Positions 1-64,000 of a DNA stretch of 64,000 nucleotides are shown here, piece by piece. Source of the stretch: an uncultured Planctomycetia bacterium (GTDB lineage: Bacteria > Omnitrophota > Gorgyraeia > Duberdicusellales > Duberdicusellaceae); assembly GCA_964634935.1 (NCBI GenBank), contig CAZWJT010000002.1:138643-202642 (forward strand). The letters run 5' to 3'. The position numbers and the translations under genes were made by a program. Below the pieces are notes generated by a model. The model did no database searches, was not told the origin of the DNA, and saw nothing but the letters and a program-made list of their open reading frames with translations. How positions within the stretch are numbered: position 1 is the stretch's first letter; every line of letters begins with the position of its first letter.

Positions 1-552
1 AACTTTATCTTCCCCGATGACGATCTTGAGTCTCTTGATATCTTCACGCAGAGTATTTCGTTGCTCTGGGAAGAACGATTAGTCAAAGAACGCATTCGTG
101 AGCTTGACATCCGTGATCCTCTCACTGGACTTTATAGTGAACAGCATATTCATTCAGCATTCATCGCGGCAATGAATCTGGCTTTAGAACGTCATACTCC
201 CTGCGGCTTTATTCTTTTGAGGGTTTACGATTTTCAGTCAACCGATTTGGCAATACCTTCGAGAAAGGTAGAATATTCGTTAAAAAAAGTAAGTGATTTG
301 ATACTTGCTCACCTTGATATTTTTGATAAAGCTGGTCGCATTGGCGACGAACAATTTGCAATTATTGTTCCCAAAAAAAGCAAATCAGCCGTGGAGAAGA
401 AATCGTCCGATATCATCACTGACATCAATGAATTTATTTCTTCAAATACCATAGGTATCCGTTTCTCAGTGGCATCGGCGGTAGTCGAGAGTCCCATTGA
501 TGGCGTAAGTGCAGAGGAGCTTTTGCGTAAAGCGCAGCAAAATCTCCGGTAG
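1..552 (+). CDS. GGDEF-domain protein, C-terminal part (5' end lies upstream of the window); active-site motif degenerate (RIGDEQF instead of RYGGEEF)
   Basis: Frame 1 is open from base 1. The translation contains DPLTGLYSE (GGDEF domain start) and AGRIGDEQFAIIVP at the GG[DE]EF position. No RxxD I-site lies directly upstream. Stop at 550-552. Confidence 0.55.
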   Translation, partial: NFIFPDDDLESLDIFTQSISLLWEERLVKERIRELDIRDPLTGLYSEQHIHSAFIAAMNLALERHTPCGFILLRVYDFQSTDLAIPSRKVEYSLKKVSDLILAHLDIFDKAGRIGDEQFAIIVPKKSKSAVEKKSSDIITDINEFISSNTIGIRFSVASAVVESPIDGVSAEELLRKAQQNLR

Positions 553-558
553 TGTGCC

Positions 559-1005
559 ATGTATCTGAAAAGAAAAATAAATAAACCATTAGGGCAGCTT
601 TTGATTGAGCGGGGTCTTTTAACTACAGTTCAGCTAGAAAAGGCCCTGGGATTACAGCGTGAAAAAGGGGGATTGATCGGTGAGGTTATTATCTCGTTGG
701 GTTTTGTTACTGAAATAGAAATAGCCCACGCCTTGTCGCTGCAATATGGATTTCCTTATTTGCCCCTAGAGAATTACGGTATTTCACCCGAAGCTTTGGC
801 AACAATCCCGCGCCAAGTAGCAGAGCAATACTGCCTGGTTCCTCTTGATAAGGTTGGCAATACACTAATGGTCGCCACCGCTGATCCTTTAAATAGTCAT
901 GCGATCGAAGATATTGAATATTTAAGCGGATGTGCGGTGCAAATTTTTGTCAGCACGGTTTCGGATATTCGGAATGCGATCTCTAAGTACTATGCTCAAT
1001 CATAA
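559..1005 (+). CDS. Standalone MshEN / T2SSE_N domain protein (c-di-GMP-binding N-domain of GspE/MshE type, no ATPase domain)
   Basis: 148 aa. The N-terminus carries two tandem 24-aa motifs matching the MshEN c-di-GMP consensus RLGxxLLxxGLLxxxxLxxxLxxQ: PLGQLLIERGLLTTVQLEKALGLQ, a 5-aa spacer REKGG, then LIGEVIISLGFVTEIEIAHALSLQ. The rest resembles a GspE N-terminal domain (…LVPLDKVGNTLMVATADPLN…). Confidence 0.7.
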   Translation: MYLKRKINKPLGQLLIERGLLTTVQLEKALGLQREKGGLIGEVIISLGFVTEIEIAHALSLQYGFPYLPLENYGISPEALATIPRQVAEQYCLVPLDKVGNTLMVATADPLNSHAIEDIEYLSGCAVQIFVSTVSDIRNAISKYYAQS

Positions 1006-1086
1006 CGGGTGTGAAAGTTTTTTTGTATTCCGGTATTTTCCTTCCATGCCGCCGGTAACGCTTGTTCTAACGGGTGAAGATAGCAG

Positions 1087-2784
1087 ATGGATTTTAAGGA
1101 AAAAATAATTACCGCACTTGAAGAAAGTAAGATTCTCGATAAAGAAAAAATAGAAGAAATTCTTCTTCGCCACAAACAGGAAGGCGGCAGCCTCGTCGAA
1201 ACATTTATTCGCTCAGGGTACATCAACGAGACTGAATTTTTGAGTATTTTATCCGCAAGTCTTTCGATTCCATCCATCGAACTTTCAAAGATTGAAATCG
1301 CGCCTGAGATCATAGCGAGTATTCCAGCACCGTATATCTGGAAGTACAGGGTTATTCCTTTTGGAAAGATAGAAAAAACGCTTACTGTTGCAGTAATTGA
1401 TCCTTTTGAATTATTTGCTTTCGATGATTTAGAACGATTGACAGGCTTTACCTTAAATCCCGTGCTTGCTTCACGTAAAGAAATTGAGGCAGCGTTGAAT
1501 AAATATTATCGTGAGCCCGTCGCTGATGAGATGGAAACATTATTGAATACTATTCCTGAGGGCGGTTCCATTGAAGTAGTAGGGGGGGCACCGGAGGAGA
1601 AGGAAGCGGAGGTCACCGTCCAGGCAATCCAAGAGGGGCCAGTGATCAAATTAACTAATTTTTTACTTGCTCAAGCCGTACAAATGCGCGCTTCAGATGT
1701 TCTTATTGAGCCTCTTGAGAAAAAAATGAGAGTCCGCTATCGAATTGATGGTGTTCTTGAAGAAATAGAGTCTCCGCCGTTCGCTATGTTCCCGTTTATT
1801 GTTTCTCGGATTAAAGTTATGTCAAATCTTGATATTGCGGAGCATCGGCTGCCCCAAGATGGTAGATTTCGTATTAAGCAGCGCGAGAATGACATTGATT
1901 TTCGTGTTTCTATCGTTCCTTCTATTCTTGGTGAAAAAGTTGCCTTGCGCATACTTGATAAAAGTGCTGCCGCGCTCGATATCGAAAAACTCGGATTTCT
2001 TGATGAATCAATAGCGGTTATTAAGAAGATTTCTTCTCGTCCGCACGGTATGATTATTTCCTGTGGACCAACTGGATCCGGGAAGACGACAACCCTTTAT
2101 TCCATACTCAAGCATATTTATTCTCCGACAAAAAATATTATTACAGTCGAGGATCCTGTTGAGTATGAAATGAAAGGGATTAATCAGGTTAACGTGGACA
2201 CTGAAGTCGGGTTAACCTTTGCTTCTTCTCTGCGGGCTATCCTTCGGCAAGATCCCGACATCATCATGGTAGGTGAGATCAGGGATTTTGAGACCGTTGA
2301 CATCGCGATTAAAGCTGCCCTTACGGGCCATCTTGTTCTTTCAACGCTTCATACCACAACCGCTGTTGGATCGTTAATACGTCTCATCAACATGGGAATA
2401 GAACCGTTTTTGATTACTTCATCGTTAATTGGGATTATTGCTCAGCGGCTCTTGCGCAAGCTTTGTGAAAAGTGTAAAGAGCAGTATGTGGTATCAACAG
2501 TTATTCTTGATACTTTGAAGATTCGCGAGAAAAACGTACAATTTTATCGAGCGAAAGGATGCCGAGAATGCAATATGACAGGTTATCGGGGAAGGATTGG
2601 GGTTTGTGAAACATTAGCCGTGAGCGAGCAGTTGCGTGAAAAAATTCTTGCGAATGCCTCCGAGGGTGAAATTTTTGCATTAGCATGTTCACTGGGCATG
2701 AAATCATTCAAGGAAGATGCGCGCCAAAAAGTGATAAGCGGATCAACATCACTGGAAGAAGCCTTGCGGACAGTGGGGGTGTGA
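1087..2784 (+). CDS. pilB: GspE/PilB-family type IV filament assembly ATPase, paralog 1
   Basis: 565 aa. Has an N-terminal T2SSE_N domain, Walker A GPTGSGKTTT, Asp box, His box (TLHTTTAVGS) and a C-terminal tetra-Cys zinc site (CEKCKEQY…CRECNMTGYRGR). Confidence 0.85.
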   Translation: MDFKEKIITALEESKILDKEKIEEILLRHKQEGGSLVETFIRSGYINETEFLSILSASLSIPSIELSKIEIAPEIIASIPAPYIWKYRVIPFGKIEKTLTVAVIDPFELFAFDDLERLTGFTLNPVLASRKEIEAALNKYYREPVADEMETLLNTIPEGGSIEVVGGAPEEKEAEVTVQAIQEGPVIKLTNFLLAQAVQMRASDVLIEPLEKKMRVRYRIDGVLEEIESPPFAMFPFIVSRIKVMSNLDIAEHRLPQDGRFRIKQRENDIDFRVSIVPSILGEKVALRILDKSAAALDIEKLGFLDESIAVIKKISSRPHGMIISCGPTGSGKTTTLYSILKHIYSPTKNIITVEDPVEYEMKGINQVNVDTEVGLTFASSLRAILRQDPDIIMVGEIRDFETVDIAIKAALTGHLVLSTLHTTTAVGSLIRLINMGIEPFLITSSLIGIIAQRLLRKLCEKCKEQYVVSTVILDTLKIREKNVQFYRAKGCRECNMTGYRGRIGVCETLAVSEQLREKILANASEGEIFALACSLGMKSFKEDARQKVISGSTSLEEALRTVGV

Positions 2785-4472
2785 TGAAGAGTTTTAAAGA
2801 GAAGATTCGAGATTTATTGGTGGCAAAAGGAATTCAATTCCATGATGGTCTTTTAAATGACGCAAAGAATTCTAATGATCTGAAAAAGCTTCTGCTTGCG
2901 CAAAACTGGCTTACTGAAACCGAATTTCTCGGTTTTCTCTCGCAGGAGCTGGAGATTCCGTATATCGATATAAAAAAATATACCGTTTCTCCGGAAAATA
3001 CGAGTTATATTCCTGAGGACATAGCGTTTCAATATCGGGTTTTTCCGCTATCTCGGCTTAAAAATTCACTTACGATAGCAACCGCTAATCCGTTAGATGT
3101 CTTGACGCTTGATGACATAAAATTAAAGTTACAGGTTGATTTACAGCTTGTTCTTGCCAATGAGACCGATATTCTCGCTTTGCTCAATAAACTATACAAA
3201 AAAGAAGAGACATTTTCTTCGTTGCTTGCCCAGGCATCGACTGACTCGGATTTTAATGTAGCCCAAGATAAGTCTTCAGAGATTCTCGCGTCTGAAGGAT
3301 TTGACTTGCTGGCTGAAAGTAAAACGGCCCCAATCGTTAAAATCGTTGACCTCTTTGTTTATGAAGCTCTCTCCAAACGGGCGTCAGATATTCACATTGA
3401 ACCTACGGAGTTTGTTCTTAAGGTACGATATCGCATTGACGGTCTTTTGCAAGATGCTTTTGATATCCCACGGAAGAATCAGAATGCCATATTTGCCCGC
3501 TTGAAGATTATGTCGGGATTGAATATTACCGAAACGAAAATTCCACAGGACGGTCGATTTAAGGTGAAAATGCAGAGCCGGGAGGTTGATTTTAGGGTTT
3601 CGTCGTTGCCTACCCGTTACGGAGAAAAATTTGTTCTTCGGGCTCTCGATAAAAGTAACCTTTCTATAGGGCTTGACAAGCTTGGTTTTTCTGATGTCCC
3701 TCGGCAGCTCTTTGAGGCGGCGGTTAAGAAACCCTTTGGGATTATTCTCGTTACCGGACCAACTGGTAGCGGAAAGTCCACGACACTTTACTCCATTGTG
3801 AACTATTTAAATGGTGCCGATCGCCATATTGTGACCATAGAAGATCCGGTTGAATATCAAATACAGGGGTTGACCCAGATTCCTGTCAACGCTGAATTGG
3901 GATTGACTTTCGCGGCAGCTCTTCGCGCGGTACTGCGTCAATCTCCGGATATTATCATGGTTGGTGAAATCCGGGATTCCGAAACCGCCGATATTGCGAT
4001 AAAAGCTTCACTGACCGGAGAGCTTATTTTTTCGACGCTTCACACCAATGATTCCGTTGGAGCTATTATTCGGCTTGCCGATATGGGGATTGAGCCTTTT
4101 CTTTTGGCATCTTCCCTTTTGCTCACCTCTGCGCAGCGACTCTGCCGGAGGATTTGCCCTCACTGTAAGAATCCCAGTAAGCCTCCGGAGTATCTGCTCA
4201 AGAAATTGCAGATTGTTCAGCACGATGCTGTATTTTTTGAAGGGAAAGGATGTGTAGAATGCAATAATACGGGATATCACGGACGCGAAGCGCTCTTGGA
4301 AGTTTTGGCAATCGATGATACAATAAAAGAAATGATTGTGAGGCGAAAATCAGAGCAAGACATACTTGAATATGCTCGGGCAAATCTTCATTTTCGTAGT
4401 TTGCGGGAAGACGGCATTGAAAAATGCCTTCGAGGCGTAACAACCCTTGAAGAAATACTTCGGGTGACTTAG
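2784..4472 (+). CDS. pilB: GspE/PilB-family type IV filament assembly ATPase, paralog 2
   Basis: 562 aa from the ATG at 2784, which overlaps the paralog-1 stop (TGATG). Has T2SSE_N domain, Walker A GPTGSGKSTT, TLHTNDSVGA and a tetra-Cys site CPHCKNP…CVECNNTGYHGR. The ORF-track start at 2685 is an upstream in-frame extension inside paralog 1. Confidence 0.85.
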   Translation: MKSFKEKIRDLLVAKGIQFHDGLLNDAKNSNDLKKLLLAQNWLTETEFLGFLSQELEIPYIDIKKYTVSPENTSYIPEDIAFQYRVFPLSRLKNSLTIATANPLDVLTLDDIKLKLQVDLQLVLANETDILALLNKLYKKEETFSSLLAQASTDSDFNVAQDKSSEILASEGFDLLAESKTAPIVKIVDLFVYEALSKRASDIHIEPTEFVLKVRYRIDGLLQDAFDIPRKNQNAIFARLKIMSGLNITETKIPQDGRFKVKMQSREVDFRVSSLPTRYGEKFVLRALDKSNLSIGLDKLGFSDVPRQLFEAAVKKPFGIILVTGPTGSGKSTTLYSIVNYLNGADRHIVTIEDPVEYQIQGLTQIPVNAELGLTFAAALRAVLRQSPDIIMVGEIRDSETADIAIKASLTGELIFSTLHTNDSVGAIIRLADMGIEPFLLASSLLLTSAQRLCRRICPHCKNPSKPPEYLLKKLQIVQHDAVFFEGKGCVECNNTGYHGREALLEVLAIDDTIKEMIVRRKSEQDILEYARANLHFRSLREDGIEKCLRGVTTLEEILRVT

Positions 4473-4473
4473 T

Positions 4474-5679
4474 ATGGCTCTTTTTGAATATATTGCGAAA
4501 AATCAGGAAGGAAAAGTTTTTAAGGGGCGGGTGGATGAACTTTCCAAAAGCAAGGTCATTGATATACTCCACTCAAAGAACCTCGTTATTATTTCGATTA
4601 GCGATGTTAAGAAAAAACTTTTTGATTTTAAGTTTGCCCAGTCGGTAACCCCTGAAGAAATCGTCATTTTTTGCCGGCAGTTGACGACGCTCATTGATAG
4701 TGGAGTTTCATTAGTCCAGTCGGTTGAGATATTAAATGAACAAACAAAAAACCAAAAACTTCGAGAAATATTATCCCGTGTTTTAACCGATGTCCGTGAG
4801 GGAAATGCATTTCACGCATCACTTGCAAAATTTCCCGCAGTATTTTCTTCTTTCGTCCTCAGTATGATAAAAGCTGGAGAGGCATCGGGGAATCTGCCAG
4901 AAATTTTGGACAGGGTAAGCACATATCTTGAAGAATCACTTTCTTTGCAGCGCAAAGTAAAATCCAGTCTTACGTATCCCGCGGTTGTCATTTGTATGGC
5001 GATTGCTATAACTACTTTTTTGATCGTAAAAGTAATCCCGACCTTTAAAGGAATTTTTGATTCTTTGGGCGGAACCTTGCCGCTTCCTACGCAAATGCTG
5101 TTGAGTCTGAGCGATTTTTTAAGCAGATTTATTTTTCTTTTTCTTGGTATTCTGGTCGCAGCCGGAATCGCGTTCAAGCGTTATCTTCGTACGGATCGGG
5201 GAAAAAAACAATTTGATTTTTTAATTTTGAAGTTGCCTATTATCGGCGATTTATTGAGAAAAGTTGCTATTGCTCAGTTCTGCCGGACATTTTCGACTCT
5301 TGTTCGCAGCGGAGTACCCATTTTGAATACACTGGATATTGTGGGAGCAACTTCCGGCAATAAAATTATTGAAGCGGCGGTTCTTACGGCAAAAAAATCA
5401 GTTCAAGAGGGGGAGCCGCTTTCCGAGCCTCTTGCGAGGACAAACATTTTTCCGATCATGGTCACTCGTATGATTGCAATCGGAGAGAAAACAGGAAAGC
5501 TCCAGGAGATGCTTTCGCGAATCGCCGATTTTTACACTGATGAAGTCAATACTGCGGTAGAGGGTTTAACAAGTATTATTGAACCTCTGATTATCGGCAT
5601 CTTGGGTGTTGTTATCGGAGGTATTGTTATTGCACTCTTTTTGCCGATTCTGAAAATTACCGAATTGGTTGGAGCATAA
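4474..5679 (+). CDS. pilC: PilC/GspF-family inner-membrane platform protein (two T2SSF domains)
   Basis: 401 aa. Duplicated T2SSF domain pattern (…GEASGNLPEILDRV… and …IGEKTGKLQEMLSRIADFY…) with three TM segments. Starts 2 nt after the upstream ATPase stop. Confidence 0.85.
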   Translation: MALFEYIAKNQEGKVFKGRVDELSKSKVIDILHSKNLVIISISDVKKKLFDFKFAQSVTPEEIVIFCRQLTTLIDSGVSLVQSVEILNEQTKNQKLREILSRVLTDVREGNAFHASLAKFPAVFSSFVLSMIKAGEASGNLPEILDRVSTYLEESLSLQRKVKSSLTYPAVVICMAIAITTFLIVKVIPTFKGIFDSLGGTLPLPTQMLLSLSDFLSRFIFLFLGILVAAGIAFKRYLRTDRGKKQFDFLILKLPIIGDLLRKVAIAQFCRTFSTLVRSGVPILNTLDIVGATSGNKIIEAAVLTAKKSVQEGEPLSEPLARTNIFPIMVTRMIAIGEKTGKLQEMLSRIADFYTDEVNTAVEGLTSIIEPLIIGILGVVIGGIVIALFLPILKITELVGA

Positions 5680-5717
5680 AACAGTTCACGAGATATGAGT
5701 TTAGCAGAGGAGGAAGA

Positions 5718-8700
5718 ATGAAAAGAGTTATATTGTTTTGTTTTTTCTTATTCATTACGGCTGGTATTTCCTTTGCTGCTACCGATCGTATTATACGCTA
5801 CGGTGAGCGTGTTGAGCAGTATTATCACGCGGGTGACTATGATGCAGTAATCCAGGTATGCCAAAAGATTCTCAATATCTCAGCACAGAACAATTTTGCT
5901 CGTGACTATATCAATAAAGCCGAAACTAATAAAACTATCCAAGCGGATATCGAGCGTCTCGTGGAGAGTGATAATGTTTTACTGGCTGAAGAAAAAATCA
6001 ATTATCTTTTGCGGGAATCACCAGGTTCTCGCAAATTGCAAAAATTGGAAAAGCAAGTTGCATATGCCAAGAGTAGGCTTCAGAAAAAGCTTTCTCAGGA
6101 AATGTATGGGTTTTCAGTTGAGCGAATCCGTGCATGCATTATGGAAAAGAAATTTGCTCAAGCCCAATCATTGCTCGATGGATTGAAGAAGCGCCATCCG
6201 GAAAATGCCGAAATGCGAACACTCTCAAAAACACTTGCACAGCGCGTTGAACAAGACAAGCAGGAAAAATTCATTGCTCAGCGTTCATCAGATATCGCCA
6301 GTATCACCGAGCGTATTGATGCGGCTTTGCGCAACAATGAATTTTCCAGTGCGCGAGGTGCTCTTACCCAGCTTACCCAGGCATATCCTTCGGATTCTCT
6401 CGTGAATGCTCGCGCTGTTTCTCTTGAGCAAAAGATTAAGTTATCAGAGGCAAGCTTTCTGAAAGAAAAAGAAAGAAACGAAAAGGCTGAGTTGCTCAAA
6501 GAGCAAAAATTCACCCAAGAAATGGCGGATATCGAAACAATGATGCAAAAGGAAAACTATACCGACGCGGAACAGCGTTTGCTTATGCTCAAGAAAAATT
6601 ATCCACAGAAGGGCGCCGAAGTGGACAACCAGTTTACACAGTTGGAGCAGATTCAGAAATTATCTCGGGAGGTTAATTCCTTGCTTCTTTCAGAGTTATT
6701 TGATCAAGCTCTCGAGCGCACGCGAGTTTCACGAGAATTCTATGGTGGTAACGCGCATATTCTTGAACTTCTGAATAATTGGGACAGGAAAATAATCACT
6801 TCAAAGGTACGCGCATTAGAATCGTTAGAGAAAAGGAAAGTAGAAGAGGGGAAAAAGCAATTTTTCACCGATATCGGAACGCTGCGTATTTTGATTGATG
6901 AAAAGAAATTTGCTCAAGCCCAATCATTGCTCGATGGATTGAAGAAGCGCCATCCGGAAAATGCCGAAATGCGAACACTCTCAAAAACACTTGCACAGCG
7001 CGTTGAACAAGACAAGCAGGAAAAATTCATTGCTCAGCGTTCATCAGATATCGCCAGTATCACCGAGCGTATTGATGCGGCGATAGAAAAATCAGATTTT
7101 ACACGAGCATTCGAAGCAACGGAGGAGTTGCGCAAGAGCTATCCTGGCGATTCTTTGGTATCCAAAACGGCAATTTCTCTTGATAAAAAAATCTCTTCCC
7201 AGAGAACACGCTATCTCAGTGAGGTACAGAAGAAAGAAAGAAGCGAGCAGGAAAAGACGCTTGCGGCACAGAAAGAAGACCTACGGAATTCTACCGCGGG
7301 TATGGAGGATGCAATTCGAAAGGCTGATTTCGATGAAGCAAAAAAGATTCTATCGGGCTTAAAAGAAAGACATCCCTCAGCAAAGGAAATTCAGGAAACT
7401 GCAGTTTCTTTCGGAAATAAGATAAAGACCGCCGAAGAAGCCTTCCTGCGCAAAAACCAGCAGAAAGAAAAACAACTTTTTACTGCGACTAAAGAAAGCG
7501 ATGCATTAACGATAAGCCAAACGGTTCTCAATCATATAGAAGCAGCTGACTTTTCAGCCGCCCGCGCTGCTCTTCACAGTTATAAAGCAAAATACTTGAA
7601 AGAGCAGGATGCCCAAAAGAAAGTTTTGCTTCTTGAGGAAAAAATCAAGACAGCTGAGCATCTCCATCAGAACCAACAAGAAGAAATTCGGAAAAAATTC
7701 ACCCAAGAAATGGCGGATATCGAAACAATGATGCAAAAGGAAAACTATACCGACGCGGAACAGCGTTTGCTTATGCTCAAGAAAAATTATCCACAGAAGG
7801 GCGCCGAAGTGGAAAAGGTCCTACAAAGAGTAGAATCGGCGCTCGAAAAAGTTAAGATAGAACAGGAAAAGAAAAGTGCCGCAGAAAAACGCCGCCAGCA
7901 GGAACGAGATCTCATTTTCGCTCAGAGATTAGAAGGAATCACCACGCTTATTACACAACAGAAGTTTGCTGAGGCTAAGAATAGTTTGCTTTCGCTGCAG
8001 AAAGAGTTTCCGGAGTACCAGCAAATCAAAGAATTTTTAAAAGATATTGATTCCAGAATTCAACAGCATAATGTCGAACAAAAAAAGATTGCCGCACGCA
8101 AGGAAAACACCGAAGACAATGTCATGCAGGAGCTTGCTGTGCGCTTTAACGCTGCTTATTCAAAGAAGCAATACGTTGAAGCTCAGAATATACTCACACA
8201 CTATAAAAGTACTTTTCCCGCATACAAAAAAATTCATTCATTTACCGAAGAAAAATTTGCTTTGCTCCGAAAAGTTCGCGCTGAAGAAAATTTAAAACAG
8301 AACCTAAAAACTCAAAAATCTTTTGGTCATGCAACGTTAGCAAAGGATGAGTTGGTTGCTCAAGTCGAGGTGCTTATTCATGATGAATATTTAGCACGGA
8401 ATGATTTCGAAGGCGCGCGGATGGTCCTGGGTGAATTCGACAGTAATTTTTCCATCGATCCATATCTCGAGCAAAAAATAAAATCGATTGGACGTACGAT
8501 TAACCAAGCAGAAGAGCGCCATAAATCATTAGCAGGTATTTCGACTACGGGTTATGGCGATGAAGTTCTTGATGGGAAAATCGCGAAACTTGAAATGTTC
8601 ATTCAATTAGGCGATTTTATCAACGCCCGCAATCTTTCTGATGAACTTTTACGAACTTATCCGGAGAATATTCAAGTGAGAACCCTTGCGGAAACGTTAA

Positions 8701-8813
8701 ATCGGAAGCTCAAAAAGACACGAAAACAAGATCCAGCGCGAACGCCGATTCCTGAAAATGCGGTAAGCAAAGAAAAAAAGAATCCCCCGGCGTATCTCGA
8801 GAAACGCAGTTAA
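5718..8813 (+). CDS. Secreted 1031-aa helical repeat protein (TPR-like ~70-aa modules with recurring x-F-x-x-A-x-x-x-L-x-x-L-x-x-x-[YFH]P motif); function unknown
   Basis: Signal peptide MKRVILFCFFLFITAGISFA. K/E-rich. Recurrent module, e.g. KKFAQAQSLLDGLKKRHPENAEM, ADFDEAKKILSGLKERHPSAKEI, QKFAEAKNSLLSLQKEFPEYQQI, KQYVEAQNILTHYKSTFPAYKKI. Contains perfect internal nucleotide duplications. Confidence 0.6.
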   Translation: MKRVILFCFFLFITAGISFAATDRIIRYGERVEQYYHAGDYDAVIQVCQKILNISAQNNFARDYINKAETNKTIQADIERLVESDNVLLAEEKINYLLRESPGSRKLQKLEKQVAYAKSRLQKKLSQEMYGFSVERIRACIMEKKFAQAQSLLDGLKKRHPENAEMRTLSKTLAQRVEQDKQEKFIAQRSSDIASITERIDAALRNNEFSSARGALTQLTQAYPSDSLVNARAVSLEQKIKLSEASFLKEKERNEKAELLKEQKFTQEMADIETMMQKENYTDAEQRLLMLKKNYPQKGAEVDNQFTQLEQIQKLSREVNSLLLSELFDQALERTRVSREFYGGNAHILELLNNWDRKIITSKVRALESLEKRKVEEGKKQFFTDIGTLRILIDEKKFAQAQSLLDGLKKRHPENAEMRTLSKTLAQRVEQDKQEKFIAQRSSDIASITERIDAAIEKSDFTRAFEATEELRKSYPGDSLVSKTAISLDKKISSQRTRYLSEVQKKERSEQEKTLAAQKEDLRNSTAGMEDAIRKADFDEAKKILSGLKERHPSAKEIQETAVSFGNKIKTAEEAFLRKNQQKEKQLFTATKESDALTISQTVLNHIEAADFSAARAALHSYKAKYLKEQDAQKKVLLLEEKIKTAEHLHQNQQEEIRKKFTQEMADIETMMQKENYTDAEQRLLMLKKNYPQKGAEVEKVLQRVESALEKVKIEQEKKSAAEKRRQQERDLIFAQRLEGITTLITQQKFAEAKNSLLSLQKEFPEYQQIKEFLKDIDSRIQQHNVEQKKIAARKENTEDNVMQELAVRFNAAYSKKQYVEAQNILTHYKSTFPAYKKIHSFTEEKFALLRKVRAEENLKQNLKTQKSFGHATLAKDELVAQVEVLIHDEYLARNDFEGARMVLGEFDSNFSIDPYLEQKIKSIGRTINQAEERHKSLAGISTTGYGDEVLDGKIAKLEMFIQLGDFINARNLSDELLRTYPENIQVRTLAETLNRKLKKTRKQDPARTPIPENAVSKEKKNPPAYLEKRS
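6144..6325 (+). repeat. 182-bp perfect direct repeat, copy 1 (copy 2 at 6900-7081), in frame within the repeat-protein gene
   Basis: I read the two stretches as base-for-base identical (gaaaagaaatttgctcaagcccaatcattgctcgatgg … gagcgtattgatgcggc). They encode the identical peptide EKKFAQAQSLLDGLKKRHPENAEMRTLSKTLAQRVEQDKQEKFIAQRSSDIASITERIDAA. Confidence 0.85.
6505..6625 (+). repeat. 121-bp perfect direct repeat, copy 1 (copy 2 at 7693-7813), in frame within the repeat-protein gene
   Basis: Identical run aaaaattcacccaagaaatggcggatatcgaaacaatgatgcaaaagg … gggcgccgaagtgga. Encodes KFTQEMADIETMMQKENYTDAEQRLLMLKKNYPQKGAEV twice. Confidence 0.85.
6900..7081 (+). repeat. 182-bp perfect direct repeat, copy 2
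   Basis: Identical to 6144-6325 by my reading. Confidence 0.85.
7693..7813 (+). repeat. 121-bp perfect direct repeat, copy 2
   Basis: Identical to 6505-6625 by my reading. Confidence 0.85.
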
Positions 8814-8826
8814 ATAGTGTGAACAG

Positions 8827-10059
8827 ATGATTCGGAATATTAAAATACTTGCGATGATTATGGCTGGCGGCAGAGGAGAGCGTCTTTATCCTTTGACTTT
8901 AGACCGAACGAAGCCTTCTGTCCCTTTTGCCGGTAAGTACCGGATTATTGATTTTGTGCTCAGTAATTTTATTAATTCGGGAATATATTCAATTTATGTT
9001 TTAGTCCAGTATAAATCGCAATCACTTATTGAACATATTCGCAGTGGATGGAAGCGGCAGGGGATGCTTTCGAGTCATTTCATTACGGTCGTTCCTCCTC
9101 AGATGCGGCGGGGACAGAAGGAGTGGTATCGGGGAACAGCCGACTCAATTTATCAGAATATCAACCTTATTCTTGATTTTAAACCTGATTTAGTCGCTGT
9201 TTTCGGAGGCGATCATATCTATCGAATGAACATTAATGATATGATACACGCGCATATAACAAAAAAAGCTGACGTTACGGTAGCCTGTATGCCATGTTGT
9301 AAAGAGCAAGCTGGGGCTTTTGGGATTGTCGATATTGATGCGAATGCGATGGTCAAGAGATTTCGCGAAAAACCGAAAAATCTCAGTCTGATCCGAGGAC
9401 AAGAAGTTTTCATCTCGATGGGAAATTATATTTTTTCAACGAATGCGTTGATTGAATCGTTACGTGCGGATGATGCATACAAAAATTCTTCCCATGATTT
9501 TGGGAAAGATGTGATTCCTTCCCTTGTTGCACAAAAAAAACGTGTATTTTCATACGATTTTTCGAAAAATAAAGTCCCGGGCTTAAAGCCCTATGAAAAG
9601 AAGGAATATTGGCAAGACGTTGGGACGATTAAAAGTTTCTGGCAATCGAATATGGAAATACTTGGAGAAAACCCGGTGTTCGATCTCGACAATCGGCAAT
9701 GGCCAATCTATGCATCATCGCTTGATTGTCCGCCAGCAAAAATAGTGAAAAGTGAAATTGTAAATTCTTGTCTTGCAGAAGGATGCATTTTATCCAATGC
9801 ATTCGTCAAAAATTCTATCTTGGGAAGATCGGTCATTCTTGAGGCCGATGTTGAAATTGAAAACTCGATCATTATGGATTTTTGTCTTATCAAGAAAGGA
9901 GCAAAAATCCGCAACGCAATTATTGACCGTTTCAACGTGATTCCCGCTCATACTCGGATCGGTTATAACCGACTTCAGGATGCCCGCGCGTATCATTACG
10001 ATGTTGAATCGGGCATTGTTGTTGTAAAGCGCGGAGCCCGCCAGGTATTGTATTGGTAA
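8827..10059 (+). CDS. glgC: Glucose-1-phosphate adenylyltransferase
   Basis: N-terminal AMIMAGGRGERLYPLTLDRTKPSVPFAGKYRIIDFVLSNFINSGI (nucleotidyltransferase G-loop and GlgC signature). C-terminal left-handed beta-helix region. 410 aa. Confidence 0.85.
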   Translation: MIRNIKILAMIMAGGRGERLYPLTLDRTKPSVPFAGKYRIIDFVLSNFINSGIYSIYVLVQYKSQSLIEHIRSGWKRQGMLSSHFITVVPPQMRRGQKEWYRGTADSIYQNINLILDFKPDLVAVFGGDHIYRMNINDMIHAHITKKADVTVACMPCCKEQAGAFGIVDIDANAMVKRFREKPKNLSLIRGQEVFISMGNYIFSTNALIESLRADDAYKNSSHDFGKDVIPSLVAQKKRVFSYDFSKNKVPGLKPYEKKEYWQDVGTIKSFWQSNMEILGENPVFDLDNRQWPIYASSLDCPPAKIVKSEIVNSCLAEGCILSNAFVKNSILGRSVILEADVEIENSIIMDFCLIKKGAKIRNAIIDRFNVIPAHTRIGYNRLQDARAYHYDVESGIVVVKRGARQVLYW

Positions 10060-10077
10060 TTTGTTTTTGTATCTTCA

Positions 10078-11955
10078 ATGCGGAAACGAACAAGTGAGTT
10101 TGATGTCATTGTTGTAGGAGCAGGCCATGCGGGCATTGAAGCAGCTTCTGCTGTTTCGCGCCTGAAGTGTTCCGTGCTTCTTATCACAATGAGCATTGAT
10201 AACATCGGAAAAATATCCTGTAATCCTGCGGTTGGCGGGGTTGCAAAATCGCACTTGGTCCGGGAGGTAGATATTTTCGGCGGAGCCATCGCTCGGCTTG
10301 CTGATTTGTCCGCAACCCAATATCGAGTGTTGAATCAGAGTAAAGGTAAAGCGGTCTGGGCTCTGCGCGTTCAAATCGACCGCCACCTGTATAATCGCCA
10401 GGCAAAAGATCTCATCCTGTCCTTGCCCAATCTCCGCGTATTTGAAACTGAGGTAGAAGAAATTTTGACGCTGAGAAACAGAGTATACGGGGTGTTAACT
10501 CAAGCAGGGGAATTTTTTTCATCTCGGGTTATTCTCTGTCCCGGAACATTTCTTGATGGACTCGTACATATCGGTTTTCGGCATTTTCCTCAAGGACGAT
10601 TAGGAGAGCCAGCTTCACAGGGTCTTTTTCGCTCTCTAAAAAAACACGGATTTTTACTGAAACATTTTAAAACCGGCACATGTCCACGGATAGATTTCCG
10701 CACGCTTGATTTTTCCCGGATGAACGAACAAAAGCCAGATTATCAAGCGGGTCCGTTTTCGATATATACCGATGGCATTCCAAATAATCAGTTGAGTTGT
10801 TTTATTACCGCTACGAATCAAAAAACACACGCGCTTGTAAAACGTAATTTGCGGTATTCTCCTCTTTACCAAGGCATTATTAAGGGTACAAGCGTGCGTT
10901 ACTGTCCTTCATTGGAGGATAAGGTAGTGAAGTTTGACGCACGAAAAAGCCATCATGTTTTCATTGAGCCAGAAGGTTTTTCTACATTTGAAGCCTACCC
11001 GAACGGCATTTCGAATTCTCTTCCATTTGATGTGCAATGTGAGCTTGTTCACTCCATTCCAGGCATGGAGAAGGCAACTATCCTAAAACCCGGATACGGG
11101 ATAGAACATGCGGTCATTGATGCCCGCGTGCTCTATCCAACTCTTGAAGCAAAAAAAATCCGAGGCCTCTTTTTTGCCGGGCAGATCAACGGAACAACTG
11201 GATATGAAGAGGCAGCAGCTCAGGGGTTAGTTGCAGGGGTAAACGCTGCTTTGCAGATTCATAAAAAACCGCCTTTTATTTTGGGTCGCCGTGAAAGCTT
11301 TATTGGTCTTTTGATTGATGAACTTATTGAAAAAGGCACCAATGAACCATACCGAATGTTTACCTCGCGCTCCGAACTACGGATGACACTAAGAGAAAGT
11401 AATGCTGACAGGCGACTGTATCGCATGTCTTTTCAATACGGACTTATTGACGAAAAAATATTTCATCGAATTGCTGAGAAGGAAAAAAGAATTCAGGAGT
11501 CAATACGGCAGTTAAAAACCATCAAGATTCATCCAACGCCAGACGTAAACCAAAAACTTCTCCAACTCAACACAAGTTCAATTCATCAAACTATTTGTCT
11601 TGGTGATCTATTGAAGCGGCCGCAAATCGTTTTTTCCCACCTTTCCCATTTTTCCTATATTTCTAAGCTTACTCCCCGGGAAGAAGATGAGGTTGAGATT
11701 GAGATTAAATACGAAGGGTTTTTAAAGCGGGAATTACATCAACTCGCAGAACTGAAAGATTTGGATCGGGTAAAATTGCCGTATATTCCTCAAGTTTCCG
11801 GGCTTTCTCGTGAAATTATTGAAAAGCTTAAAACTTTTCAGCCTAGAACAATCGGACAGGCTCTGCAAATTCCCGGATTCACCGTTGCCGCAGCGCTCAT
11901 TCTTCTTAATTATTTTCGCTCAAAAAAACATTCCAAACAATCCCTGGAAAAATAA
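10078..11955 (+). CDS. mnmG: tRNA uridine 5-carboxymethylaminomethyl modification enzyme MnmG (GidA)
   Basis: FDVIVVGAGHAGIEAA FAD-binding motif, 625 aa, MnmG-typical length and conserved blocks (…GPRYCPSIEDK-like SVRYCPSLEDKVVKF…). Confidence 0.9.
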   Translation: MRKRTSEFDVIVVGAGHAGIEAASAVSRLKCSVLLITMSIDNIGKISCNPAVGGVAKSHLVREVDIFGGAIARLADLSATQYRVLNQSKGKAVWALRVQIDRHLYNRQAKDLILSLPNLRVFETEVEEILTLRNRVYGVLTQAGEFFSSRVILCPGTFLDGLVHIGFRHFPQGRLGEPASQGLFRSLKKHGFLLKHFKTGTCPRIDFRTLDFSRMNEQKPDYQAGPFSIYTDGIPNNQLSCFITATNQKTHALVKRNLRYSPLYQGIIKGTSVRYCPSLEDKVVKFDARKSHHVFIEPEGFSTFEAYPNGISNSLPFDVQCELVHSIPGMEKATILKPGYGIEHAVIDARVLYPTLEAKKIRGLFFAGQINGTTGYEEAAAQGLVAGVNAALQIHKKPPFILGRRESFIGLLIDELIEKGTNEPYRMFTSRSELRMTLRESNADRRLYRMSFQYGLIDEKIFHRIAEKEKRIQESIRQLKTIKIHPTPDVNQKLLQLNTSSIHQTICLGDLLKRPQIVFSHLSHFSYISKLTPREEDEVEIEIKYEGFLKRELHQLAELKDLDRVKLPYIPQVSGLSREIIEKLKTFQPRTIGQALQIPGFTVAAALILLNYFRSKKHSKQSLEK

Positions 11956-11968
11956 AAACATTTTACTC

Positions 11969-13090
11969 TTACGCTTGAGCTAAAGTGATAATTTCTTGGG
12001 CAGTGCGCATGCAGGCGTTTTCTGGAAGGAGTTCTTTTCGGAGATCGTGAAGCGCACCACGCAGAGCGGCGGTTTGCTGATGATCACTCAACAAACTGCA
12101 TGCTTTCTGGGCGATACGCTCAGGAGTCGCATCATTTTGAATGAACTCCGGAAATATATTTTTTTGTGCGATGATATTTGGCATGGCAATAAAGGGCACA
12201 CGAACGAGAAATTTCAAAATGTGCCAGCTCAGCGCATTGAGTTTGTAGAATACAATGGAGGGAACACCTAAGATTGCCAATTCCATAGTGACGGTGCCAG
12301 ATGCAGTAAGCGCAAGATCGCATGCCTTCATGTGTTCGTAATGACGGGTCGGGATGCAAACAGTATCGTTTGCTTTTAATATTGAGAATAATTCATCAGG
12401 AAGTTGTGGATGCTGGAAGACTATAAACCGGGCGCGAATTTTTTTTGCGATAATTTCTTTGGCAGCATGCAGCATCGGAAGATGATGTATCACCTCTTTT
12501 TTCCGAGATCCGGGTAGAAGTCCGATAACTTTTTCATCCGAAGCTAGCGACAGGGTTTTCTTTATTTCCGATACGTCAGCTGATGTCGGGAGTATTTCAA
12601 GTAAGGGATGGCCGACATAGACAACGGATATTTTGGCCTCCCGGTAGAGTTTTTCTTCAAACGGGAAAATAACCGCGATTTTGTCCACATATCTTTTAAT
12701 CTGGATGATCCTTTTTTTACGCCAAGCCCAAACCTGTGGGCTGATAAAATAGAATACCTTATATCCTTTTTTCTTGAGAATTTTACTTAGGCGTAAGTTA
12801 AAATCAGGGTAATCAACCAAAACAACAACGCTTGGTTTTATTTCATCGATCGACTTTGTGATCGAATGAAATGCTGCAAGAACTTTATGAATATAGCGTC
12901 CGACTTCCCAGATCCCTGTTACCGCAAGGGCAGTGAGTGGAAAGACACAATGCGTTGCTTGCTCAAGATGGTTCCCTCCGGCGGAGAAGATTCCGATGTC
13001 TGGTTTGATGGTTTTTAAGTGCGTTGCCACTCGGGCAGCATAGAGGTCGCCCGATGGATCACCCGCGACAAAAAAGACAGAATCAGACAT
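11969..13090 (-). CDS. lpxB: Lipid-A-disaccharide synthase
   Basis: 373 aa. N-terminus MSDSVFFVAGDPSGDLYAARVATHLK matches the LpxB start (…AGEPSGD…). GT-B fold pattern throughout. Confidence 0.85.
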   Translation of the reverse strand: MSDSVFFVAGDPSGDLYAARVATHLKTIKPDIGIFSAGGNHLEQATHCVFPLTALAVTGIWEVGRYIHKVLAAFHSITKSIDEIKPSVVVLVDYPDFNLRLSKILKKKGYKVFYFISPQVWAWRKKRIIQIKRYVDKIAVIFPFEEKLYREAKISVVYVGHPLLEILPTSADVSEIKKTLSLASDEKVIGLLPGSRKKEVIHHLPMLHAAKEIIAKKIRARFIVFQHPQLPDELFSILKANDTVCIPTRHYEHMKACDLALTASGTVTMELAILGVPSIVFYKLNALSWHILKFLVRVPFIAMPNIIAQKNIFPEFIQNDATPERIAQKACSLLSDHQQTAALRGALHDLRKELLPENACMRTAQEIITLAQA

Positions 13091-14006
13091 GCGTTTTTGC
13101 GATGTTACGGTCTATTTCCAGGGCAATACGCAAAGCATCAAGTATCGCTTCGGTTTGTGAAAAATCAGGATCCTTTTTTTCAGATTCGGAAAGAAATGCA
13201 GCAATTTCTTCCTTTAAGGGTTCGTCTTTCGGGATGTCAAGCCGCTGCTGTACGATGCCGGCATCGGTTTTCGTGAAGATTTCGGCTTCTTGCTTCGCGT
13301 AATTGACTGAGATATAAGTTTTAGGAAGAAAAATGCGAATCTTGCGCAGTGAATCCCGGGATATTCGGGAAGCGGAAATGTCAGCAATGCAGCCGTTTTG
13401 GAATGAAATCCGCGCATTCGCAATGTCGGTTGTATTCGAAAGCACCTGGACTCCTACCGCATCGATCCGTTTTACTTTTGATTGGACAAGCGACAAAATA
13501 ATATCCAGATCGTGGATCATAAGATCCAATACGACACTGATATCAAGTGAGCGATTTGGAAAGGGACTCAGTCGGTCGCATTCGATAAACTTTGGTTTTT
13601 TAGCGATCTCGCGGATGCGTTTGAATGCCGGATTGAATCGTTCAACGTGCCCAACCATTAACACAACTCGATTTTTTTTTGCCAGATTGAGCAAAATACG
13701 TGCGTTGCTAAGGTTGTTGCTTAGGGGTTTTTCTACTAAGCAATTCACGCGGTGACTGAGAAAAAAACGAGCTATCGGAAAATGGAGCAAGGTGGGAGTA
13801 GCAATACTGATTGCATCGGGTTTCAGCTTCATTAGCTCTTGATAATTTGTTGTGGCGAGAGCGATGTTTGGGAAGAGACACTTTAGTTCACTGAGTCGAT
13901 TTATGTCTGTGTCACAAATACCGACGATTTCTGCATTCGGCAACGCAGCGTAAATTTTGGTATGAAGAGAACCAAGTTTTCCGAGACCAACTATCGCGAC
14001 TCTCAT
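13083..14006 (-). CDS. Gfo/Idh/MocA-family NAD-dependent oxidoreductase, possibly GnnA-like (UDP-GlcNAc 3-dehydrogenase of the GlcN3N lipid A pathway)
   Basis: MRVAIVGLGKLGSLHTKIYAALPNAEIVGICD Rossmann N-terminus and a Gfo/Idh/MocA C-domain. Overlaps the lpxB start by 8 nt (same operon). The GnnA call is a context inference only. Confidence 0.5.
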   Translation of the reverse strand: MRVAIVGLGKLGSLHTKIYAALPNAEIVGICDTDINRLSELKCLFPNIALATTNYQELMKLKPDAISIATPTLLHFPIARFFLSHRVNCLVEKPLSNNLSNARILLNLAKKNRVVLMVGHVERFNPAFKRIREIAKKPKFIECDRLSPFPNRSLDISVVLDLMIHDLDIILSLVQSKVKRIDAVGVQVLSNTTDIANARISFQNGCIADISASRISRDSLRKIRIFLPKTYISVNYAKQEAEIFTKTDAGIVQQRLDIPKDEPLKEEIAAFLSESEKKDPDFSQTEAILDALRIALEIDRNIAKTHV

Positions 14007-14041
14007 TTTTTTTAAAATATCGCTATTATCTTATCAAAACC

Positions 14042-14070
14042 TTGTGCAATGTCAAACCATCTGGTATAAT
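14042..14070 (+). promoter_or_regulatory. Candidate sigma70-type promoter for msbA: -35 TTGTGC (14042-14047), 14-bp spacer, extended -10 TGgTATAAT (14062-14070)
   Basis: Lies in the divergent intergenic region between the Gfo/Idh/MocA gene (-) and msbA (+). -10 hexamer TATAAT at 14065-14070 preceded by TG at 14062-14063; the 14-bp spacer (14048-14061) is well short of the 17-bp sigma70 optimum, which weakens the call. Confidence 0.3.
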
Positions 14071-14129
14071 TGCGCATACAAAATAAAATCTTAAAAGCCG
14101 CAATTTCCTAAAATATCGTTGAGCATTAT

Positions 14130-15941
14130 ATGAATAACTATTTAAAGCTTTTGCGATTTATCCACAGCTATAAATCCCTTTTTATTTTTGCGTTTCTGTG
14201 CATGGGGGTTTCGACTCTTTTTGATGGCGTAAGCATGGGAATGATCATTCCGGTTGCTGATAAAATATTAACCAACAAGCATATTATTCTTCCGCGCGGT
14301 CTTCCTTCGGTGATCCAGGATTTTGTTGCATACCTCAACAGTTTCGATCCCCTCACTCTTCTGTACGGGAGTGTTGTTTTTTTGCTTATTCTTTTCATTC
14401 TGAAAGGAATTATTCTTTTTATTCAAGGGTACCTTATGAATTTTATTGCACAATCGGTTGTCCGGGACGTGCGAGAAAAGATTTTTTCAAAACTTCAGGA
14501 ATTATCGTTGGATTTTTATTCAACCGCCCGGACGGGCGAACTTATTTCCAGGGTTACGAATGATGCCGGAATTCTCAGCAACGCACTTTCCTACGGAATC
14601 ACAGATCTTATTTATCAGTCAATGCAGGTTGTTCTTTTTACGACGGTCGCTGTTATTATTAATTGGAAACTTGCGTTCTTAACCTTGGTTGTTTTTCCGG
14701 CGATTATTTATCCGATTGTCCGCGTGGGGCGAAAATTAAAAAAACTTTCGCGTACCACCCAAGAACGGATGGCAGATTTGAATATTATTCTTTCGGAAAC
14801 GATTTCGGGAGTGCGCATTGTCAAGGGATTTTCTCAGGAATCTGCCGAAGTGGGGCGTTTTAAACGGAGCAATAACGAGTATTTCCGATTTACCATGAAA
14901 TCGATAAAGCGTACCTTGCTGTTATCTCCGGTTACAGAATTCATCGGTGTTATCGCCGCGGTTATTATATTTTTAATCGGCGGCAGAGATGTCATTGAAG
15001 GTCGGCTTTCTTTCGGTGTTTTTGGCTTCTTCTTCGGGGCGCTTATGTCTATGGTCCGTCCGTTCAAGAAGCTCTCGCAAGTGCATGCGATTAATCAGCA
15101 GGCAATTGCCGCTTCCGAGCGTATCTACACAATCCTGGAGCAAAAGCCGACGGTTGTCGACCATCACGGGTCACTCGCAATACGCGCGCCCACAAATACA
15201 ATTCGCTTCGAGGATATCTGGTTTCGCTATAACCAGAAAGAGGATTTAATTCTTCGTGGCGTTTCGTTTGAAGCTCGCATCGGCCAAACGATTGCGTTGG
15301 TTGGCTCAAGCGGAAGCGGTAAGTCTACTCTCGTAAATCTTATTCCCAGATTTTATGATCCTGACAAAGGGCGTGTTCTTTTTGATGATTTTGATATACG
15401 CCATGCTACGACAAAATCCCTACGCGCGTTTATGGGGATCGTGACTCAAGAAACAGTTCTATTTAACGAAACTGTTGCGTCAAATATCGCTTACGGCAAA
15501 CCTACCGCCTTGCCAGAAGAGATTTATGCTGCGGCTCGAAAAGCTCTTGCGCATGATTTTATTGAGCGTCTTCCCAAGAAGTACGATACGGTCATTGGGG
15601 ATCGTGGTTTTCGGCTCTCTGGCGGAGAAAAACAGCGTATTTGCATCGCACGTGCTATTATTCGCAATCCCGCAATTTTAATCCTTGATGAGGCTACTTC
15701 GCAGCTCGATACAGAATCTGAGCGTATTGTTCAATCGGCTTTGGAGAATGCCATGAAGGACCGGACTGTTTTTGTTATTGCCCATCGCCTGTCAACCGTG
15801 GTAAATGCTTCAAAGATTTTATTAATTCAGAATGGGGCTATTGCTGCAAGCGGAACACATAACGAGTTGCTAAGAAACAACGGTTTTTATCGGAATTTAT
15901 ATGACCGGCAATTTGAGGCAAAGGAGCAAAAAAATATTTGA
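14130..15941 (+). CDS. msbA: ABC transporter permease/ATPase, MsbA-like lipid A/lipid exporter
   Basis: 603 aa. Six-TM N-domain plus NBD with Walker A GSSGSGKST, ABC signature LSGGEKQRICIARAI and Walker B ILILDEATS. Divergently placed next to lpxB. Confidence 0.75.
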   Translation: MNNYLKLLRFIHSYKSLFIFAFLCMGVSTLFDGVSMGMIIPVADKILTNKHIILPRGLPSVIQDFVAYLNSFDPLTLLYGSVVFLLILFILKGIILFIQGYLMNFIAQSVVRDVREKIFSKLQELSLDFYSTARTGELISRVTNDAGILSNALSYGITDLIYQSMQVVLFTTVAVIINWKLAFLTLVVFPAIIYPIVRVGRKLKKLSRTTQERMADLNIILSETISGVRIVKGFSQESAEVGRFKRSNNEYFRFTMKSIKRTLLLSPVTEFIGVIAAVIIFLIGGRDVIEGRLSFGVFGFFFGALMSMVRPFKKLSQVHAINQQAIAASERIYTILEQKPTVVDHHGSLAIRAPTNTIRFEDIWFRYNQKEDLILRGVSFEARIGQTIALVGSSGSGKSTLVNLIPRFYDPDKGRVLFDDFDIRHATTKSLRAFMGIVTQETVLFNETVASNIAYGKPTALPEEIYAAARKALAHDFIERLPKKYDTVIGDRGFRLSGGEKQRICIARAIIRNPAILILDEATSQLDTESERIVQSALENAMKDRTVFVIAHRLSTVVNASKILLIQNGAIAASGTHNELLRNNGFYRNLYDRQFEAKEQKNI

Positions 15942-16034
15942 AATAAAATAGAACTGTGTTATACTTAATATCTTTAAAAAGTCTGCATTACGCAGAAAAT
16001 AACAGGCGATAACGATTATAAACAGGAGGTTACG

Positions 16035-16874
16035 TTGGCATTACCAGAAGAATTAACCAAATTATTAGAGGCAGGGGTTCATTTTGGCCATCAGGCCAAA
16101 CGCTGGAATCCAAAAATGCGGCGGTTTATCTTTGCCAAGCGCAGTGGTATCTATATAATCGATCTCGAGAAAACACTTGAAAAGCTCAATGAAGCTTTAA
16201 AGTTTATCGAAGGGATTGTTGTCAAGAACGGAACTATTCTTTTTGTTGGCACCAAAAAACAAGCAAAAAACATAACCAAGGAGTTAGCCGAGACTTCCGG
16301 GATGCCCTATGTTATTGAACGCTGGGTGGGAGGTCTTTTAACTAATTTTTCAACAATAAAGTCGCGAATTGATCGCTACAATGCAATGCTAAAGCAGCGC
16401 GAAGAAGGCCGGTTTGAAAATTTTGTCAAAAAAGAAGTAGTCATGTTTAACCGTGCGCTTGCGCAGATGGATAAGACCTTTGCTGGATTGCGTACTGTTC
16501 AAGGCTTGCCGGATGCGTTATTTGTTTTTGATCCCAAAAAAGAAATTCTGGCAGTTCGTGAAGCAATGAAGCTTGGTATTCCGATCATCGCTCTTGTCGA
16601 TACTGACGGGGATCCAGACATTCTTGACTACCCCATACCAGGCAACGATGACGCTATTAAATCCATACGCATCATCGCTTCTTTTGTCGCCGATGTTATT
16701 CAAAAAGGGCGAGCGCAGGTTCGTGAAGAGACGCAACGGAAAAATGAAGCGATGGCAGCGCAAGAGGAAACAGTGAAGCTGGACGAAAAACAGGCTGATG
16801 TTTTTGAAGAGATTGAGGAGAAAATTATCGAAGAAGTGAGCGGGAAAGAATTTCGCAAGCCAAAGAAAAGCTAA
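16035..16874 (+). CDS. rpsB: 30S ribosomal protein S2
   Basis: ALPEELTKLLEAGVHFGHQAKRWNPKMRRFIF… TTG start codon at 16035, with an AGGAGG RBS (16025-16030) 4 nt upstream. Confidence 0.95.
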   Translation: MALPEELTKLLEAGVHFGHQAKRWNPKMRRFIFAKRSGIYIIDLEKTLEKLNEALKFIEGIVVKNGTILFVGTKKQAKNITKELAETSGMPYVIERWVGGLLTNFSTIKSRIDRYNAMLKQREEGRFENFVKKEVVMFNRALAQMDKTFAGLRTVQGLPDALFVFDPKKEILAVREAMKLGIPIIALVDTDGDPDILDYPIPGNDDAIKSIRIIASFVADVIQKGRAQVREETQRKNEAMAAQEETVKLDEKQADVFEEIEEKIIEEVSGKEFRKPKKS

Positions 16875-16880
16875 GGAGGC

Positions 16881-17414
16881 ATGCGCATGCTTGATCAAAT
16901 TAAAAAACTGAGAGATCTTACCGGGTTAGGCGTAAATGATTGTAAAAGCGCCCTGGACGAAGCAAAGGGTAATATTGAGCAGGCGCTCGCTGTTTTACGC
17001 AAAAAAGGGGTCGAAATTGCCGCAAAAAAATCGACCAAAGCAACGTTGCAGGGGGTGATAGAAGGCTATATTCATTTTTCATCGAGTATCGGCGCGCTTG
17101 TTGAAATAAACTGTCAGACTGACTTTGTTGCAAAAACAGATGATTTTAAGAAATTTGCGCGTGATATCGCCATGCATGTTGCTGCATGTAATCCTGCATA
17201 TCTTACTGCTGATGAGATACCCCTTGAGCTCATTGAGCAGTTAAAAAATCAAAAAGAAGCATTTATTGAGTCAAATTGCCTTCTCGATCAGCCTTTTGTG
17301 AAAGACCAGTCAATGAAGATTCGGGACTATTTGAATGCAGTAATAGCGAAAACCGGAGAAAAAATCTGTATTCGTAGATTTTCGAGGTTTGCAATAGGCG
17401 AAAATGTCGAATAA
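16881..17414 (+). CDS. tsf: Elongation factor Ts (short form, 177 aa)
   Basis: [34 protein letters not shown] (UBA-like N-domain) then a single core domain. Immediately downstream of rpsB. Confidence 0.85.
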
Positions 17415-18114
17415 GCCAAAAAGAGTTTTATTCAAACTGAGCGGTGAAGTATTCCAAGATAAGAACGCGAGTATATCGCCCGTAGTTTGTGTTTGGTTGG
17501 CAAAAGAAATAAAAGCCGCCGTTCAATCAGGGGTACAGATTGCTTTAGTTGTGGGGGGCGGTAATATATTTCGCGGATTTCCTCGTTCCAAGGAGTTTGG
17601 GATGGATAGGGCGGTCGCTGATTATATGGGGATGCTTGCGACTATTTTAAATGGCTTGGCGCTTCAGGATACGCTTGAAAAACAAGGAATACCCACCAGA
17701 GTTCTTACTGCTATTCAAATGCATCAGATTGCTGAACCGTATATTCGGCGCAGAGCAATACGCCATCTTGAAAAAGGACGAGTTGTTATTTTTGTTGCCG
17801 GAACAGGGAACCCCTACTTTACGACTGATACCGCCGCTGTTTTGAGGGCAGTAGAGATTCGAGCCGACATCATTTTAAAGGGAACCAAAGTTGACGGTGT
17901 CTATACCGATGACCCATTGAAAAACAAAAAAGCCCGTAAGTATTCACATGTTTCGTATATTGAGGTTCTTGAGAAAGGCTTGCGCATTATGGATTCAACG
18001 GCGATCAGTCTTTGTATGGATAATAAAATGCCAATCATGGTCTTTGATGTAACCAAGGCGGGAAATTTGAAAAAAGCTGTTTTGGGGCATCCGATTGGAA
18101 CATTAATTCAATAA
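17404..18114 (+). CDS. pyrH: UMP kinase
   Basis: [12 protein letters not shown]…[10 protein letters not shown]…[20 protein letters not shown], conserved PyrH motifs. Overlaps tsf by 11 nt. Confidence 0.9.
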
Positions 18115-18124
18115 GAGGAGCAGT

Positions 18125-18682
18125 ATGGATAAAGCACTTATTCGACAAGCTGAAGATTCAATGAAGAAGGCAATTGATGCAACAAAGCGCGAATTTTCTG
18201 AATTGCGTACTGGTCGTGCCAATCCTAAGATGGTTGAGGGAATGAAAGTTGAATGCTACGGGTCATTTATGCTTCTGAAAGAAGTCGCGAGTATCAGCGT
18301 TCCCGAAGCTCGCCTGATTACGATTCACCCATGGGATCCAACTATAATCCCAGCGATTGAGAAATCAATTCTTCAATCGAACCTCGGCTTAACCCCATTT
18401 AACGATGGAAAGATCGTTCGCTTAAGCGTTCCACCTCTCTCTGAAGAACGTCGCGAGGAAATGGTTAAAATTGTCAAAAAGATAGCTGAAGAGGGGAGAG
18501 TTTCCTTAAGAACCATTCGGAAGGAACATAACGAAAAAATTCGTACGCTGGAAAAGGATAAAAAAATAAGCGAAGACGATCGTTTCCGCACAGAGGCAGA
18601 AATTCAGAAACTCACTGATAAATACATCCGCGAAGTTGATCAGCTGCTCCAGGATAAAGAAAAAGAATTGAAAGAATTCTAA
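18125..18682 (+). CDS. frr: Ribosome recycling factor
   Basis: 185 aa with typical RRF blocks (…LRTGRANP…VECYGS…, C-terminal coiled KEKELKEF). Confidence 0.9.
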   Translation: MDKALIRQAEDSMKKAIDATKREFSELRTGRANPKMVEGMKVECYGSFMLLKEVASISVPEARLITIHPWDPTIIPAIEKSILQSNLGLTPFNDGKIVRLSVPPLSEERREEMVKIVKKIAEEGRVSLRTIRKEHNEKIRTLEKDKKISEDDRFRTEAEIQKLTDKYIREVDQLLQDKEKELKEF

Positions 18683-18697
18683 TGCTACCATTTTTCC

Positions 18698-18777
18698 GCC
18701 GCGGTGGCGGAATTGGCAGACGCGCATGGCTTAGAACCATGTCCGTGAGGGTGGGAGTTCAAATCTCCCCCGCGGCA
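18698..18777 (+). tRNA. tRNA-Leu (anticodon TAG), long variable arm
   Basis: Acceptor stem GCCGCGG/CCGCGGC. Anticodon stem CATGG / loop CTTAGAA / CCATG. Long variable arm. T-arm GGGAGTTCAAATCTCCC. CCA not encoded. Confidence 0.8.
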
Positions 18778-18780
18778 CAT

Positions 18781-18807
18781 AAAGATACCACTTTACCTGG
18801 TATCTTT
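18781..18807 (+). other. Perfect 10-bp-stem hairpin (AAAGATACCA-ctttacc-TGGTATCTTT) between tRNA-Leu and tRNA-Cys
   Basis: Inverted repeat read directly from the sequence. Possible processing or termination signal in the tRNA spacer. Confidence 0.4.
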
Positions 18808-18841
18808 TATCGCGTTCATGTTCTTTGTGTGACATATCCAT

Positions 18842-18913
18842 GGCGGTGTAGCCAAGTGGAAAGGCAGTGGTCTGCAAAACCACTATACAGCGGTTCAAAT
18901 CCGCTCGCCGCCT
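18842..18913 (+). tRNA. tRNA-Cys (anticodon GCA)
   Basis: Acceptor GGCGGTG/CGCCGCC (one G-U pair). Anticodon stem GTGGT / loop CTGCAAA / ACCAC. T-arm AGCGGTTCAAATCCGCT. Confidence 0.75.
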
Positions 18914-18956
18914 GATTTACGAAGTTTTTTGACTGAAAAGCATTTCAAAACGCTCT

Positions 18957-19029
18957 GAGCCGCTAGCTCATCTGGTAGAGCATCGGCCTTTTAAGCCGGG
19001 GGTGCCGGGTTCGAGCCCCGGGCGGCTCA
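18957..19029 (+). tRNA. tRNA-Lys (anticodon TTT)
   Basis: Acceptor GAGCCGC/GCGGCTC. D-arm AGCTCATCTGGTAGAGC. Anticodon loop CTTTTAA. T-loop GGTTCGAGCCC. Confidence 0.8.
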
Positions 19030-19069
19030 TATGATATACGAAAGCGCCATAGGGAGGTTTGTGATTGAT

Positions 19070-19142
19070 GCGAGGGTAGCTCAATTGGTAGAGCACCACG
19101 TTGCCAACGTGGTGGTCGCGGGTTCAAGCCCCGTCCCTCGCT
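19070..19142 (+). tRNA. tRNA-Gly (anticodon GCC)
   Basis: Acceptor GCGAGGG/CCCTCGC. D-arm AGCTCAATTGGTAGAGC. Anticodon stem CACGT / loop TTGCCAA / ACGTG. T-loop GGTTCAAGCCC. Confidence 0.8.
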
Positions 19143-19154
19143 GAATAAAATAAC

Positions 19155-19622
19155 ATGAAGGTTTCAGATTACATACATCAAGATCTTATCTTCTTTAATC
19201 TTCCCGCAAAGAAGAAGAAAGAAATACTCGAGGAAATTGTATCGCGAATTTCTCACCTGAAAAAATTTTCTGCCCCAAAAAAGAAAAAAATACTATCGAA
19301 ATTATTTGAACGGGAGCGCTTAGGCTCTACAGCTATTGGGCAAGGGATAGCTTTGCCACATGCCCGGGTAGATTTTATTAAAAAAGTTATCTTGACCGTA
19401 TCCTTTTCCAAGGAAGGTCTCGACTTTGAATCACTTGATGGCGAAAAAGTACATATGATTTTTTTGCTTATCTCTCCGGAAAGCATGGAAGGCGTACACT
19501 TGAAGATGCTTGCGAATATTAGCAGGCTTCTCCGCGACCGCTATTTTCTTGAACGGTTGCGTTCTTGTCGTCAAGCGAAGGAAGTTAAGAGTTTAATCGA
19601 GACACAGGAAATTCGATTGTAG
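19155..19622 (+). CDS. ptsN: PTS EIIA-Ntr (nitrogen regulatory IIA, fructose/mannitol-type EIIA domain)
   Basis: 155 aa, phospho-His motif LGSTAIGQGIALPHARVD. Sits in a ptsN-yvcK-ptsH-ptsI arrangement. Confidence 0.75.
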   Translation: MKVSDYIHQDLIFFNLPAKKKKEILEEIVSRISHLKKFSAPKKKKILSKLFERERLGSTAIGQGIALPHARVDFIKKVILTVSFSKEGLDFESLDGEKVHMIFLLISPESMEGVHLKMLANISRLLRDRYFLERLRSCRQAKEVKSLIETQEIRL

Positions 19623-19629
19623 TCGTAAT

Positions 19630-20889
19630 ATGAAAATTCGTTTACGCTGGCTTTTCCCTGGATTAAAACTCAAACGCTGGGTTTTACTTTGTCTGGTCGG
19701 TGGTTGTGTTGCGGTTTATTCACTCTCACAGTTTTTTTTGCGCAATACACTTTGGCCGCTCTGGGTTTTTTTCTTCTCTATGGGGATTGTTTCCCTGATT
19801 ATCGGTATCGTATTATTTATCCGGAGCCTTCTTGATGCGGTTGTCCCTTCGCGCAGGAATGAAATTCTCGATGTTCTCTATAAGACAAGATACTTAGAAA
19901 AAGGTCCACGGGTTGTTGTTTTTGGTGGAGGAACCGGTCTTTCCAATCTGTTGTCTGGTCTCAAAGAATTTACGTATAATATTACCGCTGTGGTTACTGT
20001 AGCGGATGAGGGCGGGAGTTCCGGAAGATTAAGAAAAGAATTTGATATCCTTCCTCCGGGCGATATTCGGAACTGTTTGGTCGCGCTCGCGAGCGCTTCA
20101 GAACTCATGCGTAGGCTTTTTCAATATCGATTTGTCAAAGGGGAAGGTTTCGAAGGACATAGTTTCGGCAATCTTTTTATTACCGCAATGACCGAAGTAA
20201 CAGGTAGTTTCGATATTGCGATAAAGGAATCAAGCAAGATTCTTTCGATTCGAGGGCAGGTATTGCCTGTTACGCTGGAAAAAATCAGAATTAAGGCAGA
20301 ATATATTGATGGCAGTACGCAAGAAGGGGAAGATATCATTCCTCAAAAAGGCATCCCCATCAAGCGTATTCTTCTTTCACCCGAAAACATAAAAGCCAAT
20401 ACTGAGGTTCTTGAGGCGTTACAAATGGCAGATTTAGTGCTTTTTGGGCCAGGCAGTCTCTATACGAGTATTCTTCCGAGCCTGCTTGTTCCAGAAATAC
20501 CAACGGTTTTAAAACGCTTGTCAGTGCCCCGTCTCTATGTTTGCAATGTAATGACACAGTACGGCGAAACAGATGGATTTACTGCTTCAATGCATCTAAA
20601 GGTACTTTTGGATCATGTCGGTTCGCATATCGTAGATGCATGCTTGCTGAATGCCGCTGCTTCTGACGCTCATCGTTTGCTCCGCTATGCGGAAGAAAAA
20701 TCCTTCCCGGTTTTGCCAGATGCTGATATTGTTGAGTCTTTGGGTTGTATTCCTTTCGAGGCCAATCTTATAAGCTCGGAGAATTTTATACGCCATGATC
20801 CGATAAAGCTTGCACGGAAAATAATTGAAATTTATACGACCTGGAACAAACATGCAAAGACAAGAGCGCGAAGTTACGATAAAAAATAA
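19630..20889 (+). CDS. YvcK/CofD-family (UPF0052) gluconeogenesis-factor-like protein with an N-terminal two-TM extension
   Basis: VVVFGGGTGLSNLLSGLK P-loop-like motif typical of YvcK/CofD. About 90 extra N-terminal residues form two hydrophobic helices (LLCLVGGCVAVYSL…, LWVFFFSMGIVSLIIGIVLFI). Confidence 0.7.
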   Translation: MKIRLRWLFPGLKLKRWVLLCLVGGCVAVYSLSQFFLRNTLWPLWVFFFSMGIVSLIIGIVLFIRSLLDAVVPSRRNEILDVLYKTRYLEKGPRVVVFGGGTGLSNLLSGLKEFTYNITAVVTVADEGGSSGRLRKEFDILPPGDIRNCLVALASASELMRRLFQYRFVKGEGFEGHSFGNLFITAMTEVTGSFDIAIKESSKILSIRGQVLPVTLEKIRIKAEYIDGSTQEGEDIIPQKGIPIKRILLSPENIKANTEVLEALQMADLVLFGPGSLYTSILPSLLVPEIPTVLKRLSVPRLYVCNVMTQYGETDGFTASMHLKVLLDHVGSHIVDACLLNAAASDAHRLLRYAEEKSFPVLPDADIVESLGCIPFEANLISSENFIRHDPIKLARKIIEIYTTWNKHAKTRARSYDKK

Positions 20890-21115
20890 ACTTGGATTTC
20901 ATGCTCGTCCAGCAGCGCTTTTTGTCCAGACCGCATCGAAGTTTGATTCCGTGGTGTATATACGCAAGAATCAGGAAACAATCGATGCGAAGTCAATTAT
21001 GAATCTTTTGAGTTTAGGTTTAGAAACGGGTTCACAGCTTACCTTAATTATTGAAGGTGAAGACGCAGACCGAGCAATGGAGGATTTGGTAAAAATTCTT
21101 GAAAGCGATGGATAA
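20852..21115 (+). CDS. ptsH: Phosphocarrier protein HPr
   Basis: MQRQEREVTIKNKLGFHARPAALFV (active His in GFHARPAA) and regulatory Ser in AKSIMNLLSLG. 87 aa from the ATG at 20852; the track ORF start at 20825 is an upstream extension overlapping yvcK. Confidence 0.85.
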   Translation: MQRQEREVTIKNKLGFHARPAALFVQTASKFDSVVYIRKNQETIDAKSIMNLLSLGLETGSQLTLIIEGEDADRAMEDLVKILESDG

Positions 21116-22865
21116 GCGATTAAAAGGAGTTTCTGCCTCTTCTGGAATTGCAATCGGAAAGGCACATTTCGTTGGAGCAGAAGAATTTGCTATCAGTAAG
21201 CGGAAGATTACCCTTGAGGATGTTCCGAAGGAGATTTTACGCTTCGAAGACGCGCTCATTAGCACTCGTCGCGAAATCCTCGATTTACGCAAGGAAATAG
21301 AAACAAAGCTTGACGATAAACACGCGCAAATATTTGATGCTCATCTGCTGGTTCTTGAAGATCGCGTTTTAGTCGAAGCGGTCATCAATCAGATCAAAAA
21401 TGAACGTATTAATGTCGAGTACGCATTTGGGAAAACAGTTCAAAAATACGTCGATACATTTTCTCGGCTGGAAGACCAATACTTGCGCGAACGAGTCGCT
21501 GATATCAATGATGTTTCCCGTAGAGTTCTTCAAAAACTGCTCAAGAAAGAAAAAACATCTCCTGCTGCGATTAAAGAAAAAGTAATTATTGTGGCGCACG
21601 ATTTATCGCCTGCCGACACCGCTGCATTACCGAAGAAAAATATTCTCGGGTTTATCACGGATATTGGAGGGCCAACTTCGCATACCGCAATTATTGCGCG
21701 TTCTTTGGGTATTCCGGCTGTTGTTGGTCTTGAAAATGCGACAAAATTTATTAATTCGGGAGATTCTATCATTATCGATGGAAGTGCCGGTGTCGTGGTG
21801 GTGAATCCTTCCCTGAATTCACAGCATGTATACGCATTAAAGCAGAAAGACGAAAAGCGCTCGCAAAAGACATCCTATCTGCTTAAGAAATCACCCTCAG
21901 AAACAAAAGATAAACATCGCGTGGTCATCGCTGCGAATATAGAACTTCCCGAAGAGATTGATCCATTGCTTGTTTGGGGTGCAGAAGGAATTGGTTTGTA
22001 TCGAACGGAATATATGTTTTTAGGTCGTCGGGATCTTCCTAGTGAAGATGAGCAATTTTTGGCATATTCAACAGCCGCAAAGAGAGTCGCGCCGCATCCA
22101 GTGATCATCCGGACGCTTGATTTAGGCGGAGACAAATTTCTCTCGCATCCTGATATTCCCCGGGATATGCATCCTTTTTTAGGCTGGCGGGCAATTCGAT
22201 TTTGTTTGGCTCGTCCAGATATCTTCAAAGCACAATTGCGCGCAATTTTGAGAGCGTCAAAAGTAGGAAATATTAAAATAATGTTTCCGATGATTTCGGG
22301 TATCGAAGAGTTGCGGAAGGCGAAAGAATTCCTAGAGCAGGCACGGCGTGAAGTCCTCCAGAGTGGCTATGCAATTTCACGGTCGTTAGAAGTGGGGGTT
22401 ATGATTGAGGTTCCTTCCGCGGCTCTTACCAGTGATATTATCGCTCGAGAGGTTGATTTTTTTAGTATTGGTACCAATGATCTTATTCAGTATGCTTTAG
22501 CGGTTGATCGCGCCAATGAAAAGGTTGCCTATCTTTATGATCCGATTCATCCTGGAGTTTTACGATTAATCAAAATGATCATTGAGAACGCTCATAGTCA
22601 TGATATTTGGGTGGGAATGTGCGGCGAAATGGCTTCTTCGCTGCTTTGCGCAGTTTTACTTTTAGGTTTAGAGCTGGATGAGTTTAGTGTTCCGCCCCCG
22701 GTTGTTCCGAAATTAAAGCGTTTAATCCGGGCAATGTCTTTTGCGTGGGCTCGCGAAACAGCCCGCCGCGCTTTGGAGTTTTCTTCATCTCGCGAAACAG
22801 AAAAATTTCTTACGGAAACTCTGCGGAAAGAGTTAAAGGGAAATTACGAAGATTTTCTTCGTTAG
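21099..22865 (+). CDS. ptsI: Phosphoenolpyruvate-protein phosphotransferase (PTS enzyme I)
   Basis: 588 aa. SSGIAIGKA N-terminus, phospho-His region GGPTSHTAIIARSLGIPAVVG, PEP-utilising C-domain (…LYRTEYMFLGR…, …SIGTNDLIQY…). Confidence 0.9.
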   Translation: MKAMDKRLKGVSASSGIAIGKAHFVGAEEFAISKRKITLEDVPKEILRFEDALISTRREILDLRKEIETKLDDKHAQIFDAHLLVLEDRVLVEAVINQIKNERINVEYAFGKTVQKYVDTFSRLEDQYLRERVADINDVSRRVLQKLLKKEKTSPAAIKEKVIIVAHDLSPADTAALPKKNILGFITDIGGPTSHTAIIARSLGIPAVVGLENATKFINSGDSIIIDGSAGVVVVNPSLNSQHVYALKQKDEKRSQKTSYLLKKSPSETKDKHRVVIAANIELPEEIDPLLVWGAEGIGLYRTEYMFLGRRDLPSEDEQFLAYSTAAKRVAPHPVIIRTLDLGGDKFLSHPDIPRDMHPFLGWRAIRFCLARPDIFKAQLRAILRASKVGNIKIMFPMISGIEELRKAKEFLEQARREVLQSGYAISRSLEVGVMIEVPSAALTSDIIAREVDFFSIGTNDLIQYALAVDRANEKVAYLYDPIHPGVLRLIKMIIENAHSHDIWVGMCGEMASSLLCAVLLLGLELDEFSVPPPVVPKLKRLIRAMSFAWARETARRALEFSSSRETEKFLTETLRKELKGNYEDFLR

Positions 22866-22900
22866 AGGGATTATCAACAGATTAAACCATGGAGGAAGCG

Positions 22901-24055
22901 ATGAAATATTTTTTTACTTCAGAATCGGTCACTGAGGGTCATCCAGATAAGGTGGCCGATCAGATTTCAGATGCGGTATTAGATGAGGTAATGCGGTTAG
23001 ATCCTTCAGGGCGCGTTGCCTGCGAAACATTTGTAACGATGGGCCTTGTTATCGTTGGCGGTGAAATTACCACAACCGGGTATGTTGATATCCATAAAAT
23101 AGCGCGAAAAGTGATTCAAGACATAGGCTATACAGATCCCAAATACGGCTTTGATTACCATACATGCGCTATATTAAATTCAATCCACGCTCAATCTCCT
23201 GATATTGCTCAAGGCGTTGACATTGGCGGGGCAGGCGATCAGGGAATGATGTTTGGATATGCTACTGATGAAACCAAAGAATTTATGCCGCTCCCGATAG
23301 TGCTTGCCCACAAGCTTGTTGCGCGAATGAGTGAGGTTCGCAAAAACAAGACCCTTCAGTATCTCGGCCCAGACGGAAAATCCCAAGTTACTATTGAATA
23401 TCACGATGGAAAACCTGCGCGCATTGATTCAGTGGTACTTGCTTGTCAGCACACAGATGAGATTCTCGACAAAACGAAACAGCATATTACAGAAAAAGCA
23501 CGCAATGAAATCATCGATTCGATTGCTCAGCCAGTCTTAAAAAGGCTTTTAGATTCAAAGACACGATATTATATTAATGAGACTGGAAAGTTTGTCGTTG
23601 GGGGACCGCAGTCTGATACGGGCATGACTGGCCGAAAGATTATGGTAGATACATACGGAGGATCTGTGGCTCACGGTGGGGGGGCTTTTTCCGGGAAAGA
23701 TCCTACGAAAGTCGATCGCTCGGCAGCGTATATGGCTCGCTATATCGCAAAAAATATTGTAGCAGCTGAACTCGCGCATGAATGTACGATTCAGCTATCG
23801 TATGTTATTGGGAAAGCTGAACCTCTTTCTGTTTACGTGAAACTAGATCAGGATGCAGCAGTTGATGCTGCTGTTCTTTCAAGCGTTATCCGGAAAGTGT
23901 TTGACTTGACGCCAAAGGGAATCATCAAAGCACTTAATTTAAGACGGCCAATTTATCAACGAACAGCATGTTACGGACATTTTGGGAGGAGCGAAGATTC
24001 CTTTACTTGGGAGAAGCTCGATAAAGTTGACCAGCTAAAGAGAGCATGCCAATGA
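22901..24055 (+). CDS. metK: S-adenosylmethionine synthetase
   Basis: [28 protein letters not shown]…[28 protein letters not shown] 6 nt upstream of the ATG at 22901. Confidence 0.95.
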
Positions 24056-25320
24056 AGTACGATATATACAACAAAGATTTACATCGCCAGGGTCAGCAGC
24101 GCATCGAATGGGCTTTAGAGCGAATGCCGGTTCTTGAATTGATTCGAAAACGCTTTGTTCAAGAAAAGCCTCTCCGGGGTGTTACGATCGGAGCTTGTCT
24201 CCATGTTACGACAGAAACCGCTGCCTTGATGATTACCCTAAAAGAAGCAGGGGCTCGGGTTATTTTATGTGCTTCAAATCCATTGTCCACGCAAGACGAC
24301 ACGGCAGCCTCGCTTGTCCATGATTATGATATTGCGGTTTTTGCACGGAAAGGAGAAGACAATAAACGCTATTACGCTCATATCGAAGCTGTATTGAAAG
24401 AACGACCATTGATTACACTCGATGACGGTGCTGATTTAATTAGCACTGTTCATAAAAAATTCTACGCGCATATTCTTTCGCGTGAAGAATTGCCTAAGGC
24501 GAGTACAGAAGAAACTACTACCGGGGTCATTCGCTTGAGAGCCTTGGAACAGCAAAAAAAACTTTTATACCCTATTATCGCTGTAAATGATGCTTATACC
24601 AAGCATCTTTTCGACAATCGCTATGGTACTGGCCAATCAACCATGGATGGCATTTTGCGTGCCACCAATAAGCTCATTGCCGGAATGAATTTTGTTATTG
24701 GTGGATATGGGTGGTGTTCTAAAGGTATTGCTCAAAAGGCGCGCGGGCTGGGGGCTCAGGTTATTGTGACTGAGGTTGACCCGTTGCGTGCGCTTGAAGC
24801 GGTTATGGATGGTTTCCGAGTCCTGCCAATGCGCCATGCGGCGAGAATCGCGGATATCATTGTTACTGCAACCGGAAATATTGATATTGTTGGAAAAGCG
24901 ATTTTTCCTCTTATGAAAGATAAAGTCCTTCTTGCTAATTCCGGCCATTTTAACGTAGAACTTGACCTAGTGAGTTTAAAGAAAATGGCAAAAAAAATTC
25001 GCACCGTGAAGCCTGCTCTTGACGAGTACGTATTGCGCGGAGGAAAGCGAATATATGTTTTAGCAGAGGGGCGTTTGGTTAATTTAGCATGCGCCGAAGG
25101 ACATCCTGCTGAAGTAATGGATATGTCGTTTGCCAACCAAGCATTAAGCTGTGAATATATCATGAAAAATTCTCACCAGCTTTCCATAGCAGTACGCAGT
25201 GTTCCAGCTAAAATCGATGCTCATGTCGCAAAGTTAAAATTAGACGCAATGGGCATACCGATTGACGCTCTTACCGGGAAACAGCAACGCTATCTGGTAA
25301 GCTGGAGTGAAGGAACCTAA
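24046..25320 (+). CDS. ahcY: Adenosylhomocysteinase
   Basis: 424 aa. NAD-binding [34 protein letters not shown] blocks throughout. Overlaps the metK stop. Confidence 0.9.
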
Positions 25321-25357
25321 CGCGAAATTTTTCTTTTGAAAAACATGTGCCAATCTC

Positions 25358-26779
25358 GTGTGTATGGGTAAAACTGGTATTTCCTCATATCAGGAATTAA
25401 AACATCGTCTCGAAGGGCTGCGGTTTTCCGCGAGCGGAGTACGTCTGGTTCGTGTAGAAGACTTTATACCCTGGGTTGACGTGCTCGTTGAGGCTATCGT
25501 GCTTTCTCCTGATGTGAAGCTAAAATCATTTTGTTCCTGGGTTATTTGGGAGGTTGCGCTCGAACTCGGCATTATTCCTGCATCGCTGTTTGACCTCTAC
25601 CACCATAGTGTTCAAAAAAGAACAGCCGGATTTACCATTCCGGCGATGAATCTGCGAACCTTTACTTATGAACATGCGCAGGCAATGTTTCGGGCAGCAA
25701 AAAAATATAATGCCGGAGCCTTTGTTTTTGAATTAGCTCCGTCGGAAGTTTATTATACAAATCAAACCTTTCTTGAGTTTTCGATCATTATTTTAGCAAG
25801 CGCAATCCGGGAGCATTATTCTGGTCCAGTATTTCTCCAGGGAGATCATCTCCAATTTAATCCCAGGGTTTTCCGAAAAAATCCGCTTCAAGAAATAAAA
25901 AAAGTGAAGAAAATAATCCAGTGTGCCCTGAACGCTGGTTTCTACAACTTTGATATCGATACATCTACGTTGGTAAATTTCCGGAAAAAGGATTTTTCTG
26001 AGCAGCAGAGCATGAGTGCTTCGGTATGCGCGCAACTTACCCAATTTATCCGGAATAATCAACCATCGTTTGTGAATGTTGCACTGGGAGGGGAAATCGG
26101 TGAGCTTTCCAAGAAAAACTCAACCCCGGAAGAATTACACGCTTTCATGGAGGAATTTAAGAGAACATATCATGTTCATCAACCAGGTTTATCAAAAATC
26201 AGTATCCAAACAGGAGCATTTCCTGGGGGAGTTGTTTTACCTGACGGTACGATTGCCCAAGTTCACATTGATTTTGAAACTATTCAATCGCTTTCACGAA
26301 TTGCGCAGGAACAGTACGGGTTAGCGGGGGTAGTCCAGCACGGAGCTTCAACGCTTCCTTCAGACGCTTTCCATAAATTTGTCGATGCGCATACCCGGGA
26401 AATTCATCTGGCAACTCAATTCCAAAACATCGTCTATAATGGACTTCCGATATCACTGAAAGAACGGATGTATTCTTGGATTGAAAAGACATTTCGCGCT
26501 GAACGCGGCTTAACCGATACGAAAGAGCAGTTTCTCTATAAAGTACGGAAACGCGCCCTGGGGCCATTTAAACAAGAGTTATTCCAACTGCCAAAAGACA
26601 TAAAAAATAAGATTGCCTACGATCTTACCAAGGAAATTGAATTTCTTTTTTCCGAACTCAAAATAGAGAATACATTTCCGCTTGTGTCCAAAATTACTAA
26701 TCTTGCTAAAACAAAGAGAAACCTTGATCATTTTGTCTCTCGGTATAAAAATGATCGAGCTTGTATTTTTAAAACATAA
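25358..26779 (+). CDS. Class II aldolase-fold TIM-barrel protein of the GatZ/KbaZ (tagatose-bisphosphate aldolase non-catalytic subunit) type, with ~80-aa N-terminal extension
   Basis: GFTIPAMNLRTF…AGAFVFELAPSEV…FLQGDHLQFNP parallels GatZ blocks (…CSVCS…, …PVLIEATSNQV…, …GGDHLGPN…). 473 aa. Confidence 0.45.
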   Translation: MCMGKTGISSYQELKHRLEGLRFSASGVRLVRVEDFIPWVDVLVEAIVLSPDVKLKSFCSWVIWEVALELGIIPASLFDLYHHSVQKRTAGFTIPAMNLRTFTYEHAQAMFRAAKKYNAGAFVFELAPSEVYYTNQTFLEFSIIILASAIREHYSGPVFLQGDHLQFNPRVFRKNPLQEIKKVKKIIQCALNAGFYNFDIDTSTLVNFRKKDFSEQQSMSASVCAQLTQFIRNNQPSFVNVALGGEIGELSKKNSTPEELHAFMEEFKRTYHVHQPGLSKISIQTGAFPGGVVLPDGTIAQVHIDFETIQSLSRIAQEQYGLAGVVQHGASTLPSDAFHKFVDAHTREIHLATQFQNIVYNGLPISLKERMYSWIEKTFRAERGLTDTKEQFLYKVRKRALGPFKQELFQLPKDIKNKIAYDLTKEIEFLFSELKIENTFPLVSKITNLAKTKRNLDHFVSRYKNDRACIFKT

Positions 26780-26788
26780 GGAGATACC

Positions 26789-28447
26789 ATGAGGTCAAGT
26801 ACGATTACTCAAGGCATTGAAAGAACCCCAAATCGGGCGCTTCTTTACGGAACGGGAATTTCTCCAGAGCACTTAAAAAAACCATTGATCGGGATAGCCT
26901 CTTCATTCAGTGATTTAATTCCGGGGCATATCGGAATGCGCGATTTGGAGCGTTTTCTTGAACGAGGCGTAGAGGCAGGGGGAGGAACCCCTTTTATTTT
27001 TGGAGTTCCTGGCATCTGTGATGGAATTGCCATGGGGCATAGCGGTATGAAATATTCGCTATCATCCCGCGAGCTCATTGCGGATATTGTGGAATCGATG
27101 GTAAATGCTTATCAATTGGATGGTTTAGTATTGCTTACAAACTGCGATAAAATTACTCCCGGGATGATCATGGGGGCATTGCGCGTGAACATTCCTTCGA
27201 TAGTTCTTACTGCCGGACCGATGCTTTCGGGGCGATATGGGAAACAAAGGCTCAATCTCATCAGCGCGACTTTTGAGGCAGTTGGTAAGTATCGCAACAA
27301 GGAAATTTCAAGCGACGAACTTGCTTGCCTGGAACAAGAGGCGTGTCCTACCTGCGGGTCATGCCAAGGAATGTATACCGCAAATACCATGGCATGCATT
27401 ACAGAAGCTTTGGGTCTTTCTCTTCCGGGTTGCGCAACGAGTCTGGCTATTTCAAATAAAAAGAGGCGTCTTGCGTATGCGAGCGGGAAAAACGTCGTGG
27501 AGCTTGTTCGGAAAAATATCACACCCCGGATGCTGGTGACGCAAAAAAGCCTAGAGAATGCGATTCGAGTCGATATGGCTTTGGGCGGGTCAACAAATAC
27601 GGTTTTGCACCTTATGGCGATTGCGCATGAGGCTGGAGTGCCGCTTACGCTTCATACCTTTGATCAGCTTAGCCGCGCCACACCCCATATCTGCCACCTA
27701 AATCCCTCTGGGCCGTTTCTGATGGAGGATTTAGATGCAGCTGGAGGAATACCGGCGGTTCTGAAGCGTTTAAGTTCGTTTTTATATGAAGCTCCTACGG
27801 TTGCTGGAATCAGCAATCGGGATGTTATTCAGAACGCGGTTATTTTTGATTCGGAGGTAATTCGATCTTTAGAAAATTCCTATCACAAAGAAGGTGGCAT
27901 TGCAGTGCTCTATGGTAATTTAGCTCCCCAGGGGGCGGTGGTGAAACAAACCGCTGTTGATCCCGAGATGTGTGTTTTTCACGGGAAAGCGAAAGTGTAT
28001 GATACCGAAGAAGCCGCAATGAAGGAAATCCTCGCTGGTAAAATCAACAAAGGCGATGTTGTGGTAATTCGGTATGAAGGTCCTAAGGGGGGTCCCGGTA
28101 TGAGAGAGATGCTTTCGCCAACCGCGGCTATTGCCGGAATGGGACTGCATAAATCAGTTGCCCTTATTACCGATGGGAGATTTTCTGGGGGTACCCGTGG
28201 TCCCTGTGTCGGCCATATCTCTCCGGAAGCAGCCGAAGGGGGATTGCTGAAATTTCTTAAGAACGGAGACAAAATAACGATTGATATTCCGAAAAGAATT
28301 TTGACGGCTGACTTAAGTAACGCTGAGATCCAGAGGCGCAAAAAAACCAAAAAGGTGTTTGCACCGAAAGTTCAGAAAGGATATCTTTGGCGTTATTCGC
28401 AATGGGTTACTTCCGCAGCCACCGGAGCGGTATACCGCGATCGTTAG
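26789..28447 (+). CDS. ilvD: Dihydroxy-acid dehydratase
   Basis: 552 aa. [12 protein letters not shown]…, Fe-S ligand region [18 protein letters not shown]…GRFSGG IlvD/Edd family blocks. Confidence 0.9.
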
Positions 28448-28468
28448 CATATCAAACTCTTCTCTATT

Positions 28469-30745
28469 TTGAGTCGACAGACTTCCTTCGAATCGAGCGG
28501 CTTACATATAGTTTGTCATATGTTTCAGCGTTTTTGGATTCCACAAGACTATCGGTTCGCCCCTAAATTTTTTATGCTTTCTCTTTTTGTGCTCGGGGGA
28601 ACACTCACCGCTTATCAAACTCTTATTTTTAGAAAATTTTTGAGTTTGTTTGGGGGAAGTGAGTTCAACCTTGGTATTCTGTTTGCGGGTTGGCTTTTGA
28701 GCGGAGCATTTGGAGTGTATCTCGGGTACCGATTGAGGCGTTTTTTTTGTCAGAGCGAATTTTTTATTCTGCAGTTTATATTTGGTTTGTGTATTTTTCT
28801 TTGCGGAATCTTATCTTTTTTTATTCCGTATATTAGTGGGAACACTATCGGTGAGAGCGGGAATCTTTTTCAGCTGATTCTTGCTGCTGGATTCATTGTT
28901 TTTCCAGTCACTATTTTTGCGGGATTCTTATTCTCTCTTAGCCTTTCGGTATCTCTTTTTGCTGATGGACACTCGCGTATCACCTTACTTTATGCAAGCG
29001 AAGCGCTTGGTTCAGCTTTGCTTGGTTTTCTGCTTGTTTTCCTCATAATTGACAAGACATCATTTCTCGAGCTTATTTTTCTACTTACGCTGCTGCACAG
29101 CGGACTTTTTTCCGTTGTTTTCCTTAAAAAAAGGGTAAAAACTGTATGTCTTGCTGTTTTTTTTCTTCTTGGAACGATTGGTTTCTTTCACATAAAAAGC
29201 CTCGAATGGTTTTTGATGAAGCTATCGTATAAAGGATATGAGATCGATTTCTTCAAAGAATCACGATACGGTCAAATTTTGCATCTAAGGCGTCATAATC
29301 AAGAAATTTTTCTGGCGAACAATGTTATTGTCAGCATCAAACCCAATAACTTTTTAGCCGCGGAGATTGTGCATCCGGCATTCTTGGCACATTCCGATCC
29401 AAAACGAGTTCTTTTTGTGGGCATTCCTGATCCTGCCGTCATTCGGGAAATGTTAAAATATCCAATAACTACTCTTGATGTTGTTGCGATTGATGCTGTT
29501 CTTGTCAGAAAGCTAACGGAAAACGTAGTTTATCCCGCCTATGTGAATATGCATATTCAAGACCCCCGTGTTTTTCTTGCGCGCTCAGGAGCGCCCTATG
29601 ATCTCATCCTTCTTTCAGTGCCAACTCCGGATAACTTGCAAGCGAATAGGTTTTTTAGCATTGAGTTTTATCGTTTAATCGCCACACGGCTTTGTGCTGA
29701 TGGCATATTTTCGTATAGCGTCTCGGGAGGGGAAAATTTTATTTCATTTCAAAAACAAGTTTTATTGCAAACGATGTATAACTCACTTAAAAAAATATTC
29801 CCTACTGTCACATATATGCCTGGAGAAATCATCCATTTCTTTTCTGGTAAAAATCAAGAGCTTTCCTTGCTTCATTATGACTTATTTGTGCGGCGTTTGC
29901 ATGAGCGTAAAATTCAAGCTTCGGATTTCAATGAATATTTCCTATTTGATCGTTTTTCAAGATTTCGTCAGGATTTTCTTACGGAAAAACTGGAGCAAAA
30001 AATTACCAGCCAACCTCTGATAAATTCGGATTTTTCACCAAATATCTATCTATTTGGATCTGTTCTCAATCTGCTTGAAAAAAGCGGCATCCGGTATCCA
30101 TTGCAATTCATTCTGGAGTACAATGTTATCCGTTCTTTCTTGCTTTTTTCCGTATTTGTTGTTCTGTGCGTTGCCGTTTTTTTGCGCATTGGGCATCGCA
30201 TTCAGTCCATGCGATTCTTTGCGATTTTTCTTATGGGATTTGTGATGATGGGTGTGCAGGTTTTTCTTTTATTTTGTTTTCAGGTCAGCTTTGGTTCTTT
30301 ATTCCATTACCTGGGTTTTTTACTTGTTTCGTTCCTGAGTGGTCTTGCCGGCGGAGGGATTCTCGCCCGAACCCTTACTGTTTATTCTTTGATTTGTCGA
30401 AAAACAATTGCCTTATTCCTTGTGATGTTGCTTTTTTCATTTTTTTTACTTTGCGGGCATTCCGTATTCTTCTTTAATTTTTCTCAATTACCAGTCTGGT
30501 TATTTTTGATTTTTTCTTTCAGCTCAGGTATAATAGGGGGAAGTTTTTTTATCGTTTCCGTGCCAGTAATTGCGACTCAAGATATCATTCAACCGGCCAA
30601 TTCTTCACTTCTCTACGCGGCGGATTTGTTTGGCGCATCTTTTGGGGCACTTTTCTTTGCGACGGTTGTTGTTCCGTTTTTTGGTCTTCAGGGCGCAATG
30701 GGTATTCTTTTGGTTCTCTCGGTAGGTATCCTTTTAACTTCATAG
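28469..30745 (+). CDS. Polytopic membrane protein containing a spermidine synthase-like (PABS) domain between N- and C-terminal multi-TM regions
   Basis: 758 aa. At least 7 N-terminal and 6 C-terminal hydrophobic helices. Central region ESRYGQILHL…VLFVGIPDPAVIREMLKYP…DVVAIDAVLV…DPRVFLARSGAPYDLILLSVPTPDNLQANRFFSIEFYRLIATRLCADGIF follows the SpeE pattern (ESxYQ, GGGDG-position, DxxxxD, DVIIxDxxDP…FYxxxxxxLxxxG). Confidence 0.55.
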   Translation: MSRQTSFESSGLHIVCHMFQRFWIPQDYRFAPKFFMLSLFVLGGTLTAYQTLIFRKFLSLFGGSEFNLGILFAGWLLSGAFGVYLGYRLRRFFCQSEFFILQFIFGLCIFLCGILSFFIPYISGNTIGESGNLFQLILAAGFIVFPVTIFAGFLFSLSLSVSLFADGHSRITLLYASEALGSALLGFLLVFLIIDKTSFLELIFLLTLLHSGLFSVVFLKKRVKTVCLAVFFLLGTIGFFHIKSLEWFLMKLSYKGYEIDFFKESRYGQILHLRRHNQEIFLANNVIVSIKPNNFLAAEIVHPAFLAHSDPKRVLFVGIPDPAVIREMLKYPITTLDVVAIDAVLVRKLTENVVYPAYVNMHIQDPRVFLARSGAPYDLILLSVPTPDNLQANRFFSIEFYRLIATRLCADGIFSYSVSGGENFISFQKQVLLQTMYNSLKKIFPTVTYMPGEIIHFFSGKNQELSLLHYDLFVRRLHERKIQASDFNEYFLFDRFSRFRQDFLTEKLEQKITSQPLINSDFSPNIYLFGSVLNLLEKSGIRYPLQFILEYNVIRSFLLFSVFVVLCVAVFLRIGHRIQSMRFFAIFLMGFVMMGVQVFLLFCFQVSFGSLFHYLGFLLVSFLSGLAGGGILARTLTVYSLICRKTIALFLVMLLFSFFLLCGHSVFFFNFSQLPVWLFLIFSFSSGIIGGSFFIVSVPVIATQDIIQPANSSLLYAADLFGASFGALFFATVVVPFFGLQGAMGILLVLSVGILLTS

Positions 30746-30746
30746 T

Positions 30747-33539
30747 ATGATGAATACAGATTCTATCGTTTTGCGTGGTGCTCGCGAGCACAATTTAAAA
30801 AACATCAACCTGCGATTTCCACGAAATAAACTGATCGTTGTGACCGGGATGTCTGGATCGGGAAAATCTTCGCTTGTTTTTGACACTTTGTATGCCGAGG
30901 GTCAGCGGCGCTATATCGAAAGTCTCTCTGCGTACGCGCGGCAATTCCTTGAACAATATAAAAAACCTGATTTTGACCACATAGAAGGGTTATCTCCTGC
31001 GATTGCAATCGACCAGAGAACCGCTGGAGGTTCACCTCGGTCCGTAGTCGGTACACAAACGGAGATTTACGATTATCTTCGTCTGCTTTTCGCACGCGCA
31101 GGAGAAGTTCATTGTGCCCGTTGTGGTGAGCGGATTACTCAATATTCTCTCGATGAACTCCTCGCCTATGTTTTTGAGAACTTTTCCGGAAAAAAATTGC
31201 GTATTTTATCCCCGGTCATTTGCGGTAAGAAAGGAACTCATTTGCAGATTTTTGAAATGCTCCGCCGAGAAGGATTTTTGCGGGTGTTGGTTAACGGACA
31301 AGAATACGCTCTTGATTCTCTCCCGAAACTTGAACGGTACAAAAACCATACCATTGAGATCATTGTTGATAGAATTCAAGTTGAATCTAAAGATCGTTCA
31401 CGAATTGCTTCTTCGTTGGAACTCGCTGCGCATTACTCGAAGGGGGTGATTGTTTTTGCGGTAGAAGGCACTGCAAAAAAAACCGTATTAAATACAAAGT
31501 TTTTCTGCGTTCACTGCGGCATGGGCATACCGGAATTGGAGCCGAGAATGTTTTCTTTTAATTCACCCTATGGGGCTTGTCCGCTTTGCAAGGGGCTTGG
31601 GATAAAGCTTGAATTTGATCCTGAACGAGTTGTTCCGAATCCCTCCTTGAGTCTTCGAGAGGGAGCTTTAGCTCCATGGAGGAAGGGTTCACGTGGGTAT
31701 ATTATGTATTACCGGAGCATACTTGCTTCTGTGGCCAATAGACTGGGCATTGACCGAGATATTCCTTTTTTTAGACTTTCCCAAAAGATTCGACATACTC
31801 TTTTATACGGAAGCGAATCGCTTGAGGTCTGGGGGAGAAAGTTTGAAGGAGTTATTCCGCATCTAGAGCGTCTCCTGCGTACGACAACCAGCGAATACGT
31901 AAAGGGTGAAATTTCTCATTTTATGTCAACAAAGCCGTGTTCCCTTTGTGAAGGCAAGAGGTTGCGGAAGGAGTCATTGGCAGTTTTTGTCGGAGGAAAA
32001 TCAATCTGGGATATTATGGAGTTGTCCATCGCCGATGCCTCGCGTTTTTTTGAACAACTCCATTTTTTTCCCTATCAAGAAAAAATCGCTGCTCCTATCA
32101 TCAAGGAAATTCAGGCAAAACTGACCTTTTGTTTGTCGCTCGGTTTAGAATATCTCGCGTTGAACCGGCTCAGTTCTACTCTTTCGGGAGGCGAAGCTCA
32201 GCGGATCAAGCTTGCAACGCAGCTTGGTTCGTATTTGTGTGGGGTATTGTATATTCTTGATGAACCTACTGTTGGTCTTCATGCCCGGGATACGAAAAAA
32301 CTCATTGATATTTTATTGATGCTTCGGGATCTCGGGAATACCGTGCTTGTCGTTGAACATGACGCGCAGGTGATTCGTTCGGCCGATTGGATCGTTGATT
32401 TGGGGCCCGGAGCCGGCGAAATGGGAGGAGAGATTATTTTTAGCGATCAGGCCGATCGTTTTACCCAATCCCATTCATTAACTGCGCAGTATATGGTAGG
32501 CACCAAAAGAATCGAGAAACCAGCGAGACGGCGGAGCTATAAAGAAAGAAAACAATTGGTCATTGAGCGGGCTGACGCGAATAACCTTAAAAATATTGAC
32601 GTTAAAATTCCGCTTGGAGTTTTTTGCTGTGTAACTGGAGTTTCCGGTTCTGGAAAGTCAACTTTGGTAGACGATGTTTTGTGTAAAAATATCCGGGCAG
32701 CCCGGACGCATAAGCGCTTTCATGGTTGTTTGCGGTTATTAAATAGCGAATTCATCGACGATCTCGTTATGGTCGATCAGTCGCCGATAGGCAGGACTCC
32801 GCGTTCCAATCCAGCAACGTATACTGGTTTATTTTCATTGATCCGTTCACTCTTTTCTGAGTTGCCGCTTGCCAAATCAAAAGGATTTCAGCCCTCTCGA
32901 TTTAGCTTCAACGTTCGTGGCGGTAGATGTGAGGCATGTTCCGGTGAAGGGATTCGGCAGATTGCGATGCATTTTTTGCCCGATGTTCATGTCCAATGCG
33001 AAGTATGTTCCGGAAAACGTTTTAATTCAGAGACACTCGAAGTGAAATTTAAGGGGTATTCTATCAGTGACATTCTGGATCTTTCAGTTGGAAAAGCCTG
33101 CAAATTATTCGAAAATATTCCACGTATCATGAAAATTCTCCAAACACTTTCTGACGTTGGTCTTGGGTATATTGCTTTGGGTCAAGCCGCCACCACGCTT
33201 TCGGGAGGAGAGGCTCAACGGGTAAAGCTTTCAAAATATCTTCGCGAACGAGCAAGTACTCAAACGTTATATGTCCTTGATGAACCGACCACGGGATTAC
33301 ACTTTGAAGACGTCAGCAAACTTCTGAATATTCTCAATCGCCTCGTTGAGAAAGGCAACACCGTCTTGGTCATTGAACATAATCTTGACGTTATTGCATA
33401 TGCAGACTATATTATAGATCTTGGTCCAGAAGGAGGAGACCGGGGAGGATTTCTCGTTGGCACTGGTTCTCCGGAAGAACTCATGGAGGTGAATGCTTCA
33501 TATACTGGAAAGTTTTTACGTACAAAAGGTGGATTGTAA
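30747..33539 (+). CDS. uvrA: Excinuclease ABC subunit A
   Basis: 930 aa. Two ABC modules ([23 protein letters not shown]…, [13 protein letters not shown]…), ABC signatures [12 protein letters not shown] / [12 protein letters not shown], zinc-finger Cys clusters. Confidence 0.95.
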
Positions 33540-33541
33540 CG

Positions 33542-35938
33542 ATGAAAAAATTTCTCATTTTGTTCTTGCTCCTGATTTCCGCTTTTGCTTTTGCGTCTGA
33601 AGATGAAGATTATTTTGTGGCATGCAAAGCCTATTCGGACACTTTCTATGACGCTTCGTTGAAGCTTTTTACTGATTTTGTGGAGAAGTACCCACAAAGC
33701 CAGAAAAAAGCGCAAGCAAAGCTTTTTATCGCAAAATCCCTGTTTCAAAAGAATGATTTTCAGCATGCCCTGGAATTGCTTACGGAAATGTCAGCTCAGC
33801 CAGAGTTTGAGTCTTTCCAAGACGAAATTTTATATTTTTTGGCTCAGATAGACATTAAAGCGAAAAAATTCACTGCGGCTCAAGAAAAATTGGAAAATTT
33901 CATTCGGGATTACCCGCAATCAAAATTATACTGGTGGGGAATCTATGCGCTTGGTTTTTGCCACTTTGAAAATGGACAATTCAGTAATGCCGAGAACTAT
34001 TTTTTTGATGTTGCCCGGCGATCGCCGGATACCTCTCTTCAGGAAGATGCATTTTTTAATCTTTCCGCAATCTACTACAAAAATTCCGCATACGATAAGC
34101 TCACCGATGTTATTAGTCTTTGGTTTACAAAAATTCCTGATACAAAACGCCAGGATTACGTTTACTTTTATCTCGGCGAGATCAAATATTCGCAAAAGAA
34201 ATTCCTTGAAGCAGTATCGTACTATGAACGCGCTTTGGCAAACACACAAGAAGAATCTTTGAAGGATCTTGTGACACAGAGCATGGGTTGGTGCTACTTG
34301 AAACAGAACGATTTTGTTCAAGCTGAGGCTTTGTTTCGCAAATTACGCAAGGAAGAGTTTCAGCTCTATTCTTTCGGTAATCTTGCCCTTTCGACCTCAA
34401 ATTTTTCCAATGCAATCGACTATTTCGACAATTTTTTAAAAAAATTTCCCCAAAGCCAATTTCTCTATAGTGTTTATCTTGCAAAAGCCGATGCGCTTTA
34501 TAAAAGCGGCAGAATCAATGATGCACTTTCTCTCTATACATTTATTTTGAAGAATTCATCGCAAATACGCGACCCGCAAATTATAAACGATGCGTATGTT
34601 GGGCAAGGCTGGTGTTATTTAAAGCAGTCGAAGTTCGAAGAGGCAGTTGAGCGGTTTCAGAATCTTGCTGCATCTTCCGATGATAAGGTTGTTCAGATGA
34701 GCGCACAGGTTCAAGCGGCTCAAGTATATCAAGACCAAGGGAAACTCAAAGAGGCAATCGAACTTTACTCGGAAATTCTCCGGAAATGGCCTCAAAACAT
34801 TTATAGCGATTACATCTCCTTCCAAATCGCTCTCTGTTTATTGAAAAATAACGATATTGAAGCTGCCCTGATTGCCTTTCGTGCCCTTGAACAAAATTTT
34901 CCCAGTTCGTCGCTCATTGACGATGCCCAATATTATATTGCGCTCTGCTATTACACAGCGGAAGCATGGGATGATCTGCGCATCTCCTGTGAGAGCTTTC
35001 TTAGGAAATTTCCGGAAAATCCTTTAAGCCGTGAAGTGTACTTGCTTTATCTGGATGCATTTGCTGGATTGGGGAATAAAAAAGATTTCATGAGAACCGC
35101 TGGGCAGATTGAAGGTTTATTCCGGAGCGATATCAATTTTTTGAAGAGATTCCAGGTGCGCAAGGCATTATCGTTTGTCTCACTCGGTGATGATCTGGGT
35201 GCGATAGACATACTCAGAAAACTCGTCGATAGCCCCTCAAAGGAAGGAGAAACACCAGAAGTTTTTTATTATCTGGCGGGAATTTTTTATAAAAACAAGG
35301 ATTTTGCGAACGCAAAAAAGTATTACAATGCTTTAATTGAAAAATTCCCGGACGATATCTACGCTGGTGATGCTGCGTATAATCTTGCTCAGATTGCAGT
35401 GGAGGAGCGTGATTTGGCACTCGCCGAACGCATACTTCAAAAACTTGTACATTCAAAGAATGAAAAGCATTCCTATCAATCAAAAATTGCGCTTATGGAC
35501 CTTATGCTCCAAAAAAAAGATTTTGCGAATGCAATTTCTCTCGGAATGCTCATGCTTAAGAAAAATATACAGCCCAGAAATTTTATTCTCTATAAGCTAG
35601 GCGTGATTTATGACGCAATGAATGAATATGAACAGGCGATTGATTATTTTCGTCGTGCGTCAGCTGAAGGATTTAACGAACCAGAGTTAAAATATTTTTT
35701 GGCTCGCGATTTTGAGCAAACCGGGAGAATTGATGATGCAATAAAGTTATACTTTGATATAATATACCAGGAAAATAATGACTATACAATCCGTTCATTG
35801 ATTCAATTAGGGAAAATTTATGAAGGAAAAAAGTTCTATGCCGATGCTTTGGTGGTATATCGAAAACTTCAAGATTTGCAATGTGAAGAGTCAAAATATG
35901 CAGAACAAAAAATCAAAGAACTGGAGCAAAAAAAGTAG
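33542..35938 (+). CDS. Secreted multi-TPR repeat protein
   Basis: 798 aa. Signal peptide MKKFLILFLLLISAFAFA. More than 15 TPR-like 34-aa units (recurring W-x-x-LG-x-x-Y / A-x-x-x-F-x-x-x-x-x-x-P patterns). Immediately upstream of exbB. Confidence 0.75.
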   Translation: MKKFLILFLLLISAFAFASEDEDYFVACKAYSDTFYDASLKLFTDFVEKYPQSQKKAQAKLFIAKSLFQKNDFQHALELLTEMSAQPEFESFQDEILYFLAQIDIKAKKFTAAQEKLENFIRDYPQSKLYWWGIYALGFCHFENGQFSNAENYFFDVARRSPDTSLQEDAFFNLSAIYYKNSAYDKLTDVISLWFTKIPDTKRQDYVYFYLGEIKYSQKKFLEAVSYYERALANTQEESLKDLVTQSMGWCYLKQNDFVQAEALFRKLRKEEFQLYSFGNLALSTSNFSNAIDYFDNFLKKFPQSQFLYSVYLAKADALYKSGRINDALSLYTFILKNSSQIRDPQIINDAYVGQGWCYLKQSKFEEAVERFQNLAASSDDKVVQMSAQVQAAQVYQDQGKLKEAIELYSEILRKWPQNIYSDYISFQIALCLLKNNDIEAALIAFRALEQNFPSSSLIDDAQYYIALCYYTAEAWDDLRISCESFLRKFPENPLSREVYLLYLDAFAGLGNKKDFMRTAGQIEGLFRSDINFLKRFQVRKALSFVSLGDDLGAIDILRKLVDSPSKEGETPEVFYYLAGIFYKNKDFANAKKYYNALIEKFPDDIYAGDAAYNLAQIAVEERDLALAERILQKLVHSKNEKHSYQSKIALMDLMLQKKDFANAISLGMLMLKKNIQPRNFILYKLGVIYDAMNEYEQAIDYFRRASAEGFNEPELKYFLARDFEQTGRIDDAIKLYFDIIYQENNDYTIRSLIQLGKIYEGKKFYADALVVYRKLQDLQCEESKYAEQKIKELEQKK

Positions 35939-35959
35939 GATTAATGAAAAGGAGGAGAT

Positions 35960-36598
35960 ATGATTTCGATTTTGGCAAAAGGGGGCTGGGTAATGTACCC
36001 GATCATTCTTTGTTCGATTTTTGCCCTTGCGATAATTCTTGAGCGTCTTTACTTTTATCATTCTGTAATCCGCCTTAATACGAAAGATTTTTTTACTCGG
36101 ATAGCCGAATATGTCCGCAAATTGAGAATTAAAGAGTCTGTTGATCTTTGTGAAGCGCATCCGACGCCCTTGACAAATGTGCTCAAAGTTGTATTGCTTC
36201 ACTACGATCAACCGAAAGAACTCATTAAAGAAGAAACCGAAGAGGCTTCCTTATACGAAATACCAAAACTCGAGAAAAATTTGCGTGGCCTGGCTACCAT
36301 TGCGCATGTTTCGCCACTCTTGGGGCTTTTAGGGACAGTTACCGGAATGGTAAAGTGTTTTAAAGCTATTGAAAAATCAGCCCAAGAGCTGGGAAGCGTT
36401 AATCCCGCGGTTCTTGCCGGTGGTATCTGGGAAGCGTTAATTACAACGGTTGCGGGCTTAATCGTAGCTATACCCGCATTTATTGCCTACAACTATTTTA
36501 TTAGCAGAGTAAATACATCAATTATACAGATGGAACGTCTCTCGGGAGAACTTTTAGGGCTTGTTTCAGATGCACGGAGTCGGTCAGGTGAGGTTTAA
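35960..36598 (+). CDS. exbB: MotA/TolQ/ExbB-family proton-channel protein
   Basis: 212 aa, three TM helices, conserved …LATIAHVSPLLGLLGTVTGM…AIPA… pattern of the MotA_ExbB family. Confidence 0.8.
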   Translation: MISILAKGGWVMYPIILCSIFALAIILERLYFYHSVIRLNTKDFFTRIAEYVRKLRIKESVDLCEAHPTPLTNVLKVVLLHYDQPKELIKEETEEASLYEIPKLEKNLRGLATIAHVSPLLGLLGTVTGMVKCFKAIEKSAQELGSVNPAVLAGGIWEALITTVAGLIVAIPAFIAYNYFISRVNTSIIQMERLSGELLGLVSDARSRSGEV

Positions 36599-36995
36599 GC
36601 GACACTTAAGTGAAGAATTTGGTTTGCAACAGATCGATATCGCTCCTTTGATCGATATCGTATTTCAGCTTCTTATTTTTTTCATGCTTACCTCTGGTTT
36701 TATTGTTCAACCGGGTATCCGTATTGATTTACCGGCAGCCGTTTCGAGTGAAAACCTGGGTCGTGAACGTTTTACCTTGGTTGTATCATCGGAAGATTTG
36801 TTGTATCTTAATGGAAAGTTTATCACTGATACCGATTTAAAAAAACTTCTTTCTTCGAACAAAACGAGAATTAAATCCGTTTTCATCAAAGGCGACAAAA
36901 AGGCAAGCCTCGGGCGAGTGGTACGGATCTGGGATATTTGTAAATCAGCCGGGATTGAGGCGGTCAATGTTGCGACTGCGAGTGAACAAAATTAG
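36570..36995 (+). CDS. exbD: ExbD/TolR-family biopolymer transport protein
   Basis: IDIAPLIDIVFQLLIFFML single TM followed by a periplasmic domain. Alternative starts are TTG 36561 and GTG 36588. Overlaps the exbB stop. Confidence 0.8.
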   Translation: MHGVGQVRFKRHLSEEFGLQQIDIAPLIDIVFQLLIFFMLTSGFIVQPGIRIDLPAAVSSENLGRERFTLVVSSEDLLYLNGKFITDTDLKKLLSSNKTRIKSVFIKGDKKASLGRVVRIWDICKSAGIEAVNVATASEQN

Positions 36996-37548
36996 TTTTT
37001 TCTGGTTTTTTTTGTTTTCTTTTTTTCTCCACTATCTTTGTGTAAAGAACATTCATCTGAGAGTTTCCTCCTCGCGTAGATTAGCTCGCATTTTTTCTCA
37101 CGGTGCCATTCTTCAGCCGCAAGAACTAAATAAAAAAATGATAAAAAAAAGGGATTTGGGAAGATTAATCCAGCCTTTAACCGGTGAATTTGTTGGGATG
37201 CGTGAGAATTTTTTTCGAGCAAGTCGTTCACTATGGTTTGCCTCAGTAAGCCTAAAAAATAACTGGCATCCCGATCTCGAATTTCTCGAATCTCCATATT
37301 CGGCTAATCCATGTACGCTTTTTATGGGGGATTCCGAAACTCTAAAGATTCCAAAAATAGGGGACGGGTTTACGAAAACTTATGTTATCGAACTGTTTAT
37401 TTCTCCAGCAGGCAATGTCATTTTTTTTAAAAGCAAGAATCATATTCTCGATGTTGAATCGTTCAAACAAATGACAAGTTTTATCCAGAATATATTTTTC
37501 AAACCAACAGGAAAATATTTCTGGACACAGTTACGCGTGATGCTATAA
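36955..37548 (+). CDS. Membrane-anchored hypothetical protein, possibly a divergent TonB-like C-terminal domain protein lacking a Pro-rich spacer
   Basis: N-terminal TM ISFFWFFLFSFFLHYL. C-terminal PKIGDGFTKTYVIELFISPAGNVIFFKS…LDVESFKQMTSFIQNIFFKP loosely follows the TonB_C pattern (…G.V.v.f.v..dG.v…LD.aa..av..w.f.P). Position after exbBD supports the call. Confidence 0.3.
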   Translation: MRRSMLRLRVNKISFFWFFLFSFFLHYLCVKNIHLRVSSSRRLARIFSHGAILQPQELNKKMIKKRDLGRLIQPLTGEFVGMRENFFRASRSLWFASVSLKNNWHPDLEFLESPYSANPCTLFMGDSETLKIPKIGDGFTKTYVIELFISPAGNVIFFKSKNHILDVESFKQMTSFIQNIFFKPTGKYFWTQLRVML

Positions 37549-37775
37549 TGATTGTAATTGATTTTGAGCTTTTGCTTGCAATATACCTTGGGATTTGGAT
37601 CGTAGTAATGTTTTTGTTCTTTTGTAACGAACGTTATCCAGCTGAGCATGAATCTTTTTCCGCTCGGAAAAAGATTATTTGGCATTGTGCAACATGCATG
37701 TACACATATATTTTGAGTCGAGAGAGTTCGTTAAGTCGGTGTCCAATTTGTGGTAGTTTAAACAAAAAAGCATAG
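37548..37775 (+). CDS. Small membrane protein with C-terminal CxxC…CxxC zinc-ribbon
   Basis: 75 aa. TM LLLAIYLGIWIVVMFLFF followed by WHCATC…RCPICG. Start is the ATG at 37548, which overlaps the upstream stop TAA (37546-37548) in a TAATG arrangement. Confidence 0.4.
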   Translation: MIVIDFELLLAIYLGIWIVVMFLFFCNERYPAEHESFSARKKIIWHCATCMYTYILSRESSLSRCPICGSLNKKA

Positions 37776-37777
37776 GC

Positions 37778-38002
37778 ATGGTTACTCAGATTGGAATAGT
37801 AGCTGGAGAAATATGGCATTATCTTGATCAGCAAGGCTTATCTTCCGTCGACAATTTATTGCGCGACCTTCAACATCCAAAAGAAGTTATTTATATGAGC
37901 CTCGGATGGCTAGCGCGAGAAGGGCATATTATTTTACGTCGCTCAGAGAACTCATTTGTAACTTGCTTACGGGAAAAATACCATGGTGAACCAGACGCGT
38001 AA
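37778..38002 (+). CDS. Small winged-helix protein, DUF2582-like (…GEIWHYL…LGWLAREGHI…)
   Basis: 74 aa. Motif resemblance to the wHTH DUF2582 family (GxIWxxL…GWLAREGKI). Confidence 0.4.
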   Translation: MVTQIGIVAGEIWHYLDQQGLSSVDNLLRDLQHPKEVIYMSLGWLAREGHIILRRSENSFVTCLREKYHGEPDA

Positions 38003-38372
38003 GGGTATTATTCTTATTACGGTGAGCGTTATTGTAATGATGCTTGCAATTTTAGCGGTAACTGTGTTACATATTGTTGGCAGTCAAGGTCGGCAGGCCG
38101 AGCATAAAATCAAGCGAATGCGTGCGCTTTATGCTGCGCGTGCCGGGATGGTCGATGCACTTGAATACTTAAGAACACTTTCAAATATTGATGATTTAAC
38201 AAGTGGTACGCCAAATACCAAGTGTCCAGCAGCGCCCGTACCCTGTCCTGCTGCGGGGGTATGTTGTACGTATGTTATCCCAAATGTCAATCGTTATGAT
38301 GTCCGCGTTGAAATCTCCCTCGATAATCTAACAAGCAAATATAAAGTTTCAAGTAAAGTAATCTATCCTTAA
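37983..38372 (+). CDS. PilX_N-like minor-pilin-associated protein (N-terminal TM plus RALYAARAGMVDALEYL), Cys-rich C-terminus
   Basis: 129 aa. Hydrophobic segment IILITVSVIVMMLAILAVTVL followed by QAEHKIKRMRALYAARAGMVDAL, matching the PilX N-terminal motif (…A.yaAEAG…). C-terminal CPAAPVPCPAAGVCC. Confidence 0.45.
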   Translation: MVNQTRKGIILITVSVIVMMLAILAVTVLHIVGSQGRQAEHKIKRMRALYAARAGMVDALEYLRTLSNIDDLTSGTPNTKCPAAPVPCPAAGVCCTYVIPNVNRYDVRVEISLDNLTSKYKVSSKVIYP

Positions 38373-38420
38373 TGCGTCGGCCTCTGTCGTTGTCAACCAT
38401 TCCCAATAATCAATAATCTC

Positions 38421-39386
38421 ATGATAGTGCTTACCGGTGCCGCTGGCTTTATCGGAAGTTGTATTTTAGCTCATCTGAATTTACATGGAGTAGACGACAC
38501 GATTATCGTCGATCACCTCGATACAACCTCATCGTGGAAAAATCTTATCGGAAAATCTTTTTCTCGTTATCTTGATAAAAATGACCTATTTTCGTTTTTG
38601 GAAAAATCGAACTTCGCCAAAAAGATCGATCTGGTTATTCATATGGGGGCATGTTCTTCTACCACTGAAACCGATGCCGATTATTTGCTCAAAAACAATT
38701 TCCTCTATTCCCAGAACTTAGCTACATGGTGTTTTACCCGGAAAATTCGTTTCATCTATGCGTCAAGTGCTGCGGTGTATGGGGATGGCAGCCAAGGTTA
38801 TTCTGATGATCACGCGAAAACTTTCCAGCTCCGGCCGTTGAATATGTACGGATTCAGTAAGCTTTTATTTGACCAGTGGATTATCCGTAATCATTTTGAC
38901 ACACAAAGCTTAGGGATGCGATTTTTCAATGTCTATGGCCCGAATGAATATCATAAGCAAGAGATGCGCAGTGTTGCTTTAAAGGGCTATTTGCAAATCA
39001 AAAAAGACGGCCACTTGAAGCTCTTTCGGTCATACCACCCAGCTTATTTAGACGGCGAGCAAAAGCGGGATTTTATCTATGTCAAAGATATCTTGTCTAT
39101 TGTTGATTTTTTTCTCAATCATCCATCACTCGGTGGTATTTTTAATATTGGAACTGGTAACGCGTCTACCTGGAATCAGCTCGGAAAGGCTATTTTTTCG
39201 GCACTTGCACTGGAAGAAAAAATTCAGTATATTGATATGCCGGAAGATTTACGTTCGGCTTATCAGTATTATACATGCGCGGACATGGAGAAATTGAGGA
39301 ACGCAGGTTTCAGTACGAAATTATCGACTATTTTCGAAGGAATCCAGGACTACGCGAGTTATTTTAAGGAAGAACGCTACTTATAG
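38421..39386 (+). CDS. hldD: ADP-L-glycero-D-manno-heptose-6-epimerase
   Basis: MIVLTGAAGFIGS Rossmann start, catalytic S…YxxxK region (…YGFSKLLFDQW…), 321 aa; typical HldD/RfaD length and motifs. Confidence 0.8.
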   Translation: MIVLTGAAGFIGSCILAHLNLHGVDDTIIVDHLDTTSSWKNLIGKSFSRYLDKNDLFSFLEKSNFAKKIDLVIHMGACSSTTETDADYLLKNNFLYSQNLATWCFTRKIRFIYASSAAVYGDGSQGYSDDHAKTFQLRPLNMYGFSKLLFDQWIIRNHFDTQSLGMRFFNVYGPNEYHKQEMRSVALKGYLQIKKDGHLKLFRSYHPAYLDGEQKRDFIYVKDILSIVDFFLNHPSLGGIFNIGTGNASTWNQLGKAIFSALALEEKIQYIDMPEDLRSAYQYYTCADMEKLRNAGFSTKLSTIFEGIQDYASYFKEERYL

Positions 39387-39406
39387 ACATCTCAAAAGAA
39401 GGAGGG

Positions 39407-39595
39407 ATGATGATTATCGGCATGCTTTTTATTATTGCGGGGGTGCTCATGGCTTTGTATCCGCCGCTTCTTTCGATTATCATCGCTGCTCTTTGTCTCA
39501 TTATCGGCGCGCACCTCATTCTAATAAGTCTCTACTACAAACGTATTGAAAAGCGATTCAATAACCCATTCATGAATTTTTTTATTCGGTTTTAA
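39407..39595 (+). CDS. Small two-TM membrane protein (62 aa), hypothetical
   Basis: ORF with GGAGGG RBS upstream (aaggagggatgATG). Two hydrophobic helices. Confidence 0.35.
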   Translation: MMIIGMLFIIAGVLMALYPPLLSIIIAALCLIIGAHLILISLYYKRIEKRFNNPFMNFFIRF

Positions 39596-39611
39596 AAGAG
39601 AGGAGTAATCT

Positions 39612-39845
39612 ATGCCATACGATAAAAACCTCGATCAACAGTTGTACAGCGTTGATAAGATTCTGAATGTAACGAAGTTTATTGTGAGCATCTTTTCTTA
39701 CAATGAAGGGCAGAAGAAAATTCAGATTTCCCGCGAGACACAAGATTCCGACGGAAACTGGAGATTTGCCAAGCTTGGGCGTCTCACCAAAGAAGAGGCA
39801 GAAATTGTCACGGAATTAATCCAAAAAGCATTGCAAAATTTTTAA
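39612..39845 (+). CDS. Hypothetical 77-aa protein (possible PC4/YdbC-like ssDNA-binding fold)
   Basis: GAGAGG RBS-like sequence upstream. …DSDGNWRFAKLGRLTKEEAEIV… weakly resembles the bacterial PC4-like family. Confidence 0.3.
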   Translation: MPYDKNLDQQLYSVDKILNVTKFIVSIFSYNEGQKKIQISRETQDSDGNWRFAKLGRLTKEEAEIVTELIQKALQNF

Positions 39846-39885
39846 TAGCGCACACTCGGGTTTTTCATACCTCCGGCAGTTTGCA

Positions 39886-40887
39886 ATGCATACGAAGAAA
39901 AAACAACATCGAGCCCTTGGCCTTTTCTCGGGGGGTCTCGACAGTATACTTGCCTCAAAACTTATCCAGTCACAAAACATTGTCATCGAAGGAATATGTT
40001 TTACCTCTCCGTTTTTCAGTGCGGATCAGGCAAAAAGATCAGCAGACCAGCTGCATATACCACTTCGAATAGTTGATTTTACTTCTGCCCAATTTGCGTT
40101 GGTTCGAAATCCCCCGCACGGATACGGACGAAATCTCAATCCGTGTATCGATTGTCATGCGCTTATGCTCCGCAAGGCAGGAATGATCATGAAGAAAGAA
40201 AATTTCGATTTCATTTTTTCAGGAGAAGTTCTTGGAGAGCGATCGATGTCGCAAAACGCACGAACAATCCATCTTGTCGCTCAAGAGAGCGGATTTGAGC
40301 GCTTTATTCTTCGTCCATTAAGCGCACAACTTTTACCGATTACGATTCCGGAAGAACTTGGTATTGTCGACCGTACACGCCTTCTTGGAATCAGTGGGCA
40401 GTCGAGGAAGATCCAGTTTCAGTTAGCGCGCACTTACAATATTTCTTCACCGCCAACTCCTTCGGGAGGATGCCTGCTTACCGAGAAAGAATTCTGCAAA
40501 AAGTTAAAACATTTAATGGAAACTACCGATGCACCGAAAAAAAATGATTTACGCCTGTTGCGATATGGACGGCATTTCCATATTCAGAATGGCGTAAAGC
40601 TTATTCTTGGAAAAAACCAGCGGGAAAATGAATTCTTACGCTCAGTCCCGTTACGAAATAAAATCACCATTTCTGCCGAACATATACCGGGGCCAAGGGC
40701 GATTTTTACCGATAATGTTTCCCGCTCAATCCAAGAAAAAGCGGCAGAATTGGTTGTTGCTTATAGTGATGCGGGAGAAAACAAAAAAGTATCAGTTTTT
40801 ATCTCGGAGCGAGGTAAAACCAGCATAGTTTCGCTCAGAGTATCTGAAAAAACAAGAAAAAAAATTTTGTTTGAACGAATTGGATGA
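39886..40887 (+). CDS. PP-loop ATP pyrophosphatase of ThiI/MnmA type without THUMP domain (putative tRNA sulfurtransferase)
   Basis: ALGLFSGGLDSILAS PP-loop right at the N-terminus. NPCIDCH (cf. MnmA TPNPDILCN). FSGEVLGERSMSQNARTIH…ILRPL parallels ThiI TGEALGQVSSQT…ILRPL. 333 aa. Confidence 0.5.
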   Translation: MHTKKKQHRALGLFSGGLDSILASKLIQSQNIVIEGICFTSPFFSADQAKRSADQLHIPLRIVDFTSAQFALVRNPPHGYGRNLNPCIDCHALMLRKAGMIMKKENFDFIFSGEVLGERSMSQNARTIHLVAQESGFERFILRPLSAQLLPITIPEELGIVDRTRLLGISGQSRKIQFQLARTYNISSPPTPSGGCLLTEKEFCKKLKHLMETTDAPKKNDLRLLRYGRHFHIQNGVKLILGKNQRENEFLRSVPLRNKITISAEHIPGPRAIFTDNVSRSIQEKAAELVVAYSDAGENKKVSVFISERGKTSIVSLRVSEKTRKKILFERIG

Positions 40888-40960
40888 ATGTGATCAATAA
40901 AATATCCGTAATCCTTCTTGAAAAAAATAGTCCTCAGTGTAGAATCGTTAGTGTTTTACT

Positions 40961-41479
40961 ATGAATACACGATTGGAAAAAAACATTTTTTTAGTTGGTT
41001 TTATGGGCACAGGGAAAACAACGGTAGGTAAAATTCTCGCACAGCGCTTGGAATATCAGTTTTTCGATATCGATGCTTCCATTGAAGACCAAGAAAGAAG
41101 AACGATCGCTGCAATTTTTCAACAGCAAGGCGAAGTCTATTTTAGATTGCTGGAAAAAAAACTGTTATTCTCGATGGATGGGAAAACGCGAGTTGTTGTT
41201 TCCTGCGGTGGAGGAATTATCCTGGACCGCGAAAACAGAAATTTCATAAATACACGCGGGATAAGTGTTTGTCTTTCCGCGACCGTGGAAACAATCTGCA
41301 ACCGGCTTAAAAACTCCGTGGATCGACCACTCCTTGCCGTAGAAAATCCTCAGGAAAAAATTCATCAACTTCTTGCTGAGAGACATGAATTTTACAGCCA
41401 GGTGCCGATTCAAATCGATACAACCTATCTATCGGCAGAACAGGTTGCCGAAACAATCATCGAGGCAGCTTTGCTATGA
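40961..41479 (+). CDS. aroK: Shikimate kinase
   Basis: IFLVGFMGTGKTTVGKILAQRL Walker A, 172 aa, SK family pattern (…FFDIDA…, …VVSCGGG…). Confidence 0.85.
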   Translation: MNTRLEKNIFLVGFMGTGKTTVGKILAQRLEYQFFDIDASIEDQERRTIAAIFQQQGEVYFRLLEKKLLFSMDGKTRVVVSCGGGIILDRENRNFINTRGISVCLSATVETICNRLKNSVDRPLLAVENPQEKIHQLLAERHEFYSQVPIQIDTTYLSAEQVAETIIEAALL

Positions 41480-42540
41480 GAACGAAAGCTTGTCTACTTC
41501 TCAATATGGTGCCTGGGTTACGGGTAAATATCGCGGCCGATTTCTTGCGTAGCGTAAGTACGGACGATCAAATATTTTCGTTTGGCGTGTCAGACTTTAT
41601 CGAACACGGGATTAATCCCTTATCTGCTGAAAAAATACTCCAAATACGAAAGAGCGGTTGCCTGGAGTCAGAATATGCTGCTTTGCAATCCCAAGAAATA
41701 ACAGTGATCACCATTTTTGATGAAGAGTATCCTCAACTACTCCGTGAGATTTCGGATCCGCCGCTTGTCCTGTATCTTAAAGGAAACCCTCAGGTACTCA
41801 AAAAGAAATGTTTTGCTGTTGTTGGATGTCGGCTTGCATCGGCATACGGCCTAAGTTGCGCAGAAAAATTTTCCTATGAATTGGGCGCCTATGGCTTTGT
41901 TATCGTTTCTGGTTTAGCCAGAGGTATTGACACAGCGGCTCATTTAGGATCTCTTAGAACTTCGCAAACTATTGCAGTTTTGGGCTGTGGTTTACATCAA
42001 ATATATCCGAGTGAGAATGCGTCACTTGCCGAGCGAATCATTCAGAATGGATGTTTGATTTCAGAATTTCCGCTGAATACCAAACCCCTGCGTGAGCATT
42101 TTCCAAGACGCAATCGCATTATCAGCGGTTTGTCGCATGGCATATTGGTGGTTGAAGCTGCTCAACGAAGCGGCTCGTTAATCACCGCTCACTATGCAGC
42201 TGAGCAAGGCCGGGAAGTTTTTGCCGTTCCTGGCCCGATTACTTCACCACAAAGTCAAGGAGTTCATCAGCTCTTAAAGGAAGGTGCGAAACTTGTAGAA
42301 AATATTGAGGACATACTTGCTGAATTTGGCATCTTTGACGCGAAAGTTCATGGCGAAAGCGCTGTTCTTTCAGTACAAGAAGAATCAGTTCTTTCAATTC
42401 TCAAAGAACGCGAAAAAACCATTGACGATATTATGCTGGAAAGCAGTTTGAGTGTTTCCGATGCCCTTGAATGCCTATTCCATTTACAAGAAAAACACCT
42501 TGTCAAAGAATTGCCGGGAAAATGGTACACAAAAATCTAG
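41476..42540 (+). CDS. dprA: DNA processing protein DprA (Smf)
   Basis: Rossmann-like DprA core VVGCRLASAYGL…SGLARGIDTAAHLGSL…VVEAAQRSGSLITAHYAAEQGREVFAVPG plus a C-terminal wH domain. Overlaps the aroK stop by 4 nt. Confidence 0.85.
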   Translation: MRTKACLLLNMVPGLRVNIAADFLRSVSTDDQIFSFGVSDFIEHGINPLSAEKILQIRKSGCLESEYAALQSQEITVITIFDEEYPQLLREISDPPLVLYLKGNPQVLKKKCFAVVGCRLASAYGLSCAEKFSYELGAYGFVIVSGLARGIDTAAHLGSLRTSQTIAVLGCGLHQIYPSENASLAERIIQNGCLISEFPLNTKPLREHFPRRNRIISGLSHGILVVEAAQRSGSLITAHYAAEQGREVFAVPGPITSPQSQGVHQLLKEGAKLVENIEDILAEFGIFDAKVHGESAVLSVQEESVLSILKEREKTIDDIMLESSLSVSDALECLFHLQEKHLVKELPGKWYTKI

Positions 42541-42549
42541 GAGTGCAAC

Positions 42550-44574
42550 ATGTCAGTTAAGCGGGCTTTAGTGATTGTGGAATCTCCGACGAAAGCGCGC
42601 ACGATCGGCGGCTTTTTAGGGGAAAGTTTTAAAGTTATTTCGTCGATGGGGCATTGTGTTGATTTACCCAGTAGTAAACTCGGAATAGATGTCGAGAATG
42701 ATTTTTTCCCTCATTATAAAGTCATTAAAGGTAAAGAAAAAATCATTCGGACGATCAAAAAAGAAGTAAAAAATTCTGATCCTATTTATCTCGCTACGGA
42801 TCCCGATCGTGAAGGCGAGGCAATCAGTTGGCACATACGAAATATTCTTTCTGTAAAAAACGAAACGAAGAAATTTTTTCGCGTTGTTTTTCACGAAATT
42901 ACCAAAGAAGCAATTTTAAGCTCATTCCAAAACCCGTCGGATATTGACCAGAATATGGTCAACGCCCAACAAACCAGGAGAATTCTTGATCGTATTGTTG
43001 GATATTTTCTCTCTCCATTCTTATGGAAGAAAATAGTTCGCGGTCTTTCGGCAGGGCGAGTTCAATCTGTAGCCCTCAAGTTTATTGTCGACAGAGAAAA
43101 AAAGGTTTCAGAATTCATTCCAAAAACTTTTTATCATATCGATGCTTTTTTTGAAAAGGATGGAGTACGATTTAAAGCACGCCTTACCAAGAATTCCGGA
43201 AAACCAATAATCATTGACAGCTTGGATGAAGCGGAGCGTATTCGGAAAATTCTTCAAACCACTTGTTTCAAGGTCGACGGAATAAAGGAGAACACTTCTC
43301 ATCGTAAGCCACAGCCTCCTTTTATCACGTCTTCTTTGCAACAAGAAGCATTCCGTCGGTTTCATTTTTCTTCGGCGAAAACAATGCTTCTAGCCCAGCG
43401 TCTCTACGAAGGAATCGAGCTGGGTGAGGGTCTCGTAGGCCTTATTACCTATATGCGTACCGATTCATTCTCGATTTCGCCCAAAGCTGAGCAAGAGGTT
43501 CAACAATATATTGAAGAATTATATGGAACGAAATACCTCCCGGAAAAACCACATTTTTTTAAAGGGAAGACGTACGCTCAGCATGCTCATGAAGCCATTC
43601 GGCCAACCGGACTTTCTCGAACTCCTTCTTCCATTGCGAACTTTCTTGATGCTGACGCCAGCCGTCTTTATGAAATAATTTGGAATAGGTTTTTAGCTTC
43701 TCGGATGAAGGAGGCGGAAGTGCTGACGACGCAAGTTCGCTGGTCTGCTGCCGAATATGAATTCTTGACTGTTGGGATGAAGCTTATTTTCGATGGTTTC
43801 TTAAAAACCTACGGAGAGCCAGTCACGGAAGAATTGCTTCCTGCTCTTCAGGTGGGCTTAGAACTTACCCCTGTAGAAATTACGATTGACGAAGGCAAGA
43901 CAAAGCCACCAGCCCGTTTTAATGACGCATCGCTAGTTCGCCTCCTCGAAGAAAAAGGCATCGGACGACCTTCAACATATGCCCCTACGATTTCTACTCT
44001 CCTGGCCCGTAACTATATGCGAAGAATTAATAATGCGTTTGTTCCTACGGAATTAGGTATTTTGGTTATCAAGCTGCTCGATGAATATTTTAAAAAGATA
44101 ATCGACGAGAATTTTACCGCGGAAATGGAGAAGAATCTCGATCTGGTAGAAGATGCCAAGGTTTCTGGCAACGAGATTTTACATCGATTTTACCCTGAAT
44201 TTTTGAAGGAAATTGAGCATGCAACGGCAACCGCTCAAAAAGTTGTCGAATACGCGGACAGCACTTGTGAGCTATGCGGTAAGCCGATGGTTATCAAATG
44301 GTCTAGGCGCGGTAAATTTTTGAGTTGTTCGGGGTACCCTCAGTGTAAACATGCCAAACCTCTTACTACGCGGGTTAAATGTCCACAGTGTGACGGGGAA
44401 TTGATTGAACGTCGCAATAAGCGAGGGCAGCGGTTTTTTGGTTGTTCGAAGTTTCCGCAATGTCGTTTTACGAGCAGTCATCTTCCCGAGCAAGAAACAG
44501 TTCCTACAGACCAAGGAGCAACCCATACGCCATCCGGGAACACACCCGAAGAAAACAGACAAGGTATCACATGA
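42550..44574 (+). CDS. topA: DNA topoisomerase I with C-terminal zinc-ribbon repeats
   Basis: Toprim ALVIVESPTKARTI. Catalytic Tyr region GLITYMRTDS. Three C4 ribbons (CELCGKP…CSGYPQC, CPQCDG…CSKFPQC). 674 aa. Confidence 0.9.
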   Translation: MSVKRALVIVESPTKARTIGGFLGESFKVISSMGHCVDLPSSKLGIDVENDFFPHYKVIKGKEKIIRTIKKEVKNSDPIYLATDPDREGEAISWHIRNILSVKNETKKFFRVVFHEITKEAILSSFQNPSDIDQNMVNAQQTRRILDRIVGYFLSPFLWKKIVRGLSAGRVQSVALKFIVDREKKVSEFIPKTFYHIDAFFEKDGVRFKARLTKNSGKPIIIDSLDEAERIRKILQTTCFKVDGIKENTSHRKPQPPFITSSLQQEAFRRFHFSSAKTMLLAQRLYEGIELGEGLVGLITYMRTDSFSISPKAEQEVQQYIEELYGTKYLPEKPHFFKGKTYAQHAHEAIRPTGLSRTPSSIANFLDADASRLYEIIWNRFLASRMKEAEVLTTQVRWSAAEYEFLTVGMKLIFDGFLKTYGEPVTEELLPALQVGLELTPVEITIDEGKTKPPARFNDASLVRLLEEKGIGRPSTYAPTISTLLARNYMRRINNAFVPTELGILVIKLLDEYFKKIIDENFTAEMEKNLDLVEDAKVSGNEILHRFYPEFLKEIEHATATAQKVVEYADSTCELCGKPMVIKWSRRGKFLSCSGYPQCKHAKPLTTRVKCPQCDGELIERRNKRGQRFFGCSKFPQCRFTSSHLPEQETVPTDQGATHTPSGNTPEENRQGIT

Positions 44575-45443
44575 GTGAGTTTGCGAGATATATTGAAAAA
44601 TTTCTAACATATCTTGAAATTGAAAAGAACTACTCGCTGCATACCCGCTTGAATTATGAGAAAGATCTGCGAGATTTTACCCCCTTTACTACTGAGCCCG
44701 TTGAAAAAATATCCTATGTTTCGATTCGGAGGTTTCTCGCCGCCGAGAACGCTCGAAATTTAAGCAAACGGACAATCTCGCGAAAGATATCAACCTTAAA
44801 AAGTTTTTTTAAGTTTCTTCTTCGGGAGGGGTATCTCAAGGCAAACCCGGCTGCGGCTGTTGTTTATCCACGGCTAGAAAAAACATTGCCAAAGTTTCTC
44901 ACGGAAGTTGAGATGAAAAGATTTATTGACTCCATTCCTGTTGATACAGTTCGTCATATTCGGGATCGTGCCATTTTTGAGCTGCTCTATACTTCCGGCG
45001 TACGTATTTCGGAAATGCTCAATCTTACTCTTGATGATATTGATTTGGTAAGCGGAGTCATTGTCGTAAAAGGGAAAGGGAAGAAGGAGCGCCTTCTCCC
45101 CTTGGGAGAGCCTGCTCAACGCATAGTGCAGTTGTATCTTGAGAAACGCTCGGGGAAAGACAATTTTTTAATACAGAATAGGTTTGGGAAAAAAATTTCA
45201 GCGGTTGGCATCCGAAAAATTATGGATGCATGGATTGCAAAGCTTTCATTTTCTCGACATATATCTCCCCATATGTTCCGCCATTCTTTTGCAACACATC
45301 TTTTGAATCGTGGCGCAGACTTGCGGAGCGTTCAGGAGCTTTTAGGGCATTCAAATATCTCGACCACCCAGATTTATACGCATCTTACCACTGAACGATT
45401 AAAGTCGGTATATGATGCTGCGCATCCGCGGGCGCGCAGGTAA
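44571..45443 (+). CDS. Tyrosine site-specific recombinase, XerC/XerD family
   Basis: R…K…RHSFATHLLNRGADLRSVQELLGHSNISTTQIYTHL catalytic block (R-H-R-Y). The ATG at 44571 overlaps the topA stop (ATGA). The track ORF start at 44442 is an extension inside topA. Confidence 0.85.
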   Translation: MSEFARYIEKFLTYLEIEKNYSLHTRLNYEKDLRDFTPFTTEPVEKISYVSIRRFLAAENARNLSKRTISRKISTLKSFFKFLLREGYLKANPAAAVVYPRLEKTLPKFLTEVEMKRFIDSIPVDTVRHIRDRAIFELLYTSGVRISEMLNLTLDDIDLVSGVIVVKGKGKKERLLPLGEPAQRIVQLYLEKRSGKDNFLIQNRFGKKISAVGIRKIMDAWIAKLSFSRHISPHMFRHSFATHLLNRGADLRSVQELLGHSNISTTQIYTHLTTERLKSVYDAAHPRARR

Positions 45444-45449
45444 ACAATA

Positions 45450-46733
45450 ATGAGTAGCATCTATAGATTATTATACGATGTTTTGTTTTTGTGCGGAGGA
45501 TTATTGTATTTTTTCAAATATTTGCTCCGCGGAAGGATTCGGCGTGAATTCTTTAAGCGATGCGGATTTTTTGTGAAAGATGATTTTCTTAAGCTTTCCC
45601 ATGCGGAAAATTCTATTTGGATTCATGCAGTAAGCGTTGGGGAAGTTGCCCTTGTTCGCGGATTTCTCCCAATTATACACCAAAAATTCCCCAATGTTCC
45701 TGTTGTTCTTTCGGTGATTACGCCTTCGGGATATGAAGCGGCCCAGGTATTTTTGCGCAATCATGTTGCGCACGTTTTTTTTGCCCCGATAGACCTTAGT
45801 TTTGTAACAAAAAAAATGGTTCACGCGGTAAAACCAAAAATTTTCATCGCAATTGAAACTGAATTATGGCCTATGCTTTATTATCAGCTCTGGAAAATGA
45901 AGGTTCCCATTATTATTTTGAATGGACGCATTTCTGACAAAAGCTTCCGGCGTTACCAAAAACTGCGGTTTGTCTTACATTTTCTTTTTCGCTGGATCAC
46001 TCTGATCGCTGCTCAAGATTCACTTGCCCATGAAAGATTTCTTGCCTTGGGTGCATCTGACCGTAAAACAAAAACTGTCGGAAATTTAAAGTACCTTGCG
46101 GTAACTTGTTCGGAGGAGCGCATAGCGGAAGTAACGAAACATTGGCGATTCATAAGCGGGATTGAGTCATATCAGGTTATTCTGGCTGCAAGCACCCATT
46201 TTCCCGAAGAAAAATTTGTTTTTGAGGCATTTCAAAAAGTACGCGAGCGCTTTCCAAAGGTAGTTTTGCTTCTCTGTCCGCGACATCGCGAACGAGCTCA
46301 GGAGGTATTCAAAGAATCTCTTGCATGCGGATTTTCGTGCGAACGCTTTAGCACCTTAACCACACAAAGGAAAGAGGTGTATATTCTTGATACAATCGGA
46401 GATCTTTTTTATTCTTACTCCTTCTCCGATGTTGTTTTTTTGGGTGGAAGCCTGGTTCCCGCAGGCGGGCACAATATCATCGAACCAGCATATTTTGCTA
46501 AACCCGTAATTGTTGGGCCGCACACGTATAATTTCTCAGAAATAGTTAATACTTTTATTTCGGAAAAAGCTCTTCTTAAAATTGATGGTCCGGAGCAACT
46601 CCCCGAAGCCTTTTTACTGATGCTTGAAAACAGCCAGCTGGCTCATGAACTTGGTACCCGTGCCCATGAGGTTGTGCGCAAGAAACAGGATTCTTTACGG
46701 AGAAACATTGAAACTGTATTTGATGAAAAATAA
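45450..46733 (+). CDS. waaA: 3-deoxy-D-manno-octulosonic acid (Kdo) transferase
   Basis: IWIHAVSVGEVALVRGFLPIIHQKFPNVPVVLSVITPSG matches the WaaA N-domain signature (…HAVSVGE…). 427 aa GT-B fold. Confidence 0.85.
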   Translation: MSSIYRLLYDVLFLCGGLLYFFKYLLRGRIRREFFKRCGFFVKDDFLKLSHAENSIWIHAVSVGEVALVRGFLPIIHQKFPNVPVVLSVITPSGYEAAQVFLRNHVAHVFFAPIDLSFVTKKMVHAVKPKIFIAIETELWPMLYYQLWKMKVPIIILNGRISDKSFRRYQKLRFVLHFLFRWITLIAAQDSLAHERFLALGASDRKTKTVGNLKYLAVTCSEERIAEVTKHWRFISGIESYQVILAASTHFPEEKFVFEAFQKVRERFPKVVLLLCPRHRERAQEVFKESLACGFSCERFSTLTTQRKEVYILDTIGDLFYSYSFSDVVFLGGSLVPAGGHNIIEPAYFAKPVIVGPHTYNFSEIVNTFISEKALLKIDGPEQLPEAFLLMLENSQLAHELGTRAHEVVRKKQDSLRRNIETVFDEK

Positions 46734-47736
46734 AATCATTTTCTTTTATTTGCGGCTTATCCATTCTTCCCCAAGAAACGTTCTTTCGGCTCTTTTGTGT
46801 TTTTTTCTACGAGCCCTGTCATTTCTCTACGGAATTGTTGTTTTCTTAGTTGATAGACTTTATGCTTACCCTATATTTCAGCATGAAACATCGCTTAAAA
46901 TTGTCAGTATTGGAAATATTACATGGGGAGGCACTGGAAAAACTTCTCTGATACTGCTTTTAGCCAAGATATTGGCGCAAACACAAAGAGTGTGCGTTTT
47001 GACTCAGGGGTATGGGAAAGATGAAGATTTTTTGTTGCGGAAACACCTGAATCCTTTGGGAATCGACGTTTTTTCTCAAAAAGACCGTTTGCGTAAAATC
47101 AAAACCTTGGAAGGAAAATACGATATTGTTTTTCTTGATGACGGGTTCCAGTATAGAAAAGTGAAGCATACCGTCGATATTGTTGTATTGAATGCCGTTG
47201 AGCCGCTCGGAAATGGTTTTTTGATACCGAGGGGACAGTTACGAGAACCGATTACTGCCCTGAAACGCGCTCATATTTTTTTCATCAACCATTCGTTGTC
47301 AAAAAATGATTTATCCGAGCAATTAAAGCCCTATGTGTCTATCAAGCCAATGTTTCAAGGTTACTATGAGGCAGATTTTTTGTACGACCAAAATAACCAG
47401 CGTTATTCTCTTGGTTTTTTATCAGATAAGCCGTTTTTGGCTTTTTGCGCCATTGGTTATCCCGATGGGTTTCAACAAATCCTTGCACGCAATAATCTTC
47501 ATCCAAAGCATTTTCGCGCATTTCCAGACCATGCTCATTTAACTCATGCTGAATTTTTAAAGCTCGAACGTTACTGTTATCAGGAAAAAATACGCTATAT
47601 CGTGATTACTGAAAAGGACGCGTATCGTTTCCGAAACTATAGCACCCGACTTTGTATCTTGGTTTTATCAGTAAGTCTCTTTGTCGATAGAAAAAAGGAG
47701 TTCATCGATGAGTTGGCTCGCTTATTATCTTTGTAA
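46723..47736 (+). CDS. lpxK: Tetraacyldisaccharide 4'-kinase
   Basis: …PIFQHETSLKIVSIGNITWGGTGKTSL… (LpxK P-loop VGNLTVGGTGKTP pattern). The ATG at 46723 overlaps the waaA stop. Confidence 0.8.
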   Translation: MKNKIIFFYLRLIHSSPRNVLSALLCFFLRALSFLYGIVVFLVDRLYAYPIFQHETSLKIVSIGNITWGGTGKTSLILLLAKILAQTQRVCVLTQGYGKDEDFLLRKHLNPLGIDVFSQKDRLRKIKTLEGKYDIVFLDDGFQYRKVKHTVDIVVLNAVEPLGNGFLIPRGQLREPITALKRAHIFFINHSLSKNDLSEQLKPYVSIKPMFQGYYEADFLYDQNNQRYSLGFLSDKPFLAFCAIGYPDGFQQILARNNLHPKHFRAFPDHAHLTHAEFLKLERYCYQEKIRYIVITEKDAYRFRNYSTRLCILVLSVSLFVDRKKEFIDELARLLSL

Positions 47737-49591
47737 GCTATTCAGCATATTTTTTTGTCTTATGCCGCTCAATTCGGCTTTGGCTTTCGGCCGCATAGCC
47801 GGAAACTTCGCTTATGCATTTAGCTCCCATAGGCGTGTTATCGCCCTCAAAAACTTAAAACTTGCGTTTCCCGAGCGATCCGAAAAAGTCTTAGTGCGTC
47901 TTATCCGCAAAATGTTCGAAAATTTCGGTATGGCAACTGTTGAAATTTTACGTATTCCAAAGATCGCCCGCGGCTCTCAAAAGACTCATTTTTCAATTGA
48001 AGGAGAAGAATTTTTCCGTGAGCTTTGTCGCGAGCGAGGAATTGCCCTTGGTATTCATATGGGAAGCTGGGAGCTTCTCAACGGCTTGTTAGTTGAGTAT
48101 TTTCCTTACGCGGTATTAGCCAGAAAACAAAAGATTACGGGACTTGACCGCTTTTTGAATGAGCTACGATTATACCATGGAACTTCGGTTATTTTTGAGA
48201 ACGAACTTCTAAAAATGGCAAAATATCTGCGGGAAGGTTACGTTTTAGGTTTAGTTTTTGATCATGGTGGAAGTGATTCTGATTTGAATGTACCGTTTTT
48301 CGGAAAACGTGTTCCAGTGCCTGCGGGAGCCTTGAGGCTTGCTTATCGGTTTCATAAGAAAATATTTCCATGCGCACTACATCGTAAGAGTCATGGACAT
48401 CATGTATTGCAGGTTGGAGCACCTCTCACGATCGATAGTGAAAATATGTTTTTCGAGTATGCCTTAACGCTTCACCGTATTTTTGAAGGATATATCCGGA
48501 TGCATCCAGAAGAGTATCTCTGGTTCTTCAAGCGCTTTAAAAGAAGCGTTGATACGAAACTTCTTGTTCTTTCTGATGGAAAGGCTGGACATCTAAAGCA
48601 ATCACAGGCAATAGCTGAAATAGTCAAGACAAACTTTGAACGAGTGAGCGTTGAAGAAATCGAAGTTTCTTTGACATACCTGCAAAGATTTTTTCTGAAT
48701 TCTCTGCTCGGTATTCTATATATTCGGCGCAAACGCCAGAGCCGTTTCTTTAAAATAATTCTCGGTAGGCAGTTTGATAGGATTTTTCGGTACGCGGATT
48801 TGGTTGTTTCTACGGGAGGGGCTTTGTCGTCATTAAACAGAATCTTTAGTTGGATGATGGACGCAAAATCAATTAACATTTTTCGTCCAGCAATCGCATC
48901 TCAGACTTTTGACCTTCTTTTTATTCCGCGTCATGATCACCCAGCGAATCTCAAAAATCTAGTCCAGTTTGAGGGAGCTATCGTTTCTCAGGATATCGAC
49001 AATATTGAACGGGGTAAAAAACATCTACTCGAGAGTATACCAAGCTATTCATCCGATCTTCCCGTTCTCGGTATTTTTTTGGGCGGTCCGGTAAAGGGCA
49101 GAGGGTTTTCTCTGGAAATCGAAAAATTGTTCTCGGTTTTTCGGCGTATTCATTTGATGCGTCCAATACAACTTTTTATCAGTACGTCACGCAGAACACC
49201 TTCGTTGTTTGAAGAAAAAATCGAGCAGATGTCCCAAGGTAACCCACTAGTTAAAATTTTCATTTCGTCAGAGAAAAACAATTTTCCATTTGCGAGTGAG
49301 AGCATCATGGCTTTGTCGAGCTTAGTAATTGTTACAGCAGATTCTATTTCCATGCTTACTGAAAGTTGTACGCTTGCTCCAGCAACGATAGCACTCAACG
49401 CTTTCGACAGATTTATGCTTCCTCGAAAACATGGTAGATTTCTGATGGAACTCGAAAAACGGAACCATATCGCATCCGTAACCGTTGATGGATTGTTCGA
49501 TGAATGTGTTTCGGTTCTCTTAAAAAATAAAACGTTTGCGAAACTCGACAACACACAGAATATTATCGAATCATTGAAAACAATCATATGA
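47681..49591 (+). CDS. Fusion protein: LpxL/HtrB-type lipid A late acyltransferase (N-terminal ~290 aa) fused to an ELM1/DUF1022-family domain (C-terminal ~340 aa)
   Basis: N-terminal …LAFGRIAGNFAYAFSSHRRVIALKNLKLAFPE… and the HxxxxD-position region (…HMGSWELLNG…) are typical of the LPLAT/LpxL family. C-terminal LLVLSDGKAGHLKQSQAIAE…VTADSISMLTES matches ELM1/DUF1022 hallmarks (lsdgk.Gh.nQ…, tADSvSMlsEa). A single uninterrupted ORF of 636 aa. Confidence 0.65.
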   Translation: MSIEKRSSSMSWLAYYLCKLFSIFFCLMPLNSALAFGRIAGNFAYAFSSHRRVIALKNLKLAFPERSEKVLVRLIRKMFENFGMATVEILRIPKIARGSQKTHFSIEGEEFFRELCRERGIALGIHMGSWELLNGLLVEYFPYAVLARKQKITGLDRFLNELRLYHGTSVIFENELLKMAKYLREGYVLGLVFDHGGSDSDLNVPFFGKRVPVPAGALRLAYRFHKKIFPCALHRKSHGHHVLQVGAPLTIDSENMFFEYALTLHRIFEGYIRMHPEEYLWFFKRFKRSVDTKLLVLSDGKAGHLKQSQAIAEIVKTNFERVSVEEIEVSLTYLQRFFLNSLLGILYIRRKRQSRFFKIILGRQFDRIFRYADLVVSTGGALSSLNRIFSWMMDAKSINIFRPAIASQTFDLLFIPRHDHPANLKNLVQFEGAIVSQDIDNIERGKKHLLESIPSYSSDLPVLGIFLGGPVKGRGFSLEIEKLFSVFRRIHLMRPIQLFISTSRRTPSLFEEKIEQMSQGNPLVKIFISSEKNNFPFASESIMALSSLVIVTADSISMLTESCTLAPATIALNAFDRFMLPRKHGRFLMELEKRNHIASVTVDGLFDECVSVLLKNKTFAKLDNTQNIIESLKTII

Positions 49592-51656
49592 AAGTCATCC
49601 AGTTGGTGCCTCGGCTTGATCTGGGCGGTGTTGAGCGCGGAACAGTCGATTTTGCCAAATATCTCGTAGAGAACAATCATGAAGCAATAGTTGTTTCTGC
49701 CGGTGGAGCCTATGTTGATCGTTTACGAAAGCTTGGAGTAAAGCATTACACCTTAGAGATTGATCGTAAATCACTTTGGACCATCCTATCCTCGATAAAA
49801 ACTCTCCGAAAAATTATTCTCAATGAACAGGCTGATATTGTGCATGCGCGATCACGCGTTCCAGCCATTATTGGTTATGTTTCTTCCCGGAAAACACAAG
49901 CTCAATTCATAACTACATGTCACGGATATTATTCTCAGAATTTCTTTGGTAAAGTCATGGGTTTCTCTCATCAGGTCATTTGTCCAAGCCAAGTCATAGC
50001 CCGTCATATGATTGATGATTTTGGGATTCCTGCGCGAAATATCGTTCTTATACCTCGCGGCCTCAATCTTGAGGAGTTTCCTTTCATATCGCCAGACAAA
50101 AAAGACCATTCAATGCTAAAAATCTGTTTTTTGGGAAGGATATCACCCATAAAAGGTATTGAATACTTTATTGAGGCGGCACAGAAGTATCTCGCTGAAC
50201 ATCAAAACGCTGAGTTTTATATCTGCGGAACTGCCGGTGCAAAACATGAAGGATATGAAAAATTCTTAAAAAAAATGGTTGTAAAGGCCGGCCTTGAGAA
50301 TAAAGTGATTTTTAAAGGCAAGGTGAATTCGGCGCTCATGTTGAGTGAATGCCATGTTCTTGTATTTCCTTCAGTCGTTCATGAGTCGTTCGGACGAGTT
50401 CTCATCGAAGCACAGGCAAGCGGGGTTGTTTGTATTGCTACTGCCCTTGGCGCTCCGGCAGAGATTATTGACGAAACAACAGGAATTTTAGTTACACCAA
50501 AAGATAGTGAAGCGATAAAGAATGCTCTCGAAAAAATTTCATTTGATGACGCATTCTATAAAAATTTAATCCTGTCAGCCAGAAAGAAAGTTGAAGAACA
50601 CTATTCGCTTTCGACCATGGGAGAAAAAACACTTTTAACCTATCGGCATGCGTTAGATCAAAAACATATATTGATCATAAAGATTTCGTCCCTTGGGGAT
50701 ATTGTACTGGCTGCTCCTTCAGTGAGTGGCCTTCGAGAAAAATTTCCTTCTGCAAAAATTTATTTTTTATGCGAGCATCGTTTTCGTGCTATTGCCGAAA
50801 CCATTCCAGGAATCGACAAAATTGTTGTTTTTCATGGTTCAAAAAACAAGTTTTCAGAATTATTTCGACTCAGCTCATTTTTCCGTAAATGCGATATCGA
50901 TATTGTTATCGATCTACAAAATACTTGGTTTTCTCATTTCTTGGCTTTCCTGGTTTTTGCAAAACATACGGTCGGGTATAATCGTAATTTTGGTTTTCTT
51001 CTCGATCAAAAAATCCCTTATGCGATGGCGCCTGGCGGACCAGTTGAGTCTCAAAAAAAGATTCTTGAATGTGTTGATGCTCAGCCCCAAATGAAAACGC
51101 CGTGGTTGCAAACTGAAAAATCAATCAACGATCGCTGCTCCAATTTGTTATCTCTTTACGGTATTTCTCCGGCTGACCGTCTTGTAGGAATCAATCTTCG
51201 GGCATCAACTCAGTGGAAGACAAAGGGTTTTTCCTTATCGTCTATCCTTGAGATTACATCTTACCTGTTACGTCGGAATCAGGAGAAAATAATCTTTATC
51301 GGCGAACAGAATGTACGAGGATTTTCGGAAGAAATCGAAAAACATCTTGTGTCGTGGAGAATCATTAACCTCTGCGGGAAAACTGATATGGCTGAACTTG
51401 TTTCACTGATTAATCGGCTTACGCTTCTGATTACCCCGGATAGTGCGCCCCTCCATATCGCGCAAGCGTTTGGCGTAAAAACTATCGCATTTTTTGGACC
51501 GACTCTTGCTGAACGCCATTTAGTAAAAACGGGTGATGTTGAAATTATTACTTGCTCCGGACTTTCCTGCAAGGGTTGTTACAAAAAAGAGTGTTCTACC
51601 TATGCCTGTTTTTCTGAAATAAAACGCATTCCCGAAGCTATCGATCGACTGCTGCA

Positions 51657-51660
<4 letters not shown>
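49588..51660 (+). CDS. Bifunctional glycosyltransferase: GT1/GT4-family domain (N) fused to GT9 heptosyltransferase-like domain (C)
   Basis: N half: MKVIQLVPRLDLGGVERGTVD… E…E-containing GT-B GT4 pattern (…FPSVVHESFGRVLIEAQASGVVCIAT…). C half: ILIIKISSLGDIVLAAPSVSGLREKFPSAKIYFL…IDIVIDLQ…, the WaaC/WaaF GT9 signature. 690 aa, ATGA overlap with the upstream gene. Confidence 0.7.
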
Positions 51661-54866
<3,206 letters not shown>

Positions 54867-54886
<20 letters not shown>

Positions 54887-55535
54887 TGCTCGTCCGAGAA
54901 TCACAACTATTGCTTTTGACTTAGGGGGAGTGTTGTTTGATTTTGATTATACAAAAGCCTTGGAGCGTTTCATGCCACACATGGGCGGTAATTCAGCAGA
55001 AGTTCTTTCTGCGATTTTTACTAAAGAATTCTGTTCGCCGTTTGAACGGGGCCAGGAAACTCCCGAAGATTTTTTCAGGAAATTTTCTCAACTTGCGCAG
55101 CTTTCGATTCCATATGCAGATTTTGTTCCTGCCTGGAATAACATTTTTTCTTTAAATCACGGGACGTTGCAACTTATCCGAAATCTAAAAAAGAGCTATC
55201 CCGTTTTTCTTATTTCCAATATTAATATTTTGCACTATGAGTTTTTAACATCGTGCTATCCGGATGTTTTTCACTTATTTAACGCCCAAATTCTTTCTTA
55301 TCGCCATGGTACTATTAAGCCAGAGTCAAAAATTTACCACATCCTCCTTACGGAAGCGCGGGTACTTCCAAATCAAATTGTCTACATAGATGACCGTGGC
55401 GATTTGATTGATGCCGCGCGTAAGTTAGGAATTTCTTCTATTCGCTTCAACGATGTCCATTCCTGTCTTACGGAATTACGACGCCTTGGTGTTTCTGTGA
55501 CGAAAAACAGGCGTTTTTCAGTCCTGGTTGATTGA
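54867..55535 (+). CDS. HAD-superfamily hydrolase
   Basis: ITTIAFDLGGVLFDFDY (motif I with DxG variant), …LISNINI… and …YIDDRGDLIDAA… (motif IV). The ATG at 54867 overlaps the trmD fusion end. The track ORF start at 54747 is an upstream extension. Confidence 0.65.
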
Positions 55536-55574
55536 CTTTTAAAGAAGTCTATGTTATAGTTTAACCAGGATGAT

Positions 55575-56579
55575 ATGAAGGTAAAAATACTTGTATTTAT
55601 TGCTTCTTTCTGGGTATTCCACTTTGGTTTTGCCCTTGATACCATTGATGTTCAGTGGATTGCACCGACCACAATTAGCAATATCAAGATAGTTGAAATT
55701 AAATTTCCGGCATCAACCGTAGAAGATAGGGTAGTCAATTTCTCAATAACGGTACAAAGTACTTCTGCGCAAGAGATCTTCGCAAAGCTAGAGATTGAGT
55801 TTAACAGTGAGGATATTTCTCGCCGAGAAATTATCCTAACAGGTACGAAGAAAATTTCACCCGCAGAAACCGCAATTTTTGTTCTTCCCTGGACAGCAAA
55901 AGAAGGAATGCACCTTTTTTCAACCAGACTCCTCGATTTCGAAGATACGATTCTTGACGAACAGGAAAATCTTAAAATTTCAGTTGCGCAAGGCTCTGCC
56001 ACTACCGACTCCCCGGATAATTCGATAGTCAATGTCCCGTCTCCAGAGTCTGAATCGTTTATTCAGGTTACTGCCGATGAATCACCGGAAAATTATTTTA
56101 CCTCTTCGGATTTTCTCCCAGAGCTTGTGACAAACGAAATGAATAGTCCATACACCGAAGATGCCAATACCTGGATTACGTATCTTGAGTCCGATGGACA
56201 ACGCATCATTTCAAATGATACTCTTCTGTTCGGTCTTTCTGAATATACGGGCAGTCAGCCTACCGGTTTAGGAGAAGATATTCTTGCCTCCTATCTTGGG
56301 AGTGACGGTTTCCCTGCTGGCGGAGGTAATTACGCACGAGCTTTCGACTCGGGTTCATCGCCAATCTCACCCATGTTTTCCAATGACAATGATGGTGATT
56401 TTGATGGCCCTCCGGCCCCTCTCGACGGTGGATTCGGAGACCAAGAACCAGTTGGCGGAGTTCCTGAACCTTCGACATTTTTTGGGATTGCTACCACCTT
56501 GTTTTTTACCTATTTTGCCTACCGGAAAAAGAAAAAAAGTTTTACGACTGCGGTTGACTATGGAAAAAAAACTTCATAG
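55575..56579 (+). CDS. Secreted PEP-CTERM sorting-domain protein (putative exosortase substrate)
   Basis: Signal peptide MKVKILVFIASFWVFHFGFA. C-terminus GGVPEPSTFFGIATTLFFTYFAYRKKKKS (VPEP motif, hydrophobic helix, basic tail). Central acidic S/T/D-rich region. Confidence 0.75.
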   Translation: MKVKILVFIASFWVFHFGFALDTIDVQWIAPTTISNIKIVEIKFPASTVEDRVVNFSITVQSTSAQEIFAKLEIEFNSEDISRREIILTGTKKISPAETAIFVLPWTAKEGMHLFSTRLLDFEDTILDEQENLKISVAQGSATTDSPDNSIVNVPSPESESFIQVTADESPENYFTSSDFLPELVTNEMNSPYTEDANTWITYLESDGQRIISNDTLLFGLSEYTGSQPTGLGEDILASYLGSDGFPAGGGNYARAFDSGSSPISPMFSNDNDGDFDGPPAPLDGGFGDQEPVGGVPEPSTFFGIATTLFFTYFAYRKKKKSFTTAVDYGKKTS

Positions 56580-57219
56580 AGAAAAAAAGATTTATTTTTT
56601 CCTTTTTTCATTTATCTTTGGAATTATCCTTGTTTTTCCTGGAATGCTTCGTGCGCAGTCGAATCCTGAACCTTTTGTGTTAAAAAAGAAAGATTCTCCG
56701 CAATCATCACCCTGGTTTCTTCGCTGGATTCCTGAAAAGAAAAAGAAAACAGGAACTTCCGGCAAAAAAAACATACAACAAACCCAACCAGATCGGCCAT
56801 GCGCTGTGCTGGAACAAGATTTCAGCAGGTGCAAGCAAAATAATTCTCTGCTCAATGACCAACTAGCTACGACTATAAGCGAATTAGAAAATGCAAAGCT
56901 TGAACTTGAACGGCTTCGAAAGAATTTAAAAGCATTACAGAATTTTGTCGTAGCGGCAAATCTACTCACGAAAGAACAAATTGAAGAATTGCAGGATGGG
57001 AACTGGGAACTGACTCTGGAAAAACTCTTACAGACTCAAGGTAAGCCAGAACGCAGTGATTTTCATGAAGTAACCAAAGGGGAATCCCTCTGGAGTATTG
57101 CCCAGAAAGAATACAACAACCCTTATAAGTGGCTCCTTTTGTATCATGCGAACAAAGACCAGATTTATGATGCAGACCTCATCTACCCCGGAATGGTTCT
57201 TATTATCCCTCGATATTAG
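56560..57219 (+). CDS. LysM-domain coiled-coil protein with N-terminal signal/anchor
   Basis: MEKKLHREKKIYFFLFSFIFGIILVFPGMLRA. Coiled-coil segment …LATTISELENAKLELERLRKNLKAL… C-terminal LysM HEVTKGESLWSIAQKEYNNPYKWLLLYHANKDQIYDADLIYPGMVLIIP. The track ORF start at 56284 is an extension overlapping the PEP-CTERM gene. Confidence 0.7.
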   Translation: MEKKLHREKKIYFFLFSFIFGIILVFPGMLRAQSNPEPFVLKKKDSPQSSPWFLRWIPEKKKKTGTSGKKNIQQTQPDRPCAVLEQDFSRCKQNNSLLNDQLATTISELENAKLELERLRKNLKALQNFVVAANLLTKEQIEELQDGNWELTLEKLLQTQGKPERSDFHEVTKGESLWSIAQKEYNNPYKWLLLYHANKDQIYDADLIYPGMVLIIPRY

Positions 57220-57220
57220 C

Positions 57221-58906
57221 ATGTTTAAAAAACATTCCTTCCTCCTTGTTTTCTTGGTTACGAGCATAGTTTCGGTATATGCCGCAATGAGTCGTACTGT
57301 GGACGAGGCTCTTCTCGAAGTTGAAATGGGCAAAAGAGTAGAAGGAATCCTCGACAAACTCATCGGCAGCCAGCGAAGTATCGTTGACGTCAAAGTAACC
57401 TTGAAAGATATGACCGAAAGCGACATTGGAAAGCTGCGTATGCTTCGTCATACGCTCCCTGGCATGGCTACATCACAGATGCAAGACGAAAACGAACAGA
57501 ATGCAACTGATCCAAAAAACCGGTTTAAAGTTCTAGCTCCCCTTATTTCAACAATGAGCGTTACCATTTTAGTAGACGAGAAACTTCCGAAGGAAAAAAT
57601 TACTATAATTGAAAAAGAAATACCGCCGCTTATTGGTTTAAATCTTGCCAAAGGCGACCTATTAACAGTGAAGCCAATCCCTTGGAAAGATGTTCTCACT
57701 GAAGAAATGGCGATTAAACAGGTGGGATTATCCAAAAGTTCTTATTTTGTTCTTGTTTTAATAGCTGTTTTTACTGGTGGAGTTGTTATTTTTTTCTTCA
57801 GCCAATTTTTAGGAAAAAAGCTGAAAAAAATATCAGCGGATCAACTTGATACATTCAGCAGTTATGCGAATAAGATGGATGTCGCTCGAGGTGACCTTAC
57901 AGATTCGCTTCATAAAATGGGTGAAGCATTACAGCAAATGATGCAGTCAGAAAGTGGGGGACATGGCGGAGGCGCACGAGAAATGTCTGATGTTCTTCAA
58001 AAACTTATTGAAACGCAAAAAGAAGTAAGCGATTCAAGTACGGACAGAATCACCGAAGCTCTTATGGAGCTCAAGGACTCACTTGGGGAAGTTGGAGGCG
58101 GCGGTCCAGGCGGAGGCGGAGCAGGAGGGGCAGGAGGTGGAGGATTTGGAGGAGGCGGAGCAGGGGGGACAGGAGGTGGAGGCGGAGAAGGAATTTCAAA
58201 GCTGGCCGCAGAATCACAAGATCCAATGACCAAGGCTTTGGCTATTATGAATTCCTTAAAACCCGAAGAAATTATGCAAATCCTCCAAGATGAAGATGCG
58301 CATATGAAAGCGATTGTTGTGGCTCATTTAAGTCCTGAAAAATCTGCGGAATTTCTCCTTGCGCTTGATGATGAAAATCGGAACACGCTTACGACCGCAA
58401 TAGCTCAAATTCCAGAAGGTGACATTGAAAGTCTTTTAGCATTGAAGGATTTTCTTGATAAAAAAGCAACCGTCATTATGCATCGCAATCTCCTGCCTGG
58501 AAAGGCGGCTCGAGCAATGGCAAAAATGTTGAGCCGTTCATTACCAGAAGTACGCAAGTCTGTTCTTGATAATATTCGGAAACGAACCCCAGAAGTGGCT
58601 GAAGAAATTGAAGATAGTTTGTTTTTATTCGACGATATCAGCAAACTTGATGATCGAACAATAAAAAGCGTTATCGCCAATATTGACCGCAATGTTTTAA
58701 TCAGGGCATTGAAAAAAGCAAGCAGTACCACCAAGGAGAAAATACTGGCGACCTTTACCCCCCGATCTCGGTCTATTCTTGAAGAAGATATCGATGTTCT
58801 TGGCGAAATCCCTTTTCAGGTTTGTCTGCAGGCCCAGAACATTATTCTTGATCGTATTGATATTTTAATTGAAGAGGGAAATTTTGGAACAGCGAGTACA
58901 GGATAA
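57221..58906 (+). CDS. Bitopic membrane protein combining a YscJ/FliF-like periplasmic ring-building motif, a TM helix, a poly-Gly linker and FliG-like middle plus C-terminal (torque-helix) domains
   Basis: 561 aa from the ATG at 57221. Signal/TM1 FLLVFLVTSIVSVYA. Periplasmic EVEMGKRVEGILDKLIGSQRSIVDVKVTLKD (cf. FliF/YscJ LEGELARTIESLxGVxSARVHL). TM2 YFVLVLIAVFTGGVVIFFF. G-rich tract GGGGPGGGGAGGAGGGGFGGGGAGGTGGGGG. FliG-like EIMQILQDEDAHMKAIVVAHLSPEKSAEFL… and LFLFDDISKLDDRTIKSVIANIDRNVLIRALKKASSTTKEKILATFTPRSRSILEEDIDVLGEIP…IILDRIDILIEEG (cf. FliG MFVFEDL…LALKGA…MSQRAADILRDDL…IVRRLAETGE). Confidence 0.6.
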   Translation: MFKKHSFLLVFLVTSIVSVYAAMSRTVDEALLEVEMGKRVEGILDKLIGSQRSIVDVKVTLKDMTESDIGKLRMLRHTLPGMATSQMQDENEQNATDPKNRFKVLAPLISTMSVTILVDEKLPKEKITIIEKEIPPLIGLNLAKGDLLTVKPIPWKDVLTEEMAIKQVGLSKSSYFVLVLIAVFTGGVVIFFFSQFLGKKLKKISADQLDTFSSYANKMDVARGDLTDSLHKMGEALQQMMQSESGGHGGGAREMSDVLQKLIETQKEVSDSSTDRITEALMELKDSLGEVGGGGPGGGGAGGAGGGGFGGGGAGGTGGGGGEGISKLAAESQDPMTKALAIMNSLKPEEIMQILQDEDAHMKAIVVAHLSPEKSAEFLLALDDENRNTLTTAIAQIPEGDIESLLALKDFLDKKATVIMHRNLLPGKAARAMAKMLSRSLPEVRKSVLDNIRKRTPEVAEEIEDSLFLFDDISKLDDRTIKSVIANIDRNVLIRALKKASSTTKEKILATFTPRSRSILEEDIDVLGEIPFQVCLQAQNIILDRIDILIEEGNFGTASTG

Positions 58907-58927
58907 GCTACATCAGGTTTATGTATC

Positions 58928-59458
58928 TTAGCGATATAAATCTTTTCGAAAGAGGCCTTTTTCTTTCAGTCGAGCTTCTTCTTCAAGAGAAAGAAAAAAA
59001 TCCATGTATTTCGTATTCGGAGCGACAATTGCTGTTTTTGCATACCCATGTTTTACAAGATATGCATTAAGAAAAATCTCGTATTGGTTTGCACCCACTT
59101 GTCGGATTACATCGGTATCACGACTTAAATTTTCGGTAAGTTCCGGAACAATAAGAAATAAGTAAATCAAAGCATGTTTGGAGCGGCTTTCTTGGCGTTC
59201 GTCATATTCAACGCGGAATCCATTTGCCCGTGAAACCATTGATTTTACAAAACTCAGGCATTCGTCAAAATCGGTTGATGAATTTTTTGAAAGCGGAGCG
59301 ATTCCTTCAAGCTGATAAACGGTTTGGGAAGAGCTGATAAAAGTAATGGGGTCGATAAATTTGATGATTGAAAAGGAATCATCGTTTTCAGCTGTTGCGT
59401 GGTATAATACCGGTATGCTAAAAACGACAAAAAAAAGAATATTTTTAGAGATGCGCAT
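58928..59458 (-). CDS. Secreted thermonuclease (SNase)-fold protein, degenerate (no DGDT Ca-site motif)
   Basis: From the ATG at 59458 (complement): MRISKNILFFVVFSIPVLYHA signal peptide. C-terminal …GANQYEIFLNAYLVKHGYAKTAIVAPNTKYMDFFLSLEEEARLKEKGLF resembles the SNase C-terminal block (…N..Lv..G.A.v…..y…f…E..Ar..k.GlW). Confidence 0.4.
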   Translation of the reverse strand: MRISKNILFFVVFSIPVLYHATAENDDSFSIIKFIDPITFISSSQTVYQLEGIAPLSKNSSTDFDECLSFVKSMVSRANGFRVEYDERQESRSKHALIYLFLIVPELTENLSRDTDVIRQVGANQYEIFLNAYLVKHGYAKTAIVAPNTKYMDFFLSLEEEARLKEKGLFRKDLYR

Positions 59459-59559
59459 ATAAGGTACTATAGCATTTGCTTTTATCTCAGTCAATATATG
59501 GCAATCCTTAATTATTCTTTGCGTGCTGGCAAGCACCAGAAAAAATTCTTTTACCGAAT

Positions 59560-61758
59560 ATGGGTATAAAAACCACTTTTGCTCCAAAAATTCTATCACC
59601 TTTGATCATCGGAATCCTAGTCGCCACTTTTTATTGGTTTCTCGAATCACTGATTCATGTATTTGTTTTAACCTCTCAATCGTTCTTTTATGAATTTTTC
59701 TTTCCAGAGCCGCATGAAGCCTGGATGCGCTCAACGGTTGCAATTCTGTTAATCCTTCTTAGTGTTTATCTCCAATCGGCCTTCGAAAAGATGAAATCTT
59801 TGCACAAGTTGCAACTTGAGAAAGAAAAAGCCGAAAATGCTGAAAAAATAAAGAGTGAATTTCTGGCTCATGTCTCACATGAGATCCGCACTCCGATGAA
59901 TTCAGTAATCGGTTTTACTGAGCTATTGCTTGACACGCCGCTCAATGATACTCAAAATGATTATGTACTGACTATCCGTGAAAGCGGAAATCTTTTATTA
60001 ACTCTCGTAAATGATATTCTTGATCTCTCGAAGCTGGAAGCTGGAAAAATCATCCTTGAAAAGATTGATTTCGATCTTGCCTATTTGACTGAAAGCGTCA
60101 TAAAAATGGTAATGCCGCGTTTGCTTGGTAAACCCGTTACGTTGCGTTACGAATTCGATGAAAATATTTCGATGAATTTTAAAGGTGATCCGACCCGCAT
60201 ACGTCAAATACTTCTCAATTTAATTAACAACGCCATAAAATTCACCGAAAAAGGGGAAATAGTAATTTCGATTTTTCCCGACCCAGGGTTTTCGACGAAT
60301 AAAGAACAGACCGTTGCGCACCTGCTGTTGAAAATCAAAGATACTGGAATTGGTATTCCGCATCATGCGCAAATGCATATTTTTGATGCGTTTACCCAGG
60401 CTGAAAGTTCAACGCCTCGTAAGTACGGTGGTTCAGGTCTTGGGTTGTGTATAGCAAAATCCCTCATTGAGCTGATGGGGGGGGCGATTACCTTTTCTTC
60501 AGAAGAAAACAAGGGCACGGAGTTTATTATTTCGCTCCCCCTGGAGCAAAGCGCAAAGCAGACGGACGGATCGATTCTGCTGGTTTCCGATCGACATCTC
60601 CGTGAGAAAAAAATTGGCATTATCGACCCTGATGGATTCTCTCGAAAACTTCTTGAGCAGATGTCCTCGAATGCTGGGCTTGAAGTTATCTTTTCTGTTG
60701 ACTCTTTGAACGCAGCACAGATGAGTTTTCTCAGTAGCCCCTTGCCGGATTTTGTTCTTTGCTCTATACCGGGTGAATCCGATGAACCGCTCGATCATCT
60801 CAAATCTTTCTTTCTTCAGGATCGTTATATCACAATAAAGCGTATTGCAGTGGCTATCCATCCGACCCCAGGCACAGCCCGGAATGCCAAGCAAGCGGGT
60901 TTTCATGGGTTTCTTCCCAAGCCAATACATGAGAACGATTTTATAAAAGTACTCCGCGCTGTTTCCGGTGACCAGCGTATGGATGGACAAATCGTTACCC
61001 GTCATATCGCAGAAGAAATTTCCCTGAACGGCATACCTGTCTTAGTTGCAGACGATAGCGAACTCAATCGAAAACTGATGGAGAAAATCCTCCAGAAATT
61101 CGGTTGTTTGGTTGAAACGGCACAAAATGGAACAGAAGTCATTTCCAAAGTCAAAGAAAAGCATTTTCAAATTATTTTTATGGACATTCAAATGCCTGAA
61201 ATGGATGGATTGGCGGTAACCCGTTTCCTGCGGCATAAATTGTACTATCCGTTTCCAATCATCGGACTGACTGCTTTTGCTTCCGCTGAAGATCAAAAAA
61301 AATGTTTAGAGAGCGGAATGAATGCGTATCTCACAAAACCCATAAACTCTTCAATTCTCCGGGAAAAGATGCTATTTGTGTTATCAGAAAAACAACCTTC
61401 TCAAATCGCAGGGAATCAGAAAGATATCGAAGCATTGCGTGAGCTTGGAGTAACCGATTCTGAATATGAGCAGATGTGCAGGGATGCCGCGCTCGAATTA
61501 TCTGGAAAAATCAATACCCTAAAAAATGCGATCGAGAAGAATGACTCTATGCAAATTCGCAGCACGCTGCATTTTATGGAAGGGATTGCCTTGAATTTCC
61601 GTATGCGCGAAATCACATCCCAGTTGACGGATATTCAAAAATGTATTAAACTGCTACCTGTGGATAATGTTCAGGTGCTCCAAAAGGTCGAAGATTTAAG
61701 GAAATTTTTGGTAACGATTGGCAGTATGGATGAAAAGGAAAAAGGGAGAAGTTCATGA
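59560..61758 (+). CDS. Hybrid sensor histidine kinase (2 TM, HisKA, HATPase_c, receiver, C-terminal Hpt-like domain)
   Basis: His[27 protein letters not shown] boxes …[14 protein letters not shown]…, …DTGIGIP…, …[19 protein letters not shown]… Receiver [18 protein letters not shown]…[14 protein letters not shown]…K. C-terminal …[15 protein letters not shown]… Hpt-like. Confidence 0.8.
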
Positions 61759-63071
61759 GAAAAAAGAGTTTTTTTCTTTTGGTTCTTTCCATGCTCATAA
61801 TTTCGCCAAATCTCCGCGCAGAAATTAAAACAACCTTCGGTTCAGCCATTCGCCTTCGACACGAGTATTTGCGTAACAATACAGATATGAGCCACCAGCG
61901 TTTCGACAATCTAAACTATTTTCGTATAAAAACATCTTTCTGGAGCCAGCTGGAAGTTGACCAAGCATTGAATTTCTTTCTTAAGTTCACAAATGAAAAC
62001 CGACCATACACCTACCGTGGGTCTACCACCGGCAACAAAGACTGGCATTACGACATTCATGAGTTAGCTGTCGATAACTTTTACGGCGAACTACGCAATC
62101 TTTTTGATTCAACAGTCGATATCCGCTTAGGACGACAAGATTTATTGTACGGCGAAGGATTTCTTATTGCCGACGGAACCCCTTCCGATGGATCACGAAC
62201 ATACTATTTCAATGCCCTTACGACGAAATGGCGCTTCAATGAAACGAACACACTGGATCTTTTGTATATTTACAATCCTCGTGACGATCAATTCTTTCCT
62301 GTGCTCAATGAAGATAAATCTCCCCAGGCGCTGAATGTCACCAAAGAAGAGGCCTACGCATTTTATTTAAAAAGCATGTCCTTTAAACCCTTTGATCTCG
62401 AAACGTACTACATTTACAAAAAGGAAGGCGTCGATGGAGGAAAAGGATACCAAGCTGAAAAAGGAATAATCAATACCCTGGGGTCTTTTCTGAAATATAC
62501 CCGTGATTCATGGGTTCTCCGCGGACAGATTGCATCGCAATGGGGAAAGTATGGTCTCAATGACCGCCTGGCCCAGGGAGGATATGTTTTTATCGACAAG
62601 AATTTTCCTCAAAAAACATGGACACCAACGCTCACTGCTGGATACGCTTATCTTTCTGGGGACGATAAAGATACTTCAAAAAATGAGGGATGGGATCCGG
62701 TTTTTTCACGATTTCCGTGGCTCTCTGAACTCTATGGTGCACTCTATACCGCTGAAGCAGGAATTCATAGCTACTGGACAAATCTTCATCTTGCGCGTGC
62801 AAGTCTCACTCTGAAACCAACAGAAAAGATGAAACTATTTCTTGCGTATAATTATCTCTGGGCCGACGAATATCCGTCTCCTAATATGGCACTTTCAATA
62901 ACCGGTACCGGAAAAAACCGCGGGCATCTTCCACAGGTACAGTTAAGCTATTCTTTCACCAAAAACATCTCTGCCTATATTCTCTGCGAATATCTTGCGC
63001 CAGGAAATTTTTATAAAAATAGTGCAGATTCGGCAACATTCCTGCGAACGCAGTTTGAGTTTAAATTTTAA
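61755..63071 (+). CDS. Outer-membrane beta-barrel protein (porin-like), family unassigned
   Basis: Signal peptide [22 protein letters not shown]. Alternating amphipathic beta-strand pattern with many Y/W/F girdle residues. C-terminal FEFKF (terminal Phe OMP signature). 438 aa. Confidence 0.6.
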
Positions 63072-63120
63072 CCGGATCTTTTGCTATATAGTTTTAAAAT
63101 GGCACAACGAATGGAAACGA

Positions 63121-63648
63121 ATGTCGATACTTAAAATTCTTATCGCCGATGATTCGGCCGTGACGCGGAAATTAATCGGGAAAATGATTTCTGAAACCCG
63201 CTTTAAAAAAACTCAAATTTTTGAAGCGGCAAATGGAACGGACGCAATAAAAATTCTTGCCGAACAAAATATTGATCTGCTTCTGACCGACTGGATGATG
63301 CCGGGAGTAGACGGCATAGAAATGATTCAGAAAATCAAGGCATCTCCAAAACACAAAAATCTGGAAATCATAATGATTACGAAAGAAAAAACTGTCGAGA
63401 AAATGGAGAGCGCTTTGGCCTTGGGTATCACAAATTTTATCGGAAAGCCATTCACGGTTGCTGAACTCGACCGAAAAATATTTTATACTTCCGCGGGCCG
63501 TAAATATTACAGCTGGGGGTATTCTTTTGAACGTCTTCGTCGCAGGATATTTTGCCGAAATGAAATAAACCTTGTCCAGCAATTCAAAGAACCTGATACC
63601 GAGGAATTTGAGCAATCAGCAAAGAAGGAAAAAGAACAGTCACGCTAA
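63121..63648 (+). CDS. CheY-like single-domain response regulator with ~50-aa C-terminal tail
   Basis: MSILKILIADDSAVTRKLI…LLLTDWMMPGVDGIEM…ITKE…K receiver motifs (DD, D-phospho-acceptor, T, K). The ATG at 63121 is the likely start; the track ORF from 62995 is an upstream extension. Confidence 0.75.
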   Translation: MSILKILIADDSAVTRKLIGKMISETRFKKTQIFEAANGTDAIKILAEQNIDLLLTDWMMPGVDGIEMIQKIKASPKHKNLEIIMITKEKTVEKMESALALGITNFIGKPFTVAELDRKIFYTSAGRKYYSWGYSFERLRRRIFCRNEINLVQQFKEPDTEEFEQSAKKEKEQSR

Positions 63649-63700
63649 ATCGCCGCCAACCATTTTTTATCTCTCAAAAAAGACTCTTTGATGACAATCC

Positions 63701-63728
63701 TTGACAGTAGTTTTTTTTATTGTAGAGT
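63701..63728 (+). promoter_or_regulatory. Candidate promoter upstream of valS: -35 TTGACA (63701-63706), 16-bp spacer, -10 TAGAGT (63723-63728); would give a very short or absent leader
   Basis: Consensus -35 hexamer read directly. -10 match is partial. ATG of valS at 63739 with no obvious RBS. Confidence 0.3.
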
Positions 63729-63738
63729 ATAGAACAGT

Positions 63739-64000
63739 ATGCAGACACACTATAACCACAGTGAAATCGAGCAAAAATGGCTGAGTTTCTGGCTCAAACA
63801 CTCGGTCTTTCATGCCCAGAAAAACGAGCAAAAAAAACCCTTCACGATCGTCATCCCTCCCCCGAATATCACTGGCATCCTGCACATGGGCCATGCTCTC
63901 AATAACACCATTCAAGACGTACTTATTCGCTATTATCGCCTTCAAGGACGCGAAGCTCTCTGGATGCCAGGAACCGACCACGCTGGCATTGCGACTCAGA
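63739..64000 (+). CDS. valS: Valyl-tRNA synthetase, N-terminal fragment (continues past window end)
   Basis: [18 protein letters not shown]…[54 protein letters not shown] (class I HIGH region and ValS-type PPPNxTG motif). No stop before base 64000. Confidence 0.85.

Follow-up and report, generated by a model that had tools for sequence, protein, structure and literature searches.

The closest described relatives of the locus analysed here come from two enzyme families of lipid A and core assembly. KdoT of Acinetobacter baumannii (A1S_2903, described as "ELM1-like"; the same gene is named gtrOC1 in PMC11975115) was recognized as a KdoIII transferase on genetic evidence in 2024 (VanOtterloo et al., mBio, PMC10936431), and the purified protein suffices in vitro to transfer Kdo, with CMP-Kdo as donor, to either Kdo2-lipid IVA or Kdo2-lipid A (J Biol Chem 2025, PMC12856342). 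The third Kdo (KdoIII) is added at O5 of KdoI, and lipid IVA is not an acceptor (PMC12856342). R180 of the invariant SRRT motif is required, and the SRRT arginines were proposed to position the donor, one of them contacting the Kdo carboxylate in models; single alanine mutants of D8, H13, H109, and D110 are still active (PMC12856342). A kdoT deletion is complemented by Acinetobacter and Rickettsia rickettsii homologs, and no glycosyltransferase family has been assigned to KdoT-type transferases (PMC12856342). Within the cell KdoT requires GnaT, and its deletion leads to a division defect beyond the LOS chemotype (PMC10936431). Three further A. baumannii proteins, GtrOC14, 19, and 22, also belong to PF06258 and are predicted outer-core transferases (PMC10327509). 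These presumably form other linkages, and membership of PF06258 therefore leaves the donor unfixed. For GtrOC1, the first inner-to-outer core linkage has been proposed (Kenyon 2014), and NCBI names PF06258 proteins 'ELM1/GtrOC1 family putative glycosyltransferase'. The Pfam name itself derives from Arabidopsis ELM1, a recruiter of dynamin-related proteins that, as summarised in PMC10936431, is not described as an enzyme.

The second family comprises the late acyltransferases LpxL, LpxM, and LpxP, represented here by E. coli LpxL and A. baumannii LpxM (PDB 5KN7). We describe a gene that joins the two families in a single open reading frame within a stretch of 64,000 nucleotides (hereafter the window; positions 138,643 to 202,642 of contig CAZWJT010000002.1, assembly GCA_964634935.1) from an uncultured member of the Omnitrophota. 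The fusion is a new architecture that is phylum-wide in Omnitrophota, and our literature search returned no description of it.

Gene model and continuity of the fusion

A first-pass annotation of the window had reported a 636-aa fusion of an LpxL-type acyltransferase with a DUF1022 (ELM1) domain at 47681..49591 on the forward strand. Both Pfam domains are indeed encoded in this one ORF with scores above their gathering thresholds, and both peptides cited in that annotation, LLVLSDGKAGHLKQSQAIAE and VTADSISMLTES, are found in it. The frame does hold 636 open codons counted from TTG 47681, but the start of the gene is most likely ATG 47708, which gives a protein of 627 aa. This start is favoured because it has AAGGAG 7 nt upstream and retains an N-terminal hydrophobic helix that aligns with those of homologs. 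The NCBI gene call begins at ATG 47762 and is 609 aa long. Coordinates of all features are given in Table 1.

Table 1. Genes, domains, and motifs of the window, in order of position
Feature	Position	Strand	Evidence and remarks
lpxB (lipid A disaccharide synthase), canonical, separate	11969..13090	-	Pfam LpxB, E 4.9e-89
hldD (ADP-glyceromanno-heptose 6-epimerase)	38421..39386	+	TIGR02197, 377 bits (cut-off 274.6)
waaA (Kdo transferase)	45450..46733	+	Pfam Glycos_transf_N, E 1e-50; NF004388, 330.8 bits, below cut-off 438
lpxK (tetraacyldisaccharide 4'-kinase)	46723..47736	+	TIGR00682, 160.3 bits (cut-off 91.95); gene call in L008
lpxL::ELM1 (KdoT-like) fusion gene	47708..49591	+	627 aa from ATG 47708
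N-terminal hydrophobic helix MSWLAYYLCKLFSIFFCLMPLNSALAF	47708..47788	+	aa 1-27; Kyte-Doolittle windows >1.5
Lip_A_acyltrans (LpxL/LpxM/LpxP-type) domain	47726..48544	+	aa 7-279; Pfam PF03279, E 2.7e-43
HX4E catalytic motif HMGSWE (H117...E122)	48056..48073	+	dyad residues conserved
Domain junction HPEEYLWFFKRFKRSVDTKLLVLSDGKAGHL	48503..48595	+	no linker; contiguous and length-conserved (alignment A1)
SDGKAGH loop, after first N-lobe strand	48572..48592	+	D290 and H295, corresponding to KdoT D8 and H13; 59/60 conserved
Mito_fiss_Elm1 / ELM1-GtrOC1-KdoT family GT-B domain	48584..49564	+	aa 293-619; Pfam PF06258, E 9.7e-32
HD motif (H409, D410)	48932..48937	+	counterparts of KdoT H109 and D110; 60/60 conserved
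SRRT motif (S494-R495-R496-T497)	49187..49198	+	S, R, R 60/60; T 59/60; equivalents of KdoT R179/R180
DSISMLTE helix, C-lobe	49340..49363	+	S546, M549, E552 conserved 60/60
GT4::GT9 fusion glycosyltransferase	49588..51660	+	its ATG start shares nucleotides with the TGA stop of lpxL::ELM1
GT4 glycosyltransferase	51657..52760	+	closes the core block in the window genome

We considered whether an error near 48540, in sequencing or in assembly, had merged separate lpxL and ELM1 genes, a reading to which we give almost no credence. The identical 627-aa protein is carried by a Logan assembly contig that was generated separately. Moreover, the two domains occur together in more than 76 homolog clusters (90% identity clustering) with 26-41% identity to the window protein, and the same linker-less junction recurs in these diverged clusters and in 75 of 80 species-level genomes. 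Across 53 aligned sequences the junction follows the linker-free pattern P-x-x-Y-L-W-x-x-K-R-[FW]-K-x-S-x-x-x-x-[LIV]-L-V-L-S-D-G-K-A-G-H. AlphaFold2 (AF2) modelling of the entire chain yielded a pLDDT of 92.6 and a pTM of 0.90. The second assembly, the homolog clusters, and the conserved junction lead us to reject a frameshift or assembly artefact and to regard the region around 48540-48560 as continuous.

The acyltransferase and glycosyltransferase domains

The N-terminal domain matches PF03279 over profile positions 17-295 of 295 with 148.7 bits (cut-off 22.3), and H117, G119, W121, and E122 are invariant in an alignment of 53 fused homologs. The AF2 model places helices at residues 2-18 and 21-38, and the segment comprising residues 1-27 is likely a membrane anchor. 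Among the top Foldseek matches of this domain were LpxM 5KN7 (E 2.1e-14, target-normalised TM-score 0.65) and PatA. The fusion therefore has in common with LpxL/LpxM/LpxP the PF03279 domain, the HX4E dyad, the N-terminal helix, the fold match to 5KN7, and the gene position after waaA and lpxK, but differs from them by a C-terminal GT-B domain of 345 aa. Assignment at the equivalog level failed, as all 17 NCBIfam matches fell under their cut-offs (best NF006270, 113.3 bits versus 248); the placement is thus one at family level, from which the acylation step, the Kdo dependence, and the acyl chain are not assignable. Within this family-level frame, we infer that the N-terminal domain is a secondary acyltransferase dependent on acyl-ACP.

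The C-terminal domain matches PF06258 over profile positions 1-296 of 304 with 110.7 bits (cut-off 27). Modelled alone with AF2, it shows an alternation of strands and helices in two lobes (pLDDT 94.8, pTM 0.91), and comparison of the model with the PDB returned 151 matches at E<=1e-3, which among the matches listed were all GT-B proteins. The closest folds were UDP-GlcNAc 2-epimerases, TreT, MurG, and MGD1 (E about 1e-8). The confident model and these matches bear out the earlier proposal that the DUF1022 part has a GT-B-like fold. A sequence search of the PDB with the same domain retrieved no match even at E<=10, and hence no solved structure of a KdoT-type transferase. Profile-profile alignment (hhalign) of the ELM1 profile gave probabilities of 18% with WaaA, 35% with GT9, 54% and 1.5% with the two GT4 profiles, and 0.2% with LpxB, over partial segments of the C-lobe, and no NCBIfam model matched the domain. 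Placement in GT30, GT9, GT4, or GT19 was rejected on these hhalign results; the C-domain and WaaA/KdtA (GT30) accordingly belong to separate families.

Five sequence elements of the C-terminal domain (SDGKAGH, HD, GG, SRRT, and S..M..E) were conserved in 59-60 of the 60 Omnitrophota domains compared. The same motifs occur in free-standing proteins of Rickettsiaceae and Kiritimatiellia, with SRRT invariant in the cross-phylum alignment (A3). By analogy with other GT-B enzymes, the DSISMLTE helix may bind the nucleotide or its ribose. Compared through published residue positions, the window domain has SRRT, D...H, and HD at places equivalent to those of KdoT, and D290 and H295 have the same spacing of five residues as their KdoT counterparts. 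Both proteins belong to PF06258 (clan CL0113, GT-B), have a GT-B fold, and are encoded in a lipid A-core gene setting, with the WaaA product as the acceptor, a role that for the fusion is predicted. On the one hand, KdoT is a free-standing, peripheral protein of roughly 35 kDa without a transmembrane helix, whose gene opens an outer-core locus. On the other hand, the window domain exceeds it by some 40 residues, forms a single polypeptide with LpxL (with LpxK in some genomes), and belongs to a PVC-group phylum, in a genome with heptose synthesis and a GT9 domain. Arabidopsis ELM1 shares the Pfam family, but unlike the plant setting the window shows no context related to fission.

Gene neighbourhood and distribution

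The order waaA, lpxK, fusion gene, GT4::GT9, and GT4 agrees with the neighbourhood as originally described. Neighbouring genes overlap by 4-29 nt (29 nt between lpxK and the fusion gene), and the arrangement therefore fits an operon. An msbA-like gene is likewise found in the window. With hldD, the organism makes ADP-L,D-heptose.

We surveyed the best 80 loci at species level, nearly all of them from Omnitrophota. The ELM1 domain lies between lpxK (or lpxL) and GT4::GT9 in every one of these loci (80/80). It is fused to LpxL in 75 and to LpxK in four, the latter forming one clade with a linker of 8-10 aa, and the remaining locus has a free-standing ELM1 gene. The complete Omnitrophota genome CP070837.1 has the LpxK::ELM1 form. 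GT4::GT9 stands beside ELM1 in almost every locus of sufficient length, and the conserved block order is waaA-lpxK-[lpxL::ELM1]-[GT4::GT9]-GT4. Another free-standing ELM1 copy sits within a GT2-GT9-ELM1-GT4::GT9-GT4-GT9x3 cluster. Fusions of LPS-core enzymes are frequent in Omnitrophota, including LpxL::ELM1, GT4::GT9, and GT9::GT9.

A cross-phylum profile search retrieved mostly standalone proteins, of which the named ones came from Kiritimatiellia and none from Acinetobacter. The window C-domain matched a Rickettsiaceae ELM1 protein with E 3.3e-13, its one sequence link to KdoT and an indirect one. In a handful of contig look-ups across phyla, the Rickettsiaceae genes, marine forms of 320 aa, and most Kiritimatiellia copies lay outside LPS clusters; the Rickettsiaceae homolog adjoins ftsZ, and Kiritimatiellia genomes hold both ELM1 and lpxB. 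The association of DUF1022 with LPS genes thus stands for the Omnitrophota loci but is lineage-specific, as the copies in the other groups are mostly found elsewhere.

Proposed function and alternatives

We assign a probability of about 0.6 to the reading that the fusion protein is anchored in the inner membrane and serves late Kdo-lipid A assembly with two activities, its C-terminal domain adding an extra Kdo, largely by analogy with KdoT. The N-terminal part, with its anchor helix, LpxL/LpxM-type fold, and HX4E motif, would carry out secondary acylation, and the GT-B domain, drawing on CMP-Kdo, would place a further Kdo on the Kdo region of Kdo2-lipid IVA or Kdo2-lipid A. WaaA, encoded by the neighbouring gene, would supply the substrate of both domains, and the fusion would therefore hold at the membrane, beside its lipid substrate, a transferase that would otherwise be soluble or peripheral. 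In one sub-clade LpxK takes the place of LpxL as the partner. The neighbouring GT4::GT9 and GT4 enzymes would extend the core afterwards. The general idea put forward in the first-pass annotation, with Kdo2-lipid A or an immediate intermediate of the core as the DUF1022 substrate, fits the synteny in 80/80 loci, the independent lpxK::ELM1 fusion, and the GT9-rich surroundings of the free-standing copy. On the precedent of A. baumannii KdoT, the most likely donor is CMP-Kdo. The linkage position, the order of or channelling between the domains, and the acyl chain are parts of the model that we infer. O5 of KdoI is the position normally occupied by heptose I. The presence of hldD and a GT9 domain in this genome makes it doubtful that the regiochemistry is the same as in KdoT.

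The donor is the point on which the strongest competing explanation turns. Within the same bifunctional enzyme, the sugar that the ELM1 domain adds to the inner core of Kdo2-lipid A might be a heptose, hexose, or hexuronic acid and not Kdo, and the domain would then be the transferase of the first core sugar instead of a secondary Kdo transferase. This is a possibility to be taken seriously, though a lesser one: the PF06258 paralogs GtrOC14, 19, and 22 of A. baumannii OC loci have predicted outer-core linkages (PMC10327509), GtrOC1 was proposed for the first inner-to-outer core linkage (Kenyon 2014), the organism makes ADP-heptose (hldD), and the closest PDB folds bind UDP-sugars. However, the sole biochemically characterised member of the family uses CMP-Kdo, the SRRT motif whose arginine meets the Kdo carboxylate in KdoT models (PMC12856342) is invariant here, and the domain adjoins waaA, lpxK, and lpxL and not distal GT genes. 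Somewhat less probable, and on balance unlikely, is an enzyme with two obligatorily coupled sites, where a single polypeptide orders or channels secondary acylation and the glycosylation of the Kdo region, and where the linkage or donor of the GT-B domain possibly differs from that of KdoT. Such an enzyme could, for instance, add a second Kdo onto the product of a monofunctional WaaA, or a non-Kdo sugar compatible with a heptose at O5 of KdoI.

A non-catalytic role for the ELM1 domain, as a scaffold or adaptor in the manner of plant ELM1 that would order or regulate LPS-assembly enzymes or tie them to cell division, appears improbable. It would be in keeping with the individual replaceability by alanine of the KdoT candidate bases D8, H13, H109, and D110 (PMC12856342), with the GnaT dependence of KdoT in cells and the division defect of the deletion (PMC10936431), and with the ftsZ gene beside the Rickettsiaceae homolog. 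Purified KdoT is nevertheless sufficient for Kdo transfer in vitro (PMC12856342), and the polar cleft residues SRRT, HD, D/H, and E552 are invariant at 25-40% identity, a pattern typical of active sites that bind a ligand. The GT-B fold, the fusion to lipid A enzymes, and a waaA-lpxK block without lpxB could also suggest that the domain substitutes for LpxB in this lineage. This idea is refuted by the canonical lpxB in the same window (Table 1) and retains virtually no probability; the hhalign result with LpxB and the coexistence of both genes in Kiritimatiellia likewise speak against it.

Implications for Kdo-lipid A assembly

The statement that bacterial DUF1022 lacks a biochemically defined function, made when the fusion was first noticed, is superseded by the characterization of KdoT (PMC10936431, PMC12856342). 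Nor does the fusion provide an orphan family with its role, as that function was established through KdoT in 2024-2025. Since that function is known, the fusion opens no new functional class. The two different fusions of the ELM1 domain, with LpxL and with LpxK, and its invariant synteny instead provide independent genomic support of the Rosetta-stone type for the involvement of ELM1-like proteins in Kdo-lipid A assembly, and extend this role from Acinetobacter and Rickettsia to Omnitrophota and, as free-standing genes, to Kiritimatiellia. If the unlikely case of an obligatorily coupled enzyme were true, an entire uncultivated phylum would have an inner-core chemistry of its own, and LpxL and LpxK would be interchangeable partners in an assembly line of lipid A. 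In addition, a naturally membrane-anchored bifunctional form could aid the structural and enzymological study of KdoT-type transferases.

Continuity and gene model of the fusion

The ORF of 636 open codons and both peptides quoted in the first-pass annotation were found in the sequence, as was the gene neighbourhood that it named. The gene order is topA, xer recombinase, waaA, lpxK, fusion gene, GT4::GT9, GT4, tgt, and trmD, and the genes neighbouring the fusion overlap by 4-29 nt, as is usual in an operon. Judged from the sequence, translation most plausibly begins at ATG 47708 (627 aa), which is preceded by a Shine-Dalgarno AAGGAG 7 nt upstream and opens an N-terminal hydrophobic helix that aligns with homologs. 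The NCBI record (P0001, 609 aa) starts instead at a second, downstream ATG (47762), which cuts off most of this conserved helix. Given the canonical Shine-Dalgarno ahead of the upstream ATG, the deposited protein is probably truncated at its N-terminus.

Continuity of the ORF, which the first-pass annotation had wanted verified, was supported by several observations. An identical 627-aa protein was present on a separately generated Logan assembly (run SRR12133403). A search of 5.8 billion proteins with the window fusion returned 79 matches, of which at least 76 carried both Pfam domains (570-700 aa; only 26-41% identity to the query), and the named two-domain matches came almost entirely from Candidatus Omnitrophota MAGs. 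Across 53 aligned sequences, the junction P-x-x-Y-L-W-x-x-K-R-W-K-x-S-P-x-R-x-V-L-V-L-S-D-G-K-A-G-H was unbroken and conserved in length. The Logan copy, the diverged two-domain homologs, and the conserved junction exclude a sequencing artefact as the source of the fusion, and the fusion is confirmed.

Features of the window and conserved residues of the ELM1 half
Feature	Position	Strand	Remark
MshEN-only ORF, two GspE/PilB-type ATPases, GspF-like gene	559-5679	+	
lpxB	11969-13090	-	canonical
Gfo/Idh/MocA oxidoreductase	13083-14006	-	overlaps lpxB
msbA-like gene	14130-15941	+	
waaA	45450-46733		
lpxK	46723-47736		
Fusion gene (ORF)	47681-49591	+	
GT4::GT9 fusion	49588-51660	+	
GT4	51657-52760		
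FliG_M/FliG_C ORF	57098-58906	+	
SDGKAGH	D290, H295		after first strand
Polar pair	H409-D410		conserved
Glycine pair	G459-G460		conserved
SRRT	S494-R495-R496-T497		
Further residues	S546, M549, E552		conserved

Structure and family of the two halves

Pfam placed Lip_A_acyltrans at aa 7-279 (E 2.7e-43) and Mito_fiss_Elm1 (once DUF1022) at aa 293-619 (E 9.7e-32), both far over threshold. An AlphaFold2 model of the whole chain, built on the 53-sequence alignment, reached a pLDDT of 92.6 and a pTM of 0.90. Its N-terminal half structurally matches A. baumannii LpxM 5KN7 (E 2.1e-14) and also mycobacterial PatA, and the HX4E dyad HMGSWE (H117, E122) and D185 are invariant in the alignment. No NCBIfam equivalog cut-off was reached for this half, which limits its assignment to an acyltransferase of the LpxL/LpxM/LpxP type.

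A separate model of the C-terminal half (pLDDT 94.8) shows a GT-B fold, in agreement with the GT-B-like transferase suggested in the first-pass annotation. The nearest solved structures were UDP-GlcNAc 2-epimerases, TreT, MurG, and MGD1 (E about 1e-8, TM 0.5-0.6), and no sequence relative was found in the PDB. Profile-profile comparison with WaaA, GT9, GT4, and LpxB profiles made from the analysed loci gave probabilities of just 0.2-54%, and these covered parts of the C-lobe only. The ELM1 half is therefore a GT-B family of its own. A role as LpxB substitute is excluded by the canonical lpxB in the window. The conserved polar residues occur in 59-60 of 60 Omnitrophota domains, are common to free-standing members from other phyla, and should line the inter-lobe cleft.

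Relation to KdoT

The first-pass annotation treated DUF1022 as an orphan family, which is out of date since the role of KdoT has been shown experimentally (PMC10936431, PMC12856342); its reading of the biology was correct, but experiments had already established the role that it wanted to give the family. Four products of the A. baumannii outer-core locus, GtrOC1, 14, 19, and 22, are assigned to Mito_fiss_Elm1 in the GT-B clan by Kenyon et al. 2014 (PMC4172580) and by the 2023 OCL update (PMC10327509). Deletion of the ELM1-like A1S_2903 truncates LOS to Kdo2-lipid A (VanOtterloo et al. 2024, PMC10936431), and a 2025 CRISPRi study equated this gene with gtrOC1 and linked it to lpt genes (PMC11975115). 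Purification of the protein was described in December 2025 by the VanOtterloo group, who called it KdoT (PMC12856342). With CMP-Kdo as donor, the enzyme adds Kdo to Kdo2-lipid IVA and Kdo2-lipid A, does not accept lipid IVA, forms alpha-KdoIII-(2->5)-KdoI, and was proposed as an inverting GT-B enzyme outside all characterised glycosyltransferase families (PMC12856342). Its SRRT motif is invariant (R180 required, R180K tolerated), single mutants of D8, H13, H109, and D110 keep activity, and homologs from other Acinetobacter species and Rickettsia rickettsii complement the deletion (PMC12856342).

All KdoT motifs are present in the window ELM1 domain, which matches a Rickettsiaceae family member (E 3.3e-13). 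NCBI names PF06258 proteins, the Omnitrophota fusions included, 'ELM1/GtrOC1 family putative glycosyltransferase'.

Distribution and synteny

A one-genome-per-species scan yielded 364 relatives, and the best 80 of the 364 loci were analysed. Nearly all were Omnitrophota, some labelled Planctomycetia or Planctomycetales and two Deltaproteobacteria; Candidatus Undivivens belongs to Omnitrophota in NCBI taxonomy. Among these best 80 loci, the ELM1 partner was LpxL in 75 and LpxK in four, with one free-standing copy, and the domain lay within the waaA-lpxK block in 80/80. Wherever the contig reaches far enough, the block reads (aroK-dprA-topA-xer-)waaA-lpxK-[lpxL::ELM1]-[GT4::GT9]-GT4-GT9-GT9::GT9. 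The two-domain GT4::GT9 protein (690 aa in the window, encoded directly 3' of the fusion gene) adjoins ELM1 in nearly all Omnitrophota loci of sufficient length. GT9::GT9 tandem fusions (~670-690 aa) occur in many of the 80 loci; the window is without one, as tgt directly follows the GT4 gene. The four LpxK::ELM1 proteins (L031, L035, L040, and L056; ~711-725 aa, linker of 8-10 aa) form a single monophyletic clade, and no LpxL domain was found within ±8 kb of their genes. A fifth example, P0082, is metagenomic (contig L001).

The association of ELM1 genes with LPS genes is strong in some lineages and not universal. The neighbourhood survey suggested in the first-pass annotation bore the association out in Omnitrophota and A. 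baumannii, and did not in Rickettsiaceae, marine 320-aa forms, and one of two Kiritimatiellia loci. Free-standing copies P0091 (a search homolog) and L067 (a 'Deltaproteobacteria' MAG) sit in GT9-rich clusters directly 5' of the same GT4::GT9 gene, and gtrOC1 comes first in the gene list of the A. baumannii outer-core locus (PMC4172580, PMC10327509, PMC10936431). Kiritimatiellia ELM1 is free-standing, 3.3 kb from lpxI-lpxB at one locus and without LPS neighbours at the other. The marine forms lie between an AsnC-type regulator and selO, and the Rickettsiaceae gene between an OmpA/Pal-like gene and ftsZ. In Rickettsiaceae MAG GCA_045106955.1 (L003, 10001-11011 and 11112-12494), the ELM1/KdoT homolog is 100 nt 5' of ftsZ, just past the OmpA/Pal-like gene. 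A. baumannii kdoT deletion causes a chaining/division defect exceeding its LOS chemotype, and in plants ELM1 has a role in mitochondrial fission (PMC10936431). The link between the ELM1 family and division may be real or a coincidence.

Proposed function of the fusion protein

E. coli LpxL requires Kdo2-lipid IVA in the Raetz pathway, and the product of the neighbouring waaA gene would be the substrate of both domains of the fusion. KdoT lacks a TM helix and associates only in part with the membrane (PMC12856342). Fusion to an anchored LpxL (LpxK in one clade) would keep the transferase beside its lipid acceptor, on the cytoplasmic side of the inner membrane. On the acceptor needs of LpxL and KdoT and this tethering, we read the fusion gene as encoding a putative bifunctional late Kdo-lipid A enzyme that would carry out secondary acylation and also attach a further sugar, most probably Kdo, to the Kdo region. 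The core would then be extended by the GT4::GT9 and GT4 enzymes.

Two points narrow this specific reading. O5 of KdoI is normally taken by heptose I, and the window genome encodes an ADP-heptose 6-epimerase (over its curated cut-off) and a GT9 domain, so the window domain may make another linkage than A. baumannii KdoT does. PF06258 also includes paralogs presumed to form other linkages (PMC10327509). The serious rival, which we consider less likely, is transfer of a non-Kdo sugar onto the same acceptor. That the ELM1 domain is a non-catalytic scaffold is unlikely, given that purified KdoT is sufficient in vitro and the cleft residues are invariant. For the bifunctional enzyme, we infer the donor sugar, the regiochemistry, and any coupling of the two sites.

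Other features of the window

The best NCBIfam match of the Gfo/Idh/MocA oxidoreductase was UDP-GlcNAc 3-dehydrogenase (198.8 bits, under the cut-off of 450). By sequence it could be a GnnA-like enzyme which, if true, hints at GlcN3N-containing lipid A. A 602-aa ORF, for which the gene caller gives 579 aa, has only FliG_M and FliG_C, at its C-terminus, after a long unannotated N-terminal region; a LysM protein adjoins it, and the 64,000-nt window showed no further flagellar genes. A truncated GGDEF ORF lies at the window start. The small MshEN-only ORF is followed by the two tandem ATPases, both with an MshEN N-domain (c-di-GMP-binding type), and then by the GspF-like gene.

Novelty of the architecture

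No phylum-wide fusion of LpxL to a KdoT-like domain, with LpxK as the partner in a variant, turned up in the literature searched, and what stays new is the fusion architecture and its distribution. LPS-core enzymes seem to be systematically fused in Omnitrophota.

Follow-up and report, generated by a model that had tools for sequence, protein, structure and literature searches.

We found that the window, the whole 64-kb stretch of DNA analysed here, encodes a natural fusion between the S-ring domain of FliF and the middle and C-terminal domains of FliG, and that this gene, paired with a LysM gene, belongs to a small conserved family in metagenome-assembled genomes labelled Omnitrophota (29-56% identity). 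The association in relatives of the fusion with a stator, and with no other flagellar parts nearby, suggests an uncharacterised non-flagellar rotary machine. We consider it probable, if some way from certain, that the fusion protein is the rotor subunit of a stripped-down, flagellum-derived rotor-stator machine that neither switches nor secretes, that is not a flagellum, and whose ring would rotate. The features of the locus, by position in the window, are as follows.

35960-36995: TolQ/TolR-like gene pair (tolQ 6.5e-30 versus MotA1 7e-4)
55532..55560, + strand: candidate sigma-70-like promoter (TTGACT, 17-nt spacer, TG-TATAGT; 10/12 matches, extended -10)
55575..56579, + strand: secreted protein, 334 aa, with a PEP-CTERM-like C-terminus (VPEPSTFF...YRKKKK; PEP-CTERM E=0.035, below cut-off)
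56560..57219, + strand: LysM partner, 219 aa (Pfam LysM E=1.4e-6; NCBIfam PRK11198 LysM 2e-14)
57221..58906, + strand: fusion gene FliF(RBM3)-TM-linker-FliG(M+C), 561 aa, proposed rotor subunit
57221..57292, + strand: signal peptide, aa 1-24 (MFKKHSFLLVFLVTSIVSVYA, followed by AM), read from the sequence, with predicted cleavage
57293..57694, + strand: periplasmic FliF RBM3 (S-ring) domain, aa 25-158, from profiles and an AlphaFold model
57740..57814, + strand: transmembrane (TM) helix, aa ~174-198, then KK (positive-inside), from sequence, alignment and model
57815..58222, + strand: cytoplasmic linker, aa 199-334, from alignment (model pLDDT below 50)
58223..58495, + strand: FliG middle domain, aa 335-425 (Pfam FliG_M E=2.6e-10 over aa 348-418)
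58496..58885, + strand: FliG C-terminal domain, aa 426-555 (Pfam FliG_C E=1.3e-23 over aa 450-554)
58619-58639, + strand: LFLFDDI hinge block (MFxF), aa 467-473
58757-58804, + strand: torque helix TPRSRSILEEDIDVLG, aa 513-528
58928..59494, - strand: SNase-like secreted protein, 188 aa

Domain searches, alignment and modelling agree on the order signal peptide, FliF RBM3, TM helix, Gly-rich linker, FliG_M and FliG_C. Both open reading frames pointed out by an earlier note on this DNA are present, at 56560-57219 and 57221-58906. The start of the fusion at the ATG at 57221 is backed by alignment with the relative P0002 (56% identical); the database gene model begins 18 codons further upstream, within the LysM gene. 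Ala-x-Ala/Gln-type cleavage sites occur at the equivalent place in the aligned family members.

The N-terminal domain is FliF RBM3, the S-ring domain. Its elements (alpha 27-48, beta 53-62, insert 63-107, beta 108-119, alpha 124-138, beta 147-153) have an alpha-beta-beta-alpha-beta topology in the AlphaFold model; mean pLDDT of the models was moderate (63.5 and 70.9), and they were built on only 12 sequences. The 45-residue insert occupies the position of the beta-collar and is modelled with low confidence. Pfam YscJ_FliF_C scored 19.7 bits against the window protein alone, under the gathering cut-off of 23.8, and was matched by 11 of 12 family members (best E=7e-9). A family profile searched against the PDB matched Salmonella FliF residues 240-281 and 338-439 (E=9e-4), and an HMM trained on the N-termini of the family retrieved canonical FliF, encoded beside a separate fliG, at ~45 unrelated metagenome loci. 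The Pfam search revealed neither a PF01514 domain nor RBM1 or RBM2 in the fusion protein, and its N-terminus bears no lipobox. The 'YscJ/FliF ring-building motif' read by the earlier note is real and can be narrowed down, the fold being nearest to FliF RBM3 rather than YscJ. A long modelled helix (aa 160-204) spans the predicted TM helix.

Beyond the membrane, the flexible linker stands where the FliF C-terminus plus FliG_N would be. Within it are helical segments and a Gly-rich stretch (aa ~292-324, nt 58094-58192), whose poly-Gly run is kept in P0002; in all family members the linker is Gly/Ala-rich and varies in length. FliG_N is not present in the fusion protein. Thermotoga maritima FliG (1lkv) could be aligned to aa 339-555 with E=3e-22, which, together with the profiles, bears out the proposal of a FliF-like topology with a ring-building domain, a TM helix and both FliG domains in one chain. 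The hinge block and the torque-helix charges are as had been described, and the charges are conserved: K498, R515, E522 and D523 of the window protein are equivalent to K264, R281, D288 and D289 of Escherichia coli FliG. The R297 equivalent is P531, and only a degenerate form (EDAH...A) of the FliM-binding EHPQR motif is left.

The pattern of retention and loss is shared by the family. In a census of 14 members of the fused family and 73 canonical FliG proteins, the equivalents of K264 and R281 were retained in 12/14 and 13/14 members, and D288, D289 and the MFxF hinge each in all 14. In the FliM-binding motif, Q128 was found in one of 14 members and R160 in none, versus 73/73 canonical FliG for each residue. 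Besides the FliM-binding motif, which none of the 14 members retains, the family has lost FliG_N, most of the beta-collar and both RBM1 and RBM2 of FliF.

A full HMMER search retrieved P0002-P0010 as collinear relatives, with E-values between 1e-174 and 1e-37, and a more divergent version of the fusion occurs in Elusimicrobiota. Of 14 distinct family loci, 12 carry flbD-motA-motB-motB directly after the fusion gene (L005, L007, L008, L010, L011, L013, L015, L016, L017, L018, L019 and L041). Judged by profile matches, this stator set is of flagellar type, not Exb, Tol or Zor. The relatives' MotA matched PDB MotA at E=1e-41 and the NCBIfam MotP, PomA and MotA models at 1e-57 to 1e-43; FlbD was matched at E 7e-27, and the MotB proteins matched the MotS, MotD and MotB models, with the channel Asp kept in both paralogues. 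The cognate MotA proteins show a change that matches the loss of the FliG R297 equivalent: at the position equivalent to E98, 10 of 11 carry K/R, versus D/E in 8/8 canonical MotA proteins. A conserved family with its own stator in most loci favours the earlier suggestion of a rotor-like module in an undescribed envelope machine.

Could these genes instead build a divergent but genuine flagellar rotor, serving as MS-ring and C-ring component or as a second, specialised paralogue, with the remaining genes elsewhere? Every domain is of flagellar origin, the source genome was read within the 64-kb window only, and full-length natural FliF-FliG fusions exist among the proteins compared (P0016 and P0072). 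Engineered full-length fusions assemble rings in Vibrio (PMC10941966, PMC11481574, PDB 8z4d), and Salmonella fusion mutants are compatible with motility, as cited by PMC4768692; covalent joining is thus compatible with ring assembly, although those constructs sit within a complete flagellum and the window protein is natural and heavily reduced. Against a flagellar rotor, RBM1 and RBM2, the cradle of the export gate, are absent, as are FliG_N and the FliM-binding motif, and the rod-holding beta-collar has shrunk to the low-confidence insert. The family loci examined contained no fliE, fliH, fliI, flhA, flg or similar genes, nor any flagellar gene besides the fusion and the stator set; by contrast, the loci with canonical fliF-fliG that the same scan picked up were ordinary flagellar clusters. 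Moreover, aflagellate Elusimicrobiota have been reported with fliG, flbD and motAB (10.1101/2022.07.08.499144), and a study of 421 Omnitrophota genomes makes no mention of flagella in its main text. We regard a flagellar rotor as improbable.

The window and its closest relative are exceptions in the family, since stator genes are not adjacent to their fusion genes. Custom HMMs run on ORFs of at least 50 aa found no FlbD, MotA or MotB in the 64-kb window, Pfam searches of all ORFs of at least 150 aa found no other flagellar genes there, as had been noted, and the 8-kb contig of the closest relative holds no stator genes; rotation in the window lineage is therefore an extrapolation. The description of the gene as an orphan applies to this lineage but not to the 12 of 14 loci with a stator. 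The place of flbD-motA-motB-motB is taken in the window by the SNase-like gene, which has a conserved counterpart only in L002, the closest relative (41% identity). A MotA/ExbB-ExbD pair 20 kb away, put forward earlier as a possible partner, was ruled out as the stator because it is of TolQ/TolR type.

This isolation from stator and flagellar genes, together with the reduced domain set and the division of the L013 fusion gene into two ORFs, would fit the relic of a former flagellum that the earlier note had also envisaged, a functionless gene on its way to being lost. However, the ORFs are intact in ~14 deeply diverged lineages (26-56% identity), gene order with the LysM gene and stator set is conserved, and the functional residues, those of the torque helix included, are invariant, the FliM-binding motif having been lost selectively. 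When the window protein is compared with P0002, conservation is highest in the FliG domains (65%), followed by RBM3 (54%) and the linker (48%), which argues for continuing selection on the fusion protein in a lineage without an adjacent stator. A relic is accordingly very improbable.

The secreted LysM partner begins with a signal/anchor segment, continues as a coiled coil and ends in a LysM domain (aa 169-217) that is 60-67% identical between it and its homologues in family loci. In 11 of 12 distinct loci a homologous gene immediately precedes the fusion gene, and in the window the stop codon of the LysM gene (57217-57219) is 1 nt ahead of the fusion ATG; the two genes are translationally coupled and co-transcribed within a putative operon, in keeping with the pairing that the earlier note described. 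The upstream PEP-CTERM-like gene overlaps the start of the LysM gene by 20 nt and is not conserved beside the fusion in other loci, making it a weak candidate for module membership. The candidate promoter immediately precedes the opening gene of this putative three-gene operon and is backed by position only, since such sites occur in the region at chance expectation.

The usual role of LysM domains is to fix proteins to peptidoglycan, and if the partner anchored the ring in this way the ring could not rotate, which would favour a static role. The RBM3 ring would then be a fixed envelope scaffold or signalling platform without rotation, at least in the window lineage, and the FliG-like domains would serve as a docking or regulatory surface, comparable to FliG for EpsE/YcgR-type partners or to MgtE_N-like domains; we consider this arrangement unlikely. 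Such a platform would fit the missing stator in the window, the hybrid histidine kinase and response regulators conserved downstream in the window and L002, and the kinase and GGDEF regulator adjoining the L007 operon. It is harder to reconcile with a dedicated stator set in most family loci and with a pattern in which the invariant residues are just the charges that contact the stator, the EHPQR surface for partner binding having gone. A weak MgtE_N match of the fusion protein (E=9.5e-5) would also fit a platform, but its 23.3 bits are under the cut-off of 25.9 and far under the FliG_M and FliG_C scores.

In the rotary machine that we favour, RBM3 domains would oligomerise into an S-ring-like periplasmic ring, with each subunit suspending one FliG_MC unit beneath the membrane; the covalent fusion would set a 1:1 FliF:FliG ratio, as in real motors. 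Peptidoglycan-anchored MotA5B2-type units would push the torque helix and turn the ring. CheY-controlled switching would be absent because there is no C-ring, and without RBM1/2 and an export gate there would be no type III secretion, rod or filament. Mechanical output would leave through the periplasmic face, by the RBM3 ring and its LysM coiled-coil partner. The target would probably be a GlcNAc-type envelope glycan, peptidoglycan or exopolysaccharide, because LysM binds such polymers and the relatives' operons are surrounded by genes for polysaccharide synthesis, deacetylases, GH123 and exosortase; this link is one of synteny alone, and in the window it is missing save for the weak PEP-CTERM-like neighbour. 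In the window lineage only the LysM-rotor pair is left at the locus, with a stator presumably encoded elsewhere in the genome.

The reference system is the flagellar rotor core of FliF MS-ring and FliG (Salmonella, Vibrio; PDB 6scn, 8z5v, 8umd). The fusion shares with it FliG_M, FliG_C, the hinge and four of five torque-helix charges, and in relatives the flagellar-type FlbD, MotA and MotB. Unlike the rotor core, it is one polypeptide rather than two, has a cleavable-looking signal peptide in place of TM1, and, besides the domain and motif losses described above, lacks neighbouring genes for an export apparatus, C-ring, rod, hook or filament; the LysM coiled-coil partner and the relatives' two MotB paralogues are further differences.

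There are precedents in a natural Chlamydiaceae fusion and in a passing note on aflagellate Elusimicrobiota. The CT719-type FliF-FliG fusion occurs in bacteria regarded as non-flagellated and was proposed to act with the injectisome (Bergeron 2016, PMC4768692). By its published description, it too joins a shortened FliF to FliG sequence, with ~330 aa, two TM helices, an SctJ-like RBM2, one unassigned RBM and a FliG_M-like region only (PMC4768692), in contrast to the RBM3 only, the FliG_M plus FliG_C and the relatives' MotAB stator of the present family. The Elusimicrobiota report records the same combination of genes where those for flagellar structure are lacking, with an 'enigmatic' role; it lists annotations only, and the FliF fusion and partner protein are undescribed there (10.1101/2022.07.08.499144). 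An Elusimicrobiota-labelled protein in our comparison, P0055 (MFA5858462.1), is collinear with the window protein and has the same architecture. It is much more divergent (27% identical across the latter half of RBM3 and the TM helix, 26% across FliG_MC), its torque-helix acidic pair is not conserved, and its locus, unlike those of the family, has no LysM or FlbD neighbours; MotA and MotB follow, two unknown genes intervene, and this MotB carries TPR repeats.

The proposed machine shares its working principle with ExbBD/TolQR, GldLM, AglRQS and ZorAB, non-flagellar 5:2 ion-driven motors of MotA/MotB-family units that turn ion flow into mechanical work on envelope processes besides swimming. 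To our knowledge none of these uses a FliG or FliF rotor, and unlike them the relatives' stator is of the flagellar MotA/MotB/FlbD type.

The fusion gene directly follows the LysM gene on the same strand, with the LysM-gene stop codon located 1 nt ahead of the fusion-gene ATG, and a third gene overlaps the LysM gene on its other side:

55575-56579: third gene, 334 aa, PEP-CTERM-like tail (Pfam E=0.035), 20-nt overlap with the LysM gene
56560-57219, + strand: LysM gene, 219 aa
57221-58906, + strand: fusion gene, 561 aa

A good candidate for a sigma-70-like promoter lies just 5' of the third gene (55532-55560), backed by its position alone since the number of sigma-70-like sites in the region is that expected by chance. 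The LysM protein begins with a hydrophobic N-terminus, continues through a heptad-rich stretch and ends in a C-terminal LysM domain (Pfam E=1.4e-6; PRK11198 2e-14).

The C-terminal half of the fusion protein is composed of FliG domains. FliG_M (PF14841) was recognized at residues 348-418 (E=2.6e-10; 40.8 bits, cut-off 25) and FliG_C (PF01706) at residues 450-554 (E=1.3e-23), the latter with the torque-helix charges: K498, R515, E522 and D523 are the equivalents of E. coli K264, R281, D288 and D289, while the R297 equivalent is proline. Moreover, the Thermotoga maritima FliG structure 1lkv aligned to residues 339-555 (E=3e-22). MgtE_N (PF03448), which the earlier note had named as a competing assignment for this region, scored 23.3 bits, below its gathering score of 25.9, and overlaps the much stronger FliG_M match; it was therefore rejected, and the FliG_M and FliG_C assignments are firm. 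The protein is nevertheless not a complete FliG. The full-length model TIGR00207 reached 104 bits against an equivalog cut-off of 226.7 and aligned at model positions 109-326 only. For FliG_N, which binds the FliF C-terminus, the sole match scored 18.5 bits (cut-off 25) and overlapped FliG_M; a Gly-rich linker, for which model confidence is low, instead joins the transmembrane helix to FliG_M. The FliM-binding EHPQR motif is likewise missing from the window protein, which reads EDAH...A in its place.

The N-terminal domain is the RBM3 (S-ring) domain of FliF (PF08345). The window protein alone matched Pfam YscJ_FliF_C weakly (E=0.028 at full length; the domain by itself scored 19.7 bits, cut-off 23.8), and the assignment follows from four results obtained with the family and the predicted fold. 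PF08345 was matched by 11 of 12 family members (best E=7e-9). A profile of the family domain searched against the PDB found Salmonella FliF (E=9e-4), aligned to FliF 240-281 and 338-439, the two RBM3 halves flanking the beta-collar. AlphaFold placed the elements in the order alpha(27-48), beta(53-62), insert, beta(108-119), alpha(124-138), beta(147-153) and a long transmembrane helix, with a core pLDDT of ~80-87. Finally, an HMM built from the fused-family N-termini alone retrieved canonical ~510-aa FliF encoded beside a separate fliG at ~45 unrelated metagenome loci.

The periplasmic part is only ~134 residues long. At the topological position of the beta-collar it carries an insert of ~45 residues (pLDDT <50), compared with ~110 in FliF, and PF01514 (RBM1/RBM2, the SctJ-homology region housing the export gate) was matched neither by the window protein nor by the N-terminus of any family member. 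Neither PF01514 nor an N-terminal lipobox cysteine, the marks of an injectisome SctJ/YscJ lipoprotein, is present. The hydrophobic N-terminal segment resembles a signal peptide with a putative cleavage site (VYA|AM), and similar sites occur in the relatives. A C-terminal transmembrane helix spans approximately residues 174-198, and KK comes after it. FliF crosses the membrane twice and keeps both of its termini cytoplasmic; for the fusion protein the predicted topology is N-out, C-in, in line with the earlier note. Its observation of a FliF-like/FliG-like single chain beside a LysM gene was confirmed.

Judged by its domains, the fusion protein is a chimera of defined FliG and FliF sub-domains and a full member of neither family: relative to FliG it lacks FliG_N and the EHPQR motif, and relative to FliF it lacks RBM1/2 and has an apparently truncated collar. 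The nearest documented precedent is the FliF-FliG fusion of Chlamydiaceae, a protein of ~330 aa with an SctJ-like RBM2, a second unassigned RBM, two transmembrane helices and FliG_M only (PMC4768692). Compared by description only, the window protein has RBM3 alone, both FliG_M and FliG_C, and 561 aa; the chlamydial protein, which is without MotAB, shares with it the idea of fusion while every domain differs. Engineered FliF-FliG fusions show that rings can still assemble when the two proteins are covalently joined. Our literature search, with most subscription journals outside its scope, found no description of the fusion architecture, the LysM partner or the operon, and returned only the chlamydial fusion, the engineered fusions and a remark on Elusimicrobiota. 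The protein library also contains full-length natural or apparent FliF-FliG fusions (787 and 869 aa) and apparent FliM-FliG (589-996 aa) and FliN-FliG (668 aa) fusions (together P0016, P0072, P0019, P0082, P0103 and P0046), for all of which a gene-calling artefact is possible.

When 1.84 billion representatives were searched exhaustively with HMMER, the best matches were collinear homologs of 500-700 aa (P0002-P0010; E 1e-174 to 1e-37, 29-56% identity), followed by ordinary FliG at E 1e-23 or weaker. All aligned members share a signal peptide, RBM3, a transmembrane helix, a Gly/Ala-rich linker that varies in length, FliG_M and FliG_C, and within RBM3 the residues R39, G49, V55, I109, D119, G145 and D146 are invariant. 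Four members (P0004, P0005, P0006 and P0009; loci L007, L005 and L008) carry a second FliG_C-like repeat ahead of the C-terminal FliG_C. At L013 9911-11898, in a genome labelled Planctomycetia, the gene is divided into two ORFs encoding a 181-aa RBM3 protein and a 459-aa FliG protein, owing to a frameshift or to faulty assembly. Source names of 'Candidatus Omnitrophota/Omnitrophica bacterium' accompany P0004, P0010 and locus L012. P0055, a more divergent protein that shares the family architecture, carries the label Elusimicrobiota; downstream of its gene are two unknown genes and then those for MotA and for a MotB with TPR repeats, with housekeeping genes around them. The family is at present annotated only as 'FliG C-terminal domain-containing protein' or 'flagellar motor switch protein FliG', labels that can falsely imply flagellar motility.

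Locus gene content, scored with purpose-built HMMs, revealed a recurrent operon. At 12 distinct loci (L005, L007, L008, L010, L011, L013, L015, L016, L017, L018, L019 and L041) the fusion gene is immediately followed by flbD (63-66 aa), motA (247-258 aa) and two motB-like genes. A LysM-gene homolog lies directly upstream of the fusion gene at 11 of 12 loci, and its LysM part keeps 60-67% identity even at loci whose fusion proteins share only ~30%. The encoded MotA matched flagellar MotA in the PDB (E=1e-41) and the NCBIfam MotP, PomA and MotA models (1e-57 to 1e-43), the MotB proteins matched the MotS, MotD and MotB models (1e-24 to 1e-34), and FlbD was recognized at 7e-27; the stator genes of the relatives are thus of flagellar type. 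One motA accompanies two motB paralogs per operon (e.g. L005 12902-14442, L007 12995-14558, L008 12528-14150 and L011 3567-5167). Both paralogs retain the plug and transmembrane region, the channel aspartate and the OmpA-like domain, and their pairing suggests that the B subunit is a heterodimer or that two stators are used as alternatives.

Among the loci with downstream sequence, the window and its closest relative, L002, are the sole exceptions in which flbD, motA and motB are absent beside the fusion gene; one further family contig ends within the fusion gene. In the window lineage the stator, if it exists, must presumably be encoded elsewhere in the genome. Both of these stator-less lineages keep, 3' of the LysM-rotor pair, a hybrid histidine kinase-receiver and farther on a single-domain response regulator (window 59560-63648; L002 2817-5477), which may be regulators of the pair. 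In the window an alginate-export-type porin is encoded between the two.

The earlier note had mentioned a MotA/ExbB-ExbD pair 20 kb away. Its interpretation is supported in part: the rotor-like architecture held, and the pair was rejected as a stator. The pair at 35960-36995 is TolQ/TolR-like and not of flagellar stator type (tolQ 6.5e-30 versus MotA1 7e-4). The segment 35960-37548 encodes the TolQ-like protein, the TolR/ExbD-like protein and a 197-aa protein without a family, directly after a 798-aa TPR/YfiO-like protein, and the pair looks like a housekeeping Tol/Ton system. A Zorya or other defence system, defined for Zorya by a long-tailed ZorA accompanied by ZorC, ZorD or ZorE, was also rejected. 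PADLOC recognized none of the fusion protein, its LysM partner, FlbD and MotA, and its generic ZorB (MotB-like) matches were weaker than those to flagellar MotB models.

Genes for the flagellar export apparatus, rod, hook, filament and C-ring were found neither in the 64-kb window nor within ~10 kb either side at any family locus. The operons of the relatives instead lie among polysaccharide genes (priming transferase, Wzy, flippase, Wza/Wzz, polysaccharide deacetylase, GH123 and metallophosphoesterase), joined at L008 by exosortase EpsH/EpsI. Secreted proteins of ~490 and ~350 aa with a repeated domain and no Pfam match flank the operons:

L005 14794-16266: secreted repeat-domain proteins
L008 5853-8393: secreted repeat-domain proteins
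L010 3179-5889: secreted repeat-domain proteins
L011 5170-7784: secreted repeat-domain proteins
L015 16281-18885: secreted repeat-domain proteins
L016 5365-9503: secreted repeat-domain proteins

The repeat (FFHL..NADF.P..PT..W..GE.V..GP...IP...PGEY.I..GL) also occurs in adjoining GH123 proteins and may be a glycan-binding module. Elusimicrobiota without flagellar structural genes have been reported to carry motAB, flbD and fliG homologs in a role termed 'enigmatic' (10.1101/2022.07.08.499144), and the main text of a study of 421 Omnitrophota genomes leaves flagella unmentioned throughout (PMC10066038). Together with P0055, these reports favour a non-flagellar setting, without constituting proof for the window genome.

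Fourteen FliG regions of the fused family and 73 canonical FliG from metagenome fliF-fliG loci were aligned to one HMM.

Table. FliG residues in the fused family and in canonical FliG.
Position; fused family; canonical FliG
K264 equivalent (torque helix); K in 12/14; R or K in 73/73
R281 equivalent; 13/14; 71/73
D288 equivalent (acidic); 14/14; 73/73
D289 equivalent (acidic); 14/14; 73/73
MFxF-ED hinge; 14/14; 73/73
Q128 (FliM-binding EHPQR); 1/14; 73/73
R160 (EHPQR); 0/14; 73/73
P127 (EHPQR); 3/14; 67/73
R297 equivalent; 0/14; R or K in 73/73
First Gly of Gly-Gly linker; 0/14; 72/73

This pattern of retention and loss would be expected if the rotor still contacts a MotA pentamer and has given up its contact with FliM. 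The cognate MotA proteins (n=11; L005, L007, L008, L010, L011, L013, L015, L016, L017, L019 and L041) all keep the R90 equivalent. At the equivalent of E. coli E98 they carry K or R in 10 of 11 cases, with an acidic residue adjacent after it, compared with D or E in all eight canonical MotA proteins of the same data set, a change that parallels the loss of the R297 equivalent in the family FliG. On both sides, then, the rotor-stator interface is conserved yet remodelled. The FliG domains are also the most conserved parts between the window protein and P0002, at 65% identity each, followed by RBM3 (54%), the linker (48%) and the transmembrane region (39%).

The domain composition and topology, operon partners and selective residue conservation established here suggest how such a protein might operate. 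RBM3 would drive ring assembly, and the torque ring would follow at a 1:1 stoichiometry fixed covalently. Torque would come from peptidoglycan-anchored MotA/MotB units with FlbD, and neither switching nor type III export would take place. Output would reach a GlcNAc-type glycan by way of the periplasmic ring and the LysM coiled-coil protein. This last step is the weakest, because the LysM anchor could equally immobilise the ring, in which case the fusion protein would be part of a static scaffold. Read as a rotor, the fusion protein is a reduced FliF-FliG of natural origin, served in the relatives by a dedicated stator operon, and we see a substantial chance that the family forms a flagellum-independent rotary machine. 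We place slightly under an even chance on the full combination: a free-standing, ion-driven machine whose rotor is a ring of fused FliF-RBM3/FliG subunits, whose stator is FlbD-MotA with a MotB1/MotB2 pair, and whose output acts through the LysM coiled-coil partner on envelope glycans, for example in exopolysaccharide handling or extrusion or in surface movement. Such a machine would occur in Omnitrophota and Elusimicrobiota, and would have arisen by radical reduction of a flagellar motor or be a surviving relative of a pre-flagellar rotor-stator core, older than the secreting flagellum.

To our knowledge, FliG and MotAB are known to work together only in the flagellum. The conserved module described here keeps the S-ring domain, torque ring and stator; the secretion apparatus, switch complex and axial structures are gone. 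If the rotary reading is true, the core that generates torque can exist, and can be selected, independently; this bears on the evolutionary assembly of the flagellar motor and on the separability of rotation from secretion, and a new output class would be added to the ion-driven 5:2 motors. The family would also offer structural and synthetic work a naturally minimal one-protein rotor of fixed 1:1 stoichiometry, and it may help explain the surface behaviour of little-known uncultured phyla such as Omnitrophota and Elusimicrobiota.

Several other features of the window are recorded here. The gene at 53888-54886 encodes TrmD (tRNA m1G37 methyltransferase, E=1.8e-61) with a ~90-aa C-terminal extension that scored 21.8 bits against the MazG NTP-pyrophosphohydrolase domain, just below the cut-off of 22. 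Inside an LPS gene block comprising LpxK, Kdo transferase and heptosyl/glycosyl transferases, a 636-aa protein (47681-49591) fuses a lipid A acyltransferase (Lip_A_acyltrans) to a Mito_fiss_Elm1-like domain. At 1087-5679, two T2SSE/PilB-type ATPases that each bear an MshEN domain are encoded in tandem; a T2SSF platform protein and a TPR protein of 1031 aa come after them. AT skew is unusually strong at 6001-8000 (+0.237), within the 1031-aa TPR gene, and at 30001-32000 (-0.215), within uvrA.
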